Shown here: one piece after another, positions 1-62,998 of the stretch | Layout of the letters: every line of letters starts with the position of its first letter | How positions within the stretch are numbered: the stretch's first letter is position 1 | Source: Octopus bimaculoides | Lineage: Eukaryota | DNA length: 62,998 nucleotides | Assembly: GCF_001194135.2 (NCBI RefSeq) | Contig: NC_068995.1 | Coordinates: 38,390,690 to 38,453,687 of the forward strand | Direction of reading: 5' to 3' | Made by a program: the position numbers and the translations under genes | The notes under the pieces: generated by a model | Seen by the model: the letters and a program-made list of their open reading frames with translations, nothing else | Databases searched by the model: none | What the model was told of the DNA's origin: nothing

Positions 1-709
1 ATATATATATATATATATATATACATATATATATAAATATAAACATCAATTGTCCTAATGTAGATTGCATGCGATTGATAGTTATTAACTGGTAGTATGC
101 AATAGATATGCCCCTTGCAAAATATTGTTGTCTAACATTTGCAAAGGTTATTACGACATTATATATATTTATTTAATTAGAAACTATCAAGAGAAATCCA
201 CCATTATTTATAGTCATTGCAAATAATGATGGGTCTTTTTGCACTAATTATGTATTCTCTATACAATCAGTTCAAATATATTTATCTATATCTGATATCA
301 CATTCACTTAAACATATTTCATATGCACTTCAATATAAATCGATATGTATACAATTAATAATCTTGAATAAAGAATGGTTTAAACTTATGTCAAAAGGCC
401 TGCAGTTTTTGAAAGGAGGTAAATGTGGGTGATAGAAACTCTAGTGTTTAACTGGTACTGTTTCATCGAACTCGAAAATATGAAAGTCACAGTTGACATT
501 AGTTTGGAGCGTCTAGCTGGTAAACTGCCAATGAGCGTTTTGTTCAGCGTACGAACGATAGTGCCACATTGCTGTCCTATTATTTTGTAGAATTAATAGA
601 TTTCATTTCCACATACAGGTGTCACACAAATATTTCATAATATTTCAAAGTGAATCAAGCTTTAATCAAATGCATCTACTCTATCATTACATATGTTTAT
701 AATAAATCA

Positions 710-1750
710 AGATTTTAAAAGATAGCATTATGTTTTCAAACATCTGTAACGTAGTTACGTAATATTTCTCGTGTCAAATTCATTGAAAAGTTTGAAAAAG
801 AAAACCATTTCCTACCATGTGATAATACCAGCAAATAATGATATACGATAAGCGAATGAAAAGCACCGATACCACCAAAATATTTTAAATTTCTTTATAT
901 ATCTGTGTACATTTGAAAAATCAGGAGACAAATGTTTGCATCAATAATATGTGGTCATGCGGTGATTCTGTTAATATTATTGTATTCTTTCAAGGCAGCG
1001 AGCTAGAAAGATTCGTTCGACTGCCAGACAAGATGCTTGAGTACCAGTTGAGTACTGGGGTCGTTGTAATCGACTACACCCTCCCCCCAAATTTCGGTCC
1101 TTATGCTTTTCTTCGAATGGTATGTCGTATTCTTTTATGACCGTGAGGTGGATGAAGCGTTAGCCCGCTTGAGTAAATACTTAGCGGTATTTTGACCATC
1201 GCCAGCTTTCGTGTTGAAAATTCTGCCGATGTCGATTTCGCCTTTCATCTCTTCGGGGTTGATAATTGAGTACCAGCGAGACACTGGAGTCGTTGTAACC
1301 TCCACACCAGGCAAAGTAGTAAGCATTATTGCATTCTTTGATAAAGTGTTCAAAAAGCCTCTCCGCAGTAAGTACTTTATTGCAAAATATATATTTATAG
1401 GATTGTATAAGACTGCAGAAGAATATATTAGACTTTACAAAACGATAAAAGTCTTCATAAGAATTGTTGAAAGTGTCGTCTTTCATTTTCCATACATAAG
1501 TTGACTCTTCTACACATATTTTGAAATACTGCTTGGAGAAATAAATTCATTCTAGAGAGAGGATTTTTGAACACTTTGTATTATTCCTTTCATTATTCCT
1601 TGTTTCAGGCATGTGATTGCGACGGTGTTGGAGCACCATCGTGCGATTGTAATGCATATTAACGTCCCTGCATAGACTTTCAAATCTAGTATGTATTTTA
1701 TTCATATTGTCAAAGCGTCGTGAACAAATTGTGTAGATGGACACAAAAAC
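710..1750 (-). mobile_element. Degenerate Tc1/Tc3-like DNA transposon remnant with nested SINEs; absent from spacer copy C
   Basis: The minus strand encodes HDGAPT (~1625-1645, QDGAPxH-like motif) and FQNMCRRVNLCMENERRHFQQFL* ending at 1455 (typical RxxxCxxxxGxHFxxLL C-terminus). TIRs were not resolved. Confidence 0.5.
983..1315 (+). mobile_element. Two degenerate tRNA-type SINE copies in tandem (~983-1110 and ~1140-1315)
   Basis: Head AAGGCAGCGAGCT...; body TTTCGCCTTTCATCTCTTCGGGGTTGATAATTGAGTACCAG and GTACTGGGGTCGTTGTAATCGACT, the same family as 18903-19298. Confidence 0.75.
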
Positions 1751-2795
1751 TTGCAATGTTGCATAGATTCAAATATAAAAATTATTTAGAAAATTATTTC
1801 TAAAACATAACTGAATATAATCGTATTATTTATTAACATTACAAAAATGTGGGCTTTTACTTCTATATAAGTAATCAAATGCATCATGCAAGCCTAAATT
1901 TATGTGTAAAGACCACAAATGCTACTCTTTAAATGGATAAAATTATTGTGGTAAATTTCAGATTGCAAATACCCTACAAAGAAAACTTACATTTGTGTTC
2001 TGAGATACAATAGTCTACTTTAGAGAATGTTAGGATCTATAATATGAAACGTGCTCAGATTTTATGACATGATTTTTTTTTTTTTTTTTTAGTGCGTTTT
2101 GTCTTATATGTGAAAATATTTTACCGTATTTTTAAAAAAAGTCTGTACTGCAACGACGAAAAGCAGATTCTGATATTTTGCTGACACATTTCGAAATTCT
2201 TAATTTCTAGACAGTTATAACCAACCCAATATTTGACAACAGGTATGTAAATTTTGATGTTTTTCTTTAATATAACCTGTTATTGTTTCGATAATTTTTC
2301 CGTTTGTCTTTTACTCCAATTTCTACATTTGCTTCCAAAGTACATATTGGATTTTATTTCTTTTCTTTCCCTCATATTTATCGCCCCAAAAATATTCTAC
2401 ACAAGGTTTATAGTTTATTAATTTTATGATATATATTTTTCCATCATTGGGGAATTCTGTCATATTTTTGTAATATGTAATCACTACCGATCTCTCAATG
2501 GGTATATATGATGTACATAAAATAATATAGATTATGATATGCATTTTTCCATAACTTGGCATGATTTTGTATATATATATATATATATAAAGGTTATGAA
2601 GGGTATTGGAGTCAACCAAACCCTAAAGATACAGGTGATACTGAGTAAGTGCTGTATACCAACTAGTTTTGCCCGTGTCGTTGTATCAACATGAGTGGGG
2701 AATATAACATAGGTCGTGTATTAACGTGTGTATGTATGAAGAAAGAAAAAGATAAAGAGACCAATGGCAAAGTTAGAATTATATTTTATAGAAAA

Positions 2796-3272
2796 AGTCT
2801 TACACCTGTTTCAGGGAAAATCCAATGTATCCCTTCATCGGAAACGGTAATAGTAGAAGAAAGGATTATTACATCTATAAAAGGAGATTTGTAGTAAGAG
2901 GCGAGAGTGATGCACAGAAAAAAGAACAAAGAAGAAACAGTACTTGGAGTGTAGCTCCATTCCAGCAGTAAACATCCATGCAAAGAATTCTTGTGGGTAT
3001 TTTCCGGAGATAATTGTAGTAGCAAAGGTGGATATATATCATATCGTATCCGGAGTACTCTGTGCGTTGTTTACCCAAAAGATAGCCCAAATCAAGTGAG
3101 AGATGTGTGTAGGCTTAAGAGGTCAAGCCTTAAGACAGGAAGGTAGGGGGGAGGAAGTAATTCAAGTGAGAAATAGTAGTAAGCAGTCATATGGTCAGTT
3201 ATTCTGACAAGATTGAAAGAAGTAGAGGGATGAAGGGATACATTGGATTTTCCCTGAAACAGCTGTAAGACT
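2796..3272 (-). mobile_element. Penelope-like element 3' fragment with an inverted terminal repeat carrying a hammerhead-ribozyme-like motif
   Basis: 44-bp inverted repeat 2796-2839 / 3229-3272 with 1 mismatch. The repeat reads (CC)GATGA-AGGGA-loop-TCCCT-GAAAC-AGCT-GTA. Weak GIY-YIG-like internal translation (SFG*TTHRVLRIRY). Confidence 0.6.
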
Positions 3273-4202
3273 ATATATACATATCACTCACGGTACATGT
3301 ATTTAGGTTGCACTGCCATCAGACTGAGGCCTAAACACTATGAAATATTCGTTTGGAACATTCGGCGCGAATCTCAAGCAGTACAGCATGTCGTTTCCAA
3401 ATTTCTAGCAGAACGAATTGCGTCATGGTGCTATTATTCTAACAGACGGTGCCCAACTGAACCTACTATACAGTGTAGTTGACAAAATAAGAAAAAAAAC
3501 AATGCGCAAGCACGCCATTAAAAATATAAGATGGTAACAATTTACTCATCGTAGCGTATATATATATACACACACAGATACACACACACGTATATATGTA
3601 TATATATATATATATATTGTTTATCAAATGAACTCGATGTCTCAGTCAGCTTGATACTGAAGTAGAAATTTCGAACATTGTTCAATTACAATAGGCCAAA
3701 TTTCTATCATTGTGAGTGATTATATAAGCGTAAGTTAAGACGTGAAAGATAGACTCGTGATGACAACTATCGTTCAATATGAATTGATCAATAGTCAATA
3801 GTCAATGTTTAGCAACAACATTTATTATTGTTTTTGTGCTTATCCAAACAACCCTTGGTAGTTTCGACGTGTTCGATCACGTTTAACCTTTTGGGAAAAC
3901 TAACACTTAAGTGTCTGAAATGACATACTACATAAAAGAAAATAATAAAATATGTATTATACAGGTAACAGAAAGTATTGCTAACAAAATAATATGAGTT
4001 TGATGAATAATGAATACTAATAGATGAGCTGAAATATATATTGCATAACACGATTTTAGTTTACAATAACGTTAATTTGTGTATTCGATCATTAAAACTC
4101 TTGACATGTGGGTGCATGAAACATAAGCATAAATAGACATAATTTGGGAGAGGCGAAGATAGAAACACGAAGAACGGCGAAAATGAAAGACAGTAACAGA
4201 AA

Positions 4203-4218
4203 GAGTGAGAGAGAGATA

Positions 4219-4288
<70 letters not shown>

Positions 4289-4329
4289 GAGACGGGTGTT
4301 GAAAGACATAGAGAGACACAGGAAAAGAA

Positions 4330-4396
<67 letters not shown>

Positions 4397-4401
4397 GATA
4401 G
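4203..4401. repeat. Compound (AG)n/(AGAT)n microsatellite immediately upstream of the putative TATA box
   Basis: Seen directly; a more degenerate GA-rich tract sits at the same position in unit 2 (~18200-18350). Confidence 0.95.
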
Positions 4402-4454
4402 GAAGAAAGAGAAAGGTAGGTAGAGGGATAAGGGGAGACTCGAAAGAAATATTA

Positions 4455-4520
4455 TACGCTATTTAAAGGCGTTTCCGTATAGAAGTTAACACTTCGTACG
4501 TCACTGCTACGCACATCTTG
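4455..4520 (+). promoter_or_regulatory. Putative core promoter of CR copy 1 (TATTTAAA at 4460-4467)
   Basis: CTATTTAAAGGCGTT..GTATAGAAGTTAACACTT is conserved in both units upstream of the ORF. Function is inferred. Confidence 0.4.
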
Positions 4521-4628
4521 AAATCATCAACATTGGTTCATAAATGTGAGTATAATCTATATTGCTACACCGATCTGGAGGTCACGATATATGAAAACAT
4601 TCATGATACGACATGCTTAAATATATGA

Positions 4629-5743
4629 GCTTTAATTTTTATATCATTTGGAAGTGCTTCGATACATGAAAAAGAATTGGAATCTGTATTATTCAGTTAC
4701 CATGATAAAACAAAGTCACATGTTGATGCGAATGAGACCGCCTTAAGCCTATATGTGACACTTATCATAAAGTATATTATTAAATTAGATATTAAGCAAG
4801 GTATTCCCGCAAGTCATCTGATGCTCGGCATAAGATGGAAGGACAATAATCTGAAATGGAATGATTCAATATCTAGTTGAAGCCATATAGATGTTACCAT
4901 ATCTAAGTTTTGGTATCCTAATATTCAAATATGTAATAGCGTATCAGGTGATTTCAGTTTCGATGCGGACAAGGAAGTCACTATCAAATCCGATGGGGTC
5001 GTTCACTTATATATAGACAAAATATTTAAAACATACTGCTGGATTAACGTTAAAAATTATCCTTTTGATGAGCACGAATGTGATGTATCTGTTTGCCTTG
5101 AACATCAGATGTATGTGGAGGAACAAGTCCAATAGAGGACTTGATATCGATATAAAATTAGAAACTAAATCAAATTAATGGAATTTCCCTTTTGAAGAGA
5201 CTGAGATGGAAAAGGATGATGTTATAGCAGTTGGTCTTATAGTTTACGGCAAGAGAATGGTTAGCAGTGCAACAATAACAAAAATTATACCCCCAATAAT
5301 GTTAACATTATTGGTCCTTTCCGTTCATGTATTGCCAGCCTCATCTTACAAACATCGCTTTCTTTTCTGAAACTGAAAAAATATTGGGTAATAATTCGCA
5401 GAATCCCTCTTTATATCTAATATATCTTTTATTTCTGACATTTGTCAGTGGATGTTCCTCTATCGAATCGGTAATTGTGTGTAAAATTTATGCCCAACAG
5501 ACTGGGTCAGATATCAATTTAACTCCAGAAATTACACGAGAATCAGAAGGATCCAGAAGTAGCGTCGGTGTCATAGACAACTCAGATGAAGAGAATATTA
5601 AAGAAAAAGATATAAACATTTCTACAAGACATTTTCCAAACTATCAGAAGCTAGACAATATAGTTTTGTCAATAATTATTATATTCCTCGTAGTAATTTA
5701 TACAATTTTTACTTTGGTCTTACTAAGGCTCAGAAATGAGTAG
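4629..5743 (+). pseudogene. Intronless Cys-loop ligand-gated ion channel pseudogene, atypical nAChR-like / cephalopod chemotactile receptor (CR)-like, copy 1
   Basis: Signal-peptide remnant ALIFISFGSAS; loop-A WYPNIQICN (4911); Cys-loop CWINVKNYPFDEHEC (5037-5081); M1 IIPPIMLTLLVLSVHVLP; M3, short M3-M4 loop and M4; no loop-C vicinal CC. Lesions: no ATG, TGA 4878, +4 frameshift ~5124-5148, TAA 5176, M2 deletion ~5340. Confidence 0.93.
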
Positions 5744-7130
5744 TTTGATACCATTCTCATAAATAATGAGGAAAAAAGAAAAAAAAGTGTCGGAGTGGCA
5801 ATGCAGAATTTGCGTACACACAAAGTTAAAATAAGATTCGATTAAAAATATACCTCCTGAACCGAATCCATAATTCAATAAAATGACATTAGGAGTTGTT
5901 TACCATCTTTATAGTTTATGCCTATGAGTGACGGTTATGAAGTTAAATCAAAATTTTATGAGTTCGATCCACTAACCTAATGGTATTTCTGTCAAATGTG
6001 GTGAAATTCCGTTCAGCCGCTTTCCAGTAATTTTGCAAACACACAAACAAACAGACTATATCGAGCAACTACAACAACCTGCACGCGTAAGCGAAGCGAA
6101 GGTAACTAACAGATATCAACTGAATGCGCAATAATTCTATATTTTATCTAAGAGCCATTTGAAGAGTTGACGCTGACAAGTAAAATTTGAATACACCGGC
6201 TCTCTGCAGAATCTCCAGTAGGCTTTTAAAATAATATTGTTAGACAACAGATCTTTCTTCACCTCAAGTTTGACATAATATACTACATTAAATTATAACA
6301 TTTAAATCTAAAGAATACAAAAGAAATAAAAGAATTATGATGAATTTAGCAAAAGCAGATGTGCCCTTTGATTATGTTCAAAGTTGTTTATTTCGAAATC
6401 ATTATGAAATATGTACTCGTTTTGGGCGGTACAACATCATAAAAGAAAATAGCGATGGGTATTAGATTTTATGTACAAAATATATGAACTCTGTGTAAAG
6501 CTGGTAGTCGACATCATGTCACTCACTTTATATCCTATATGATAATTAATTAAGGAGTGTGATAAAACAAGGAAATGATTCTAAGATATTTATTGTATTT
6601 TCAAACTTATACTGGGTACATGATTTAAAGAAGAGCAACTTAACAAGTTTGACACACTTTTCCAAGGATTTAATCTGGTCTTATATTTTTGTCTCTCTTC
6701 ACTGAACGCACAACAGTTATCCCTTTATGTTCAATTTTTCATACACTCATTTTATACAATAGCGTGTCATACGCAGGCATACATTTCAAAACGACTGTCT
6801 GTATTTCTTTTGAAGCAGACAAAGTCGGACACATTCCTAAATCCTAAATCCCCGCTTACCAAGTCACATCCTCACACATACCAACAAACGATAACAGTTC
6901 AAATCTCTGCTCACCTACGTCGGTAGTCTATCACTCTTGGAAATTCTACACACCGACACGCCCCAAAAAACTACATCAAACATATCCCATCATGCAACTC
7001 AAAACAAAACATTTACGCTTTTTTTTTGTGTGTGATGAATACTAATGTCTCGATACATTAAAATGTCCTACCTTTAGGCTTTACGTTCTTGAATCAATCA
7101 CTTCTTTTCATAATTCTCCAGTCCACCAGT
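5744..7130. repeat. Downstream block of CR copy 1, paralogous to 20535-20645 and 20944-21720
   Basis: Collinear matches such as GTCGACATCATGTCACTC(A/T)CTTTATATCCT; roughly 80% identity by eye. Confidence 0.85.
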
Positions 7131-7275
7131 ACCCTCGACTCTAAAGAAAGGACCCTGATGCAAATTAGAATTCCATGCAAGTGGAGTGTTATAATCTCGG
7201 TCAAATATACGTCTTGGAAACTGTGTAACATATATATGGATATATATATATATATATATATGCAACCTATGTTTA

Positions 7276-7905
7276 ATAAACATCAATTGTGCTAATGTAG
7301 ATTGCACGCGATTAATAGGTAATAACTGGTGGTTAGCAATAAACATGCTCCTTGCAAAAATATTGTTGTCTGACATTTGCAATGGTTATTACGATATGAT
7401 ATATATTTATTTAATCAGAAACTAACCAGAAAAATCCACCATTATTTATAGTCATTGTAGCACTAAGATAATGATGGGTCTTTTTGCACTAATTATGTAT
7501 TCCCTATACAATCAGTTCAAATATATTTATCTATATCTGATATCACATTCAGTTAAATATTATTTCATATGCACTTCAATATAAATCGAAGTGTATACAA
7601 TTCATAATCTTGAATAAGTAATGGTTTAAACTTATAGCAAAAGGTCAGCAGTTTTTGAAAGGAGGAACGTGGATTACAGAGACCCTAGCGTTTAACTGGT
7701 AGTGTTTTATCGATCTCGAAGATTATGAAAGTCACAGCTGGCATTCGCTTAGTGCCTATAGCTGGGAAGAAGCGAATTAGCGATATGCTCGGCGTACGAA
7801 TGATACTGCTACATTGCTGTCCTACTATTTTGTCGAAATACTCGATTTCATTTCCACATACAGGTTTTGCACAAATATTTCAGAATATTTTAATGTGAAT
7901 CAAGT
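7276..7905. repeat. Spacer block X copy B, truncated where the mariner fragment begins
   Basis: Matches 38-660; includes the same old degenerate SINE seen at ~400-570 and ~22780-22960. Confidence 0.9.
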
Positions 7906-7910
7906 CTTAA

Positions 7911-8343
7911 TCCCCAGAACCAGACCATCAGTTGGGAGTTCTACCTGCGACGTTTTGAAGCATTTGAGGGAGGGCATGTGGAGAAAGCGACGCGATATGT
8001 GGAGTGCGAACAATTGGAATCTTTGCGATGACAATGCACCCTGTCACTGAGATCACATAACTCTTGAGTTTCACGCTAAGAACAACATGGTATCACTTCC
8101 GCACCCAACCTATTCGCCAGACTTAGCACCTGCAGATTTCCATCTCTTCTGCAACATGAAAATGCAGCTCAAAAACAGCGATTTTAACACCGTTGTCGAG
8201 ACCCAGTGCGACTCGCAGAAGGTCCTTGACTTGCTTACGGAAAGCAATTTCCAGGCCAAATTCCAAAAGTGGCAGGAACGCTGAGACTGGTGTAATATGT
8301 TAAGAATTATTAGAGATATTCCGAAATAATGCAACCGTATCAT
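7911..8343 (+). mobile_element. mariner transposase 3' remnant
   Basis: DVLKHLREGMWRKRRDMWSANNWNLCDDNAPCH*...LPHPTYSPDLAPADFHLF...FQKWQER*DWC, containing the mariner HDNAPxH and YSPDLAP motifs. Confidence 0.92.
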
Positions 8344-9542
8344 AATAATTTTTTTCCATGGATTACATTTAATTTCCTTCAATACGATTATTTATTTCAT
8401 GCGGTTAAGTGGAAAATACTGGATAGTAACTCATATTTTAAAATGTGTCTGTATGTATATATTTATCATTTTTTATCTTTCACTTGCTTCTGTCACTAGA
8501 CATGAGTGCGCACGTATAAGTGTGTATATACATAATGCGCAATATATCTATTTCCATAATGAAGTTAAAACTTCAGTAAATATGTTATTTCTTATTAAAC
8601 TTAGCTATACAGGGAAACTTCTATTTCTACGTTGTATTAAACATAAATCCTTGGAAATACTTATCAGCTAATTTATTATACTGAATACCTGACCGACGAA
8701 TGATTACGTGCTACTCTGAGTAAAAATTTGTGGAATTTCTGAAGATTGAATAAAACATCTTATTCTACTTTTTGTATTGTCAATTTCTTTTTCCACCTAC
8801 GATTTTATATGTAAGCATATATGCATATGTGTGTGTAGAGATATCTATGTATGTATATCTACATGTCTCTGTTATTCCACACACAGCGCACACGCACACT
8901 CACAAACATATATATATATATATACAAATATATAAAGATATATATATATATATATATAAACACACAGACATATGTANNNNNNNNNNTATATATATATATA
9001 TATATATATATTATTGGTTATTTTTGTGGCCGTACTCGAGAAAGCATGCAAGTTAGAAGTATGTTGAATTGTGAACAAAAAAGCATGCTTTGTCTTTCTC
9101 TCTAACTATTTTGAAAAGTGTTTGAGTACATTGAATTACGAGTTACTGTGGTAATTATAAGGTATGCATATCTTAAAGTTATACATACTTTTTCACAAAT
9201 ATGGTAATAACCTGCTTAACATTGTAATATGCAAGAAATTTAAATTAAATTAATCTTTTTTTAAATTGGTCTGTTGAATTTGTGTATTAAACATGAAACT
9301 AGTTCAGTATTAGCTATTGTAATTTTGAAATAAACCTTATTCATCTCACCCGGTTTTACAGTCGTCCACAAGATTTGCACAAGCACTCTCAACATGTACT
9401 TAAAAGGGCACTAAAGTATACTCCAGTATGCAGTCCACGGTCTGCTCTAGGCTCTTTATCCAAGCAGGGAAGTTTCCCAGTATGGTCTTGTATAAATGAT
9501 TGCATAAATGGGCTGATAAGCAAATTGCATAAATGGGCTGAA

Positions 9543-9825
9543 ATGATACGGTTGCAAAATTTCGGAATGTCTCAAAATTTCTTAACCTATTACACCAGTC
9601 TCAGCGTTCCTGCTACGCTTGGAACCTGGCCTGGGAATTGCTTTCCGTTATCAAGTCGAGGATCTTCTGCGATTCAGACAGGATCTCGACAACGGTGTAA
9701 AAAATGGCGATCTGTGAGCAGCATTTTCACGTTGCAGAAGAGATGGAAATCTTCAGATGCTAAATCTGGCGAATAGGGAAGGTGCGAAAGAGTTACCATG
9801 TTGTTGTTGGCGTGAAACTCACGTG
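9543..9825 (-). mobile_element. mariner transposase 3' remnant, same family, opposite orientation to 8065-8343
   Basis: The reverse complement matches 8065-8343, including the YSPDLA region and the non-coding tail ending GCAACCGTATCAT. Confidence 0.9.
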
Positions 9826-10399
9826 TACAGCTTTTTCAGTGGTGTTTTGTATTTACTGATAAACAAATCAACTACATCATGTAAAAAAGGTGAATGAAAA
9901 TAAAATTTTACTAATAGGGTTTTCACACAAAGACAATTGGATACATATTGACTTTGTCATATCTGCGGCGGGTGAGAGAGTATGATGTGGCATGCTATTT
10001 TGCTGTTAAATATCTGTAGCATTATATTTGACCACGCCTCTAGCGGATGGATAAAGAAAGAAAGAAAGAGAACTCACATCGCAGTCAGAGAAAGCTAGAC
10101 ATTTCAGGCAAGAGTATCAGTGGCGTGATATCATAGGTTGCGTGGCTCCATATGATAGCTCTGAAGACAAACGAGTAAATAGGTGGTGATAAATAATAAA
10201 CATAAAATAAAATGAATTAACATAGCACAATTATTATATGAAAAGGAAGAAGAACAATAATATTAAAGACATAGATACACGCATATAAAAGCATACATGC
10301 ATGAAATGGCGAAATATTTAACCACTCATACGCGTTTATATAAGCATTCCATACATACATACATACATACATACATACATACATACATACATACATACA

Positions 10400-12060
10400 T
10401 GTTCTTACCCTTACAACAGAGAACATCATAATTGTTTTTAATAGTGTATGCATTACAAAGGGAATATCCCAGGGTGATAGTCTTTCTGAAATTCTTTTCA
10501 TTTTGGCACTGAATCCATTATCGTTGCTACTGCAGAAAACAAATGGTTACATGCTAGCATCTTCAACTGCCAGAAATATCAATTCCTTTGTAGACGACCT
10601 GAAGATTTATGCTAAACGTGTTAACAATACCAAACATACAACTGGAATTAATAACATTTTCAGCTGATAAAGGCATGGAATTTAGTCAAAAGAAATGCTC
10701 ATATTTGGTTATAGAACGAAGTAAGCCAGTCCCCCAAACCAAAAAACTGTGCATCAAAGATCTCTCTATCTCCCCACTTCCACACAAAGACTGTCATAAT
10801 TACCTTGGGATACACCAAAATGTATTATATGAAGTAACTGCGAATAAAGATAGAGTGAACAGAGAATATTACACCAAACATAGGAAAATGTGGCATTCGG
10901 AACAATATCCCACAATGCATTTGCAGTACCAGTGCTGATCCCAACATTTAGGATATTTGATTGATCTGTAGAGGAAATTCACTCCATAGATATCATAACC
11001 TGCAAAATCCTGACAAGAACTGGAAACTTCCACAGAAACAGTGTTTTTGACAGGGTCTACCTAAGAAGAAATGTAGTTGGTAGAAGTATGAAAGCTGTGC
11101 AGACGGCTAAATAACAGCAGCAAAAACAAATACATAAATGCAGAGCTGAATGTGAAGTGATCAACATTGTACGAACTGGCAGTGAATTCCTCAAGAAACA
11201 CTCTCTTCCTGATGATCTCCTTTAGAGTCCCAAAACAGTTGGGTTCTCTTACCTCAGACAGACCTGGATATAAAGCACTCAGCATACACATAAAAAGGAC
11301 CATGCATGTCTATGCTTCTGGGAAGATTATTGAAGACAGTAGAATTGACACGAAGCGCAGCCTCTATTGGACACAAGACCACTACATCACATCACAATTT
11401 GAAGGCTATGCGCTTTCAATCCAGGCACAGGAGATTGCTACAAAGTATATGATGAACAAGAGAGACAGTGACACTCTTGTAGTCCCGGGGTACGATCGCA
11501 TGTGTAAGCTATGGCATGGTTTTGTGGAAGACATGGTGCATATGATTAGTAGCTCTCCTAAAATCTCTTCACGGTACTACCTCCCTATGCGGAACGATAC
11601 ATTCATAAACAGCAACTCAAGGAATACTGGTGAAATATTCCCATCGAAACTTCTGTTATATGTACTCATAAAAGGCCGGATATTGGCGTTTTGGGCAAAG
11701 GTATGTATCATCATAGAGGTTAGCTTCACTGCAGATATAAACATCTCTTTGAAAATCAAAGAAAAAGAGAATATCTATGGTCAACTGCTTCGAAACCTCC
11801 AGACTATGAATTCATATTCATACCAATAATAATTGGAACACTAGATTTTAATGGAGAATCTGGATATACTGGGATTTTCAGAAAGAGAATCACACCGTTA
11901 ACTTCGTACATTATATGTGATTTGAACCGTAAAAATATGGAAGACTTTTCTGAAGTTCCAAATGTGAATTTGTCTGTATTAACTACATTCCCAAAGAGCC
12001 TTGTATCTTTGTTGGAAACTGGCTCTCACCTCAGTGGAAGACTTATAATAATTAAAAAAC
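10400..12060 (+). mobile_element. 5'-truncated, degenerate R4/Dong-clade non-LTR retrotransposon (RT plus RLE), family B
   Basis: KGISQGDSLSEILFILALNPLS, FVDDLKIYAK, FSADKGMEFSQKKC, NYLGI, FEGYALSIQAQEIATK, CCHC-like region, IIIEVSFTADINISLKIKEKENIYGQL; many stops and frameshifts. Confidence 0.9.
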
Positions 12061-13464
12061 GAGAGAAACATACATACATACTTACATACATACATACATA
12101 CATGCGCACACACACAAACACACACGCACACACACACATACACACACATATATATTGTGTGTGTTATGACGAGAGTTGTACAGTCGGGTTTAAGTATATT
12201 ATTACCAATTAAATATTTAGATATGTCTATCTAGAATTCCCTTTCGAAGAATTAATATGTTCACACAGAACGTACTCCGTACCACTCTAAACGTATTTAC
12301 GATATTAAACTAGCAGAGTAAACAATAGGGACGATCAACGCTGTCAAATATACCCTTGTCAACTCCTTGTCAACTACTCACAGTACACACAGCTTCTTTT
12401 AATTTATTGAAAGGCGTCAGTCCTCTTTCAGTTACATGGTTGTGGTCAGGGCCTTGCCACAACAGTATATATATATATATATATATATATATATNNNNNN
12501 NNNNNNNNNNNNNNNNNNNNNNNNNNNNNNNNNNNNNNNNNNNNNNNNNNNNNNNNNNNNNNNNNNNNNNNNNNNNNNNNNNNNNNNNNNNNNNNNNNNN
12601 NNNNNNNNNNNNNNNNNNNNNNNNNNNNNNNNNNNNNNNNNNNNNNNNNNNNNNNNNNNNNNNNNNNNNNNNNNNNNNNNNNNNNNNNNNNNNNNNNNNN
12701 NNNNNNNNNNNNNNNNNNNNNNNNNNNNNNNNNNNNNNNNNNNNNNNNNNNNNNNNNNNNNNNNNNNNNNNNNNNNNNNNNNNNNNNNNNNNNNNNNNNN
12801 NNNNNNNNNNNNNNNNNNNNNNNNNNNNNNNNNNNNNNNNNNNNNNNNNNNNNNNNNNNNNNNNNNNNNNNNNNNNNNNNNNNNNNNNNNNNNNNNNNNN
12901 NNNNNNNNNNNNNNNNNNNNNNNNNNNNNNNNNNNNNNNNNNNNNNNNNNNNNNNNNNNNNNNNNNNNNNNNNNNNNNNNNNNNNNNNNNNNNNNNNNNN
13001 NNNNNNNNNNNNNNNNNNNNNNNNNNNNNNNNNNNNNNNNNNNNNNNNNNNNNNNNNNNNNNNNNNNNNNNNNNNNNNNNNNNNNNNNNNNNNNNNNNNN
13101 NNNNNNNNNNNNNNNNNNNNNNNNNNNNNNNNNNNNNNNNNNNNNNNNNNNNNNNNNNNNNNNNNNNNNNNNNNNNNNNNNNNNNNNNNNNNNNNNNNNN
13201 NNNNNNNNNNNNNNNNNNNNNNNNNNNNNNNNNNNNNNNNNNNNNNNNNNNNNNNNNNNNNNNNNNNNNNNNNNNNNNNNNNNNNNNNNNNNNNNNNNNN
13301 NNNNNNNNNNNNNNNNNNNNNNNNNNNNNNNNNNNNNNNNNNNNNNNNNNNNNNNNNNNNNNNNNNNNNNNNNNNNNNNNNNNNNNNNNNNNNNNNNNNN
13401 NNNNNNNNNNNNNNNNNNNNNNNNNNNNNNNNNNNNNNNNNNNNNNNNNNTATATATATATACA

Positions 13465-13817
13465 CACATTCCATCATTATGGAATGACAACGAAAAAAAA
13501 TTATTTGGGCATATACCACGAACGGTGTCAGGAAAAGATAAAGCACAAATACTCTGCGATACGCTAATACACAGCCTGATGTAGACTAATAGATAGTATG
13601 TAGTTGTCAGGGAACACCATGAAACAAAATGACTTGTAACTGACGCATCAATCCCAACAGAGGACAATGTATCTCAAAAAGTGATTGTAGGATCTCTAGG
13701 AATGATAAAAAATGGTACTGAAACCTATTTGAAAATGATACCAGGCTTACCATCCCTACAGGAAGTGCAAAAAATCGTGTTAACTCGAACGACTCTGAGA
13801 AGAGAATTATCGCTGTC
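13465..13817 (+). mobile_element. R4/Dong-clade RLE C-terminal fragment, family A
   Basis: HYGMTTK, HIPRTV...QILCDT, DASIPTEDNVSQK, VIVGSLGMIK...LQEVQKIVL. Confidence 0.8.
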
Positions 13818-13828
13818 ANNNNNNNNNN

Positions 13829-13914
<86 letters not shown>
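13829..13914. repeat. (AAT)n microsatellite between two R4/Dong elements
   Basis: Seen directly. Confidence 0.97.
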
Positions 13915-13924
13915 TGTTATAATA

Positions 13925-15437
13925 AAATGAGGAAAACTAGTTAAGCGTAGCAACATCACACTAGATAAAGCCAATGAAATAAGAGAACTAGACGAAAGCC
14001 AGCCATACAAATATTTAGGAGTCGATTAACTAGATAGGATACAACACACACAAATGAAAGAAAAAATAAAGAAAGAGTAATATAGACGAGTTAGATCAAT
14101 ACTAAAAACAGAGTTCACTGCTAAAAACAAGATAATAGGTATCAGCACTTTAGCCGTCCCAGTTATAAGTTACAGCTAAATTATCCTTAACTGGACACTA
14201 AACGAACTATCTAAAGTAGACAGGAAAACAAGAAAAATAATGACAGTATCTAGGATGCACCACCGAAACTCTGACATAGAAAGGCTATATATACAACGCA
14301 CAGAAGGTGTTAGGGGTCTTATACAGCTGGAAAACTATTATAAAATAACCATCATAGGACTGCAAACATATCTACTTCAGATGCAAGGAAAACTAATACA
14401 AATAGTCACAAAACACGAGCAAAACAAAAAATAAAAACTGTTTTCAGTATTTAAGGAAGCTGACAAATACAAACATACTACCTAACAAATACGAAGAAGA
14501 AGAAGAAGAAGAAGAAGAAGAAGAAGAAGAAAAAGAAGAAGAAGAAGAAGAAGAAGAAGAAGAAGAAGAAGAAGAAGAAGAAGAAGAAGAAGAAGAAGAA
14601 GAAGAAGAAGAAGAAGAAGAAGAAGAAGAAATAAAATCCATAAAACAAATGAAATCCAAACTAAAACTAGAACAGCAATGGACCATGTTAAAACGATGGC
14701 AAGAAAAGCCCCTACATGGTAAATACTGGGCTAAACTAAACGTAAAAGAAATAGACAGAGAAAAACCCCAGCAATGGTTGAGAAGCTCAGGACTCAAAGC
14801 AAAGACTGAAAGTTTTTTAATTGCTGCACAAGACCAAAGCCTCCCCACCAGAAATTACCAAAAAATATATAATGAAAAGAAACATAACAAGTAACTGCAG
14901 AATATGTGGCGATGGACAAGAAACAGTAAATCATATTATCTCTGGCTGCCCAGTCCTGGCTAAGAAGGAATATATTCACAGACACGACAGAACTGGGACC
15001 TATATACACTGGAAGCTATGCCAACACTATGGAATGACAACAGGAAAAANNNNNNNNNNNNNNNNNNNNNNNNNNNNNNNNNNNNNNNNNNNNNNNNNNN
15101 NNNNNNNNNNNNNNNNNNNNNNNNNNNNNNNNNNNNNNNNNNNNNNNNNNNNNNNNNNNNNNNNNNNNNNNNNNNNNNNNNNNNNNNNNNNNNNNNNNNN
15201 NNNNNNNNNNNNNNNNNNNNNNNNNNNNNNNNNNNNNNNNNNNNNNNNNNNNNNNNNNNNNNNTATATATATAACATACAGAAAATTGTACTACTGGGCA
15301 CTGCACACATCCTACGCAAAACACTTTCAATACAGTAACCATAAAAGCATCACAGCAAACCACAACACATACCCAAGGCACACAGAGCTGCGCTCGGTAG
15401 TGAAGTGAAAGCACGTTATAAAAATAAAACTACTGAA
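13925..15437 (+). mobile_element. 5'-truncated R4/Dong-clade LINE, family A, with 3' UTR, followed by (AAC)n(AAT)n at 15438-15495
   Basis: YKYLGV, LAVPVISYS, DRKTRKIMT...HHRNSDIERLYIQRTEGVRGL, WQEKPLHGKY, ESFLIAAQDQSLPTRNY, CRICGDGQETVNHIISGCPVLAKKEYIHRHD, QKIVLLGTAHILRKTLS. Confidence 0.95.
14493..14630 (+). repeat. (GAA)46 expansion (one AAA interruption) inside the R4 ORF
   Basis: Seen directly; reads as poly-Glu in frame with the downstream IKSIKQMKSKL. Confidence 0.95.
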
Positions 15438-15496
15438 CAAAAACAACAACAACGACAACAACAACAACAATAATAATAAAAATAATAATAATAATG

Positions 15497-15665
15497 CCTT
15501 CCAAATCTTGGTGCAGTCGACAAGTCGATTTCTGTTTTTGACTTTTACTTAATTTTTCGGCCCCGAAAGGATGAATAGGGAATTCGATTCCGGCGAAATT
15601 TGAACTCAGAACGGAAAGATAAATGAAATCCTGCTAAACATTTTACCTGGCGTGCTAACGATTAA
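15497..15665 (-). mobile_element. tRNA-type SINE, degenerate
   Basis: Reverse complement contains GTTAGCACGCCAGG...GTTCTGAGTTCAAATTTCGCCGG...TTCATCCTTTCGGGG. Confidence 0.8.
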
Positions 15666-17568
15666 TAATAAATGCTCTTGTGAAATACCAGACAGTAGCT
15701 CCTCTGACCTTTGATTTTAACTGTGGAGATGTGTTATCATATACATGTTTTGTCTCGATATTAAAGACAGGCCACAGCAAATAGTCCGCTGAATACCATA
15801 GTCTTCCTCGCCAATTATTACAATACATATATATATTTCGAAGCTATAGGTCCATTGACGCTGTGGTACGAGTCCATGACAACTTATGAACACATCAAGA
15901 TTAGTTAGCTCCCCATTATATCTGTATCACTTTGGTAGTGAATTGGCAAGGAAGTTAGAAAGTAGGATAGGGTGCATTGCGCCAATCTTCTATTTTTCTG
16001 TGACATGTGTTCAAACACCAGCCAGATCTTTGTCAAATGTCATCAATCAATGTTCGTAAAAGAAGTCGCAAAACCAGTAATTCTCACTTTTCCTTTATCT
16101 TTGAAAATATTTGACCATGTAATTTCATGGAGACAGAGGAAGAAAGAGGGAGGAGTGAGATCGAGAGAAAAAGTAAGAGAGAGAGTGAGAGAATGAGTGA
16201 GAGAGAGAAATGTGCTCCGGCACACTCCAGCTTCACGAGACACGCAGTATATCACGGTAAAGCCCCTGCAACTCAAGAAAGGAAAGACATTAAGCATAGT
16301 ATTATTGAAAAATAAATTTTGTCGCATATAATCCACGAAATTTTTAACATTATATTTAAATCCAGGGCAAAAATTGACTACTTTAATTGTGCATTTGTAC
16401 CCACATTAATGCTAATCTATGCAACTCGGTAAAAAGTGCATCTAACTACCGTTATAGAGGAAAAAATCTATGCCGTGTTGTGTAAATGTGTCTTTCATTT
16501 AATCTGTAATCAAAGTTTCAGGCATTTATCCTTATTTCGGAGGTAGTGTATATTGATAATTTGAATGAATAAAACGTCGTATAGATTCATGTTTCCATAC
16601 TGGAGGAAGGATAAATTAAAGTTGAAATTTCAACTGTTTAAAGTCGTGATAATCTAAATTAACAGTGGTTAAAAATATCTATAATTTAGATTTCATGCCA
16701 ATTACTAATACTTTCAATGCGCTCGCCAATATTTTTCTACTTATAAATTGTTACATTCTCTACAAAGAATATGAAATTATAAAGTAAATGTACATATACT
16801 ATCCTAAATAACTGTAATTTTCACATGTATACCGGAACGAGTATTAAACATACAAATTACTCACTTGCAAACAATTTCGTATCAATTAACTAAGTGGTAT
16901 TAGGTATTAAAAAAATTAACCGTACCAAATTTTTACTGCCCAAAAGAACAATATATCAAATTATATTAGCAAACACACGCCACAACGCAAACGCAAATAT
17001 ATTCGATACAAAATTCTTCTTAGGATTTATTTCAAAATATATATTAACATATATATTACTTGTAGGACGCGTTTAAATTCCACGGAATGGAAATACTTAA
17101 CATGACTTTTTGAAGAAAGAAAGGATGATATACATTTTCATAGCACCTATGGTTTAGATTTCTTTAAGTATTCTTGACGTTTGTCTACATTCATTTTCTC
17201 ACGTCTCCGTCGTTGCATTTTTTTCCCACTTTTTATTATATATTGTCGCTGTTCCTCTGTGAACCGTGATTTATATCTGTGCATCCTTTCTCAAGCAACT
17301 TGCTACCATGATTCTTGTGAATCCAGATTTTAGGCTAAATTCACACATCTAAACAAATATCAATTTTTAAGCCAGCAGACAATAAATAATTGCACTTACG
17401 CGTATGCGATGGTTGATATAAAAAAAAGTGTTTTCAATAAAAAAAAACTTCTCAATCTCAACACACATACATACATGTATGTATGCATCTGTCTATCTAT
17501 CCATCTATCTCACTCGCCCTCTCTTTCTCTCTCTCTCTCTCTGTATATCTCTCCCCACCTGTGTGTGA

Positions 17569-17570
<2 letters not shown>

Positions 17571-17650
<80 letters not shown>
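17571..17650. repeat. (TA)n microsatellite
   Basis: Seen directly. Confidence 0.97.
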
Positions 17651-17655
<5 letters not shown>

Positions 17656-17659
17656 TATA

Positions 17660-18540
17660 TATTATTTTGCACTCTAAATGCACGCAACGTATCAGTGAAT
17701 CCCATATTAAAGTCGAACATTACAATAACCAAAACCGTCTATCAGTGTAATCGAATACATAGTTAAGACGCTAAAGATAAACTCATGATAAAACATGTCG
17801 TTCAATATGAATTGTTCAGTAGTCAATGGTGAGCAACAAGAGTAATTATTGCTCTTGTATTAGCAAAACGGGACTGGACAATTTCGTTGTGTCTATTCAA
17901 TTCAACCGTTGGGGAAAACTATCACTTAACTGTCACAAATGATATATTATATATAAGAAAATTACAGACGGTGTATTGTATTGGAAGTAAAACGTTTGAT
18001 GTCTAATAAATACAAACAGCTTAGCGGGCATGTGTATTGCATAACATGATTTTAATTTAGAATGACGTTAATTTGTGTGTTCGAACTTCAAAAGACATCA
18101 CATGTAGGTGCATAAAACATATGCATAGATAAGCATAATTTGAGAGAGAATAGATACAATCACGAAGAAAAGCAAAAATGGAAGACAGTAAAAAGAGAGT
18201 GAAAGAGAGAGAGAAGGTAAAAGAACAGAAACAAACAGACAGACAGACAGAAAAGCCCGACAGAGGGAGACAGACGAAGAGAGACCGTGATGAACAAATG
18301 AAGATAGATAGATAAATAGGAAGAAGCAGATAGATAGGTAGAGAGAGAGAGAGGGGATGAGTCGAAAGAAATACGCTCTATTTAAAGGCGTTACAGTATA
18401 GAAGTTAACACTTTGTACAACATTACTACGCGCATCTGAAAATCATAAACAATGCCTTATACATTTCAATAAAATCTATACTGCTACACCGATCTAGAGG
18501 TCGCACGATATTCGAAAACATACATGATGCGGCATGAACT
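17660..18540 (+). repeat. Upstream/promoter block of CR copy 2
   Basis: Paralogous to 3620-4615. Confidence 0.85.
18372..18440 (+). promoter_or_regulatory. Putative core promoter of CR copy 2 (TATTTAAA at 18379-18386)
   Basis: Conserved with 4455-4520. Confidence 0.4.
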
Positions 18541-18771
18541 TCCTTCTGTCCGCATTTCAAAAACATAGAACATCATTAGAAAGACAAGCTACCTTGGACT
18601 GTTTTAATTTAAACTTTCTTTTATTAATTTCTAGAGAAATTATTATATACACCGCCTATACGTCTCTTAAACAGTCTGTGTTATAATGTTATTAAGAGTA
18701 CCAGTGAATCAATCCTGCATGCTTCAAATATATTGAAGAAATATTCAGAAGGACGGAATATACGTGGAGAC

Positions 18772-18889
18772 GTTTAGTGCCATATCACGTTGGAAGCACC
18801 GGTTCTCGCCCGATCACCGAAGTTAAGCAGCGACGATCGTAGTTAGGACTTCGATGGGTGACCGCTTGGAAAACCTAGGTGCTGTAAAC
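18772..18889 (+). pseudogene. Full-length 5S rRNA-derived copy (retroposed; head of a chimeric element)
   Basis: GTTTAGTGCCATATCACGTTGGAAGCACCGGTTCTCGCCCGATCACCGAAGTTAAGCAGC...GATGGGTGACCGC...GGTGCTGTAAAC. 118 nt, recognisable metazoan 5S with box A and box C; no T4 terminator follows. Confidence 0.9.
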
Positions 18890-19298
18890 GCCTTTCAATC
18901 CTTAATGCGATGACCTGGCAGAGACGTTAGCACGCCTGGCGAAATGCTTCCCGGTATTTCGTCTGTCACTGCGTTCTGAGTTCAAATTCCGCCGAGGTCG
19001 ACTTTGCCTTTCATCCTTTCGGGGTCGATAAATTAAGTACCAGTTACGCACTGGGGTCGATATAATCGACTTAATCCGTTTGTCTGTCCTTGTTTGTCCC
19101 CTCTGTGTGTAGCCCCTTGTGAGCAGTAAAGAAATAGGTATTTCGTCTGTCTTCATGTACTGAGTTCAAATTCCACCGAGGTTGACTTTGCCTTTCATCA
19201 TATTGGAGTCGATAAATTAAATATCAGTTGCGTAATGGGGACGATCTAATTGACTGGCCCCTTCCCCAAATTTTGGGCATTGTTCCTAGAGTAGAAAA
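18772..19298 (+). mobile_element. Chimeric 5S rRNA plus dimeric tRNA-type SINE retroposon with 17-bp target-site duplication
   Basis: Exact direct repeat GAATATACGTGGAGACG at 18756-18772 and 19299-19315. The SINE part (~18903-19298) contains two copies of the TGAGTTCAAATTCC(G/A)CCGAGGT(C/T)GACTTTGCCTTTCATC body. Confidence 0.88.
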
Positions 19299-19367
19299 GA
19301 ATATACGTGGAGACGATTGACATCCCAGGAAAGAATTAAACGGACTATTTCCATATAATCATTCACC

Positions 19368-20534
19368 ATGAAATTGATAGTTGCCCTAATTTTTATATAA
19401 ATTAGAAGCGCTTCTACTGAAGAAAACGACTTAGAACATGCATGATTCAGTTACTATGGTTTATGAAAGACACCTGTTAATACGAATGAGACCGTCGTTT
19501 ACATAGATGTGGCACTTATAAAGAATATTATTAAATTAGACATTAAGCAAGGTATTTTCACAAGTAATCTTGTCCTCGGCCTAAAATGGAACGGCAATAA
19601 TCTAAAAGAAACGATTCATCGTATGGTATAAATCATATAAATGTTCCTGAATATAAGATTTGGTATTCTAATATTCAAATATGTAATAGCACATCAGGTG
19701 ATTTCAGTTCCGATGCGGACAAGGAAGTCACTGTCAAATCCGATGGGATCGTTCACTTACATATAGACAAAATATTTAAAACATACTGCAGGATTAACGT
19801 TAAAAATTATCCTTTTGATGAGCATGAATGTCATGAATCTGCTTGCCTTGAACATCAGATGTATATGGAGGAAACAGTAGGTGACTTTGAATTCGATATA
19901 AAATTAAAAACTAAATCAAATTAGTAGGATTTCTATTTTGAAGAGACTGAGATGGAAAAGGATGATGTTATAGCAGTTGGTCTTATAGTTTACGGCAAGA
20001 GAAAAGTTAGCAGTGCAACAATAAAAGAAATTATACCTCCAGTAATGTTAATATAAATGCCCCCTTCCTTTCATTTATTGCAAGCAGGCTCTGGAGTGTA
20101 AGTTTGTGTTGCAATAATTGTTTTTCTTACAAACATCGGTTTCCTTTCTGAAACTAAAAAAAAAACATATTGGGTAATAATTCTCAGGATCCCTCTTTAT
20201 ATATATTATATTTTTTAATTCTGACATTTGTCAGTAGATGTTCATCTATCGAATCGGTAATTGTGTGTAAACTTTATGCCCAACAAACTGGAGCAGATAT
20301 CAATTTAGCTCCATAAATAACACGAGAATCAAAAGGATCCAGAAATAGTGTTGGTGTCATAGGAAACCCAGATGAACAGAATATTAACGAAAAAGATATA
20401 AACCTTTCTAAAATACATTTTATAAAGTATCAGAAGATAGGCAAAATATTTTTGTCAACAATTGTTATATTCCTAGTAGTAATTTATACTATTTTTGCTT
20501 TGTCGAGTTCTTACTAAGGCTTAGAAAAGAGTAG
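19368..20534 (+). pseudogene. Intronless Cys-loop / chemotactile-receptor-like pseudogene, copy 2
   Basis: ATG 19368 MKLIVALIFI*IRSAS; WYSNIQICN; Cys-loop CRINVKNYPFDEHEC (19787-19831); M1-M4 recognisable (M2 VAIIVFLTNIGFLSET). Many stops (e.g. 19922, 19925) and frameshifts. Confidence 0.93.
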
Positions 20535-20640
20535 TCTGATACCATTCTAATAAATAATGAAAAAGAAAAAAGGCACCGGAAGGGCATTGCACACTTTGCG
20601 TACACAAAAACTTAAAACAAAATTTGATTAAAATATACAT

Positions 20641-20940
20641 TCTATCGAATCGGTAACTTTGTGTGTAAGCTGTATATCCAACAGACTGGAGCAGACATCA
20701 GTTTAACTTCAGAAATTACACTAGAATAAAAAGGATCCAGAAAAAGTGTTGTTATCATAGAAAACTCAGATGAACAGAATGTTAAAGTAAAAGATATAAA
20801 CCTTTTTAAAAGACATTTTATAAACTATCATCAAAAGCTGGAAAAAATTTTGTTGTATTCCTATTAGTATTTTATGTCATGATCGCTTTGTTGAGTTCTT
20901 TATGAGGCTCACAAATGTATACTCTGATATTATTCTAACA
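20641..20940 (+). pseudogene. Duplicated 3' fragment of the CR gene (end of M3 to M4 and the stop region)
   Basis: TCTATCGAATCGGTAA...GGATCCAGAAA...CAGATGAACAGAAT...AAAGATATAAACCTTT repeats ~20247-20550 with divergence. Confidence 0.88.
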
Positions 20941-21739
20941 AACGCAGATCTGTCGTTTGATTATGCTCAAAGTTGTTTATTTTGAGATCATTAAAAAGTA
21001 CTACTCGTTTTGTGGGGGTACAAAGTCATTGAAGAAAATAGTGATGGTCATTGGAGTTTATGTATATTATACATGCACTTTGTCTTAAGCCGGACGTCGA
21101 CATCATGTCACTCTCTTTATATCCTGTATGACAATTACTTAAGAAAATTTCCGAAAAAATAAAATGATTCGAAGACTTTCATTTTATCTTCAAATTCACA
21201 CAGGGGACATGATTTACAGAGAAGAAACAACAGCGTTGCCACCTTTGCCTCCTTTCATCGAACTCCCATCCTTCATCCCTCTTCCTCCCATTTTTCATAT
21301 ACTAGTACTTTACAACAGCATGTCACACCCATACGCAGATATATACTTCAAACCAACTATCTCTCTTATCCTCTTGGCTTTCCTTTTATTTCGCAATCGC
21401 CCTCACTCCTTACTCCTCATTCCCCGCTTACCACGTACACACCCGCACACATATCCACAAACGTTAACAGCTCAAATCCCTACTAATCTACATCGGTATT
21501 CTTTCTCACTTGCAAAGCTCTACACACAGAAACACCCCCCCAAAACACATATAAAGTTGCCCCATCACGCAAATTCCGAGGCAGCACTGAACATTTACTG
21601 TTCTTGTGCTGAAAGACTAATGCCACGATACGTTAAAACTTATACTTCTTACATTTAGGCGTTGTGTAAATGAATCATTCATTTCTTTTCATAATTTTTC
21701 AGTTGCACCTTGCAATATATTGTTATTTCACTTGTAAAA

Positions 21740-22163
21740 GTTATTACGACATGAAGTGTATATATTTAATGATAAAGTAACCATAACTATCTATCATTAT
21801 TTATAGTCTTTGAACCATTAAAATAATGGTGAGTCTTCTCGCACTAATTATGTATTCTCTAAGCAATAGCAGTGGCGGCTTGTGTATAGGAACTGCGGAA
21901 CTGCAACACCCCATATTTCCACTCGAAAATATCGATAACATTCAATATAATGAGTCCTTTTTTTTCTTTAATTCTTTCTTTATACTTGTATATCATTTAG
22001 TCCTTAATCTTAATATCAGTAACAATTCCCTAGTGCACGAAAACATAGGATAATCGTTGTATTGAACTGTGCGCTTCGAAGTTCTAGCGATGCGGGTTTT
22101 GGCTGTTGTGCGAATGCTCACTTGTCCGAAATAGGAAGCTTCACACTAGGGAGAGTGAGAGAG

Positions 22164-22206
<43 letters not shown>

Positions 22207-24065
22207 GCGAGAGATAGATAGAGAGAGAGAGAGAAAGCATTGCGTGAACGACAGTGCCGGATGAAAGGTAGTGTTTCTTTTTGACTCCGCGTGTTGTGCT
22301 TGAAACGTGTTTATATTATTGAATGTGATAAAGTGTAGAATTATACTATTATCCTGCTTCCAGCTTCAATGTTGCTACAAGGATTTGATAAATAGGGCAG
22401 CCACCCCTTATTTGGTGATTTAGTGGGTTTTTTTGAAAAACAAGGGGGACTTTGCGGTGAGGTTCAGTGAACAAATTTAACACGTTACCCGACAGTGGCT
22501 ATAACACGAACCGATCAAGTTTATGTATAAATTTTCTTTTTATGTCAGTTTCATTTTACACACTATTAAAACAACGACTAAAGAGTTTCTGAATCAGCAC
22601 CATAACTAATTTTATCTACGAGTTGCCACTGTGTAATAGCGAAGATCACTATCAGTTCAAATCCGTTCAAATATTTCTCATATCATATTCACTTCAGCAT
22701 ATTTTGTCAGCTCTGCAATATAAATAAAGATGCCCACAACTCATAATCATGAATAATTAATAGTTTCAAATTATGGCAAAAGACCAGCAGATTTCAAAGG
22801 AGGGGAAAGTGGATTACTTCGATTCCAGTGCTTAACTGGTGCTTTTTTATCGACCTCAAAATTATGAATGCCACAGATTACCTTGACTTAGAGCGTACAG
22901 CTAGAAGAAATACCAATGCTCATTTTGTGCGACATACGAACGATCCTGGCACCCTACTGACCTATTATTTTACAAAAATAATATTTCTTATTTCCACGTA
23001 GAGGTGTCACATAGATATTTCATAAATGACCTTTCTTAAAATTTTCTTGTGATTTTTATGTTATTTTTACTTTTAGATGTGGATCAAGTATTACTCAAAT
23101 GCATCTACAATATTATTACATTTGTTTATAATCACTTGTTTATAACCACTTGCAATGTGACATAGATTCATTTATACAAATTATTTACAAAATGTCTTCT
23201 TAAACACAGGTCTATAACTAAATCTAATCGTATTATTTAATGATAACATTACAAAAGTGTGTGCTTTTAATTCTATGTAACTAATAAAATGCATTATGGC
23301 GGCCTTAAATATATTTATAAAGACCTTGAAAGCTTCAATTTAAATTATTAATACCCTACATGCAAAACTTACACTGGCGTCTTGAGATACAGCGGTCTAC
23401 TTTAGAAAATGTTAATCCTTATAGACAAGCACCATACTGACATTGTATAAGATGACTGTCTATTTTTGAGTAAAAATATTTTATCCTATTCCAAGAGAAA
23501 TCTGTGCTGCACCGAAAAACTGATTCTGATATGCTGCTGACATTCTTCAAAAATGTTAATTTTCAGACAATTATCACTAATACAACTGTTGCCAAATACT
23601 ATGCAACCTTTGATGTATTTGTTTAGTATATCTTATTATTGTTTCGATACATTTTATCTTTGTGATTTTCTCTAATTTTTACATTTGCACCTGGTGAATT
23701 TCGTTCTTTAGGCTTATTATATCGAAGTACATAATGCATTTTGTTTTTCTTTCCCTCATGTTCACCTCTGAAAAGACATTTTGCACAAGGATTATACTTT
23801 ACTTATTTTATAATATTTATTTATGTTGCATTTCTATTCATCACTGGGTAATTCTGCTTTATTTTTGCTATATTTAAACATTAACGCTATCTGTATGGGT
23901 ACATATATGGTACTTAAAATTATATAAGCATATACATTTTTGCATCTAGGCATGCATTTGCATACATATGTATGAATATATAATTTATTTATTTATTTAG
24001 GCGCTTAAGCGTGTATACATACTCTTGTAAGTGAAACCGTAACCGTTTCTATGTGTCGGTGTATG
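21740..24065. repeat. Spacer block X copy C, interrupted by a hAT-type MITE
   Basis: Matches 140-700 and 1750-2690. Confidence 0.85.
21870..22631. mobile_element. Non-autonomous hAT-type element (MITE), 762 bp
   Basis: Imperfect TIRs CAGTGGCGGCTTGTGTATA and, on the reverse complement, CAGTGGCAACTCGTAGATA; degenerate 8-bp TSD AGCAATAG/TGTAATAG; absent from spacer copies A and B. Confidence 0.75.
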
Positions 24066-25442
24066 TATATAAATATCTATGTGTATATACATGAAAACAT
24101 ATGGATATAAAATTTTGCTATACTAAATTATATTTCAAACTTAACATACACGCCGTTTCGTTTATCCACCGGATTTCGTCTGTCAGAGTGAAAATATTGA
24201 GGAATATATACAGTTTCCCTTTTTCTGGTTATATGTATTTTTTATATACACATTTGAACATATTGAACCACTTTTTTATTCTGTGTATATTCTTTTGAAT
24301 GTAGTAAATCCATACACACAGACACCACACACGCACACTCACATACTTATGCACGTATACATACACATAAGCATATATTCATGCATGCATACACATATAC
24401 ATCTACACACAGACACACACATATATATATATGCATATATATNNNNNNNNNNNNNNNNNNNNNNNNNNNNNNNNNNNNNNNNNNNNNNNNNNNNNNNNNN
24501 NNNNNNNNNNNNNNNNNNNNNNNNNNNNNNNNNNNNNNNNNNNNNNNNNNNNNNNNNNNNNNNNNNNNNNNNNNNNNNNNNNNNNNNNNNNNNNNNNNNN
24601 NNNNNNNNNNNNNNNNNNNNNNNNNNNNNNNNNNNNNNNNNNNNNNNNNNNNNNNNNNNNNNNNNNNNNNNNNNNNNNNNNNNNNNNNNNNNNNNNNNNN
24701 NNNNNNNNNNNNNNNNNNNNNNNNNNNNNNNNNNNNNNNNNNNNNNNNNNNNNNNNNNNNNNNNNNNNNNNNNNNNNNNNNNNNNNNNNNNNNNNNNNNN
24801 NNNNNNNNNNNNNNNNNNNNNNNNNNNNNNNNNNNNNNNNNNNNNNNNNNNNNNNNNNNNNNNNNNNNNNNNNNNNNNNNNNNNNNNNNNNNNNNNNNNN
24901 NNNNNNNNNNNNNNNNNNNNNNNNNNNNNNNNNNNNNNNNNNNNNNNNNNNNNNNNNNNNNNNNNNNNNNNNNNNNNNNNNNNNNNNNNNNNNNNNNNNN
25001 NNNNNNNNNNNNNNNNNNNNNNNNNNNNNNNNNNNNNNNNNNNNNNNNNNNNNNNNNNNNNNNNNNNNNNNNNNNNNNNNNNNNNNNNNNNNNNNNNNNN
25101 NNNNNNNNNNNNNNNNNNNNNNNNNNNNNNNNNNNNNNNNNNNNNNNNNNNNNNNNNNNNNNNNNNNNNNNNNNNNNNNNNNNNNNNNNNNNNNNNNNNN
25201 NNNNNNNNNNNNNNNNNNNNNNNNNNNNNNNNNNNNNNNNNNNNNNNNNNNNNNNNNNNNNNNNNNNNNNNNNNNNNNNNNNNNNNNNNNNNNNNNNNNN
25301 NNNNNNNNNNNNNNNNNNNNNNNNNNNNNNNNNNNNNNNNNNNNNNNNNNNNNNNNNNNNNNNNNNNNNNNNNNNNNNNNNNNNNNNNNNNNNNNNNNNN
25401 NNNNNNNNNNNNNNNNNNNNNNNNNNNNNNNNNNNNNNNNNC

Positions 25443-25790
25443 CAGAGAAGAAAGTCTTTGTCTCTAGACCTTTCAGACGCGTCCACCATACACATTCTTT
25501 CGCCATAGCCACAAGTACGATGAAAATAGCTCTTCCTTCCCGTTTAAAGGAAGGAGCCGCGACAATATTCACGATAGACTCGGCTGATAGACCGACTCGT
25601 CCCACACGCGATAGCAGTTGTTCGACGTAAGCCCACAGCTCGGAAATGGTGGGCATCTCGGACAGGTCGGCCCCGTGTTTCTCGAGCCATGCCTGTAGAG
25701 CTTATCCCGAACGGGTAGTGCTTCTCGATAACACTGCCAGGCCAGGGATCTCTGGAAGTTGTCCATAGGTCCCGGTCCGAAGGTCGTCAG
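25443..25790 (-). mobile_element. L1/Tx1-clade LINE ORF2 C-terminal remnant
   Basis: FQRSLAWQCYREALPVRDKLYRHG...TCPRC followed by LWAYVEQLL...AMAKECVWWTR (zf-RVT-type region). Confidence 0.8.
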
Positions 25791-26512
25791 ATAGACAGGT
25801 AGATAGATAGATAGATTCATGACATTTATTTATTTAGATTCTACCGTGTCTGTGTATTCGATATCTGTCCACTCAAGACTTGCTCATTGTATTTATGTAA
25901 TATAGAGAATGTTATGGTTGTTCAAATTGTTCGTGCGTCCCAGCCTTCATCATTCTCTCTGTCTCATTTACCTTAGTATTATTAAAGTTTCTACCACTGT
26001 TACCCTAATTTTCCAGGTGTAAAATGCTACTCCACATTTATACATATATATACTAGCAAAGAGTGTTCCTTCAATCCATAATATTCTCTCTCGTTTCTCT
26101 CTCTCACACTATATTTATCTTCTTCTCTAATATTCTCTCTCAAAGCCAACCTCCACTGTTTTGTGTCACTAACTTCGTATATCAACTTTTTTGGTTTCTC
26201 ATAATGATTAACCTGTATTTTAATTTTATTTATAAAATATTTCTTCCACGATAATCCTATTTCATTTATGTGCATCATCGCATTCCTGATAAGATGTTTT
26301 TCATTCACTGCATTTTATTTATACACAACTCAATGCTATTTGTTATATCCAACGACATTTATACTATGCAAGTTATTTTATTAAATCTTCATTCGATATG
26401 TGTTCACATTTTAATATAATTTTTCGTTACGGTTTATGGCGTTTATCCAAGAAATAACCTGTTAGTTTGCACAGGAGTTGCCTAATCAGCTATAAATGTG
26501 TATTCGATGAGA

Positions 26513-26700
26513 TACGAGGACATATCAAAAAGTTCACGGATTAGTTCACTCGTACACCAACTGATGGCAGTATGTGGTTGCTTATGCAATGAAATCTATC
26601 AGTGACTCTCATGGGGCAGTGTCGAGTGGCGTCGTTGTTTTTACTTCGCATGTAGTGAAATTAGTGTTTCTGTGATCACGTGTTTGCTGTAATGCGGGAA
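26513..26700 (+). mobile_element. Probable mariner 5' end (TIR and 5' UTR)
   Basis: TA-CGAGGACATATCAAAAAGTTC resembles mariner TIRs; no transposase was found. Confidence 0.4.
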
Positions 26701-27171
26701 CGGTTTGACAACAACTCGTTGTAATGATAAATACCTAGAATCTTCAGCTAATTTATTATTCTGAATGTTCAAAACTTCCCAACGAATGGTTACGTGAAAC
26801 GGCGTGGAAAAATTTATGGAATTCATACAGTTTCAATAANNNNNNNNNNNNNNNNNNNNNNNNNNNNNNNNNNNNNNNNNNNNNNNNNNNNNNNNNNNNN
26901 NNNNNNNNNNNNNNNNNNNNNNNNNNNNNNNNNNNNNNNNNNNNNNNNNNNNNNNNNNNNNNNNNNNNNNNNNNNNNNNNNNNNNNNNNNNNNNNNNNNN
27001 NNNNNNNNNNNNNNNNNNNNNNNNNNNNNNNNNNNNNNNNNNNNNNNNNNNNNNNNNNNNNNNNNNNNNNNNNNNNNNNNNNNNNNNNNNNNNNNNNNNN
27101 NNNNNNNNNNNNNNNNNTGTGTGTGTGTGTTGTGTGTTGTGCTGTGTGTGTGTGTGTGTGCGTGTGTGAGT

Positions 27172-27476
27172 GGAGACGCAATGGCCCAGTGGCTAGGGTA
27201 GCAGACTCGCGGTCGTAGGATCGCGGTTTTGATTCTCAGACCGGACGTTGTGAGTGCTTATTGAGTGAGAACACCTAAAGTTCCACGAGGCCCCCGGCAG
27301 AGAGCGGTAGCGAACCCTGCTGTACTCTATCACCACTACTTTCTCTCGCACTTGCTCTTTCAGTTGCACCTGCAATTCAAAGGGCCAGCTTTGTCACACT
27401 CTGTGTCACGCTGAATCTCCCCTATAAGGCAACACGCGTCTGTGGATTGCTCAGCCACTTGCACGCTAATTTCACG
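27172..27476 (+). mobile_element. tRNA(Arg)-like-headed SINE of a second family, 3'-truncated
   Basis: A-box TGGCCCAGTGG, anticodon-like GACTCGCGGTC, B-box GGTTTTGATTCTC; body ends GTCTGTGGATTGCTCAGCCACTTGCACGCTAATTTCACG, which resembles the Nin/Deu domain (from recall). Confidence 0.75.
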
Positions 27477-27838
27477 TGAAAGATTTACGATTACATTCCC
27501 TTATACCTTACGTCATGGACGCTTCTCTCTCTCCCTCTTTTTTCTCTCCTTCTTTTTCTCTCTTCTCCCTCATTTCTGCCTCTTTCTCTCTGATCACGTG
27601 AAAGCATTACCGACAGGCTAAGTAACGCAACGACAAGTGGAATTATTATAAGATAACTGTATGAAATTAATATTCCTTTATAGTTTTCTTTTGAAGTATT
27701 TCACATGGGAAAATAATCTCATTTGACCAGAAGCTATTCACTTTAAAGCTTTAAATATATTACATGCCTCTCCTTCTAATCGAAAAGCGTGTGTCTATCA
27801 CGTTATTAATCAAATTAAGTGTATACAAACACGCGCGT

Positions 27839-27879
<41 letters not shown>

Positions 27880-28556
27880 CACATATATATTCATATAGAT
27901 ATGTGCGTGTGTGTACATAAAACACACACAAGCACACATATGTGTGCGTAACCAATATAACATATAACATCACGTTAAACGATTATATTGTCAATTCCTC
28001 TCTGTTAACACATGGAAAACAGTCACATATAACATGCCTAAATAATGCTATTATTTGTATTAGTAAACGCGTGGAAAACTGGGCGTTACGTATATTCAAG
28101 AGCTCTATTTGAAATAACTGCGTTGGATTACTACATGTACTTAAAGCATTCTTTTCCTTCAAATAAACGAAAAGTCGTATTTTCAAAGTTCACAAATGGC
28201 GACTACATTTAAATGCATACATTGTAAGCAAATTTCACTTGATTTACAGTCTCTTCTTACGATTCTGTTCATTTTATTACAGCATGACTCTGTCTGGAAT
28301 ATGTGTATCTAATTTTATCATGACACAATACTCTTACAGTGATTCAGATATCCATTATTTATCATTAGTTTTGAAGTTTCAACTGTTATTTAGATTCGTG
28401 GTCATAAGATCATGATATAATAATAAAGTTAGAAATACATAAGAGGGAGGCTAAATTTCATTAAAATTTCTGCGTAGAACTTATATTTGTTCGGGAAATC
28501 CCTCAAATGACCTTCGTTCGGGATTAGACAGATCGTTGACATAGGAATAATGAAAT

Positions 28557-28705
28557 CCTTTCAACTATAGGCTCAAGGACTGAAATTTTGCTGGGGGGTA
28601 GGTGGATAGTCGATTACTTCGACCCCAGTACGTAACTGGTACTTATTTCATTGAGCCCAGAAAGTTGGCGGCGAAATGTCCTTAAGCATTTTGTGCGGCG
28701 TGGTA
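28557..28705 (-). mobile_element. tRNA-type SINE, degenerate
   Basis: AGTCGATTACTTCGACCCCAGTACGTAACTGGTACTTAT is the reverse complement of the SINE body. Confidence 0.75.
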
Positions 28706-28744
28706 AATAAATGCTTTGCCTTCATTTCCGGTTTTTTTTTTCAG

Positions 28745-28945
28745 AATGTGGAAATTATTAGCACGTTGGACCAAATGCTTAGTGTCATTACATCCACATT
28801 TACGGTCTGATTTCAAATCCCCCGCGGTTGAATTTGTCTTCCATCCTTTCGGAATTGATAAATTAAGTGCCAGTGAAACACTGGGGTCGATGTAATCGAC
28901 TTAATGCTCTTCCCCAATCTGCCCTTGTGGCAAACGTTTGAGATG
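28745..28945 (+). mobile_element. tRNA-type SINE, degenerate
   Basis: TTAGCACG...AAATGCTTAG...TTCCATCCTTTCGG...CACTGGGGTCGATGTAATCGACTT. Confidence 0.8.
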
Positions 28946-29570
28946 ATAATAATAATAATTATTATCATTGTCATTTTTAATTTTAATCTGCATGTTTATT
29001 ACAGTCTCTCGCCGAGACACACCCAGCGACGTAGGACAAGTCAAGGATAAGAGACGTTACAGTATGACTGAAAGTTTGGCGAGGGGAGGTAGTGAAATAT
29101 CCTTATATAATACGTAGCTAAATATTTGCTACGTTTTAGGTCCCCCCGTGAATACTGATAGGACTTGCGTTGTATATTATGTGTATGTACAACCTTTATA
29201 TCTCTATACTTTTTACTTAGATTTCTTATATTTTTAATATATTTTTTACATTTTTATAGATATATTGTTTAGTATATATTTTACACATTTTTTCTGTATT
29301 CTCGGTTCTACCCTGAATTTTTCCTGTGCGCGCTTGTGGATGTGTGCGTATGTGCGGGTACGTGCGTATATTGATGTGTGTGCGTGCATGCGAAAATGTG
29401 CGCATATGGACGTGTTTTGCCCTGATAGCTTTTTCACACTATTATACACTTTTCTTCTGTTGCTTTTTTTTTTGTTTTTGCCTTTAGCACTGTTTTTACT
29501 TGGGCATGTGCGTATGTTGACGTGTGTATGAGCCGTTTTTGCGCCATCATGTGTATGGATGCGAATGTCT

Positions 29571-29615
<45 letters not shown>

Positions 29616-30295
29616 GGAATACATAGATAGATAAACACGCAAGCACACAGACAGCTAGTCAGATAGACAGATATACATATGCATACACACATATGTGTGT
29701 GTGTGTGTACATATATATATATATTACTTGTTTCAGTCACTTGACTGCGGCCATGCTGGACATATATATACATATATATCTCGGGCCATCTCATGAATAA
29801 TGCGTGTTTTAAATACCATGAAAGAAAAGTCGGAGGGAGACGGGAAAAACTACGTGCATCGACTTGCTATAAAAGCAGGTAATAATTTGACACAGAATTT
29901 AAATGTCTGCATGAATGTGAGATCTGTTGATTTTCCTCAATAATATGTACAATACGAAGTGAAAATTATCAATCATATAGATAGTGGGATTCAATAAAGA
30001 GTTATTATTTTACAACAGTTATAAGTTTTGCATAATATTAGTGGCGACATGAACAAACAACTCCATAAAAGAAGTAAAGAACATCTATTTTTAGAGGGAA
30101 TAGTAGGAACGTAGGTAAATAAAATAGTAAATGTATACACACTAAAAAAAAATTATACGCTCCCACACAAAATATATAAACACTATCGCACACAATGTGT
30201 GTATGTCAAAAAGAAAAGTATTGATTTGCAAATATATACATACGCATACACACACACACACGNNNNNNNNNNNNNNNNNNNNNNNNNTGTGTGTG

Positions 30296-30327
<32 letters not shown>

Positions 30328-33097
30328 ACAACAGCGCTTTTGAGATACATCCCAAATTGATTGATTCATTTTATTTTTATGTATAAAAATTTATGTTCAT
30401 TTTCCTTTCTTGAAGTTGTTTGAACAATGATATTTGAAAATTCATCTTAAGATGGTTATACTTCCAAAGGAATTGCAAATCAATATTTTTTCTTTTTTGA
30501 TATCTTTTTTGATATCTTTTTTTTCTTTTTTGATACGCATAAACACATTGCGTAAGTCTGATCGTGCTTATGTATCTTGTGTGGGCGCTTATAATTTTTT
30601 GAGTGTGTATACATTTACAATTTTATTTACCTTCTTTCCTACCATACCCTCTAAAAATAGACGTTGTTTACTTCTTTTATGGTCTTGTTTGTTCATGTCG
30701 CCAGTAATACCATGCAAAACATATGACTGTTGTAAAATAATAACTATTTACTTAATTCCCAGTATCTATATGATTGATAATTTTCACTTCTTATTGAATA
30801 TGTCTCATATTCATGCATACATTCTGTGTCAAATTGATAGATTTGGTAATGTGCATTGATCTATTCCTCAACATGTAAGCCATGAAATCCTGAAGGAAGA
30901 TTTCATTTTGACATTGTTCCCAAAAATTTTATTTTGACAAGAACAAGGAAATCAATTTGAGACGATATTGCCATCTGCTATAACCAGTATAATTAGACGA
31001 AAGAACCGAGTTTCGCAGTTAATAGTGTGATATGAAATCTACTTGTCATTTATACTAGGCATTATAGCTTTTTAACGCCGGATGTCATGAAGTATCGACA
31101 AGTAAATTTGAATATTGGAGTGTTTGAACAAGTAGTCAGGTTATTCCCTATTCTATTACCATTGTAAATATCTCTGATTATATTATATTAATATGATGTA
31201 AATGTCCCGTGACTTAACGGCGTTATACATATATTTGTACATCTTTTATCTCCATTATTTAATTAAAAAAGGAGAGTCGAGTGTTTATTTAGTTCCTAAA
31301 TGCTTAATTGACCATGCAGTTTTATTTCAAGTTACGTTGCATTGATAATTTCCAAAAGTGAATGAAATAAATATAAATTTATCTGAATCTACTTGCAAAA
31401 AGCCCAAAGGAAAAAAAAAAGGAATAAGAATGAATTAAATAATAAAAAAATGAAATAAGAATATATAAAAAAAAATCTCTTTCAGGGATTCTGTCCGCTC
31501 GAGGGAAATTTCTCCCTCACTTTTATTTCTTAGCAAAGCCTACTTTTCTCTTTGACTCTTACACTAAACACATTCGCAAGAAGACATCAGCGGTCGCCAC
31601 CAGTCAAATTTCACACGTATACATACATACATACATACATTTATGCATACATACATACACACACACACACACATGTATATATGAGTGTGTATGCATATAT
31701 ATATATGTGCATATTTTTATGTCACTCTCTCTCTCTCTATATATATTTATATAAATATGTGTGTATNNNNNNNNNNNNNNNNNNNNNNNNNNNNNNNNNN
31801 NNNNNNNNNNNNNNNNNNNNNNNNNNNNNNNNNNNNNNNNNNNNNNNNNNNNNNNNNNNNNNNNNNNNNNNNNNNNNNNNNNNNNNNNNNNNNNNNNNNN
31901 NNNNNNNNNNNNNNNNNNNNNNNNNNNNNNNNNNNNNNNNNNNNNNNNNNNNNNNNNNNNNNNNNNNNNNNNNNNNNNNNNNNNNNNNNNNNNNNNNNNN
32001 NNNNNNNNNNNNNNNNNNNNNNNNNNNNNNNNNNNNNNNNNNNNNNNNNNNNNNNNNNNNNNNNNNNNNNNNNNNNNNNNNNNNNNNNNNNNNNNNNNNN
32101 NNNNNNNNNNNNNNNNNNNNNNNNNNNNNNNNNNNNNNNNNNNNNNNNNNNNNNNNNNNNNNNNNNNNNNNNNNNNNNNNNNNNNNNNNNNNNNNNNNNN
32201 NNNNNNNNNNNNNNNNNNNNNNNNNNNNNNNNNNNNNNNNNNNNNNNNNNNNNNNNNNNNNNNNNNNNNNNNNNNNNNNNNNNNNNNNNNNNNNNNNNNN
32301 NNNNNNNNNNNNNNNNNNNNNNNNNNNNNNNNNNNNNNNNNNNNNNNNNNNNNNNNNNNNNNNNNNNNNNNNNNNNNNNNNNNNNNNNNNNNNNNNNNNN
32401 NNNNNNNNNNNNNNNNNNNNNNNNNNNNNNNNNNNNNNNNNNNNNNNNNNNNNNNNNNNNNNNNNNNNNNNNNNNNNNNNNNNNNNNNNNNNNNNNNNNN
32501 NNNNNNNNNNNNNNNNNNNNNNNNNNNNNNNNNNNNNNNNNNNNNNNNNNNNNNNNNNNNNNNNNNNNNNNNNNNNNNNNNNNNNNNNNNNNNNNNNNNN
32601 NNNNNNNNNNNNNNNNNNNNNNNNNNNNNNNNNNNNNNNNNNNNNAGGAAGTAGAAGAATAGGTGAGCAACGAGAGGAAAAGAGGAAGAGAGGAAGTACG
32701 AGGGGGGAAAAGGAGACACGTATTAGTAACAGAGGAAGAATGAGAAGGGTAAAGAGAGATACGTAGTAGTAAACAGAGGAAGAACGAGAGGGAGAAAAAT
32801 GAAGAGGAAGCAAAAGAGAAAGAGAAAGAGATAGAGTAGCGTCGGAAAATATAAAGTTGCGAAAACTACTTACAGATTGGTGACGCTGCGTTCGGTCATG
32901 AAAAAACAAATAGTAAATAAGTATATGCATATATACGTACAGGTATGTGCATACCGACATCCACCTGTATGTATAGGTGCATATACAAACACACACACAC
33001 ACACACACACACACTCATATATGTATGCATGTATATATATATACATCCCTACATATATATATATGTATATATGTATGCATGTATATATATATACATG

Positions 33098-33760
33098 TCC
33101 CTTCATCGGAGACGGTGTGAGAAGATGGTTAAGCAATAGTTATTCTAGATAAGATATGAAATAGAGAGTGAAGTGTTGGAATGAAAATAGATGTGAGACA
33201 TGTAGGGATATTGCATCTGTAGATCCATTATATAGGCAGAATGGTATGCATAAAAGATTCCAGTATCTTGTGAGTAAGTTCTAATAGCATTTAAAATTGG
33301 TCATTTCAAGAATCGAGTTTGTACGCGGTGTTATTGAACCGAGGGTTTTATTTAAAGTGACTTAAAAGTTGGGAATGTATTTGTAAGGTCAAATGGAAAA
33401 CATGAAGGGAGGAGCAAAAGAAAAGATAAACGAACAAAGAAAAAAAGAAAGCAATGAAGAGAGGGAAAGTGTACTGGTTAGTGGTCAGTCAAGATAAATT
33501 GATATAAGGAATGTGGAGCTGAGAGTGATAGAGAGAGAAAGATATGTTTGAAAAGATGATAAGGTAAAGGAGTGTCAGATAGAAGGAATGGGAGTGATGG
33601 TTGATAGAGAGTGAAAGGTATGAGAGTTTGAAGTGTAAAGTAGTGTCAAGTATGTAGTGAGAGAGCCTAAGAGAGGCGCAGAGAAAGGGGAAAGGCTAGT
33701 AAAATGGTTGAATGAAGATTTGGGAATATAGGTCAGGTTGGTTAGAGGACAGGTCAGTGC
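33098..33760 (-). mobile_element. Penelope-like fragment sharing the terminal motif of 2796-2850
   Basis: TCCCTTCATCGGA(G/A)ACGGT is shared with 2830-2848; similar strand-biased G/A-rich body. The left boundary is supported, the right boundary approximate. Confidence 0.45.
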
Positions 33761-33972
33761 TTAGTAGTAGAATAATATACATATATGTGAAGATGTATAC
33801 ATGCATATATTAAACATGTATATAGATATTAATACATATCAACACCTACACATACAACACGCACTCATATGTATATGTACATACGTAGTCCCATATATAC
33901 GCGTATCTGTATGTACTATCGCCTCTGTATACGCAGGTATATATACCTTACACATATACATACACACGCAGG

Positions 33973-34003
<31 letters not shown>

Positions 34004-34071
34004 ATACACACACACATACACAAACATACACACACACACGCGTATATACGTGCGCACGCATATAAATACGA

Positions 34072-34612
34072 ATATCCGTCTGAAAATCGTCCCATAGTCC
34101 CAGAGTATCGTTACCTTTCCATCCTCCTACATAACTTTACTTGGTACATGCTCAGACCAGTTCTGTGTTACTTCATATTGGTATTTACGGCATAAAAACC
34201 AACGAAGATACACATACACTTTATTGTGGAGGCGCTTGTATTCTTTTTATGCAAGGCATCCACTCACCAAGTAGGTCACACATTTTCCACGCTCTATACA
34301 CGACGTCTGCATTTCTGGGTGTCAGAAGCTTTATTGATGTTATACTCCACTGAATTTGTAGCGAGAGTCTGATCTTGTGCAGCAATTATCAGGCTTTCGG
34401 TGGTACGCTTCAAATCACCTTGCTCAAATCATGCCCATGATGCTGTATTATCCTTAACGTTTTGTGCATTACTTTCAAACTATCCATGCATTCTCATTTC
34501 AAGAAGGACTTCATTACTCTCTCCGTAGCTCGTCGATTAAACTCCTCCTTCTGCATTTACACCCATATCTTTTGCGGTATATTGCAGCAGGTCTTCATCA
34601 CTATTTATCAAA
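34072..34612 (-). mobile_element. R4/Dong-clade LINE remnant
   Basis: Minus strand: SWA*FEQGDLKRTTESLIIAAQDQTLATN, CCHC-region remnant, NWSEHVP and TILWDY. Confidence 0.85.
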
Positions 34613-34624
34613 TACTCGACAAGC

Positions 34625-34831
34625 GCCGATTTTTAAGGGAAAGAAAAAGGTCAATAAATACTTGCCATTACATTATTAATCAACCAAATATGAAGCATTT
34701 TGTTGCACAATGCGTCTCCATCTTTCCTTTAACTTGAAAATATCCTCTTCCCAGAATTGAGGTGGTTTCATGGCAAATAAGTCGAAAGGTAAGCTACTAT
34801 AAATCGGCACGGAACTTTCTGGACAACCCAA

Positions 34832-34833
<2 letters not shown>
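34625..34833 (-). mobile_element. Internally deleted mariner element
   Basis: TIR TATTGGGTTGTCCAGAAAGTTCCGTGCCGATTT (minus strand) joined to the transposase C-terminus PPQFWEEDIFKLKERWRRIVQQNASYLVD*; only the inner part of the second TIR (GCCGATTT) remains. Confidence 0.8.
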
Positions 34834-34895
<62 letters not shown>

Positions 34896-34920
34896 GTTGT
34901 TGTTGTTGTTGTTGTTGTTA
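34832..34920. repeat. (ATT)n(GTT)n microsatellite, i.e. (AAC)n(AAT)n on the minus strand
   Basis: Seen directly. Confidence 0.95.
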
Positions 34921-35804
34921 TCACACAATCGTTATTATGAACCCATATTATTGTTGTTATTGACATTATCAATATTATAATCGCTATAATTTTCGTAATA
35001 TTTTTAAATTCCTTTACGTGGTGACGACACTTTTACTACCGCTTTTAAAAGAATTAATGAATGACGATTAGGTATGGAATACAGTGTGTTATATATACAT
35101 TGTAGTTTGTAAAACTGTAATACCTGAATGCCATAAATCAATAAAACAGAGTTGAAATGTATTATTATTATTATTTAGATTATATGAATGTTTCTGCATG
35201 CGCTGTAATCATTTTGTAACGTGAAATGAAATTAGATTTATTGACGCTGACACAATATGAATTCCCATTGCCATCTATGCGTCTTGATTGTATTTGTGCA
35301 ATGGTTACATTAATCTCATTAATACATTAATATCGAAGTTAAAGTAATTGGTGTATTGAATGAAGAAAATTGTAATTACTTCAATTATATGATTAATATC
35401 ACATGTATATGAATTTTTGCTTAAGGAACAGTGATCATATATTAGGATAATTAACAACATTCAACATTATTAAATGTGAAGACCCAAATCTATTCCAAAC
35501 GTGCTGTGCGTGGAGATTTTTCTCAGAGCAACAACCTAACAGTTATGGAGTGATTTCATATTCTACAGGTAATAAAATGTAACATTGAATTTTGGCATAG
35601 AGTTCATTGATTTGAAATTTAAGGATGCATGTAATTTGATTTGTCTGAGTCAGAAAACGATTACAACATAAAATAGTATTAATCTCTATGAATGAGCCTT
35701 GGATGAAGATCCCTACTCTAATTTTATTCCGCAATTTATAAATAGTTGTTCTCAAGTCTAATAAGCATATAGTCACTATATTCTATGGTAAAATATATGA
35801 ATTA

Positions 35805-36610
35805 CCGTAAATCCTCGAGTATAATCCGCATTTATTTTTCCCCAAATTTAAAGGTCTAAATCACTAGTGCGTATTATATACGAGGTTAAAAAAGAAAAAT
35901 ATTTTCTAAGCAATGTCCGAGTCTCTATTTGCTGTCGAGCAATGTTTATTCAGACGCATTTAGTGATGTCGGGCGCGAAAATACCATAAGCTAAGCTTGA
36001 AATCAATGAAGTCATAAAAGAATCATCCATAACTTGCAGTAAGCAACATTAATTAAAATAAAAAGTGTTGTATATCGTCTGCACTGGATGGTATTCAGGA
36101 TGACATTGTATAGAAAGATGAAATAAATGAAAGTGAATCTTCTGATGCTGCCTATGAATCTGACGATGATGTAGATTTAAACTACAATGATGCTGACATA
36201 TTTACGGAGGAACAAATGGAACAGTTATTTGATGCTGAAAGTGACGTTGAATTTGAAAGAGTTGAATAAATGTTTTTGCTTTTGCTTTTGTAACTGATAG
36301 TGATAAATATGTGAAAAGCAATTTACTTAATATCTATTTTTCACTGACGTTATTACTGTTATTTCTTCATTTTCTGCTAAAAAAAAGTGCACCAAAAAGC
36401 TACACGTTTGCATTGTGTTATATATACAATAATAATAAAGGACGTTACCGTATATATGTGTACAAACTTAGGAGGTTATATCGACCTCCTTCACTCAAGT
36501 TAGAGAAGGGGTGCGTATTATACACAAGGTATAAGTTTTTCAGAGGTACAGCCCCCTAAAAATCCCCTGCTTATTATACTCAAGGGCGGACTATACTCGA
36601 GGATTTACGG
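35805..36610 (+). mobile_element. Non-autonomous Tc2/pogo-type DNA transposon, 806 bp
   Basis: 25-bp TIR CCGTAAATCCTCGAGTATA(A/G)TCCGC with 1 mismatch; TA TSD; subterminal repeat GTGCGTATTATA; internal KKCCISSALDGIQDD plus an acidic tail (pogo-type C-terminus). Confidence 0.92.
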
Positions 36611-37322
36611 TATACAATATATTCTGATTGAGATATATCTTCAGTATCACTAGCTAAAGTAGCAAAATCGGTAGCTAAAGTGACATTACGTTGCTATAGA
36701 AATGTTGTAATATCAAAATAGACAATTCGCATAATGTCTATTGCCATGGCACGTTGGAAAGATGTTTAAAGAATTCTTATGGCGAATATGTCAGCTTTCA
36801 AAGAGATAAAATTGTTATAACAACTTCATCTAGTCACTTCGGTTATTTAATGCGCTAATTAAGTGTGGCTTTAGATTACACATGCATAATGTATGCTACT
36901 TTCAAAGGCTTTCATGATGCAAGCAATCGCTGTAGTAATAAACTATATTCAAATATGAAAACGGCAACAGAATTTCCGGAATATAGTATCATAAATTATG
37001 TTAGATTCCATGGAAATGTTTATCACCGTAAATGCAGTAAAAGTGGGCATCGTATGACATTATTGCAAGCTAGTTTCCCTTTTGTAGTCTTTCGATGTTA
37101 TTCACAAGCTCTAAATTTATAAGGATATTGTACGCCTGATGTACTGACAACAAATATTGACGTCCGTTATTGTCAAATCATATTTATCATCGTTTTCATT
37201 ACAACGGATTTCAAGAGTGTAACAATCACCATTCCAATGGCGGTAAAAAATATACTTATGCACATATAAAAAAATACCAAATATATAGAAGGACCTTTCC
37301 GTAAAAAAAATATATAACAGCA

Positions 37323-37629
37323 TTAAAATGAATTACAAATATACAAATCGACTAAAAATTTTACCCCTCGATTAAAAATATATCAAAATAGTCAGTTCTT
37401 AAAAATGAAGCAATCCATGGTAGCTCTGATATGTAAGAGCGGCAATGAACTCCCAAAATGGCCATAGAAGTGGATTTTGACCTACCCATTTTGGAAATAT
37501 CTTACACATCTTAGATAACGGACCTAACGTGGATTGCTTCATTTTGAAGAATTTGACTATTTTGATATATTTTTAATCGAGGGGTAATTTTATTTTAGTC
37601 GATTGATATGTTTTGGTAATTCATCTTAA
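37323..37629. mobile_element. Foldback MITE with ~95-bp inverted arms bounded by TTAA
   Basis: Arms 37323-37417 and 37530-37629, with further inner inverted segments (GATATGTAAGA/TCTTACACATC; CCAAAATGG/CCATTTTGG). Confidence 0.8.
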
Positions 37630-37689
37630 TCCATTATTTTAGTCGATTTTATATACTTTTTTTTCCTAAAATCTTTCTATACTTTTTTT

Positions 37690-37772
37690 AAAATTCTTTT
37701 ACTTGTTTCTGTCATTTGACTGCGGCCATGCTGGAGCATCGCCTTTTTAGTGGAGCAAATCGACTCCAGGAC

Positions 37773-37831
<59 letters not shown>

Positions 37832-37878
37832 CATATATAGGACGGGCTTCTTTCAGTTTCCGTCTACCAAATGCACTC

Positions 37879-37880
<2 letters not shown>
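37690..37880 (-). mobile_element. Fragment of the CORE-like SINE family seen in full at 49728-50188
   Basis: TTTCTGTCATTTGACTGCGGCCATGCTGGAGCA...CAAATCGAC and GGGCTTCTTTCAGTTTCCGTCTACCAAAT. A further tail fragment lies at 29724-29760. Confidence 0.85.
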
Positions 37881-37909
<29 letters not shown>

Positions 37910-38056
37910 GTATCTATCTATCTATCTACCTATCTATATACTTATTGCCTGTCTGTCTGTCTGTCTGCCTCCCTCTCTCTATATATTTATATACATACAT
38001 ACACACATACATACACACATATATACACACATACATACATACATACATACATGAAT

Positions 38057-38094
<38 letters not shown>

Positions 38095-41000
38095 TCACTC
38101 ACACACATACATTCTAGTGTTTTGTTCTGTTATCGGTAAAATTAATAATGCATGCCATCTAGTGAGAGATATACGTCATTCAATATATGTAGGATTTAAA
38201 TGCGTGCTTCTACTACAGTTATTTTAACGTTATGGTCGAAAAAATCTTGCTATGCTGAGTTTCAATGATTTCCTGGATCTACCCAGCAAAATATACAACC
38301 TACTTCAATTGTATTATGAATGCTATGAAATAAATAATAGCTCACATTTAAACCTTATAATTACACCCACACCCACACACAAACACACGCATATATATGT
38401 ATATATATATATATATCAAATATAATATATGATATATACTTCAAAAGATTTACTATGATTACGAACATTAAAAATCGTTATATCTTATGCGCGTATGTGT
38501 ATGTATGTGCATGTGTACACGGACCGTCACATAATATGTGGGATCCCTACTGATTGACTTCATATTCAGATAAGTGTAGTTAGAGCATTTTGTGTAGGTG
38601 CCCAACCGTTTCCACTAAAATCATTATTAGGCCGACCATCCAAACGTTATAACAAAGAAACGAAACAGCTGAAAAATTTGGATGCAGGAGTCAGTTTCCA
38701 GTCAGTCACTACATTTTATTGCAGTAATATATCTATTATAATTATTCATCTGTATCCCATCAAACCTCATTTAACTTTCTAATTGATTTACACCCCCTAG
38801 CGTATTTTTGCCATTTGCCTGTCAAAAGCAATAAGTAATATGTTCAATATTTAAAATTATCGCATATCTTGTAGTATCAGTAGAGTAAACGATGAAACTC
38901 ATTTGTTGACCAGTCTTCTAATGAGATTGTGAGGTACTTCTGTCACTTACTCATTCGTTTACAACTATTACTCTTAAATTTGATGAGAATTTTAATGATA
39001 TTCATCCAAATTATATTTACATATCTAACCTCTCTTTTCCCCGATTCACAAGCATTTCAAGCAATATGCTTTGATACAGTGTAATGCTGGAACTGATAAG
39101 GTAAACATCTCTCTTTTCTGCTGTCATGATAAGGGACTGTATTATGCAGAGAGGTGATATCTTATTATTTTCATTGTTAGCAGTAAGTCAGTCGCACAAA
39201 TATAAACATATAGGCACAGCACCGTGCAAACACTTACAAGCATATTCACGTACACATTATTCCCATAAGATTCTTTGTTCAGTTTGCTTGATTTAGCTTG
39301 ATTTTGTTTATATGCTTTTGCAACTGGCTAAGTGCTTAGAATAGAAACAGATGCATATTGCTTCTGTGATTAATACTTGTATATTGCATTTGTGATTTTC
39401 TGGACATCACTGTATAATATTTAGACCTGAACTTCCCCTGTTATTTCTAGCAATCTCCTGATAGTTAGAAATGCTAGAAAATCGGAGAAAACAGTATTTG
39501 GGCCTTGAAATATAATTTGAATACCTAAGCACCTTAATTCTCGTGAAATGAGAATAATATTAAGCCGCTAAATCAACTTTGAAAGATTTTGCCAGGAGTG
39601 TGGCTCAAAGGAAGCAATAGTACTTAAAATAGAAAAACAACAGGGAAAGATATAACAAGATATAAACAGAAATGTTCTGATCTCGATATAACGTAAATGC
39701 TATCATAAAAGTATGTAACTGCAATATTCTACAAAATTAAATATCACAGCAACGAAGCAAAATATCAAGACAACCAGCTTTATTTCAACAAAACCATCAA
39801 ACGCTATAGTCTTTTGGGATATGTTATCTCTTGCTGGGTCACTATACAAATATTTGCCGTGCAATTCAGGTGTACCATAAAGTTTCTTCTAAAACACAGA
39901 TTGGTTTATTATTGCTTCTTACGTGTGTGTGTGTGTGCGAGTGCGTGCGCGTGCGTGCGTGTGTGTGTGTGTGCGAGTGCGTGTGTGTGTATGTGTGTAT
40001 ACACACATACATGCGTTGACATACATACATATTAATAACGATTCTCAATTAAATTCATGCTTCTGCAAACTATACAGTCTCTCTTGCCTTGATTCTAATA
40101 TGGATAACGTGTTGTTTATATTCAGTGCTTGATACAAGTTTTATAGAAAACGCACCATTGCCTATATGACTTGAATTTTCGGTATAAGTAGCATAGGTTG
40201 CATAAGTTGAAAATTACTATTGGATATTTGAATATCTTATCCAAATTTCAACTTTTGATATTTAAATATTTTCTCTCACCTTATAAAATTATATTTGTGG
40301 CTTCACATTCTAGAGAGTCGAAGAAATTTGTCTTTCATCGAATCAACAAAAGCGTTTATTAGCTATAATGTAGCATCAGGTGCATATTCAATACAGCTTC
40401 TTTTAATATTCTCGGACAAGAGAAATATTTATCCAGTCGATGCCCAGTTCTAAGATTCTATCCTAGCCACTAAATATCTCTGCAATAGAAAAATATGGAA
40501 ATGAATAATTAAACGAAAGATGAAAATAACAGTTTCTGCATTAATGACAAATATTTTTCTTTCAGGCGGAGAATTGTTTCCAATATTTCCAGGATAATTT
40601 AGTTTGGTAATGTTTGGTTTATCAAAAATTGTTTTTCATTCCTGTATCGTATGGGCACATAGATAACAACACAAAACTTAATCCATAACAAGAATGCAAA
40701 AAAAAAAAAAAAAATTACCTTTCTAATAATATACGTAAGTTATGATTTCACAAATATATGTTTATATTAGGTGGTGAAATTACACTTAAAGTCTAAGCAA
40801 AACACGATTGGCGTCATTGCTTCAAAGCGTTTTACACACGATGTTTATTTAATTTTCCCCTATATATTTTATGGAAATTTTCGAAGAAAGTATCGATGCG
40901 TGTGCTGTTGGAATATAATGTGGAGACCTCTCGTGTTTCTTCGTATAAGAAAGCGTATGCTGTCTATAAATCTAAAGTACATGCTTAGTATTTGTATTAG

Positions 41001-42803
41001 AACTTGAATTACCGCTACTAGTTTAATACTATACTTTCGGTTCTCTTACTTTTATTTATTGTTTTAATGAAGGTAGATATTTTATCAACAGTGTCACATT
41101 GCCTGCGACGCACATCATGTATAATCTGATACCTAATTCATGCATATGCTATTCGGGATATGGACATTAAATATTTATTTTCTTAATATACATTGAATCC
41201 TTGTACAAACATAACATATAGAAATCAAGATTAAGTAGAAACATGCATCAGATTCATAAAAACATTAATTTGCCTCAGCACAGCTGTTGAAGAAGAAGCC
41301 ATATACCATAGTGAAAATGTGCTATTGAATAACGTTTAAAAATGCTGAAATATTCCCCCCCCCGTAAATTCTCTACCATCATATGTCTTTCGATAATGTC
41401 CTGGGAGATGTACAACATCTACTGGGTTTATATATTTTAATGATCATGCAAACACACATACGCATATGCTCACACACACAAACATGCACACATTAATGCT
41501 AATCCATGATCGGAAACTCTGCATGATTATATATATATATATATATATNNNNNNNNNNNNNNNNNNNNNNNNNNNNNNNNNNNNNNNNNNNNNNNNNNNN
41601 NNNNNNNNNNNNNNNNNNNNATATATGTATCTATGTATGTATGTATGTATATATATGTATATATTGCAACCGAATAATAATCACATATATTACAAATAAA
41701 TTCCTTCATCGTCCTGCCAGCCCACGTAAATCCAGTCTTGCTTTGCTCTCCTTACTAACTCACCATGACATTCTTTTTTTCTACCGAGATCCATCGCCCA
41801 AACTCCACTTCGAATCCACTTCTTCCTCTTGTTTTATGTCTTCGTTTCTCTCTTCGCGTCGTTCTTTGATCGGGTGAAACCGGGCTTAGCTGCTAGTTAT
41901 CTACTAAAATCTAAGATTAGAAGACTGTGTATATTTAGAATAGAGAACAAGTGTGAGTTGACAGGTCATGGCTAGATATTGGTGATAAATATTGACATAG
42001 GTATCCCTAAGAGGAAAGAAACAAAACTTTAGAATAAGTCAATTAGATAGAAATTTCAATTGCTGCAATACTTTCAAAAGTAAGTAGTTTCATCTCCCTA
42101 ATGAAATGCAAGAAGACATAGCGTGTTAGCATTGCCGAATGCTCAAGTCACAGTTAATTTACAGATATAATTGCTTCTCAACAAAACAGGGGTGACATGA
42201 TTACTTATATATTCGTCGTGAAAGAGTTGTGAAATATGGTAATTTGACACATTTACCGTCTTTTCCAGTTCAAAGTATTTTATAACAAGTTTGGTCCTTA
42301 CAAAACTTGTACTCTGGTAATCATTTTAGCTCTATGATACAAACTGAAGAATGTAATCTTTACATTGCATACAATTTGTCCGATTTAACACCTAGCAAAA
42401 CATTATCTAATTTAGTGCAAACTGAATCCATAGTTTTCCACTCACGTAATGAATCGTATTAGTAGGAAAAATTAAGTTCAAACGAAAGTTATTCCTACAC
42501 TATTGATAAGGAGATGTATTCCATTACATACAACGTGTGATATTTAATTTCGAACCTTTTGTGATGAGAGAAATACAGGCGAAACATTATCATTCACCGC
42601 ACTATTCTGTTGTAAATGTGTTTATTACCGATAAAGGGACAGCACTAGTTTTTGAAAGAAGATTGATATATTGTGAATAGCGTTTTCAATCTCTTTGAAA
42701 TAGTGGCTAGTTGGATGAATTAGTCTTTTCACTTCTTAATGAGATAGCATGTGTTTCAATGTTTATGTGCGCGATATATATTTCAGTGAATATCTAATAG
42801 TAC

Positions 42804-42876
42804 AGGGACTAAATAAGTAAAAAAACTACCAAAAATGTTGCTTATTTTTGGTAGTTTTTTTACTTATTTAGTCCCT
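42804..42876. repeat. Perfect 33-bp inverted repeat with a 7-nt loop
   Basis: AGGGACTAAATAAGTAAAAAAACTACCAAAAAT-GTTGCTT-ATTTTTGGTAGTTTTTTTACTTATTTAGTCCCT; zero mismatches. Confidence 0.97.
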
Positions 42877-43789
42877 CGATAGCGTGAGGCATTAATACCC
42901 AGTTAATGCCCTTTATATATAATTAAATATATCTATGAAGAAACGATGATTTTTTTCATTACGAAATTTTTCGTTATTTTTTCATTATGAGGTTTTTTCA
43001 TGCTGACTACTTGATTAATTCTTATACAGAATTTATACTATATTATATTATATATNNNNNNNNNNNNNNNNNNNNNNNNNNNNNNNNNNNNNNNNNNNNN
43101 NNNNNNNNNNNNNNNNNNNNNNNNNNNNNNNNNNNNNNNNNNNNNNNNNNNNNNNNNNNNNNNNNNNNNNNNNNNNNNNNNNNNNNNNNNNNNNNNNNNN
43201 NNNNNNNNNNNNNNNNNNNNNNNNNNNNNNNNNNNNNNNNNNNNNNNNNNNNNNNNNNNNNNNNNNNNNNNNNNNNNNNNNNNNNNNNNNNNNNNNNNNN
43301 NNNNNNNNNNNNNNNNNNNNNNNNNNNNNNNNNNNNNNNNNNNNNNNNNNNNNNNNNNNNNNNNNNNNNNNNNNNNNNNNNNNNNNNNNNNNNNNNNNNN
43401 NNNNNNNNNNNNNNNNNNNNNNNNNNNNNNNNNNNNNNNNNNNNNNNNNNNNNNNNNNNNNNNNNNNNNNNNNNNNNNNNNNNNNNNNNNNNNNNNNNNG
43501 CATAAATAGTTTGAGATTTGTTTCAGTATAAAAAAAGTAACATCAAAATATGTCAGACCTCAAGGTGGGCAGTAAGGCAGGTGTTTATATTCAATTAACA
43601 TATTTATTATTTTAATTTTAAAATAAAAGTATACTTTTCTTAGGCTTAAATTATAGAAAAATGCATGAGCAATTCAGAATCATTAGTCGCCTCGAACAAA
43701 AATTAGGAGAAAATGTGTTATGAGGTAAAATGTCATAAAATAGAAAATAAGTAAGTGAGGAAGAAGTAAAATGCATGCTTACATTCTGA

Positions 43790-43870
43790 GGCGGCGAGCA
43801 GGGAGAAACGTTAGCGCGCCGGGCGAAATATTCTGCCGAGGTCGAATATATCTTTTATCCATTTCGGATC
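43790..43870 (+). mobile_element. Internally deleted tRNA-type SINE head
   Basis: AGGCGGCGAGCAGGGAGAAACGTTAGCGCGCCGGGCGAAAT...GCCGAGGTCGA. Confidence 0.75.
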
Positions 43871-43969
43871 TATTCAATTTGACGTACAGATTATTTAATT
43901 ACCTTTTGTTTTTAACTAAACATTTTCGAACTCCATTAGCGGGCCAATGATGAATATTTTGTCCTTACT

Positions 43970-44600
43970 ACCCACTTGGACCTCAATCGAAACAGTACTT
44001 CAGCCTGAATTTCATCCCGCTCTTAAGTCTGTATAGTAGAACTGTCAGCAATAGTTTGTTGGAGTGGTTAATTAGGTAAATTGTTCCGTAATCTAGAGAG
44101 TATTGAGATGTTTTTTTTTTCTTGAGAATCGGTATCACCAGCGATTGGGCACATTCCTTTGGCCACTATTTCGTCCCGTATATCTTCTGAGCAGCTAAAA
44201 CTTAGTGACTTGATAATTTTTGGCGATTCCTGATTCATACCCGCTGATAGGATCATATACACCTCAGGGTGTTCACCATCTTTGAGCATGAGCACTGCTC
44301 CTTCGAGTTCCTCCTAAAGAGTTCGAGTATCTACAGGTCTCTGTAAGTGTTTATATAATTGTCTAGGATGTCGCTGTAAAGTTTGGGTGATGTATTGCAG
44401 ACCATCATTATCCGATGTGAGAAGCGGCCTGTTTTTTCTTCAAATATAGTGGCGGTAGGTTTTTTTTGTTAGGATATTGAGCGTTTCATAAGCAACGTTG
44501 GTGATGCTCTTCTTTATATCCGTTTCAATCAATTTGCACTGGCTACTTAACCAAAATCTTCCTTACATATCAAATATTGAGGTGCGTGGTCCTTTCGCTT
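43970..44600 (-). mobile_element. RTE-clade LINE reverse-transcriptase remnant
   Basis: TL*EELEGAVLMLKDGEHP... and DYGTIYLINHSNKLLLTVLLYRLK, matching the RTE NYRTISLISHxSKxxLxIxxNRL motif. Confidence 0.65.
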
Positions 44601-45149
44601 AGGCGTAGCAAGACCAATAATCTGGAATAGAACTCAATATACGTACGGTCTACTCAACGTGACAGTTGAGTGATAATAGAGAACAAGCTAAATTTTATGT
44701 AATAAACATCATTAGCTTACAGTTGTTTCTGCTATAAAGAAGTGATGAAGGGATGGACTCTTAGTTGAGTACCAGAATAACATCCTAAAGCTTCATGAAA
44801 GACTTGAATGTAAAGTGCACTTTATTTAATAAAATTATATTTTCAGTAAAAACCGGCGCTATTAGAGAGAAAGTTTAAGTTGATAATTAGGGAATGTTCT
44901 ATCCAAAAGTAGAAAAAAGTACGGAAATATGCGCATGCACTTAGACTGGAATTAAAAGGTAGATATATGTGTAGAAGCGTACACGCGTTGATATACATAC
45001 ATACATACATACATACATACATACATACATACATACATACATACATANNNNNNNNNNNNNNNNNNNNNNNNNNNNNNNNNNNNNNNNNNNNNNNNNNNNN
45101 NNNNNNNNNTATATATATATATATATATGGGAGAATTTACGAAAAAAAC

Positions 45150-45345
45150 AACACAAGAAGACAGGTGGTGTAAACAACAAATTGTTGTACTAGTTTAACG
45201 CTCGGGAATAGAGAAAGTCTTTGGCGTTTCGAGCCACGCTCTTCAAATGAAAGGAACACAGAAAGAAATAAGGAGAGAAACAAGGAGAAAAAACATAAAT
45301 GTAGTGGTCAACGATCTATCATGGCGAATGCCGGATATATATATA
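45150..45345 (-). mobile_element. Dispersed repeat, probably a Penelope-like terminal repeat; second copy at 61800-61930
   Basis: Shared GCTCGGGAA(T/A)A...AAAGTC...AAG(G/A)GA.AAA; minus-strand TTGAAGAGCGTGGCTCGAAAC. Confidence 0.5.
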
Positions 45346-45356
45346 TATCCATAAAC

Positions 45357-46200
45357 CACGGATGTTCCGTCCTGATTCCCCTGTCCGTATGTTTTATTGT
45401 CATCCGTTACGTTTTAGTTCCGTTTTGGGGATTTATATATACATATAGCGGCGTATACACATCTTTTGCTCAGCTTGTAAGTAAGTATATATCTAATTCT
45501 GTACGACTTTCGTCTTTCTTTCCTCTTCTGTTTTTTTCGCTCTCGCATTCTCACTTTCTTGGCATTCTCTTATTTTTCATTTTACTTTCTCTCGCTCCCC
45601 TCTCTCACATTACTTAGCATCTTCTTTCTTTAATCTCTCTACTTTCCGCTGTTATTTCCCTTGTATATTTTCCTTTGTCCCTTCCTCTCTCACTCTAATT
45701 CCTTCTCCAATTCTTCAATTCCTCTGCTCCCTACCTCTCCCTGTTCCTTCCACGAGCTCGGTGGTCGGCCAAGTATGATCTTCATTTTTTTGCATGACCG
45801 CCGCCTGCACAAGACCTTAATTTCCTCTCTTCTGTCTATGGCCGGAAGTCTTCTACTTCACACGCCATCTAAACTTAACTTTCCTTTTAGTCGAAAGACA
45901 CCTGTTGTTATTCCTGATTGTATTTATAATCGTGTAACATTTTCTCCGTTTTCTCGTATATTTATCCGAGTTGTCGTACATATTTGGTGGCATTGTTACA
46001 AAAATTTAATGCCCTTACGTTAGAGCTTTGGGGCCTAGCAATTTTGAACAATCTAAAGTGTAACAGGCTGAAACTGTAATGTTGACTGGAATCTTGACTG
46101 ATGAATAGAAAGTCACGAGTAGTCCGTCCTCGTTTTTCTGTCTGTATGTTTTTATTGTTGTTCGCTACGTTCCCGTTCTGATTTTTTTGAGGATTTATAT
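45357..46200 (+). repeat. Segment bounded by degenerate ~85-bp direct repeats (45357-45440 and 46114-46200), Penelope pLTR-like
   Basis: TCCGTCCT...TGT(C/C)GTATGTTTT.ATTGT...GCTACGTT/GTTACGTT...GGATTTATATATA occurs in both; CTGATGA at 46098 precedes the second. Confidence 0.5.
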
Positions 46201-46320
46201 ATATATATATACACATACATTTATATGCACATATATATATATATATACACATGTATATATAAATATATACATATATATGTATACATATGTATATATATGT
46301 ATGTACGTATGTATATGCAC

Positions 46321-46356
<36 letters not shown>

Positions 46357-46749
46357 NNNNNNNNNNNNNNNNNNNNNNNNNNNNNNNNNNNNNNNNNNNN
46401 NNNNNNNNNNNNNNNNNNNNNNNNNNNNNNNNNNNNNNNNNNNNNNNNNNNNNNNNNNNNNNNNNNNNNNNNNNNNNNNNNNNNNNNNNNNNNNNNNNNN
46501 NNNNNNNNNNNNNNNNNNNNNNNNNNNNNNNNNNNNNNNNNNNNNNNNNNNNNNNNNNNNNNNNNNNNNNNNNNNNNNNNNNNNNNNNNNNNNNNNNNNN
46601 NNNNNNNNNNNNNNNNNTATATATATAAATGTATGTATGTATGTATATATTATTTTATCTGGGAAGGGTCTTTGCCTCTGTATACAGTTTTTACCTCTCT
46701 ATTCCAGTTTTTGCCTGTGTATCTAGGGCAGGCATGACTGGTTTTATTA

Positions 46750-47300
46750 CATGTAACGCTAGCTAACTTCTTTCTAGCTCCTCTGTATACCCGAGCCCTA
46801 TATTTGTCGTCGTATCCAAAGAATTGCATATGTTGCGTGATGCTCTGTACAACTTTGTTTTATAGGGTTCGCACGTGGGGGGCGGGGCAAATGTTTCATT
46901 ATCCTAACTAAGTCTCCTATCAGTACGTTGATTTTAATGTTGTTCTACAAAACGGAGATCTTGTGAACAACATATTTAGAAGCTATGGGTTTTATGTAAT
47001 AGGAGTGGAGAAGCTGAACCCTTTTGTTCACAGACTCTAACCAAAGTTCAGCATCAAGTATTGTATTGTTAGGGTGCCAAGTGGGGGTAATCTGTAGTTA
47101 CCTTGATACTTTGGTGAATGGAGTTATTCACGTGCTGGTGGCTCTCTGTTAGGCTTCTCACGGTTTCTACGCTACAGTTACTAGAGCTCGTCCTAACCAG
47201 ATGCCTTTGATGGAATCATCCGACTAGATCTAGGATTTTTTGAGCAATGATGGGTTTATGAGTTTTAATTTCCGAATGTACATTAAATCAGGGCTTTTAA
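46750..47300 (-). mobile_element. Penelope-like element, RT C-terminal remnant
   Basis: ILDAELW, YIKPIASKYVVHKISVL, HMQFFGYDDKYRARVYRGARKKL; nucleotide match to ~55670-55730. Confidence 0.65.
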
Positions 47301-47705
47301 GTTAGTTTTAGCTGCAAACTTATCCTTTAAAGAGAATTCGGTGTCATACTCTTTGTATGTAATATGTACTAAAGTTGCGCCTCTTCTGATACTTTGTAAA
47401 CTTTCTATACATCATCTATAATCATCACACGTAATGAATTTATCGAAACAAATATTGTATGTAATGTAATTACCGATCGCAGGCGATCATTATTTCTTTA
47501 CAAATGTATTATATAGGGCAACTACAAGTTACAAGGTGTTGGTGGCCACTTGTATACTTGTCTGAAACTCTAACACCACCCGTTGACAGCTTCATTGTGT
47601 TGATGGTGTGCACTTATAGAGTTACTTGCGATTTAAAATTTGTTTAACATTTTGAGTGAGTGTTTTTGCTTTATAACACTTTGCGAAGTAATGGCAGACA
47701 GTACT

Positions 47706-49530
47706 ATGTCGAAAAAGAGGAGGTGGTACAACCAGAATTTCAAGAAGACGTGGTTGGAGGATGCTTAGATTGAAGATTGGTTACGGCATGTTGATAACAT
47801 TCCCGACACCTGCAAATGTATTTGTTGCAACGATGTGTTGTAAAATGCTAACAAATCAATGTTGTTAGCTCCTAAAAACACCACCAGATACAAGAAAGCT
47901 TTTGATTGTGCGACATCTGCTATTAAATTACATTCAATTATCGTTAAAAAACGAATGATACATTAAATGAAAAAGTAGCTAAGGTAAACTTGCTACTAAG
48001 AGGTTATGTTGCTGAACATAACGTACTTTTCCTTCATCTAAATCAGCTGAAATTTATAAAAAGGCCTTTCCCGATAGTGAAATAGCTCAAAGGCTAAATA
48101 TGAAAAAACAAATGTAACTTACAAATTTAACATAATGTGCAAGACAGAATTACACATTATGAACAAAATGAAATCTTAAGAATTCTCAACAAACAAAATG
48201 TTTTATTACTGATAGATGAGAGTACGGACATCTCAGTGTCACAGCTCTTAACATTAGTTGTTTGCAACATTGATTAACAATAGCTTAATGTCAAGGACGC
48301 TCTTCTGGATGCAATTATAGTATACAATGGTTCGTCTCAGGGTTTTTACGATGCTATCAACTCTACGCGTACAAAGGAAGGAGGATTTATCTATGAGCAA
48401 CTAGGATTTGCCAGCGATAACTTGGATTTGCCAGCGATAATTGCTCAACAATGATAGCTAACAAGAACAGGTTTGAAACGTTATTGAGAAACAATATTCC
48501 GACTGTATTTACAATAGGCTCTGTTTACCATTCGTTTGCACTTTGTTCAAGTCATGCAATGAAGGTGTTACCTTCGTATTTTGAGTCCTTATTGAAGGAC
48601 TTAACATTTTACTTTTCTCGAAGCAGCAAATGTCAAAATGACTTCAATATGATACAAATTGCGGTTAGCCCCAAAGAAATCAAGATCCCAAAACTTTTGC
48701 AAACTAGATGATTGTGTGAAAATGTAATTGAAATTATAATAGAACAGTGGGATGCCCTTGTACTGTATTATCGGTCAGCGGCTAAATTAGAAAAAGTGGA
48801 CGGAGCAAAAAGGATCTTTGAAACAATGATTAACAAAGGACGAAGCACATGCTGCTCTTCTTAGATTATATATTAAAAATAGTAAATGCTCTTGATGTCG
48901 AGTTTCAATCGGAAGACATTTTTGCATCTGTTGTATTTACTTGTATCCAGTGGACGCACACTGAGATATCTACAACAAAACCCCTTCGTTGATGACTCAG
49001 CTTGATTCTAAACTGATTGCAATAATTTTTTAATAGAATTATGTTCTCAAATAAAAATGCGCTTTCCTCTCGATGAAGCTGGAGTGTTTGACCTCTTAGA
49101 AATACTTGATCCAAAAGTAGCGCATGATCTCAATAACACTCCCCAGTCGATGATTCCCTTGGCATCAAACTTTCCAGAAATTGCACCAGAAAGTCTTAAA
49201 GACGAGTTTGATCACACTAAATTTGTGAGACTGCCACAATTCATGACTAATTTGACGGTGTTACTTCATTCATCACCGTGTGTGGAGCGCATATTTTCCC
49301 AAATAAATTGCATAAAGACAAAGTTCACTAATAGTTTGAAGGCCGAAACGATCGCCGATCATCTGCTCGCTAAACAAGCAATTACAAGAAAGGCAGCGTC
49401 ATGCATTTCTTGGGAGCCAAACGCTAAACTTATTAAATATGTAGTGAAGGGGTCTTTTCATCGTAGATATACGAGTAGATTGCGTTTCAAAAAGGACGAA
49501 AATGAATCTATCACCATTCCAGGGGAGTGA
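47706..49530 (+). pseudogene. hAT transposase pseudogene
   Basis: N-terminal Cys-rich CKCICC, LIDESTDISV, GFASDNCSTM, YHSFALC, LLQTR*L, dimerisation-domain HSSPCVERIFSQINCIKTK; many stops and frameshifts. Confidence 0.92.
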
Positions 49531-49607
49531 ATGGAGATGATGTGGATATGTACGAAATTGAAAATTAGCTGCCATATAATATAAAGTAAATATTAAATTC
49601 TGTTTTC

Positions 49608-49724
49608 ATGCGCTTTCCTCTCCAGGAAGCTGGAGTCTTTGCTCTCCTAGAAATACTTGATCCAAAAGTTGCACATGGTCTCACTAACTCTCCTCAGTCA
49701 TTAATTCCCATGACATCAAACTTT
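49608..49724 (+). repeat. Diverged second copy of transposase segment 49057-49172
   Basis: MRFPLQEAGVFALLEILDPKVAHGLTNSPQSLIPMTSNF versus MRFPLDEAGVFDLLEILDPKVAHDLNNTPQSMIPLASNF. Confidence 0.9.
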
Positions 49725-49727
49725 AAT

Positions 49728-49953
49728 TTACTCTTTTACTCTTTTACTCTTTTATTTGTTTCAGTCATTTGACTGCGGCCATGCGGGAGCACCGCCTTTA
49801 GTCGAGCAAATCGACCCCAGGACTTATTCTTTGTAAGTCTAGTACTTATTCTACCGGTCTCTTTTGCTGAACCGCTAGGTTACGGGGACGTAAACACACC
49901 AGCATCGGTTGTCAAGCGATGTTGGGGGGACAAACACAGACACACAAACATAT

Positions 49954-50026
<73 letters not shown>

Positions 50027-50188
50027 CGACGGGATTCTTTCAGTTTCCGTCTACCAAATCCACTCACAAGGCTTTGGTCGGCCCGAGGCTATAGTAGAAG
50101 ACACTTGCCCAAGGTGCCACGCAGTGGAACTGAACCCATGACCATGTGGTTAGTAAGAAAATTACTTACCACACAGCCACTCCTGCGC
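49728..50188 (-). mobile_element. Full-length tRNA-headed CORE-like SINE with an internal (TA)n tract and an (AAAGAGT)n tail
   Basis: Minus strand GCGCAGGAGTGGCTGTGTGGTAAG...GGTTCAGTTCCACTGCGTGGCACCTTGGGCAAGTGTCTTCTACTATAGCC...GCATGGCCGCAGTCAAATGACTGAAAC. Confidence 0.9.
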
Positions 50189-51743
50189 TTTTAACATATT
50201 TTATCATTAAATTACCAAGTATATACCTATTTTCTAACATCTAGGTTTATAAAAAAGGATCTGGGTTTCTTCCACATATTTCATGAGTGGCAACCGTAAT
50301 TCTAACTAGAGTATTTATGTCATCTTCATACCTACATAAAGCAAAACAGTAGTGGATTGTTCAGCTAAAGGTTGTTTAAGTTTTCTGTCCCACCAGGTCA
50401 TAAACAGACCAGCCACATCCCCAGCCACAACGACTCCAATGGCTGCACCTTGAATTGCTAAACTTTACTATGCGATTCCTCAAGGTTCTTATGCTAGCTC
50501 CTATTGCAAGTACAATCATTCTTTCCACCTGATTGTTGTTCTCGGGATACTGCATAGGTAAGGTCCAGCCACTCCAGTACTCTGAGATGCTTTTCTTCAC
50601 TGCCGTTGTGATAGTGAGTGGTGTTTCCCTCTGTGGGGCAGAATCAGCTAAGGTCATGACTGTCTATAGAGATAGATAGATAGATAGATACATACATGCA
50701 TGTACATATACACGCACACACATGCATACAGACATACATATACGCACACATACGTCCGTAAACAAATGTACTCCGACAAACAATCACACATACAACAGAG
50801 ATAGGGGTATTTAAATTTGCATATGTATCATATGTATATGCGGCTTAAGTATGTTTATGTCACTCAACACAGTTGTGCGTGTACACAGCTATATTCCTGT
50901 ATATATGTAAATGAACAAGTCTATATGTCTATCTATCTCTATCTATCTCTCTCTCCCCCCCTCTCTCTCTCTCTCTATCTCTATCTATATTTATACTATA
51001 TACTTGCCTGTATGGTCTGGCTAAGTCAAAATGTTTTTTTGTATTCATCCTTCCTACTTGGAGAGTTTAAAAGTACTTACAAATATATGTCCTTTTGTTG
51101 AAATGAAATTTCAGTAAATTTCTATATCTTTGTACAGCTGAGGATTGCTCTGCATTTTACGTTTGATGCAATGTTCACAATGCTTAAATGAATGGAGCCG
51201 CATGAAACGATTTTACAGCATTAACTTTGGATATCCTTGTNNNNNNNNNNNNNNNNNNNNNNNNNNNNNNNNNNNNNNNNNNNNNNNNNNNNNNNNNNNN
51301 NNNNNNNNNNNNNNNNNNNNNNNNNNNNNNNNNNNNNNNNNNNNNNNNNNNNNNNNNNNNNNNNNNNNNNNNNNNNNNNNNNNNNNNNNNNNNNNNNNNN
51401 NNNNNNNNNNNNNNNNNNNNNNNNNNNNNNNNNNNNNNNNNNNNNNNNNNNNNNNNNNNNNNNNNNNNNNNNNNNNNNNNNNNNNNNNNNNNNNNNNNNN
51501 NNNNNNNNNNNNNNNNNNNNNNNNNNNNNNNNNNNNNNNNNNNNNNNNNNNNNNNNNNNNNNNNNNNNNNNNNNNNNNNNNNNNNNNNNNNNNNNNNNNN
51601 NNNNNNNNNNNNNNNNNNNNNNNNNNNNNNNNNNNNNNNNNNNNNNNNNNNNNNNNNNNNNNNNNNNNNNNNNNNNNNNNNNNNNNNNNNNNNNNNNNNN
51701 NNNNNNNNNNNNNNNNNNNNNNNNNNNNNNNNNNNNNNNNNNN

Positions 51744-52250
51744 GGACTAAAAAAAAAAAACAACCAGGAACAAGAAAAAAATTTTCTCCGAAACTTTCCT
51801 AACAATCTTCCACCAGGGTTCCGAAACCGCAACTCCAAATCACCATACAAACATCCACTGCTGACGTCACCCACCTCCAGTCCAATGAAATTGTAAAAAA
51901 AAAAAAACACTAGTTGCTGACGTCACCAAACTAAAGACCATTCAAAACCGAATTTCAGTGGATACAACAAAATGACCCTTTAAGAGAACCAACCCACCGG
52001 AACGACTTATGACCGAATCCACAAGGAATACAACCAAGCAGAACGACAAGCCTGCGCACGGGAAAAAGACGTCACCACAATCTTAACGTATCAAAAATTC
52101 AGACCCGCTCGCGGAAAAAAAGTTATAAATTCATCTGATCCCAAAAGATACCACTACAAGCGAAAGCGTCTATTAGAAGGGAATCAGAATAACTGTAAAT
52201 CAAATTCCCATTCTTTTACTATTTTCATTTCACACTTGTGTTTTTAGTAT
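51744..52250 (+). other. Unclassified A/C-rich element with a degenerate reading frame and TGACGTCA motifs
   Basis: GCTGACGTCACC occurs twice (~51860, ~51916); ATG-less open frame 51984-52247 (TTYDRIHKEYNQAERQACAREKDV...). Confidence 0.35.
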
Positions 52251-52659
52251 GACTTGTCGACCACAACTAAAGTTAATGAACTTTGTACATTCAAACGAAT
52301 TGATGTACAGTTTTAATTTTATTGACTGCTATGAACATTCAAACTTACACATTCTGTTTTGAACATGTTAATTTATCAACATTGAAACATTTTACTTTGT
52401 CAATATTGAAACATTTTAATTTGGCAACATTGGAACGTTTAAAGATTTTTCTTTTTTTGTAATTCTAAACTTTTATCATTGATAAACAAAAACTATTGTT
52501 GAAACTAGTTTGGTATATATGTAAAAAAATGTATTTTAAATATTTACGAGCTTTTGATATTTAGGTGCATTTTCAACAGCACATTTTCCTACATTTTTTT
52601 CCTGCGTAGAAACACTTCCCCCTGTTTTATATATATATATATATATATTTTTTTTTTCA

Positions 52660-52885
52660 GATGAATATGGTACTTAAGTTGAGACGCCAGAATTTAGTAC
52701 AGTATTATCCATACAATTTCAGAGTAAGGTCATTAAAATCCAAATAAGCAACAAGGATATCCAGAGGTAATACAGTACGATCGCTTCATGCAACTCCATT
52801 AAATTGAACAATGCAATCATTACGTCAATTTAAAATGCAGAGCAATCCTCAGTTACACAAATACATAGAATTTTTATTAAATTAG
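52660..52885 (+). repeat. Dispersed repeat; inverted copy at 51100-51240
   Basis: ACAAGGATATCCA...TAAAATGCAGAGCAATCCTCAG matches the reverse complement of 51100-51240. Confidence 0.8.
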
Positions 52886-53175
52886 AACAGAGGGATATAT
52901 CAGTATAAATATACATAACATCTCCAAGAAGTTAAGGAGATATACAAAGAACATGTTGTCATCACTGCAACAAAGAAATTACTAAATTATCAAGAAGACT
53001 CTGCCTGTCACTGATTTTATTTGTTTTTATGGGGTCAGTTTTAATTTATAGACTAGTTTATCAAATCCTTGTATATCTAAGCCTTGGAGAGTAAAAGGCA
53101 GTAACTGTTAGGAGTAAGGCTGAAGGAGCAGACAGAAATCATAGTTGGTATCGTCATAAAAATCAAAATTTCTTT

Positions 53176-54717
53176 GAAGCAATATCATGAGGTTTGTAAA
53201 AGGAAAACTTGAAGCAAGATGTTAGCTGACAACTAAGAGGGTCGCCCTCTAGCAGACCATTGATAATGAAACAGGGGAGGTCTTATCATGTAGCATTATA
53301 GTTAAATGTTTTTAAAAAAATGTTGCTATATTGTATACAGTTAAATGTCAGGGTTATTCAGAGGGTTATTAAGAAGACTATTTATGAATACTTTTGAGTA
53401 TATACCAAACTTTTACTCAATAGAGGGAGGAAGAGAAATTATCCAGAAAGAAATAGCTGAATATTTATACGTATTGTACACATAAACACTAACTCATCAG
53501 ATGATATCTGTGAATATTGAATAATTGGCATACACTGGTATTAATAAGGAAGTATAAAATAATATTGTAAATATATATTAATAAAATTATAATTTAAGCA
53601 GTTTTTTTATAAGAAGTGAATATACTAGTATAGTTTTATATAAGCTAAGTATGAATTTATAGAGATATGAATAAATAAAGGCTAATTATAAAATAATTTA
53701 TAGAGATATGAATAAATAAAGGCTAATTATAAAATAATAAAGAAATGAAAGAAAATAATCAAGTAGGGCAGAACACCATAGAAAACGAATAAAATAGCTC
53801 AATTACTAATACTATGGTAAAGTATATGTAGCTTATTAACACGAATAGAGAAGATTTATAGAAAAAGTATAATAATTCAAAATATATTATACTAAAAATT
53901 ACATATTTACTTACTTAACTAATATCAATATAAGATTGATGTCTGGTATCATCTAAAGGAATATTTAATTTATAGAACATTCATATCTTACACTAATATT
54001 TCTTTATATAAACTAAGGGTTTTAAAATTATATATTTACAATAAAAGACTGATGTTTGGTATCAGTTAAAGGAATATTTAAGTTATGAAACATTCCTATG
54101 TTACGCTAGTCTTTCTTTATATAATCTAAGGGTTATATTATATGTTTAAGAAGTTATTATTGTTACTCCCTACATGATGTTTATAGTTTCTTAGTGGTAC
54201 TTATTTAGAAGGGTTATTTATACAAAGGCCCTTATAAAATACTAAGATCAGGAGGGTAGAGCCATTTAAGAAAGAGATAAATGAAGTAATTTCTAAAGAT
54301 CATTTCAAACAATATTGCCTTATTTTATAAAGTTAAAATCCAGGGCAATCAAGAAGATTACTAAGAATGGAATTTTAACAAAAAAGGATAAAATTTCTTT
54401 GAATATTTTGAGTATATCCCAAATTGTTACCACAATAGAGGGAGGGAAAAAAATTGCAAAGAAAATAGTTTAGTATTTATTTACTTATTACTTATCTAAA
54501 AATTAACTTATTATATGGTTTCTATAGAGATTGTTCAATTGAATTTACCTGGTATTTAATAATGAACCAGCTGATGTTAAAGAACATGTTAATTATATAC
54601 TGATTTAATTAAATTAAACTATTTTAAGTTGTCGAGTTACCGGTATTAACTTATATAAGCGGAGCATGAAATAATTGGGGTACAAGAATTAGATTTATAT
54701 AAGGCTACTATAAAATA

Positions 54718-54782
<65 letters not shown>

Positions 54783-55543
54783 AATAATAATAATAATAAT
54801 AAAATGATCAGTTAGGGTAGAGTATGATAGAAAAGGAATAAAGACAGCTTAATCACTAAAACCATAATAAAATATCCATACCTTATTAACTTCAATAGCA
54901 AATATTTATAGAAAGTGTATATTTTAAGTAAAACAATATGTCATTATTGTATAAAGTTAAAATTTGGGGTTATCAGGAAGATTTATCATTTAGGAGAGAG
55001 ACAAACTTTACTACAAATTAGTTTAATTAATCTAAGTAGTTTAATTTTAAGTTATGAAGATAGTCATATTGTTTTTTATAAGCTAAGTATACATTTATTG
55101 AGGTACAAAAATTTAGGTTTGTCTAAAGGCAATACTCCTTTATTAATACTCCTTTATTAATACCAGGATATACCAATTAATCAACATTCACAGATACCAT
55201 CTGATGGGTTAGTATTTAAGTGTACAGTACGTATAAATATTCAACTATTTCTTTCTGGATAATTTCTCTTCCTCCCTTTATTGTGCAAATGTTTGGTATA
55301 TACTCAAAAGTATTCATAAATGTCTATCCTTTTGTTAAAATATTCTTCTTAATAATCCTCTGAATAGCCCTAAACTTTAACTGTATACAATATAGTATCA
55401 TTGTTTAAAACATTTAACTATAATACTACATGATAAGACCTCCCCTGTTTCATTATCAATGGTCTGCTAGTGGGCGACCCCCTTAGTTGTCAGCTAACAT
55501 CTTATTTGACGTTTTCCCTTAACAAACATCATGATATTGTTTC
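53176..55543. repeat. Unclassified complex repeat: ~1-kb degenerate tandem units plus a ~380-bp inverted copy
   Basis: Inverted arms 53176-53554 / 55147-55543; direct diverged copy 54300-54560; internal tandem duplications of 42 bp (53657-53740) and ~115 bp (53930-54135). Confidence 0.85.
54718..54801. repeat. (ATG)n(ATA)n microsatellite
   Basis: Seen directly. Confidence 0.95.
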
Positions 55544-55619
55544 GACCTCGGTGGAATTTGAACTCTGACGGTAGCGACGGGTGAAATACCGCTAAGCATA
55601 GCGTCTCTTAGTTCGGATA

Positions 55620-56420
55620 ATGCGAACCCAATGAAACAAGGAGACACATACAGAACTTCCTGCACAGAATGATATTCCCTGGATACGACGAGAAATGTAG
55701 GATTCGAGTATATAGAAGAACCGAAAATAAATTAGGTAATATCATATGTAATGATGTCAGTGGTACCCGTCTTAGATACCGAAATAAAGACTAGAATAGT
55801 ATACAGAGGATTTGTGATAATGCAAACAAAGTAAACACATGGTAGAGAGCTGATAAATATAAAGGAGAGAGGTTTGTAGAGTCTACACCTCATAGGAAAT
55901 TAGACTGTAGATTTAGGAAGTCTCTGAAGGACAGGAAACTCAACATTAAGGTCGTTGAGAAGCAAGGAAGCTCCATCACATCACAATTATATAAGACGCA
56001 CCACTTCAACAATACCACATACAGTAATTAGAAATGTGTAGTATGTAAGTTTAACTCTGGTATTAACTTTAAAACCAGGAACGTGAGCTACAGCATTAGG
56101 TGCATAGAAGGTGTTTTTAATGACTGAAACAAAGAATATATTGCAGAGACCTCTAGGAGTATAAAGGAAATGTTAAACAACATCTGGAGAGTGTATAATG
56201 ACAAGAATCAGTCGTTCATACTCTATGAACATGCCTCAGAGCAACATAGCAGCACACTGTGTCTAACTGACATCCGAATTTTGTCCAAACACAGAAAGGA
56301 CCCATCACTTGAAAAATACAAGACAACGTCCTCGTGAATGAAAGATTACCGTACCAAATAGGAAATACAAGTTGAAAGGAGAGATACCACAATGCCACAG
56401 ATACCACATAAAGAGTATAC
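55620..56420 (+). mobile_element. Penelope-like element, RT-end plus GIY-YIG endonuclease remnant
   Basis: FVESTPHRKL...KVVEKQGSSITSQL...KCVVCK...KTRNVSYSIRC...EYIAETSRSIKE, followed by YEHASEQH. Confidence 0.85.
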
Positions 56421-56594
56421 ATACAGACAGAGGTACATTCGTAAGTAGGCCGTCAAATCGGTGAATATGTAGGTGGATAAATAGATAAGTAGATGGGTTT
56501 TAGGTGGTTTGGTCTGTTATATAGATTGTTAGTTACTTAGTAAATTATGTAAGTAGGGAAATAGGTGAGAAGATAGGCAAGCTCATAGGTAAAG

Positions 56595-56611
56595 GAGTAG
56601 GTACGTAGGTT

Positions 56612-56685
<74 letters not shown>

Positions 56686-56690
56686 TAGAT

Positions 56691-56737
<47 letters not shown>

Positions 56738-56760
56738 TAGATAGATAGATTGATTGATTG
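56595..56760. repeat. Compound (AGAC)/(AGAT)/(AT)/(AG)/(GATT) microsatellite
   Basis: Seen directly. Confidence 0.95.
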
Positions 56761-56761
56761 C

Positions 56762-57160
56762 TGATTGTACCATCATAGAGGTCAGCTGCTCTGCAGACAT
56801 AAATATATCTTTGAAAGTCAAAGAAAAGAGGATATCTATGGACAACTGCTTCGAAAACTGCAGCTTCTCAATTTAGTCTATGGATTCATATTTGTACCAA
56901 TAATAATTGGAGCCCTAGGTTTTATTAGTAAACGCTTAAATGAGAATCTGGATAAATTGGGATTTTCAGATAGAGAAATCGACCTGCTAATTCGTACATT
57001 ACAAGTGCAATCTGTGAGTAGAACAGTAAATATATGTAAGACTTTTCTCAAGTTCCAAAGGTGAATTTGTCTGTGTTGCCTAAATTCCAAAGATGAAGCC
57101 TTGTATTTTTGTTGGAAACCGGCCCTCTCCTCAAAGGAAGATTTATAATAATTAAACAAA
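56762..57160 (+). mobile_element. R4-clade LINE 3' end, family B (same family as 11700-12060)
   Basis: CTIIEVSCSADINISLKVKEK...DIYGQLLRKLQ...FVPIIIGALG...VNICKTFLKF*; the 3' UTR matches 11950-12060. Confidence 0.9.
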
Positions 57161-57594
57161 ATAGTAGAAGTATACATACATACATACATACACAAAATGA
57201 TGCAAGACGGCAGAAGCTCATACATAGCTGAATATTTAAATGTTTGTATATTTATTTTCATAAATAAATATGTCTCATTGATTTCATCTTGTAGTAAAAT
57301 CGAAAGCATGACCGATTTATCAGGCATACGATATTTACGCAACTAATAGTCATTGTCATAATATTTATTATTCACATCATTTCATCTCTTGAGGAGGCGA
57401 GCCAGAGGAATCGTTGTCGAAAAATTGCCTTTCATCTTTTCTTACCTGAGTCACATTAATATCATCAGTAATTTTTATTTCGTTTGCAATAAAATTCAAA
57501 CATGAAAGTTACTTTTAACAGCATTTAAGCAAAATATTTGCACCGGCTATAAAAATTTTTTACCAATTTAATTTTTAATATTTCAGATTATATA

Positions 57595-57810
57595 AAGCGG
57601 AGAGCTGGCAAACTGGATAACGCGTAGGTATAGTGCTTAGCGGCATTTCTTCCGACATTAAGTTCTGAGTTCAAATACCGCCGGAGTCGACTTTAACTTT
57701 CATCCATTCGAGTGTCAATAAAATACGTACCGCATGAACACTGGTCAATATAATCAACTTACCCCTTCTCTGAAATAGTTGACCTCATACCAAAAGTTGA
57801 AACCTATATT
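57595..57810 (+). mobile_element. tRNA-type SINE, degenerate; further minus-strand fragments at 55544-55600 and 59345-59460
   Basis: AAAGCGGAGAGCTGGCA...GCTTAGCGGCATTTC...GTTCTGAGTTCAAATACCGCCGGAGTCGACTTT. Confidence 0.8.
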
Positions 57811-60336
57811 CGAAACTACATAACCTGTAGAAGAATATATTAAAACTTAATAACTACAAATCTTCGTTATTCTTCGACGGATTCTTTTAACTGGATACTT
57901 GAAAATGCGTTGGATTGGCAGAAACCGTTATAGTGTCGTCTTTGCATTTTTTCTTCTAGCGTTTTACTTTCTTCAAGCATTTTACAAGTCTCGGCGTGTT
58001 CAAATATGTTCGAATGTTCTCTTATCTTTGCAAACGTGCCGCCTCGTCTTATATACTCAAATTTGATTTGACATAAATATCTGATTTGTATAAAATGATG
58101 TTGCGTATATTCACGTATTGTGCCATATGATTACCTCTTAGACCGGTGCATGTGACATAAACGTTTAAATCTTTCTAAAAAGAGCTTATGTTCTATATTT
58201 CCAGTTATAATCGTGTTTGTTAGATCGTTGGTTTTAATCAGTAATATCATACAATATAGCTTCGAATTTGCTACAATCACCGAATTTTTTTTTTTAAACA
58301 GAAGATACTAATATAAAGCTGAACAATTCATGAGGGAACTTGACATTAACCCTTATAACTAGCAGTGATTTCTCTAATCACGTATTTATTCGTATATTTT
58401 CAAGTACACTGTGCGATGCTGGGGTATACAATTTTCAACGTATTTATAATTCAGCATTTCGAAGCCCTTCATTGGAATTCATGTTTCTGACAGCAGTGGT
58501 TCTGTTTCTCAACATCAACTGTTATATCCTTCCGAGGGGGTTCTGTATTTTAAATACGTGAAGGTCGTCTCGTTCTTTTGATTAAAGACAAGTAAAGTTA
58601 TTGGAAGATAATACGAACGATTTTCCTGTTCTGCGATTATTGAGAAAACGTACCGCCTGTGACATGCTTGACATGGTTGATGGAAATTCAAACAAAATTG
58701 CCTTACACTAAGGTCAGTTAGTCTCAGTGCGACGTAAATTCACAGAATGAATTCAGAATTTATGAAAAACATTAACGTAAACGGAAAACAGTATGAAATG
58801 AAAGATAGTTAGTTGAAGCAGACATGCAGGCTTATAGTTAATAGAGGGTATATTTTACGACGGTTTTTTTAAAAAAAGAAAGCAATAGCAACGACATAAA
58901 ATCAATGTAATTATTTCTATTATTGTTGATATATCGTCACAAAACTGTTAGCCATAGAGACATCTTGACAATTGGCCATAGTGGAGTAAAACATATTAAC
59001 TTAAACTAAGTATTGAACCATTGTATTGAACAGCCGTAGTTACAGAAATAGTTATAATCTTAGTATGAGTTTTATCTATGAATTCTATACATGCTTTTCA
59101 TAAAACTATCAACAACTAGCTATCAGCAGTGACTCTCCTAAATAGACCTATCGTTTGGAGGGCTGTCGCTTGTTTAAGACCGAATTAGCAAGTTCATCGG
59201 AAGTTGTCGGGTGCAATCGTCAACAACCGATGGTGGATAGACTTGAAAAGTGCTATTAGAGTAGAGGCGGTTGGGTTTAATAAATAAGTAAGAAGAATCT
59301 AGGACGGAAGAGGACCTAGTTAGGAAGCTATAAGAAGCGCTAAGAAATTATGAAACACAAAGTTGATCTCGGGGGAATTTGAACTCAGAACATAAATACA
59401 AAATGCTGCTAAGCATTTCGCTTGGTATGCTAAAGAGTCTCCTAACTCACTGCCTTTAAAAAAAACGTAGCTAGCAAGCCGTTACAGAACTTGTAAATAA
59501 TCCTTTCTACTATAGGCACTATCTATCACATATGTTTTATACTTTAAGTCTTTAACCCTTCGCCATATTTTCATCCTATTATATATTCTAGAGCTTCATG
59601 AATATATCCCTCTTTTTTGTTCCTCATCTAATTCCAGACATTAGCATAAAGGCAAATTTAATTTTATGTCCTAGACTATAAGTCCTACGCTGTAAATGAA
59701 ATTATTTTTTGAATGCCTTTGTTATAATTAAATATTATCTAAATCAAATTTTTGCAACATTTGTTGTTGTTATCCACCAAATTAAAGAAAATCATATATG
59801 CATACAAAGAACATATGAATATATGTTGTGTGTATAATTTAGACATACTCTTACCCATAAAATTGCACACACACACACTACCCAAAGAGAAGGCTTTTAA
59901 ATGTGAATATAGATTTCAACTGATATCAAAGCAACGTTCATGTACAGAATTCTCTACGCAGGAACGACAAGATTTTCGTTTTATCACCATATTCTATGAA
60001 AAAGGTAAAAAAAAAAAAAAAAACTATATTGTTTGTTAGATTGCTGAAATCAAATTTTCTTTAATATTAAATTATACCTGCATTTTATACATAAAACTTT
60101 TATTTCATTCACAGTTTTCAAGTTCACTTTCTTTTAATTTAATATTCACCGTATTACTTTTTCTAGTCATATGCTGCCAAATTTGTCTCCAGTCACAAGT
60201 TAAGACTAACGTTACAGTGAGTACTTCTTGTTACTCTTGTGTCGTTTAATTTATGCGTTTATCAGTACCTCTTTGTGCTTACCTCTGTGTGTGTGCGTGC
60301 GTGCGTGTGTGTGTGTGTGTTTATGTGTATGTGTGT

Positions 60337-60372
<36 letters not shown>

Positions 60373-61474
60373 GTCCGAGCTAATATGAGTAATTTTACTT
60401 TGTGCATAACAATGGTGAGATTATAACGTAAGATAATTATTCGATAGGAAATATTGTTGTTTAGTGTGTATAGCGTTTGTGATATGAATGTATAGAAAGT
60501 ATATAGACTGTTTAAATTCGTCATTTTAATGAAAATGTAGACGGCAACAATTAGTTTCAAGTATACAATAACACAAGTAATATTTTGCCGTGCAAAACAG
60601 GAGAAAAATATACGTTTTGGAAAGCGTTACATTAAAATGAATAATATATTTCTTTATTTTGCAGAAAAGTATTGCTAATAATTTCTCATTTTAAATTCCT
60701 AGTTTTTCTCGAAATATTCAATTATTTTATTTCCTTCTTTAATATGGATGGTCACGAATATCCTGAATATCATATGGAACAGAATTCGTAGGAAAAAAGA
60801 AATCCTGCATTAGATATAACTATTGTATATGGTAGTAATATAATCTAAATTGCTGCGCTGCGTTATTTAATCGATTATAATATTTTTCTGAGCATGCAAT
60901 GTAAAATATACTTAATAACATGCAAACTATGTGGCACATTATACATAGTGAAAATATGGTTAGGGTTAGGGTTATCCCACGCAATTTATAAATAAGCAAC
61001 ACGGCTTTTAATTTATCGCTTTCTCTTCCATACTCATTTCTAATGTGTTGTTGTATATACTTTGGTTGAAACGAAATACGCAAACGTAAATTTACCTATT
61101 AAATAAATCTCACACCGCAAAGGTTTGCTAGATAACACAATCTCCATTTTACTGCTTTGCACATTGATATCCGTTGACACTAATAAGGGGATATATGTGG
61201 TAGCGATGCACAATTTATTTGAGCTGTACTAAAATTATATCTAAAGGTATACATGGGTATGTGTATACATACATATATACATTTATTCATACATACATAA
61301 TCAAATATGTCTGCGAAGACATGCGTAAGATAAAACATACAAATTTGCATGTATACAAACATACATACATACGAACAAAAATATCCTGTTTGTGTTGAAA
61401 TTCCAGTGAATGAGCCCTCTATATATGTTAAAAAAGACTCTTTATTGTAATGAAATCTTGAAATAATACGGATT

Positions 61475-61519
<45 letters not shown>

Positions 61520-62602
61520 NNNNNNNNNNNNNNNNNNNNNNNNNNNNNNNNNNNNNNNNNNNNNNNNNNNNNNNNNNNNNNNNNNNNNNNNNNNNNNNNN
61601 NNNNNNNNNNNNNNNNNNNNNNNNNNNNNNNNNNNNNNNNNNNNNNNNNNNNNNNNNNNNNNNNNNNNNNNNNNNNNNNNNNNNNNNNNNNNNNNNNNNN
61701 NNNNNNNNNNNNNNNNNNNNNNNNNNNNNNNNNNNNNNNNNNNNNNNNNNNNNNNNNATATATATATATATAGTTGAAATTTGTAGAAAAACAATAGCAG
61801 ACGGCAGGTATATGAATAACAAGCAGGTGTATTATTTTAAAGCTCGGGAAAATAAAAAAGTCCGTCTTTCACGCTTGTGGCCTACGCACTTCAACAGAAA
61901 AGAATAAGAGAAAATAGGGAGATAATGAAAAACAGCGACATGTTATGAAAAATAGGGACATGTTTCTTGTAGTTTAGTCTTCGGTGCAAAGCCCAAGTAC
62001 AAACGTTTGTACAAGGTGTTAAGGCCGTGAGGCATAATGCTAAACAATTTGTTTGCGAAGGAAGATATTTACCTCACAAGCACACCTGCATCTGTACAAA
62101 CACACGCACGCACACACACACACACATTCACACACACAGGCACACACGCACGCACACACGTACACAAACATATGCGCATTTGCTATCTCCTACTGATTAC
62201 TCTTCACATTCCAACACATCTAGACTTTAAACGTCAATACATTACAATCCACATTACGATAGCAATCCATATTCAACCATATTATTCGCTGATTTTCCTT
62301 TCACCCCTCTTTTCTCTCCAAACACAGTTTGTTTAAAATGTTTATATTACAAGCTTTGTACATTTTCTATGTATGTATGTATGTATCTATTTATCTATTT
62401 ACTATCTATTTATTATATATATATATATTGGATATAAATTAATTTTTAATTAATCAACATTGCCTACAATGGTTTCAATTTACGTTCGTTACAAACTACG
62501 AAATATATATAATAAAATAATTTTGCATTTTTTAAAGATTTTAATTAAAATATTTTCAGGGAAAATGGACATTACGGAATTTGCATGTGAATCAGTTGAA
62601 GT

Positions 62603-62639
<37 letters not shown>

Positions 62640-62741
62640 CTCACAAACACTCTGACAAATGTAGAAACGCACCTAGATACATCCATACATATATACATGT
62701 GTATATATACCTATATGCATATAAATATATATATATATATA

Positions 62742-62998
62742 TATTCAGGGGCCCACAGCTTTTTAATATTCTCCCAAAGAGCCTGAGGAATCTGCACAAA
62801 GTCGATGTAGGAGTTTTTCAATCAAAGCTGGACCTCTTCCTATCGAGAGTTCCAGATGAACCTACCTCGCGGCAGGAGGTGCAAATAAGGGTTGCTAAAT
62901 CAAACTCCATTCTTCACCAAGTGCCACATATTGTAAGAGGCTCCCTGTAATAACAGTGTAGCAACACGGTGGTGCATCAGCATGGCCGCAGCTCTAAG
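62742..62998 (+). mobile_element. 3' end of a CR1/L2-group LINE
   Basis: FRGPQLFNILPKSLRNL...FQSKLDLFLSRVPDEP...SNSILHQ*; the 3' UTR carries CAGCATGGCCGCAG, which is shared with the SINE tail. Clade assignment is approximate. Confidence 0.75.

What the first reader, a model, noticed from the sequence alone, without database searches (positions are those of the whole stretch)
18756..19315. 5S rRNA-SINE chimera retroposed as one unit (17-bp TSD): candidate 5S-headed (SINE3-like) family in a cephalopod
Seen: a complete 118-nt 5S copy starts exactly at the left TSD and lacks the TTTT Pol III terminator (GCCTTTC follows). It runs after ~14 nt into a dimeric tRNA-type SINE, and the whole 527 bp is flanked by an exact GAATATACGTGGAGACG repeat. 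Established: TSDs of this length result from LINE-mediated target-primed reverse transcription, and 5S-headed SINEs (SINE3) are a known but uncommon class. Inference: either a Pol III read-through or template-switch one-off, or a member of an amplified 5S-tRNA composite SINE family. I do not know whether it has been catalogued.
Basis: partly seen in the sequence, partly recalled or inferred. Interest (0 to 1): 0.75.

Follow-up and report, generated by a model that had tools for sequence, protein, structure and literature searches.

The report
One-off 5S rRNA–SINE chimeric retrocopy
A copy of a variant 5S ribosomal RNA and a copy of the genome's most abundant short repeat (SINE) were pasted into this spot together in one reverse-transcription event; the join occurs only once in the genome, so it is a single, apparently inactive chimera and not a new repeat family.

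Summary
A full-length 5S rRNA copy (18772-18890, Rfam 77.5 bits) has no T-run terminator. After a 13-15 nt trailer it runs into a complete, internally duplicated SINE (18904-19298). The whole is flanked by an exact 17-bp repeat (0 expected by chance). Neither part has its own target-site duplication, and no poly(A) lies between them, so one insertion event is the best reading.

The family reading fails. In one run's contigs (X3) only the window's own contig spans 5S end, trailer and SINE head, at single-copy depth. In four runs no contig spans the whole 5S and the SINE head. About 14-35 other copies share the 5S end plus the trailer and then continue into unrelated sequence. So the trailer belongs to a diverged 5S gene variant. 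In two such contigs it runs into a TTTT terminator exactly where the window joins the SINE.

No RNA evidence shows the locus is transcribed.

Most likely mechanism: a LINE reverse transcriptase copied a SINE RNA to its 5' end, then switched to the 3' end of a terminated variant 5S transcript. This matches the chimeric retrogenes known from mammals, and it is the step thought to found 5S-headed SINEs, but here nothing amplified. Ordinary; low interest.

The parts
18756..18772 (+). Left copy of the target-site duplication GAATATACGTGGAGACG. Its last G is also nucleotide 1 of the 5S copy.
   Evidence: Exact 17-mer found only twice in the window, 0 expected from shuffles. Flanks outside it are single copy, about 0.7 reads deep.
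18772..18890 (+). Full-length copy of a diverged 5S rRNA variant. It differs from the organism's canonical 5S at 13 fixed sites and 2 polymorphic sites out of about 118.
   Evidence: Rfam 5S_rRNA, 77.5 bits, model 1-120. Nearly all of about 900 reads per run carry other letters at 18777, 18778, 18793, 18809, 18830, 18833, 18837, 18839, 18847, 18852 and 18870. Canonical ends are GCTTACGG... and ...GCTGTAAGC.
18891..18903 (+). 3' trailer of the variant 5S transcript (G)CCTTTCAATCCTT. It ends in TT where paralogous copies have TTTT.
   Evidence: About 14-35 copy equivalents share the 5S 3' end plus this trailer, most with T at 18891. The 7 best-aligning other contigs in X3 diverge at 18897-18903. 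Two X3 contigs continue ...CCTT+TTATTTCAGAAG.
18904..18952 (+). SINE head, complete at its 5' end, with a box A-like TAGCACGCCTGG.
   Evidence: The consensus 5' end (A)AGGCGGCGAGCTGGCAGAA is preceded by varied AT-rich flanks in hundreds of contigs. Read depth climbs from about 1,900 at 18906 to about 30,000 at 18923.
18953..19071 (+). SINE core, first copy, with a box B-like GAGTTCAAATTCC.
   Evidence: Up to about 160,000 reads deep. Matches degenerate SINE copies elsewhere in the window. In ordinary monomers 19071 joins about 19264.
19072..19136 (+). Extra SINE segment ...GTAAAGAAATAGG, which in many other copies is followed by a new SINE head.
   Evidence: 19136 is followed by AGAAACGTTAGCAC in about 7,800 reads per run, and a 'goes back 217' joint has about 450 reads.
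19137..19255 (+). SINE core, second copy, 83% identical to the first.
   Evidence: Self-alignment. The same 19136->18953 join is seen in about 70-95 reads per run, so this duplicated form recurs.
19256..19298 (+). SINE 3' tail GGCCCCTTCCCCAAATTTTGGGCATTGTTCCTAGAGTAGAAAA.
   Evidence: Matches the family tail consensus in loose ends. Another copy in the window ends ...CCTATAGTTGAAAGGA, so the terminal A-run is the SINE's own.
19299..19315 (+). Right copy of the target-site duplication.
   Evidence: Read depth falls to single copy directly after it.

Best explanation
This is a single chimeric retrocopy made in one target-primed reverse transcription event. Inferred steps: a LINE-encoded endonuclease and reverse transcriptase nicked the target at ...GGACG/GAATATA.... 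It primed on the 3' tail of an RNA of the abundant SINE, in its internally duplicated form, and copied that RNA to its very 5' end. Instead of stopping it switched template to the 3' end of a terminated Pol III transcript of a diverged 5S gene variant (5S plus a 13-15 nt trailer ending in UU). It copied that RNA to nucleotide 1. Second-strand cleavage 17 bp away then produced the duplication. Shown: the anatomy, the single duplication, the uniqueness of the junction, and the link between the trailer and 5S variants elsewhere in the genome. Inferred: the template switch itself and the identity of the enzyme. The product looks inactive from the start: it has one copy and no locus-specific RNA.
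For: One exact 17-bp duplication encloses the 5S and the SINE. No direct repeat flanks either part alone. Both parts lie in the same orientation. The 5S is complete to nucleotide 1. The SINE is complete to its consensus 5' end, AAGGCGG. The A-run at its 3' end is the SINE's own tail, so no leftover poly(A) lies between or after the parts. The junction is single copy: in X3 contigs only the window's own 88-nt contig spans 18858-18937, at depth 58 against about 50 for the flanking contig. The next best alignments end at 18897-18903 and have 25 to 2,429 further unaligned letters. At 90% or more likeness, raw-read depth falls towards 1.5-4.75 per run at 18902-18905. The trailer is shared with about 14-35 other 5S-variant copies. 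In two contigs it continues as CCTT+TTATTT, which places a T4 terminator exactly at the window's junction. The 5S part differs from canonical 5S by 11-13%, and the SINE differs from its consensus by about 6-7%. Yet the two duplication copies are 17/17 identical. This fits a young insertion whose 5S template was already diverged. Literature: chimeric insertions of 5S rRNA and other small RNAs fused 5' of a LINE or SINE 3' part, flanked by one duplication, are known and attributed to template switching (10.1101/2025.02.02.635956; Buzdin 2003 as cited in PMC4758252).
Against: Template switching leaves no unique scar, so it is inferred by excluding rivals. The terminator-at-junction point rests on the 30-nt consensus of only two contigs. 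A source locus less than 80% alike, collapsed or unassembled would have been missed. Paralog sequences could not be read directly, only summarised. In human 5S/L1 chimeras the 5S is often truncated and antisense (10.1101/2025.02.02.635956), unlike here. The target site and tail are not L1-like, and the responsible LINE is unidentified.
Confidence: 0.62

Rival explanations
1. Read-through, or 5' transduction, from a source locus. A SINE had inserted into the T-run terminator of a variant 5S gene. Pol III starting at the 5S promoter then read through into the SINE, and this chimeric transcript was retroposed here through the SINE tail.
For: The 5S in the window lacks a T4 terminator. No T4 run occurs until 19271-19274, so a Pol III transcript could cover almost all of it. 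The junction lies exactly where paralogs have TTTT, an AT-rich spot of the kind the SINE's flanks suggest it prefers.
Against: The model needs a second genomic copy of the junction. None is seen at 80% or more likeness in X3 contigs, and no contig spanning the whole 5S and the SINE head appears in X1, X3, X6 or X11. The own-locus junction contig has single-copy depth.
Confidence: 0.15
2. Two nested insertions. First a 5S-variant retropseudogene created the 17-bp duplication. Later a SINE landed at the 3' end of that retrocopy.
For: 5S retrocopies followed by poly(A) exist in this genome (loose ends ACAAAAAAAAAAAG and TTAAAAAAAAGG), and A-tails are favoured LINE targets. The 5S part is about twice as far from its canonical sequence as the SINE is from its consensus.
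Against: No duplication flanks the SINE alone. The AA before it and the AAAA after it are the SINE's own ends. So there is no poly(A) remnant, and the SINE would have had to insert with no duplication exactly between the trailer and the old duplication. The excess divergence of the 5S is explained by a variant source, since other copies share the trailer.
Confidence: 0.1
3. A member of an amplified 5S-headed composite SINE family (SINE3, AmnSINE1 or HaSE3-like).
For: The architecture, a 5S head upstream of a SINE, matches AmnSINE1 and HaSE3 (PMC4758252, PMC3272025). About 18-25 reads per run cover 18890-18901 where about 0.7 is expected for a unique site. One loose-end class hints at another 5S-to-SINE-head join (12 reads, agreement 0.53).
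Against: The excess reads stop at 18897-18903 and continue into unrelated sequence. Only the window's own contig spans into the SINE head, at single-copy depth. None of the other SINE copies in the window has a 5S. The 15 indexed RNA runs hold none of the region's words, and raw RNA-seq shows no locus-specific reads. SINEBase requires at least 100 copies (PMC3531059).
Confidence: 0.05
4. An assembly artefact, or a DNA-level juxtaposition of a 5S fragment and a SINE.
For: The window is a draft scaffold with many N gaps, and repeats are prone to misjoins.
Against: Independent read sets reproduce the left flank-5S join and the 5S-SINE join with 0 differences. The junction's words are complete in 5 samples from 3 studies. 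An exact 17-bp duplication at the precise ends of two RNA-derived units is the signature of retroposition, not of a misjoin.
Confidence: 0.03

Closest known systems
Chimeric retrogenes / chimeric LINE-mediated insertions (U6, U3, 5S rRNA and others fused 5' of an L1, Alu or mRNA 3' part; Buzdin et al. 2003 as cited in PMC4758252; census in bioRxiv 10.1101/2025.02.02.635956)
   Same: Two unrelated RNAs are copied head-to-tail in one orientation. A small Pol III RNA sits on the 5' side. The element that carries the reverse-transcriptase-recognised 3' end sits on the 3' side. One duplication (7-25 bp) surrounds the whole. Each junction is a unique event that does not propagate.
   Different: The 3' partner is a non-poly(A) SINE of an invertebrate, not L1 or Alu. 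The target (GGACG/GAATATA) and the tail (GTAGAAAA) are not L1-like, so another, unidentified LINE did it. The 5S is full length and sense, whereas human 5S/L1 chimeras are often truncated and antisense. The 5S template was a diverged variant carrying a 3' trailer.
[quoted passage not shown]
   Same: The same architecture, a 5S sequence fused to the 5' end of a pre-existing SINE, and the same proposed origin: template switching from SINE RNA to 5S rRNA during cDNA synthesis.
   Different: Those are amplified families whose 5S promoter took over. Here there is one copy and no sign of transcription. The SINE head is still complete behind the 5S.
SINE3 / 5S rRNA-derived SINEs (Kapitonov and Jurka 2003, as cited in PMC3272025 and PMC3531059)
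   Same: A 5S-derived 5' module followed by a SINE body and tail, with a target-site duplication.
   Different: The copy-number criterion fails (1 against at least 100). The 5S part is a whole 5S plus trailer, not a trimmed promoter module.
5S rRNA retropseudogenes
   Same: A reverse-transcribed copy of a 5S transcript that is complete at its 5' end. Dispersed 5S-like copies, some with poly(A), are common in this genome.
   Different: Here the 5S has no tail of its own and shares its duplication with a SINE.

Membership tests
5S rRNA-derived SINE family (SINE3 class; SINEBase definition, PMC3531059) | Head at least 60% identical to 5S rRNA over at least 60 nt | tested here: met
   Rfam 5S_rRNA 77.5 bits over model 1-120. 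About 87-89% identical to the organism's canonical 5S as reconstructed from reads.
5S rRNA-derived SINE family (SINE3 class; SINEBase definition, PMC3531059) | Interspersed repeat of at least 100 copies with the same module composition, that is, the same head-body junction | tested here: not met
   Only the window's own contig spans 18858-18937, at single-copy depth. Other copies stop at 18897-18903. No contig spanning the whole 5S and the SINE head appears in 4 runs.
5S rRNA-derived SINE family (SINE3 class; SINEBase definition, PMC3531059) | Transcribed by Pol III from the 5S-type internal promoter | tested here: inconclusive
   15 indexed RNA runs hold 0.00 of the words. Three raw RNA-seq runs show 0 depth in the flanks and only canonical-type 5S reads. 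These are ordinary cDNA libraries, not small-RNA or Pol III assays.
5S rRNA-derived SINE family (SINE3 class; SINEBase definition, PMC3531059) | Target-site duplication and a 3' tail used by a partner LINE | tested here: inconclusive
   The 17-bp duplication is present and the tail is the abundant SINE's own. The partner LINE was not identified.
AmnSINE1 / HaSE3-type 5S + tRNA-SINE chimeric SINE | 5S sequence fused upstream of a pre-existing SINE in the same orientation | tested here: met
   5S at 18772-18890, then the trailer, then the SINE from 18904.
AmnSINE1 / HaSE3-type 5S + tRNA-SINE chimeric SINE | The chimera itself became a master copy and amplified | tested here: not met
   single-copy junction, found only in organism A.
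Chimeric retrocopy by template switching (Buzdin type) | One target-site duplication around the whole, none around either part, and no poly(A) between the parts | tested here: met
Chimeric retrocopy by template switching (Buzdin type) | The 5' part is a small cellular RNA copied to its 5' end; the 3' part carries the 3' end used for priming | tested here: met
   The 5S starts at model position 1, right at the duplication. The SINE tail abuts the right duplication copy.
Chimeric retrocopy by template switching (Buzdin type) | The junction is a unique event and is not propagated | tested here: met
   X3 contigs; raw reads at 90% or more likeness fall to about 1.5-4.75 per run at 18902-18905.
Chimeric retrocopy by template switching (Buzdin type) | Made by L1 ORF2p: TT/AAAA target and poly(A) tail | tested here: not met
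   The target is GGACG/GAATATA and the tail is GTAGAAAA, which is part of the SINE. It works like the L1 case, but a different LINE must be responsible.
Functional 5S rRNA gene | Canonical sequence, T-run terminator, and membership of the repeated 5S gene set | tested here: not met
   13-15 differences from the majority sequence, two broken pairs in helix I, no T4 run, and unique flanks.
tRNA-derived SINE (the 3' partner) | Head recognisably derived from a tRNA | tested here: inconclusive
   No tRNA found by ARAGORN in the window copy or in a read-derived consensus, and no Rfam tRNA match in the window copy at E<=10. Box A-like and box B-like motifs are seen by eye only. Octopus SINEs are reported as tRNA-derived (Ohshima and Okada 1994, cited in PMC4758252), but identity with those families was not tested.

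The most novel reading that the evidence does not exclude
The locus may be a snapshot of the founding step of 5S-headed SINE families such as AmnSINE1 and HaSE3. The LINE that drives this genome's huge SINE family may make such 5S::SINE chimeras recurrently. One loose-end class of 12 reads shows a 5S 3' end joined through a different spacer to a SINE head. If so, some of these chimeras could form low-copy lineages that were missed because paralog sequences could not be read directly.
Probability: 0.12. Interest if true: 0.5.

Novelty: new member of a known kind. Interest (0 to 1): 0.25.

Why it matters
Taken alone it matters little: it is one inactive chimeric retrocopy. It is a clean invertebrate, non-L1 example of small-RNA/SINE chimera formation. 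It preserves the intermediate that the template-switch model proposes for the birth of 5S-headed SINEs: full 5S, trailer and full SINE head. It also shows that a diverged 5S gene variant with a longer 3' trailer is, or was, expressed and available to the retrotransposition machinery. A genome-wide census of such chimeras could measure how often this LINE's reverse transcriptase switches templates.

Tried and rejected
1. Family reading. At first about 20 reads per run over 18890-18901 looked like a family of about 28 copies. Contig pieces showed these copies stop at 18897-18903 and are not followed by the SINE, so I rejected it.
2. Compensatory changes. Several apparent compensatory changes in the 5S helices came from comparing with a generic 5S recalled from memory. 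Against the organism's own canonical sequence only one pair (2/117, C-G to U-A) is compensated and two pairs are broken, so there is no case for selection on structure.
3. Empty-site test. Contigs of organisms B-E have flanks about 85% alike, but the output did not show whether the site is empty or filled. Inconclusive.
4. Joints table on 18800-19045, meant to find 5S joined to other SINE positions. It was swamped by SINE-internal joints and showed nothing usable.
5. The 8-nt repeat GAGACGTT at 18767 and 18921 as a possible duplication of a 5S-only insertion. Rejected: the inserted piece would have to contain the SINE's own first 15 nt, and the match depends on a private G at 18923.
6. The palindrome AGGTTCGTCCATCGATCGATGGACGAACCT in loose ends. 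It follows many unrelated positions in runs X21-X23, so I read it as a library linker, not genomic sequence.
7. A protein-database search with a peptide translated across the junction. No open frame of 30 aa or more spans the junction, so I did not run it.
8. tRNA detection in the SINE head. Negative.
9. Pfam on four ORFs of the window. Only a weak zf-RVT hit, unrelated to the finding.

Full report
**What is in the sequence**

Rfam finds exactly one RNA family in the 63-kb window. It is a complete 5S rRNA at 18772-18890 on the + strand: 77.5 bits against a gathering score of 38, model positions 1-120, not truncated.

The 17-mer GAATATACGTGGAGACG occurs exactly twice, at 18756-18772 and 19299-19315. 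Dinucleotide-preserving shuffles gave no match even with two mismatches allowed. The last G of the left copy is also nucleotide 1 of the 5S.

After the 5S comes GCCTTTCAATCCTTAA with no T4 run. From about 18904 the sequence is a very abundant repeat.

**How the reads were used**

Public reads of the same species, coded organism A, were sampled to about 0.7-fold genome coverage.
- The flanks are 0-3 reads deep.
- The 5S part is about 900-1,000 reads deep.
- The repeat reaches about 160,000 reads deep.

**The SINE**

In hundreds of contigs the repeat's consensus 5' end is (A)AGGCGGCGAGCTGGCAGAA, preceded by varied AT-rich flanks. The window copy, AATGCGATGACCTGGCAGAG from 18904, is therefore complete at its 5' end.

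Its layout is as follows.

| Segment | Coordinates |
|---|---|
| Head | 18904-18952 |
| Core, first copy | 18953-19071 |
| Extra segment | 19072-19136 |
| Core, second copy (83% identical) | 19137-19255 |
| Tail | 19256-19298 |

- Ordinary monomers join 19071 to about 19264 (hundreds of reads).
- The window's own 19136-to-18953 join recurs in about 70-95 reads per run.
- 19136 is followed by a fresh SINE head in about 7,800 reads per run.

Duplicated and tandem forms of this SINE are therefore common.

A tRNA origin could not be confirmed. ARAGORN found nothing on the window copy or on a read-derived consensus. Rfam at E<=10 gave no tRNA match on the window copy. Box A-like and box B-like motifs are visible only by eye.

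**The 5S part**

Nearly all 5S reads differ from the window at 18777, 18778, 18793, 18809, 18830, 18833, 18837, 18839, 18847, 18852 and 18870. They also differ at 18773 and 18888, and partly at 18832 and 18873.

The canonical gene reads GCTTACGGCC...GCTGTAAGC followed by ATTCTTTTTCTTTTT. The window copy is thus 11-13% away from canonical 5S. The SINE part shows about 6-7% majority differences from its consensus.

The two duplication copies are 17/17 identical. That would be unlikely if 11-13% had accumulated after insertion (inference). So the 5S template was most likely already a diverged variant.

**Is the 5S-SINE junction repeated?**

Raw reads at first suggested yes. About 18-25 reads per run cover 18890-18901 at 85% or more likeness, and about 4-9 at 90% or more. 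About 0.7 is expected for a unique site. Most of these reads carry T at 18891.

Contigs of four runs give 14-19 copy equivalents there.

I then laid one run's contigs (X3) on 18858-18937. On that stretch 5S-only or SINE-only matches cannot exceed about 32 nt.
- Only one contig spans the stretch: the window's own, with 0 differences and depth 58. The flanking unique contig has depth about 50.
- The next seven alignments end at 18897-18903.
- Their contigs run on for 25 to 2,429 further letters that do not match the SINE head.
- With the wider stretch 18772-18965, no contig in four runs spans the whole 5S and the SINE head.

The junction's words are present in five samples from three studies of organism A, and in no other organism.

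So what is repeated is the 5S 3' end plus about 10-14 nt of trailer. It is not the join to the SINE.

**What the trailer says about mechanism**

The trailer-sharing copies are heterogeneous. One collapsed class of about 10 copies reads AAAC ATCTTTCCATCC. The others are single copy.

In two X3 contigs the sequence after 18903 is TTATTTCAGAAG... (agreement 0.83). This gives ...CAATCCTTTTATTT, a T4 Pol III terminator at exactly the position where the window joins the SINE.

This fits a terminated primary transcript of a variant 5S gene, ending in ...CCUU, serving as acceptor template. It fits less well with read-through, which should have carried the sequence beyond the T-run. The point rests on two contigs and is suggestive only.

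**One event or two?**

No direct repeat of 6 nt or more flanks the 5S plus trailer alone, or the SINE alone. The one exception is an 8-mer, GAGACGTT at 18767 and 18921. It depends on a private substitution and cannot delimit a sensible insert.
- The AA before the SINE belongs to the SINE consensus.
- The terminal GTAGAAAA(GA) matches the tail of another copy in the window...GTTGAAAGGA.

So no poly(A) remnant lies on either side of the SINE. A nested insertion would need the SINE to land, with no duplication of its own, exactly between the trailer and the old duplication. I rate that at about 0.1.

**Expression**

Fifteen indexed RNA runs of organism A hold none of the words of 18772-18960. In three raw RNA-seq runs:
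- the flanks have zero depth;
- the few 5S reads carry canonical letters;
- reads over 18906 onward carry SINE-consensus letters.

Nothing indicates that the chimera is transcribed. These are ordinary cDNA libraries, though, so Pol III transcripts are poorly sampled.

**Mechanism (inferred)**

1. A LINE endonuclease and reverse transcriptase nicked at ...GGACG/GAATATA....
2. It primed on the SINE RNA tail. The tail and the target may share GA(AT) as microhomology.
3. It copied the SINE RNA to its 5' end.
4. It switched to the 3' end of the variant 5S transcript and copied that RNA to nucleotide 1.
5. Staggered second-strand cleavage gave the 16-17 bp duplication.

I give this 0.62. The rivals are:
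- read-through from a source locus that is lost or undetected, 0.15;
- nested insertions, 0.10;
- an amplified family, 0.05;
- an artefact, 0.03.

**Comparison with what is known**

It works like the chimeric retrogenes and chimeric L1 insertions of mammals. There U6, U3, 5S and other small RNAs sit 5' of a LINE, Alu or mRNA 3' part inside one duplication, and each junction is unique. In one census 5S made up 10.5% of 253 catalogued chimeras (10.1101/2025.02.02.635956). Buzdin 2003 is cited in PMC4758252.

It differs in three ways.
- The 3' partner is a non-poly(A) invertebrate SINE.
- The target and tail are not L1-like.
- The 5S is full length and sense, and derives from a variant with a trailer.

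Its architecture matches AmnSINE1 and HaSE3. Both are SINE families thought to have arisen by template switching from a tRNA-derived SINE RNA to 5S rRNA (PMC4758252, PMC3272025). It fails the defining requirement of a SINE family, at least 100 copies (PMC3531059).

The failure to amplify fits a published argument. Type 1 (5S) promoters depend on upstream signals and tend to be silent after retroposition (Kapitonov and Jurka, as discussed in PMC3272025).

**Verdict**

- Observation: confirmed.
- Retroposition as one unit: supported.
- The "candidate 5S-headed family": not supported.
- Classification: a new member of a known kind, with low interest.

**Limits**

- Paralog sequences could be seen only as summaries.
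- The orthologous site in other species could not be resolved.
- The organism's identity is coded, so "cephalopod" was not checked.

Noticed in passing
genome of organism A (reads and contigs laid on window 18772-18890): Many dispersed, single-copy 5S-like copies exist. About 40-50 contigs per run carry a 5S start preceded by different AT-rich flanks. Some 5S ends are followed by poly(A) (ACAAAAAAAAAAAGAAAA..., TTAAAAAAAAGG...), so 5S retropseudogenes are common here.
   Followed up: partly
window 18888-18903 and its paralogs: A diverged 5S variant class (about 14-35 copy equivalents, one collapsed class of about 10) ends AAAC instead of AAGC and carries the trailer (G/A)TCTTTC(A/C)ATCC. In two contigs the trailer runs into TTTTATTTCAGAAG. 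This may be a second 5S gene type with a longer 3' trailer.
   Followed up: partly
window 18890-18903 versus 19005-19017 (and 19189-19198): The trailer GCCTTTCAATCCTT resembles the SINE-internal motif GCCTTTCATCCTT (13 of 14 with one gap). Only 6 of 5,000 shuffles score as well for the window's form, and about 210 of 5,000 for the paralogs' forms. Unexplained, possibly chance in C/T-rich sequence.
   Followed up: partly
reads of X21 ending at window 18888: A loose-end class of 12 reads shows a 5S 3' end followed by AATTGGCGGTGCACTGGCAGCAACGTTAGC, that is, a SINE head joined through a different spacer (agreement 0.53). It hints at other, independent 5S::SINE chimeras. It was not seen among the top classes of X22 or X23.
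   Followed up: no
window 18920-19136: This 217-bp SINE unit occurs head-to-tail elsewhere. A 'goes back 217' joint has about 450 reads per run, and 19136 is followed by a new SINE head in about 7,800 reads per run. The SINE therefore also exists as tandem or multimeric arrays.
   Followed up: no
runs X21-X23 (not the window): The palindrome AGGTTCGTCCATCGATCGATGGACGAACCT follows many unrelated positions in these 'GENOMIC OTHER' libraries. I read it as a ligation linker of the library. It should be ignored when reading loose ends.
   Followed up: yes
window about 12430-13460, 15050-15270, 24440-25440, 26830-27110, 31770-32640, 43060-43500, 46360-46620, 51240-51740, 61220-61480: Long runs of N (assembly gaps) show that the window comes from a draft scaffold. 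Microsatellites are frequent: (GAA)46 at 14493-14630, (TA)45 at 17572-17662, and others.
   Followed up: no
window 14821-15048 (+), possibly 11167-11829 (+): An ORF fragment with a weak Pfam zf-RVT match (E 8.5e-5, below the gathering score) suggests a decayed LINE 3' region. It was not linked to the SINE tail.
   Followed up: partly
window 1037-1298, 15546-15660, 22801-22876, 28559-28905, 43801-43867, 55542-55599, 57634-57768, 59344-59433: Further old, fragmentary copies of the same SINE (74-86% identity). None has a 5S next to it.
   Followed up: yes
window 18767-18774 and 18921-18928: The 8-mer GAGACGTT is shared between the duplication/5S start and the SINE head. It depends on a private G at 18923 and is judged chance.
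   Followed up: yes
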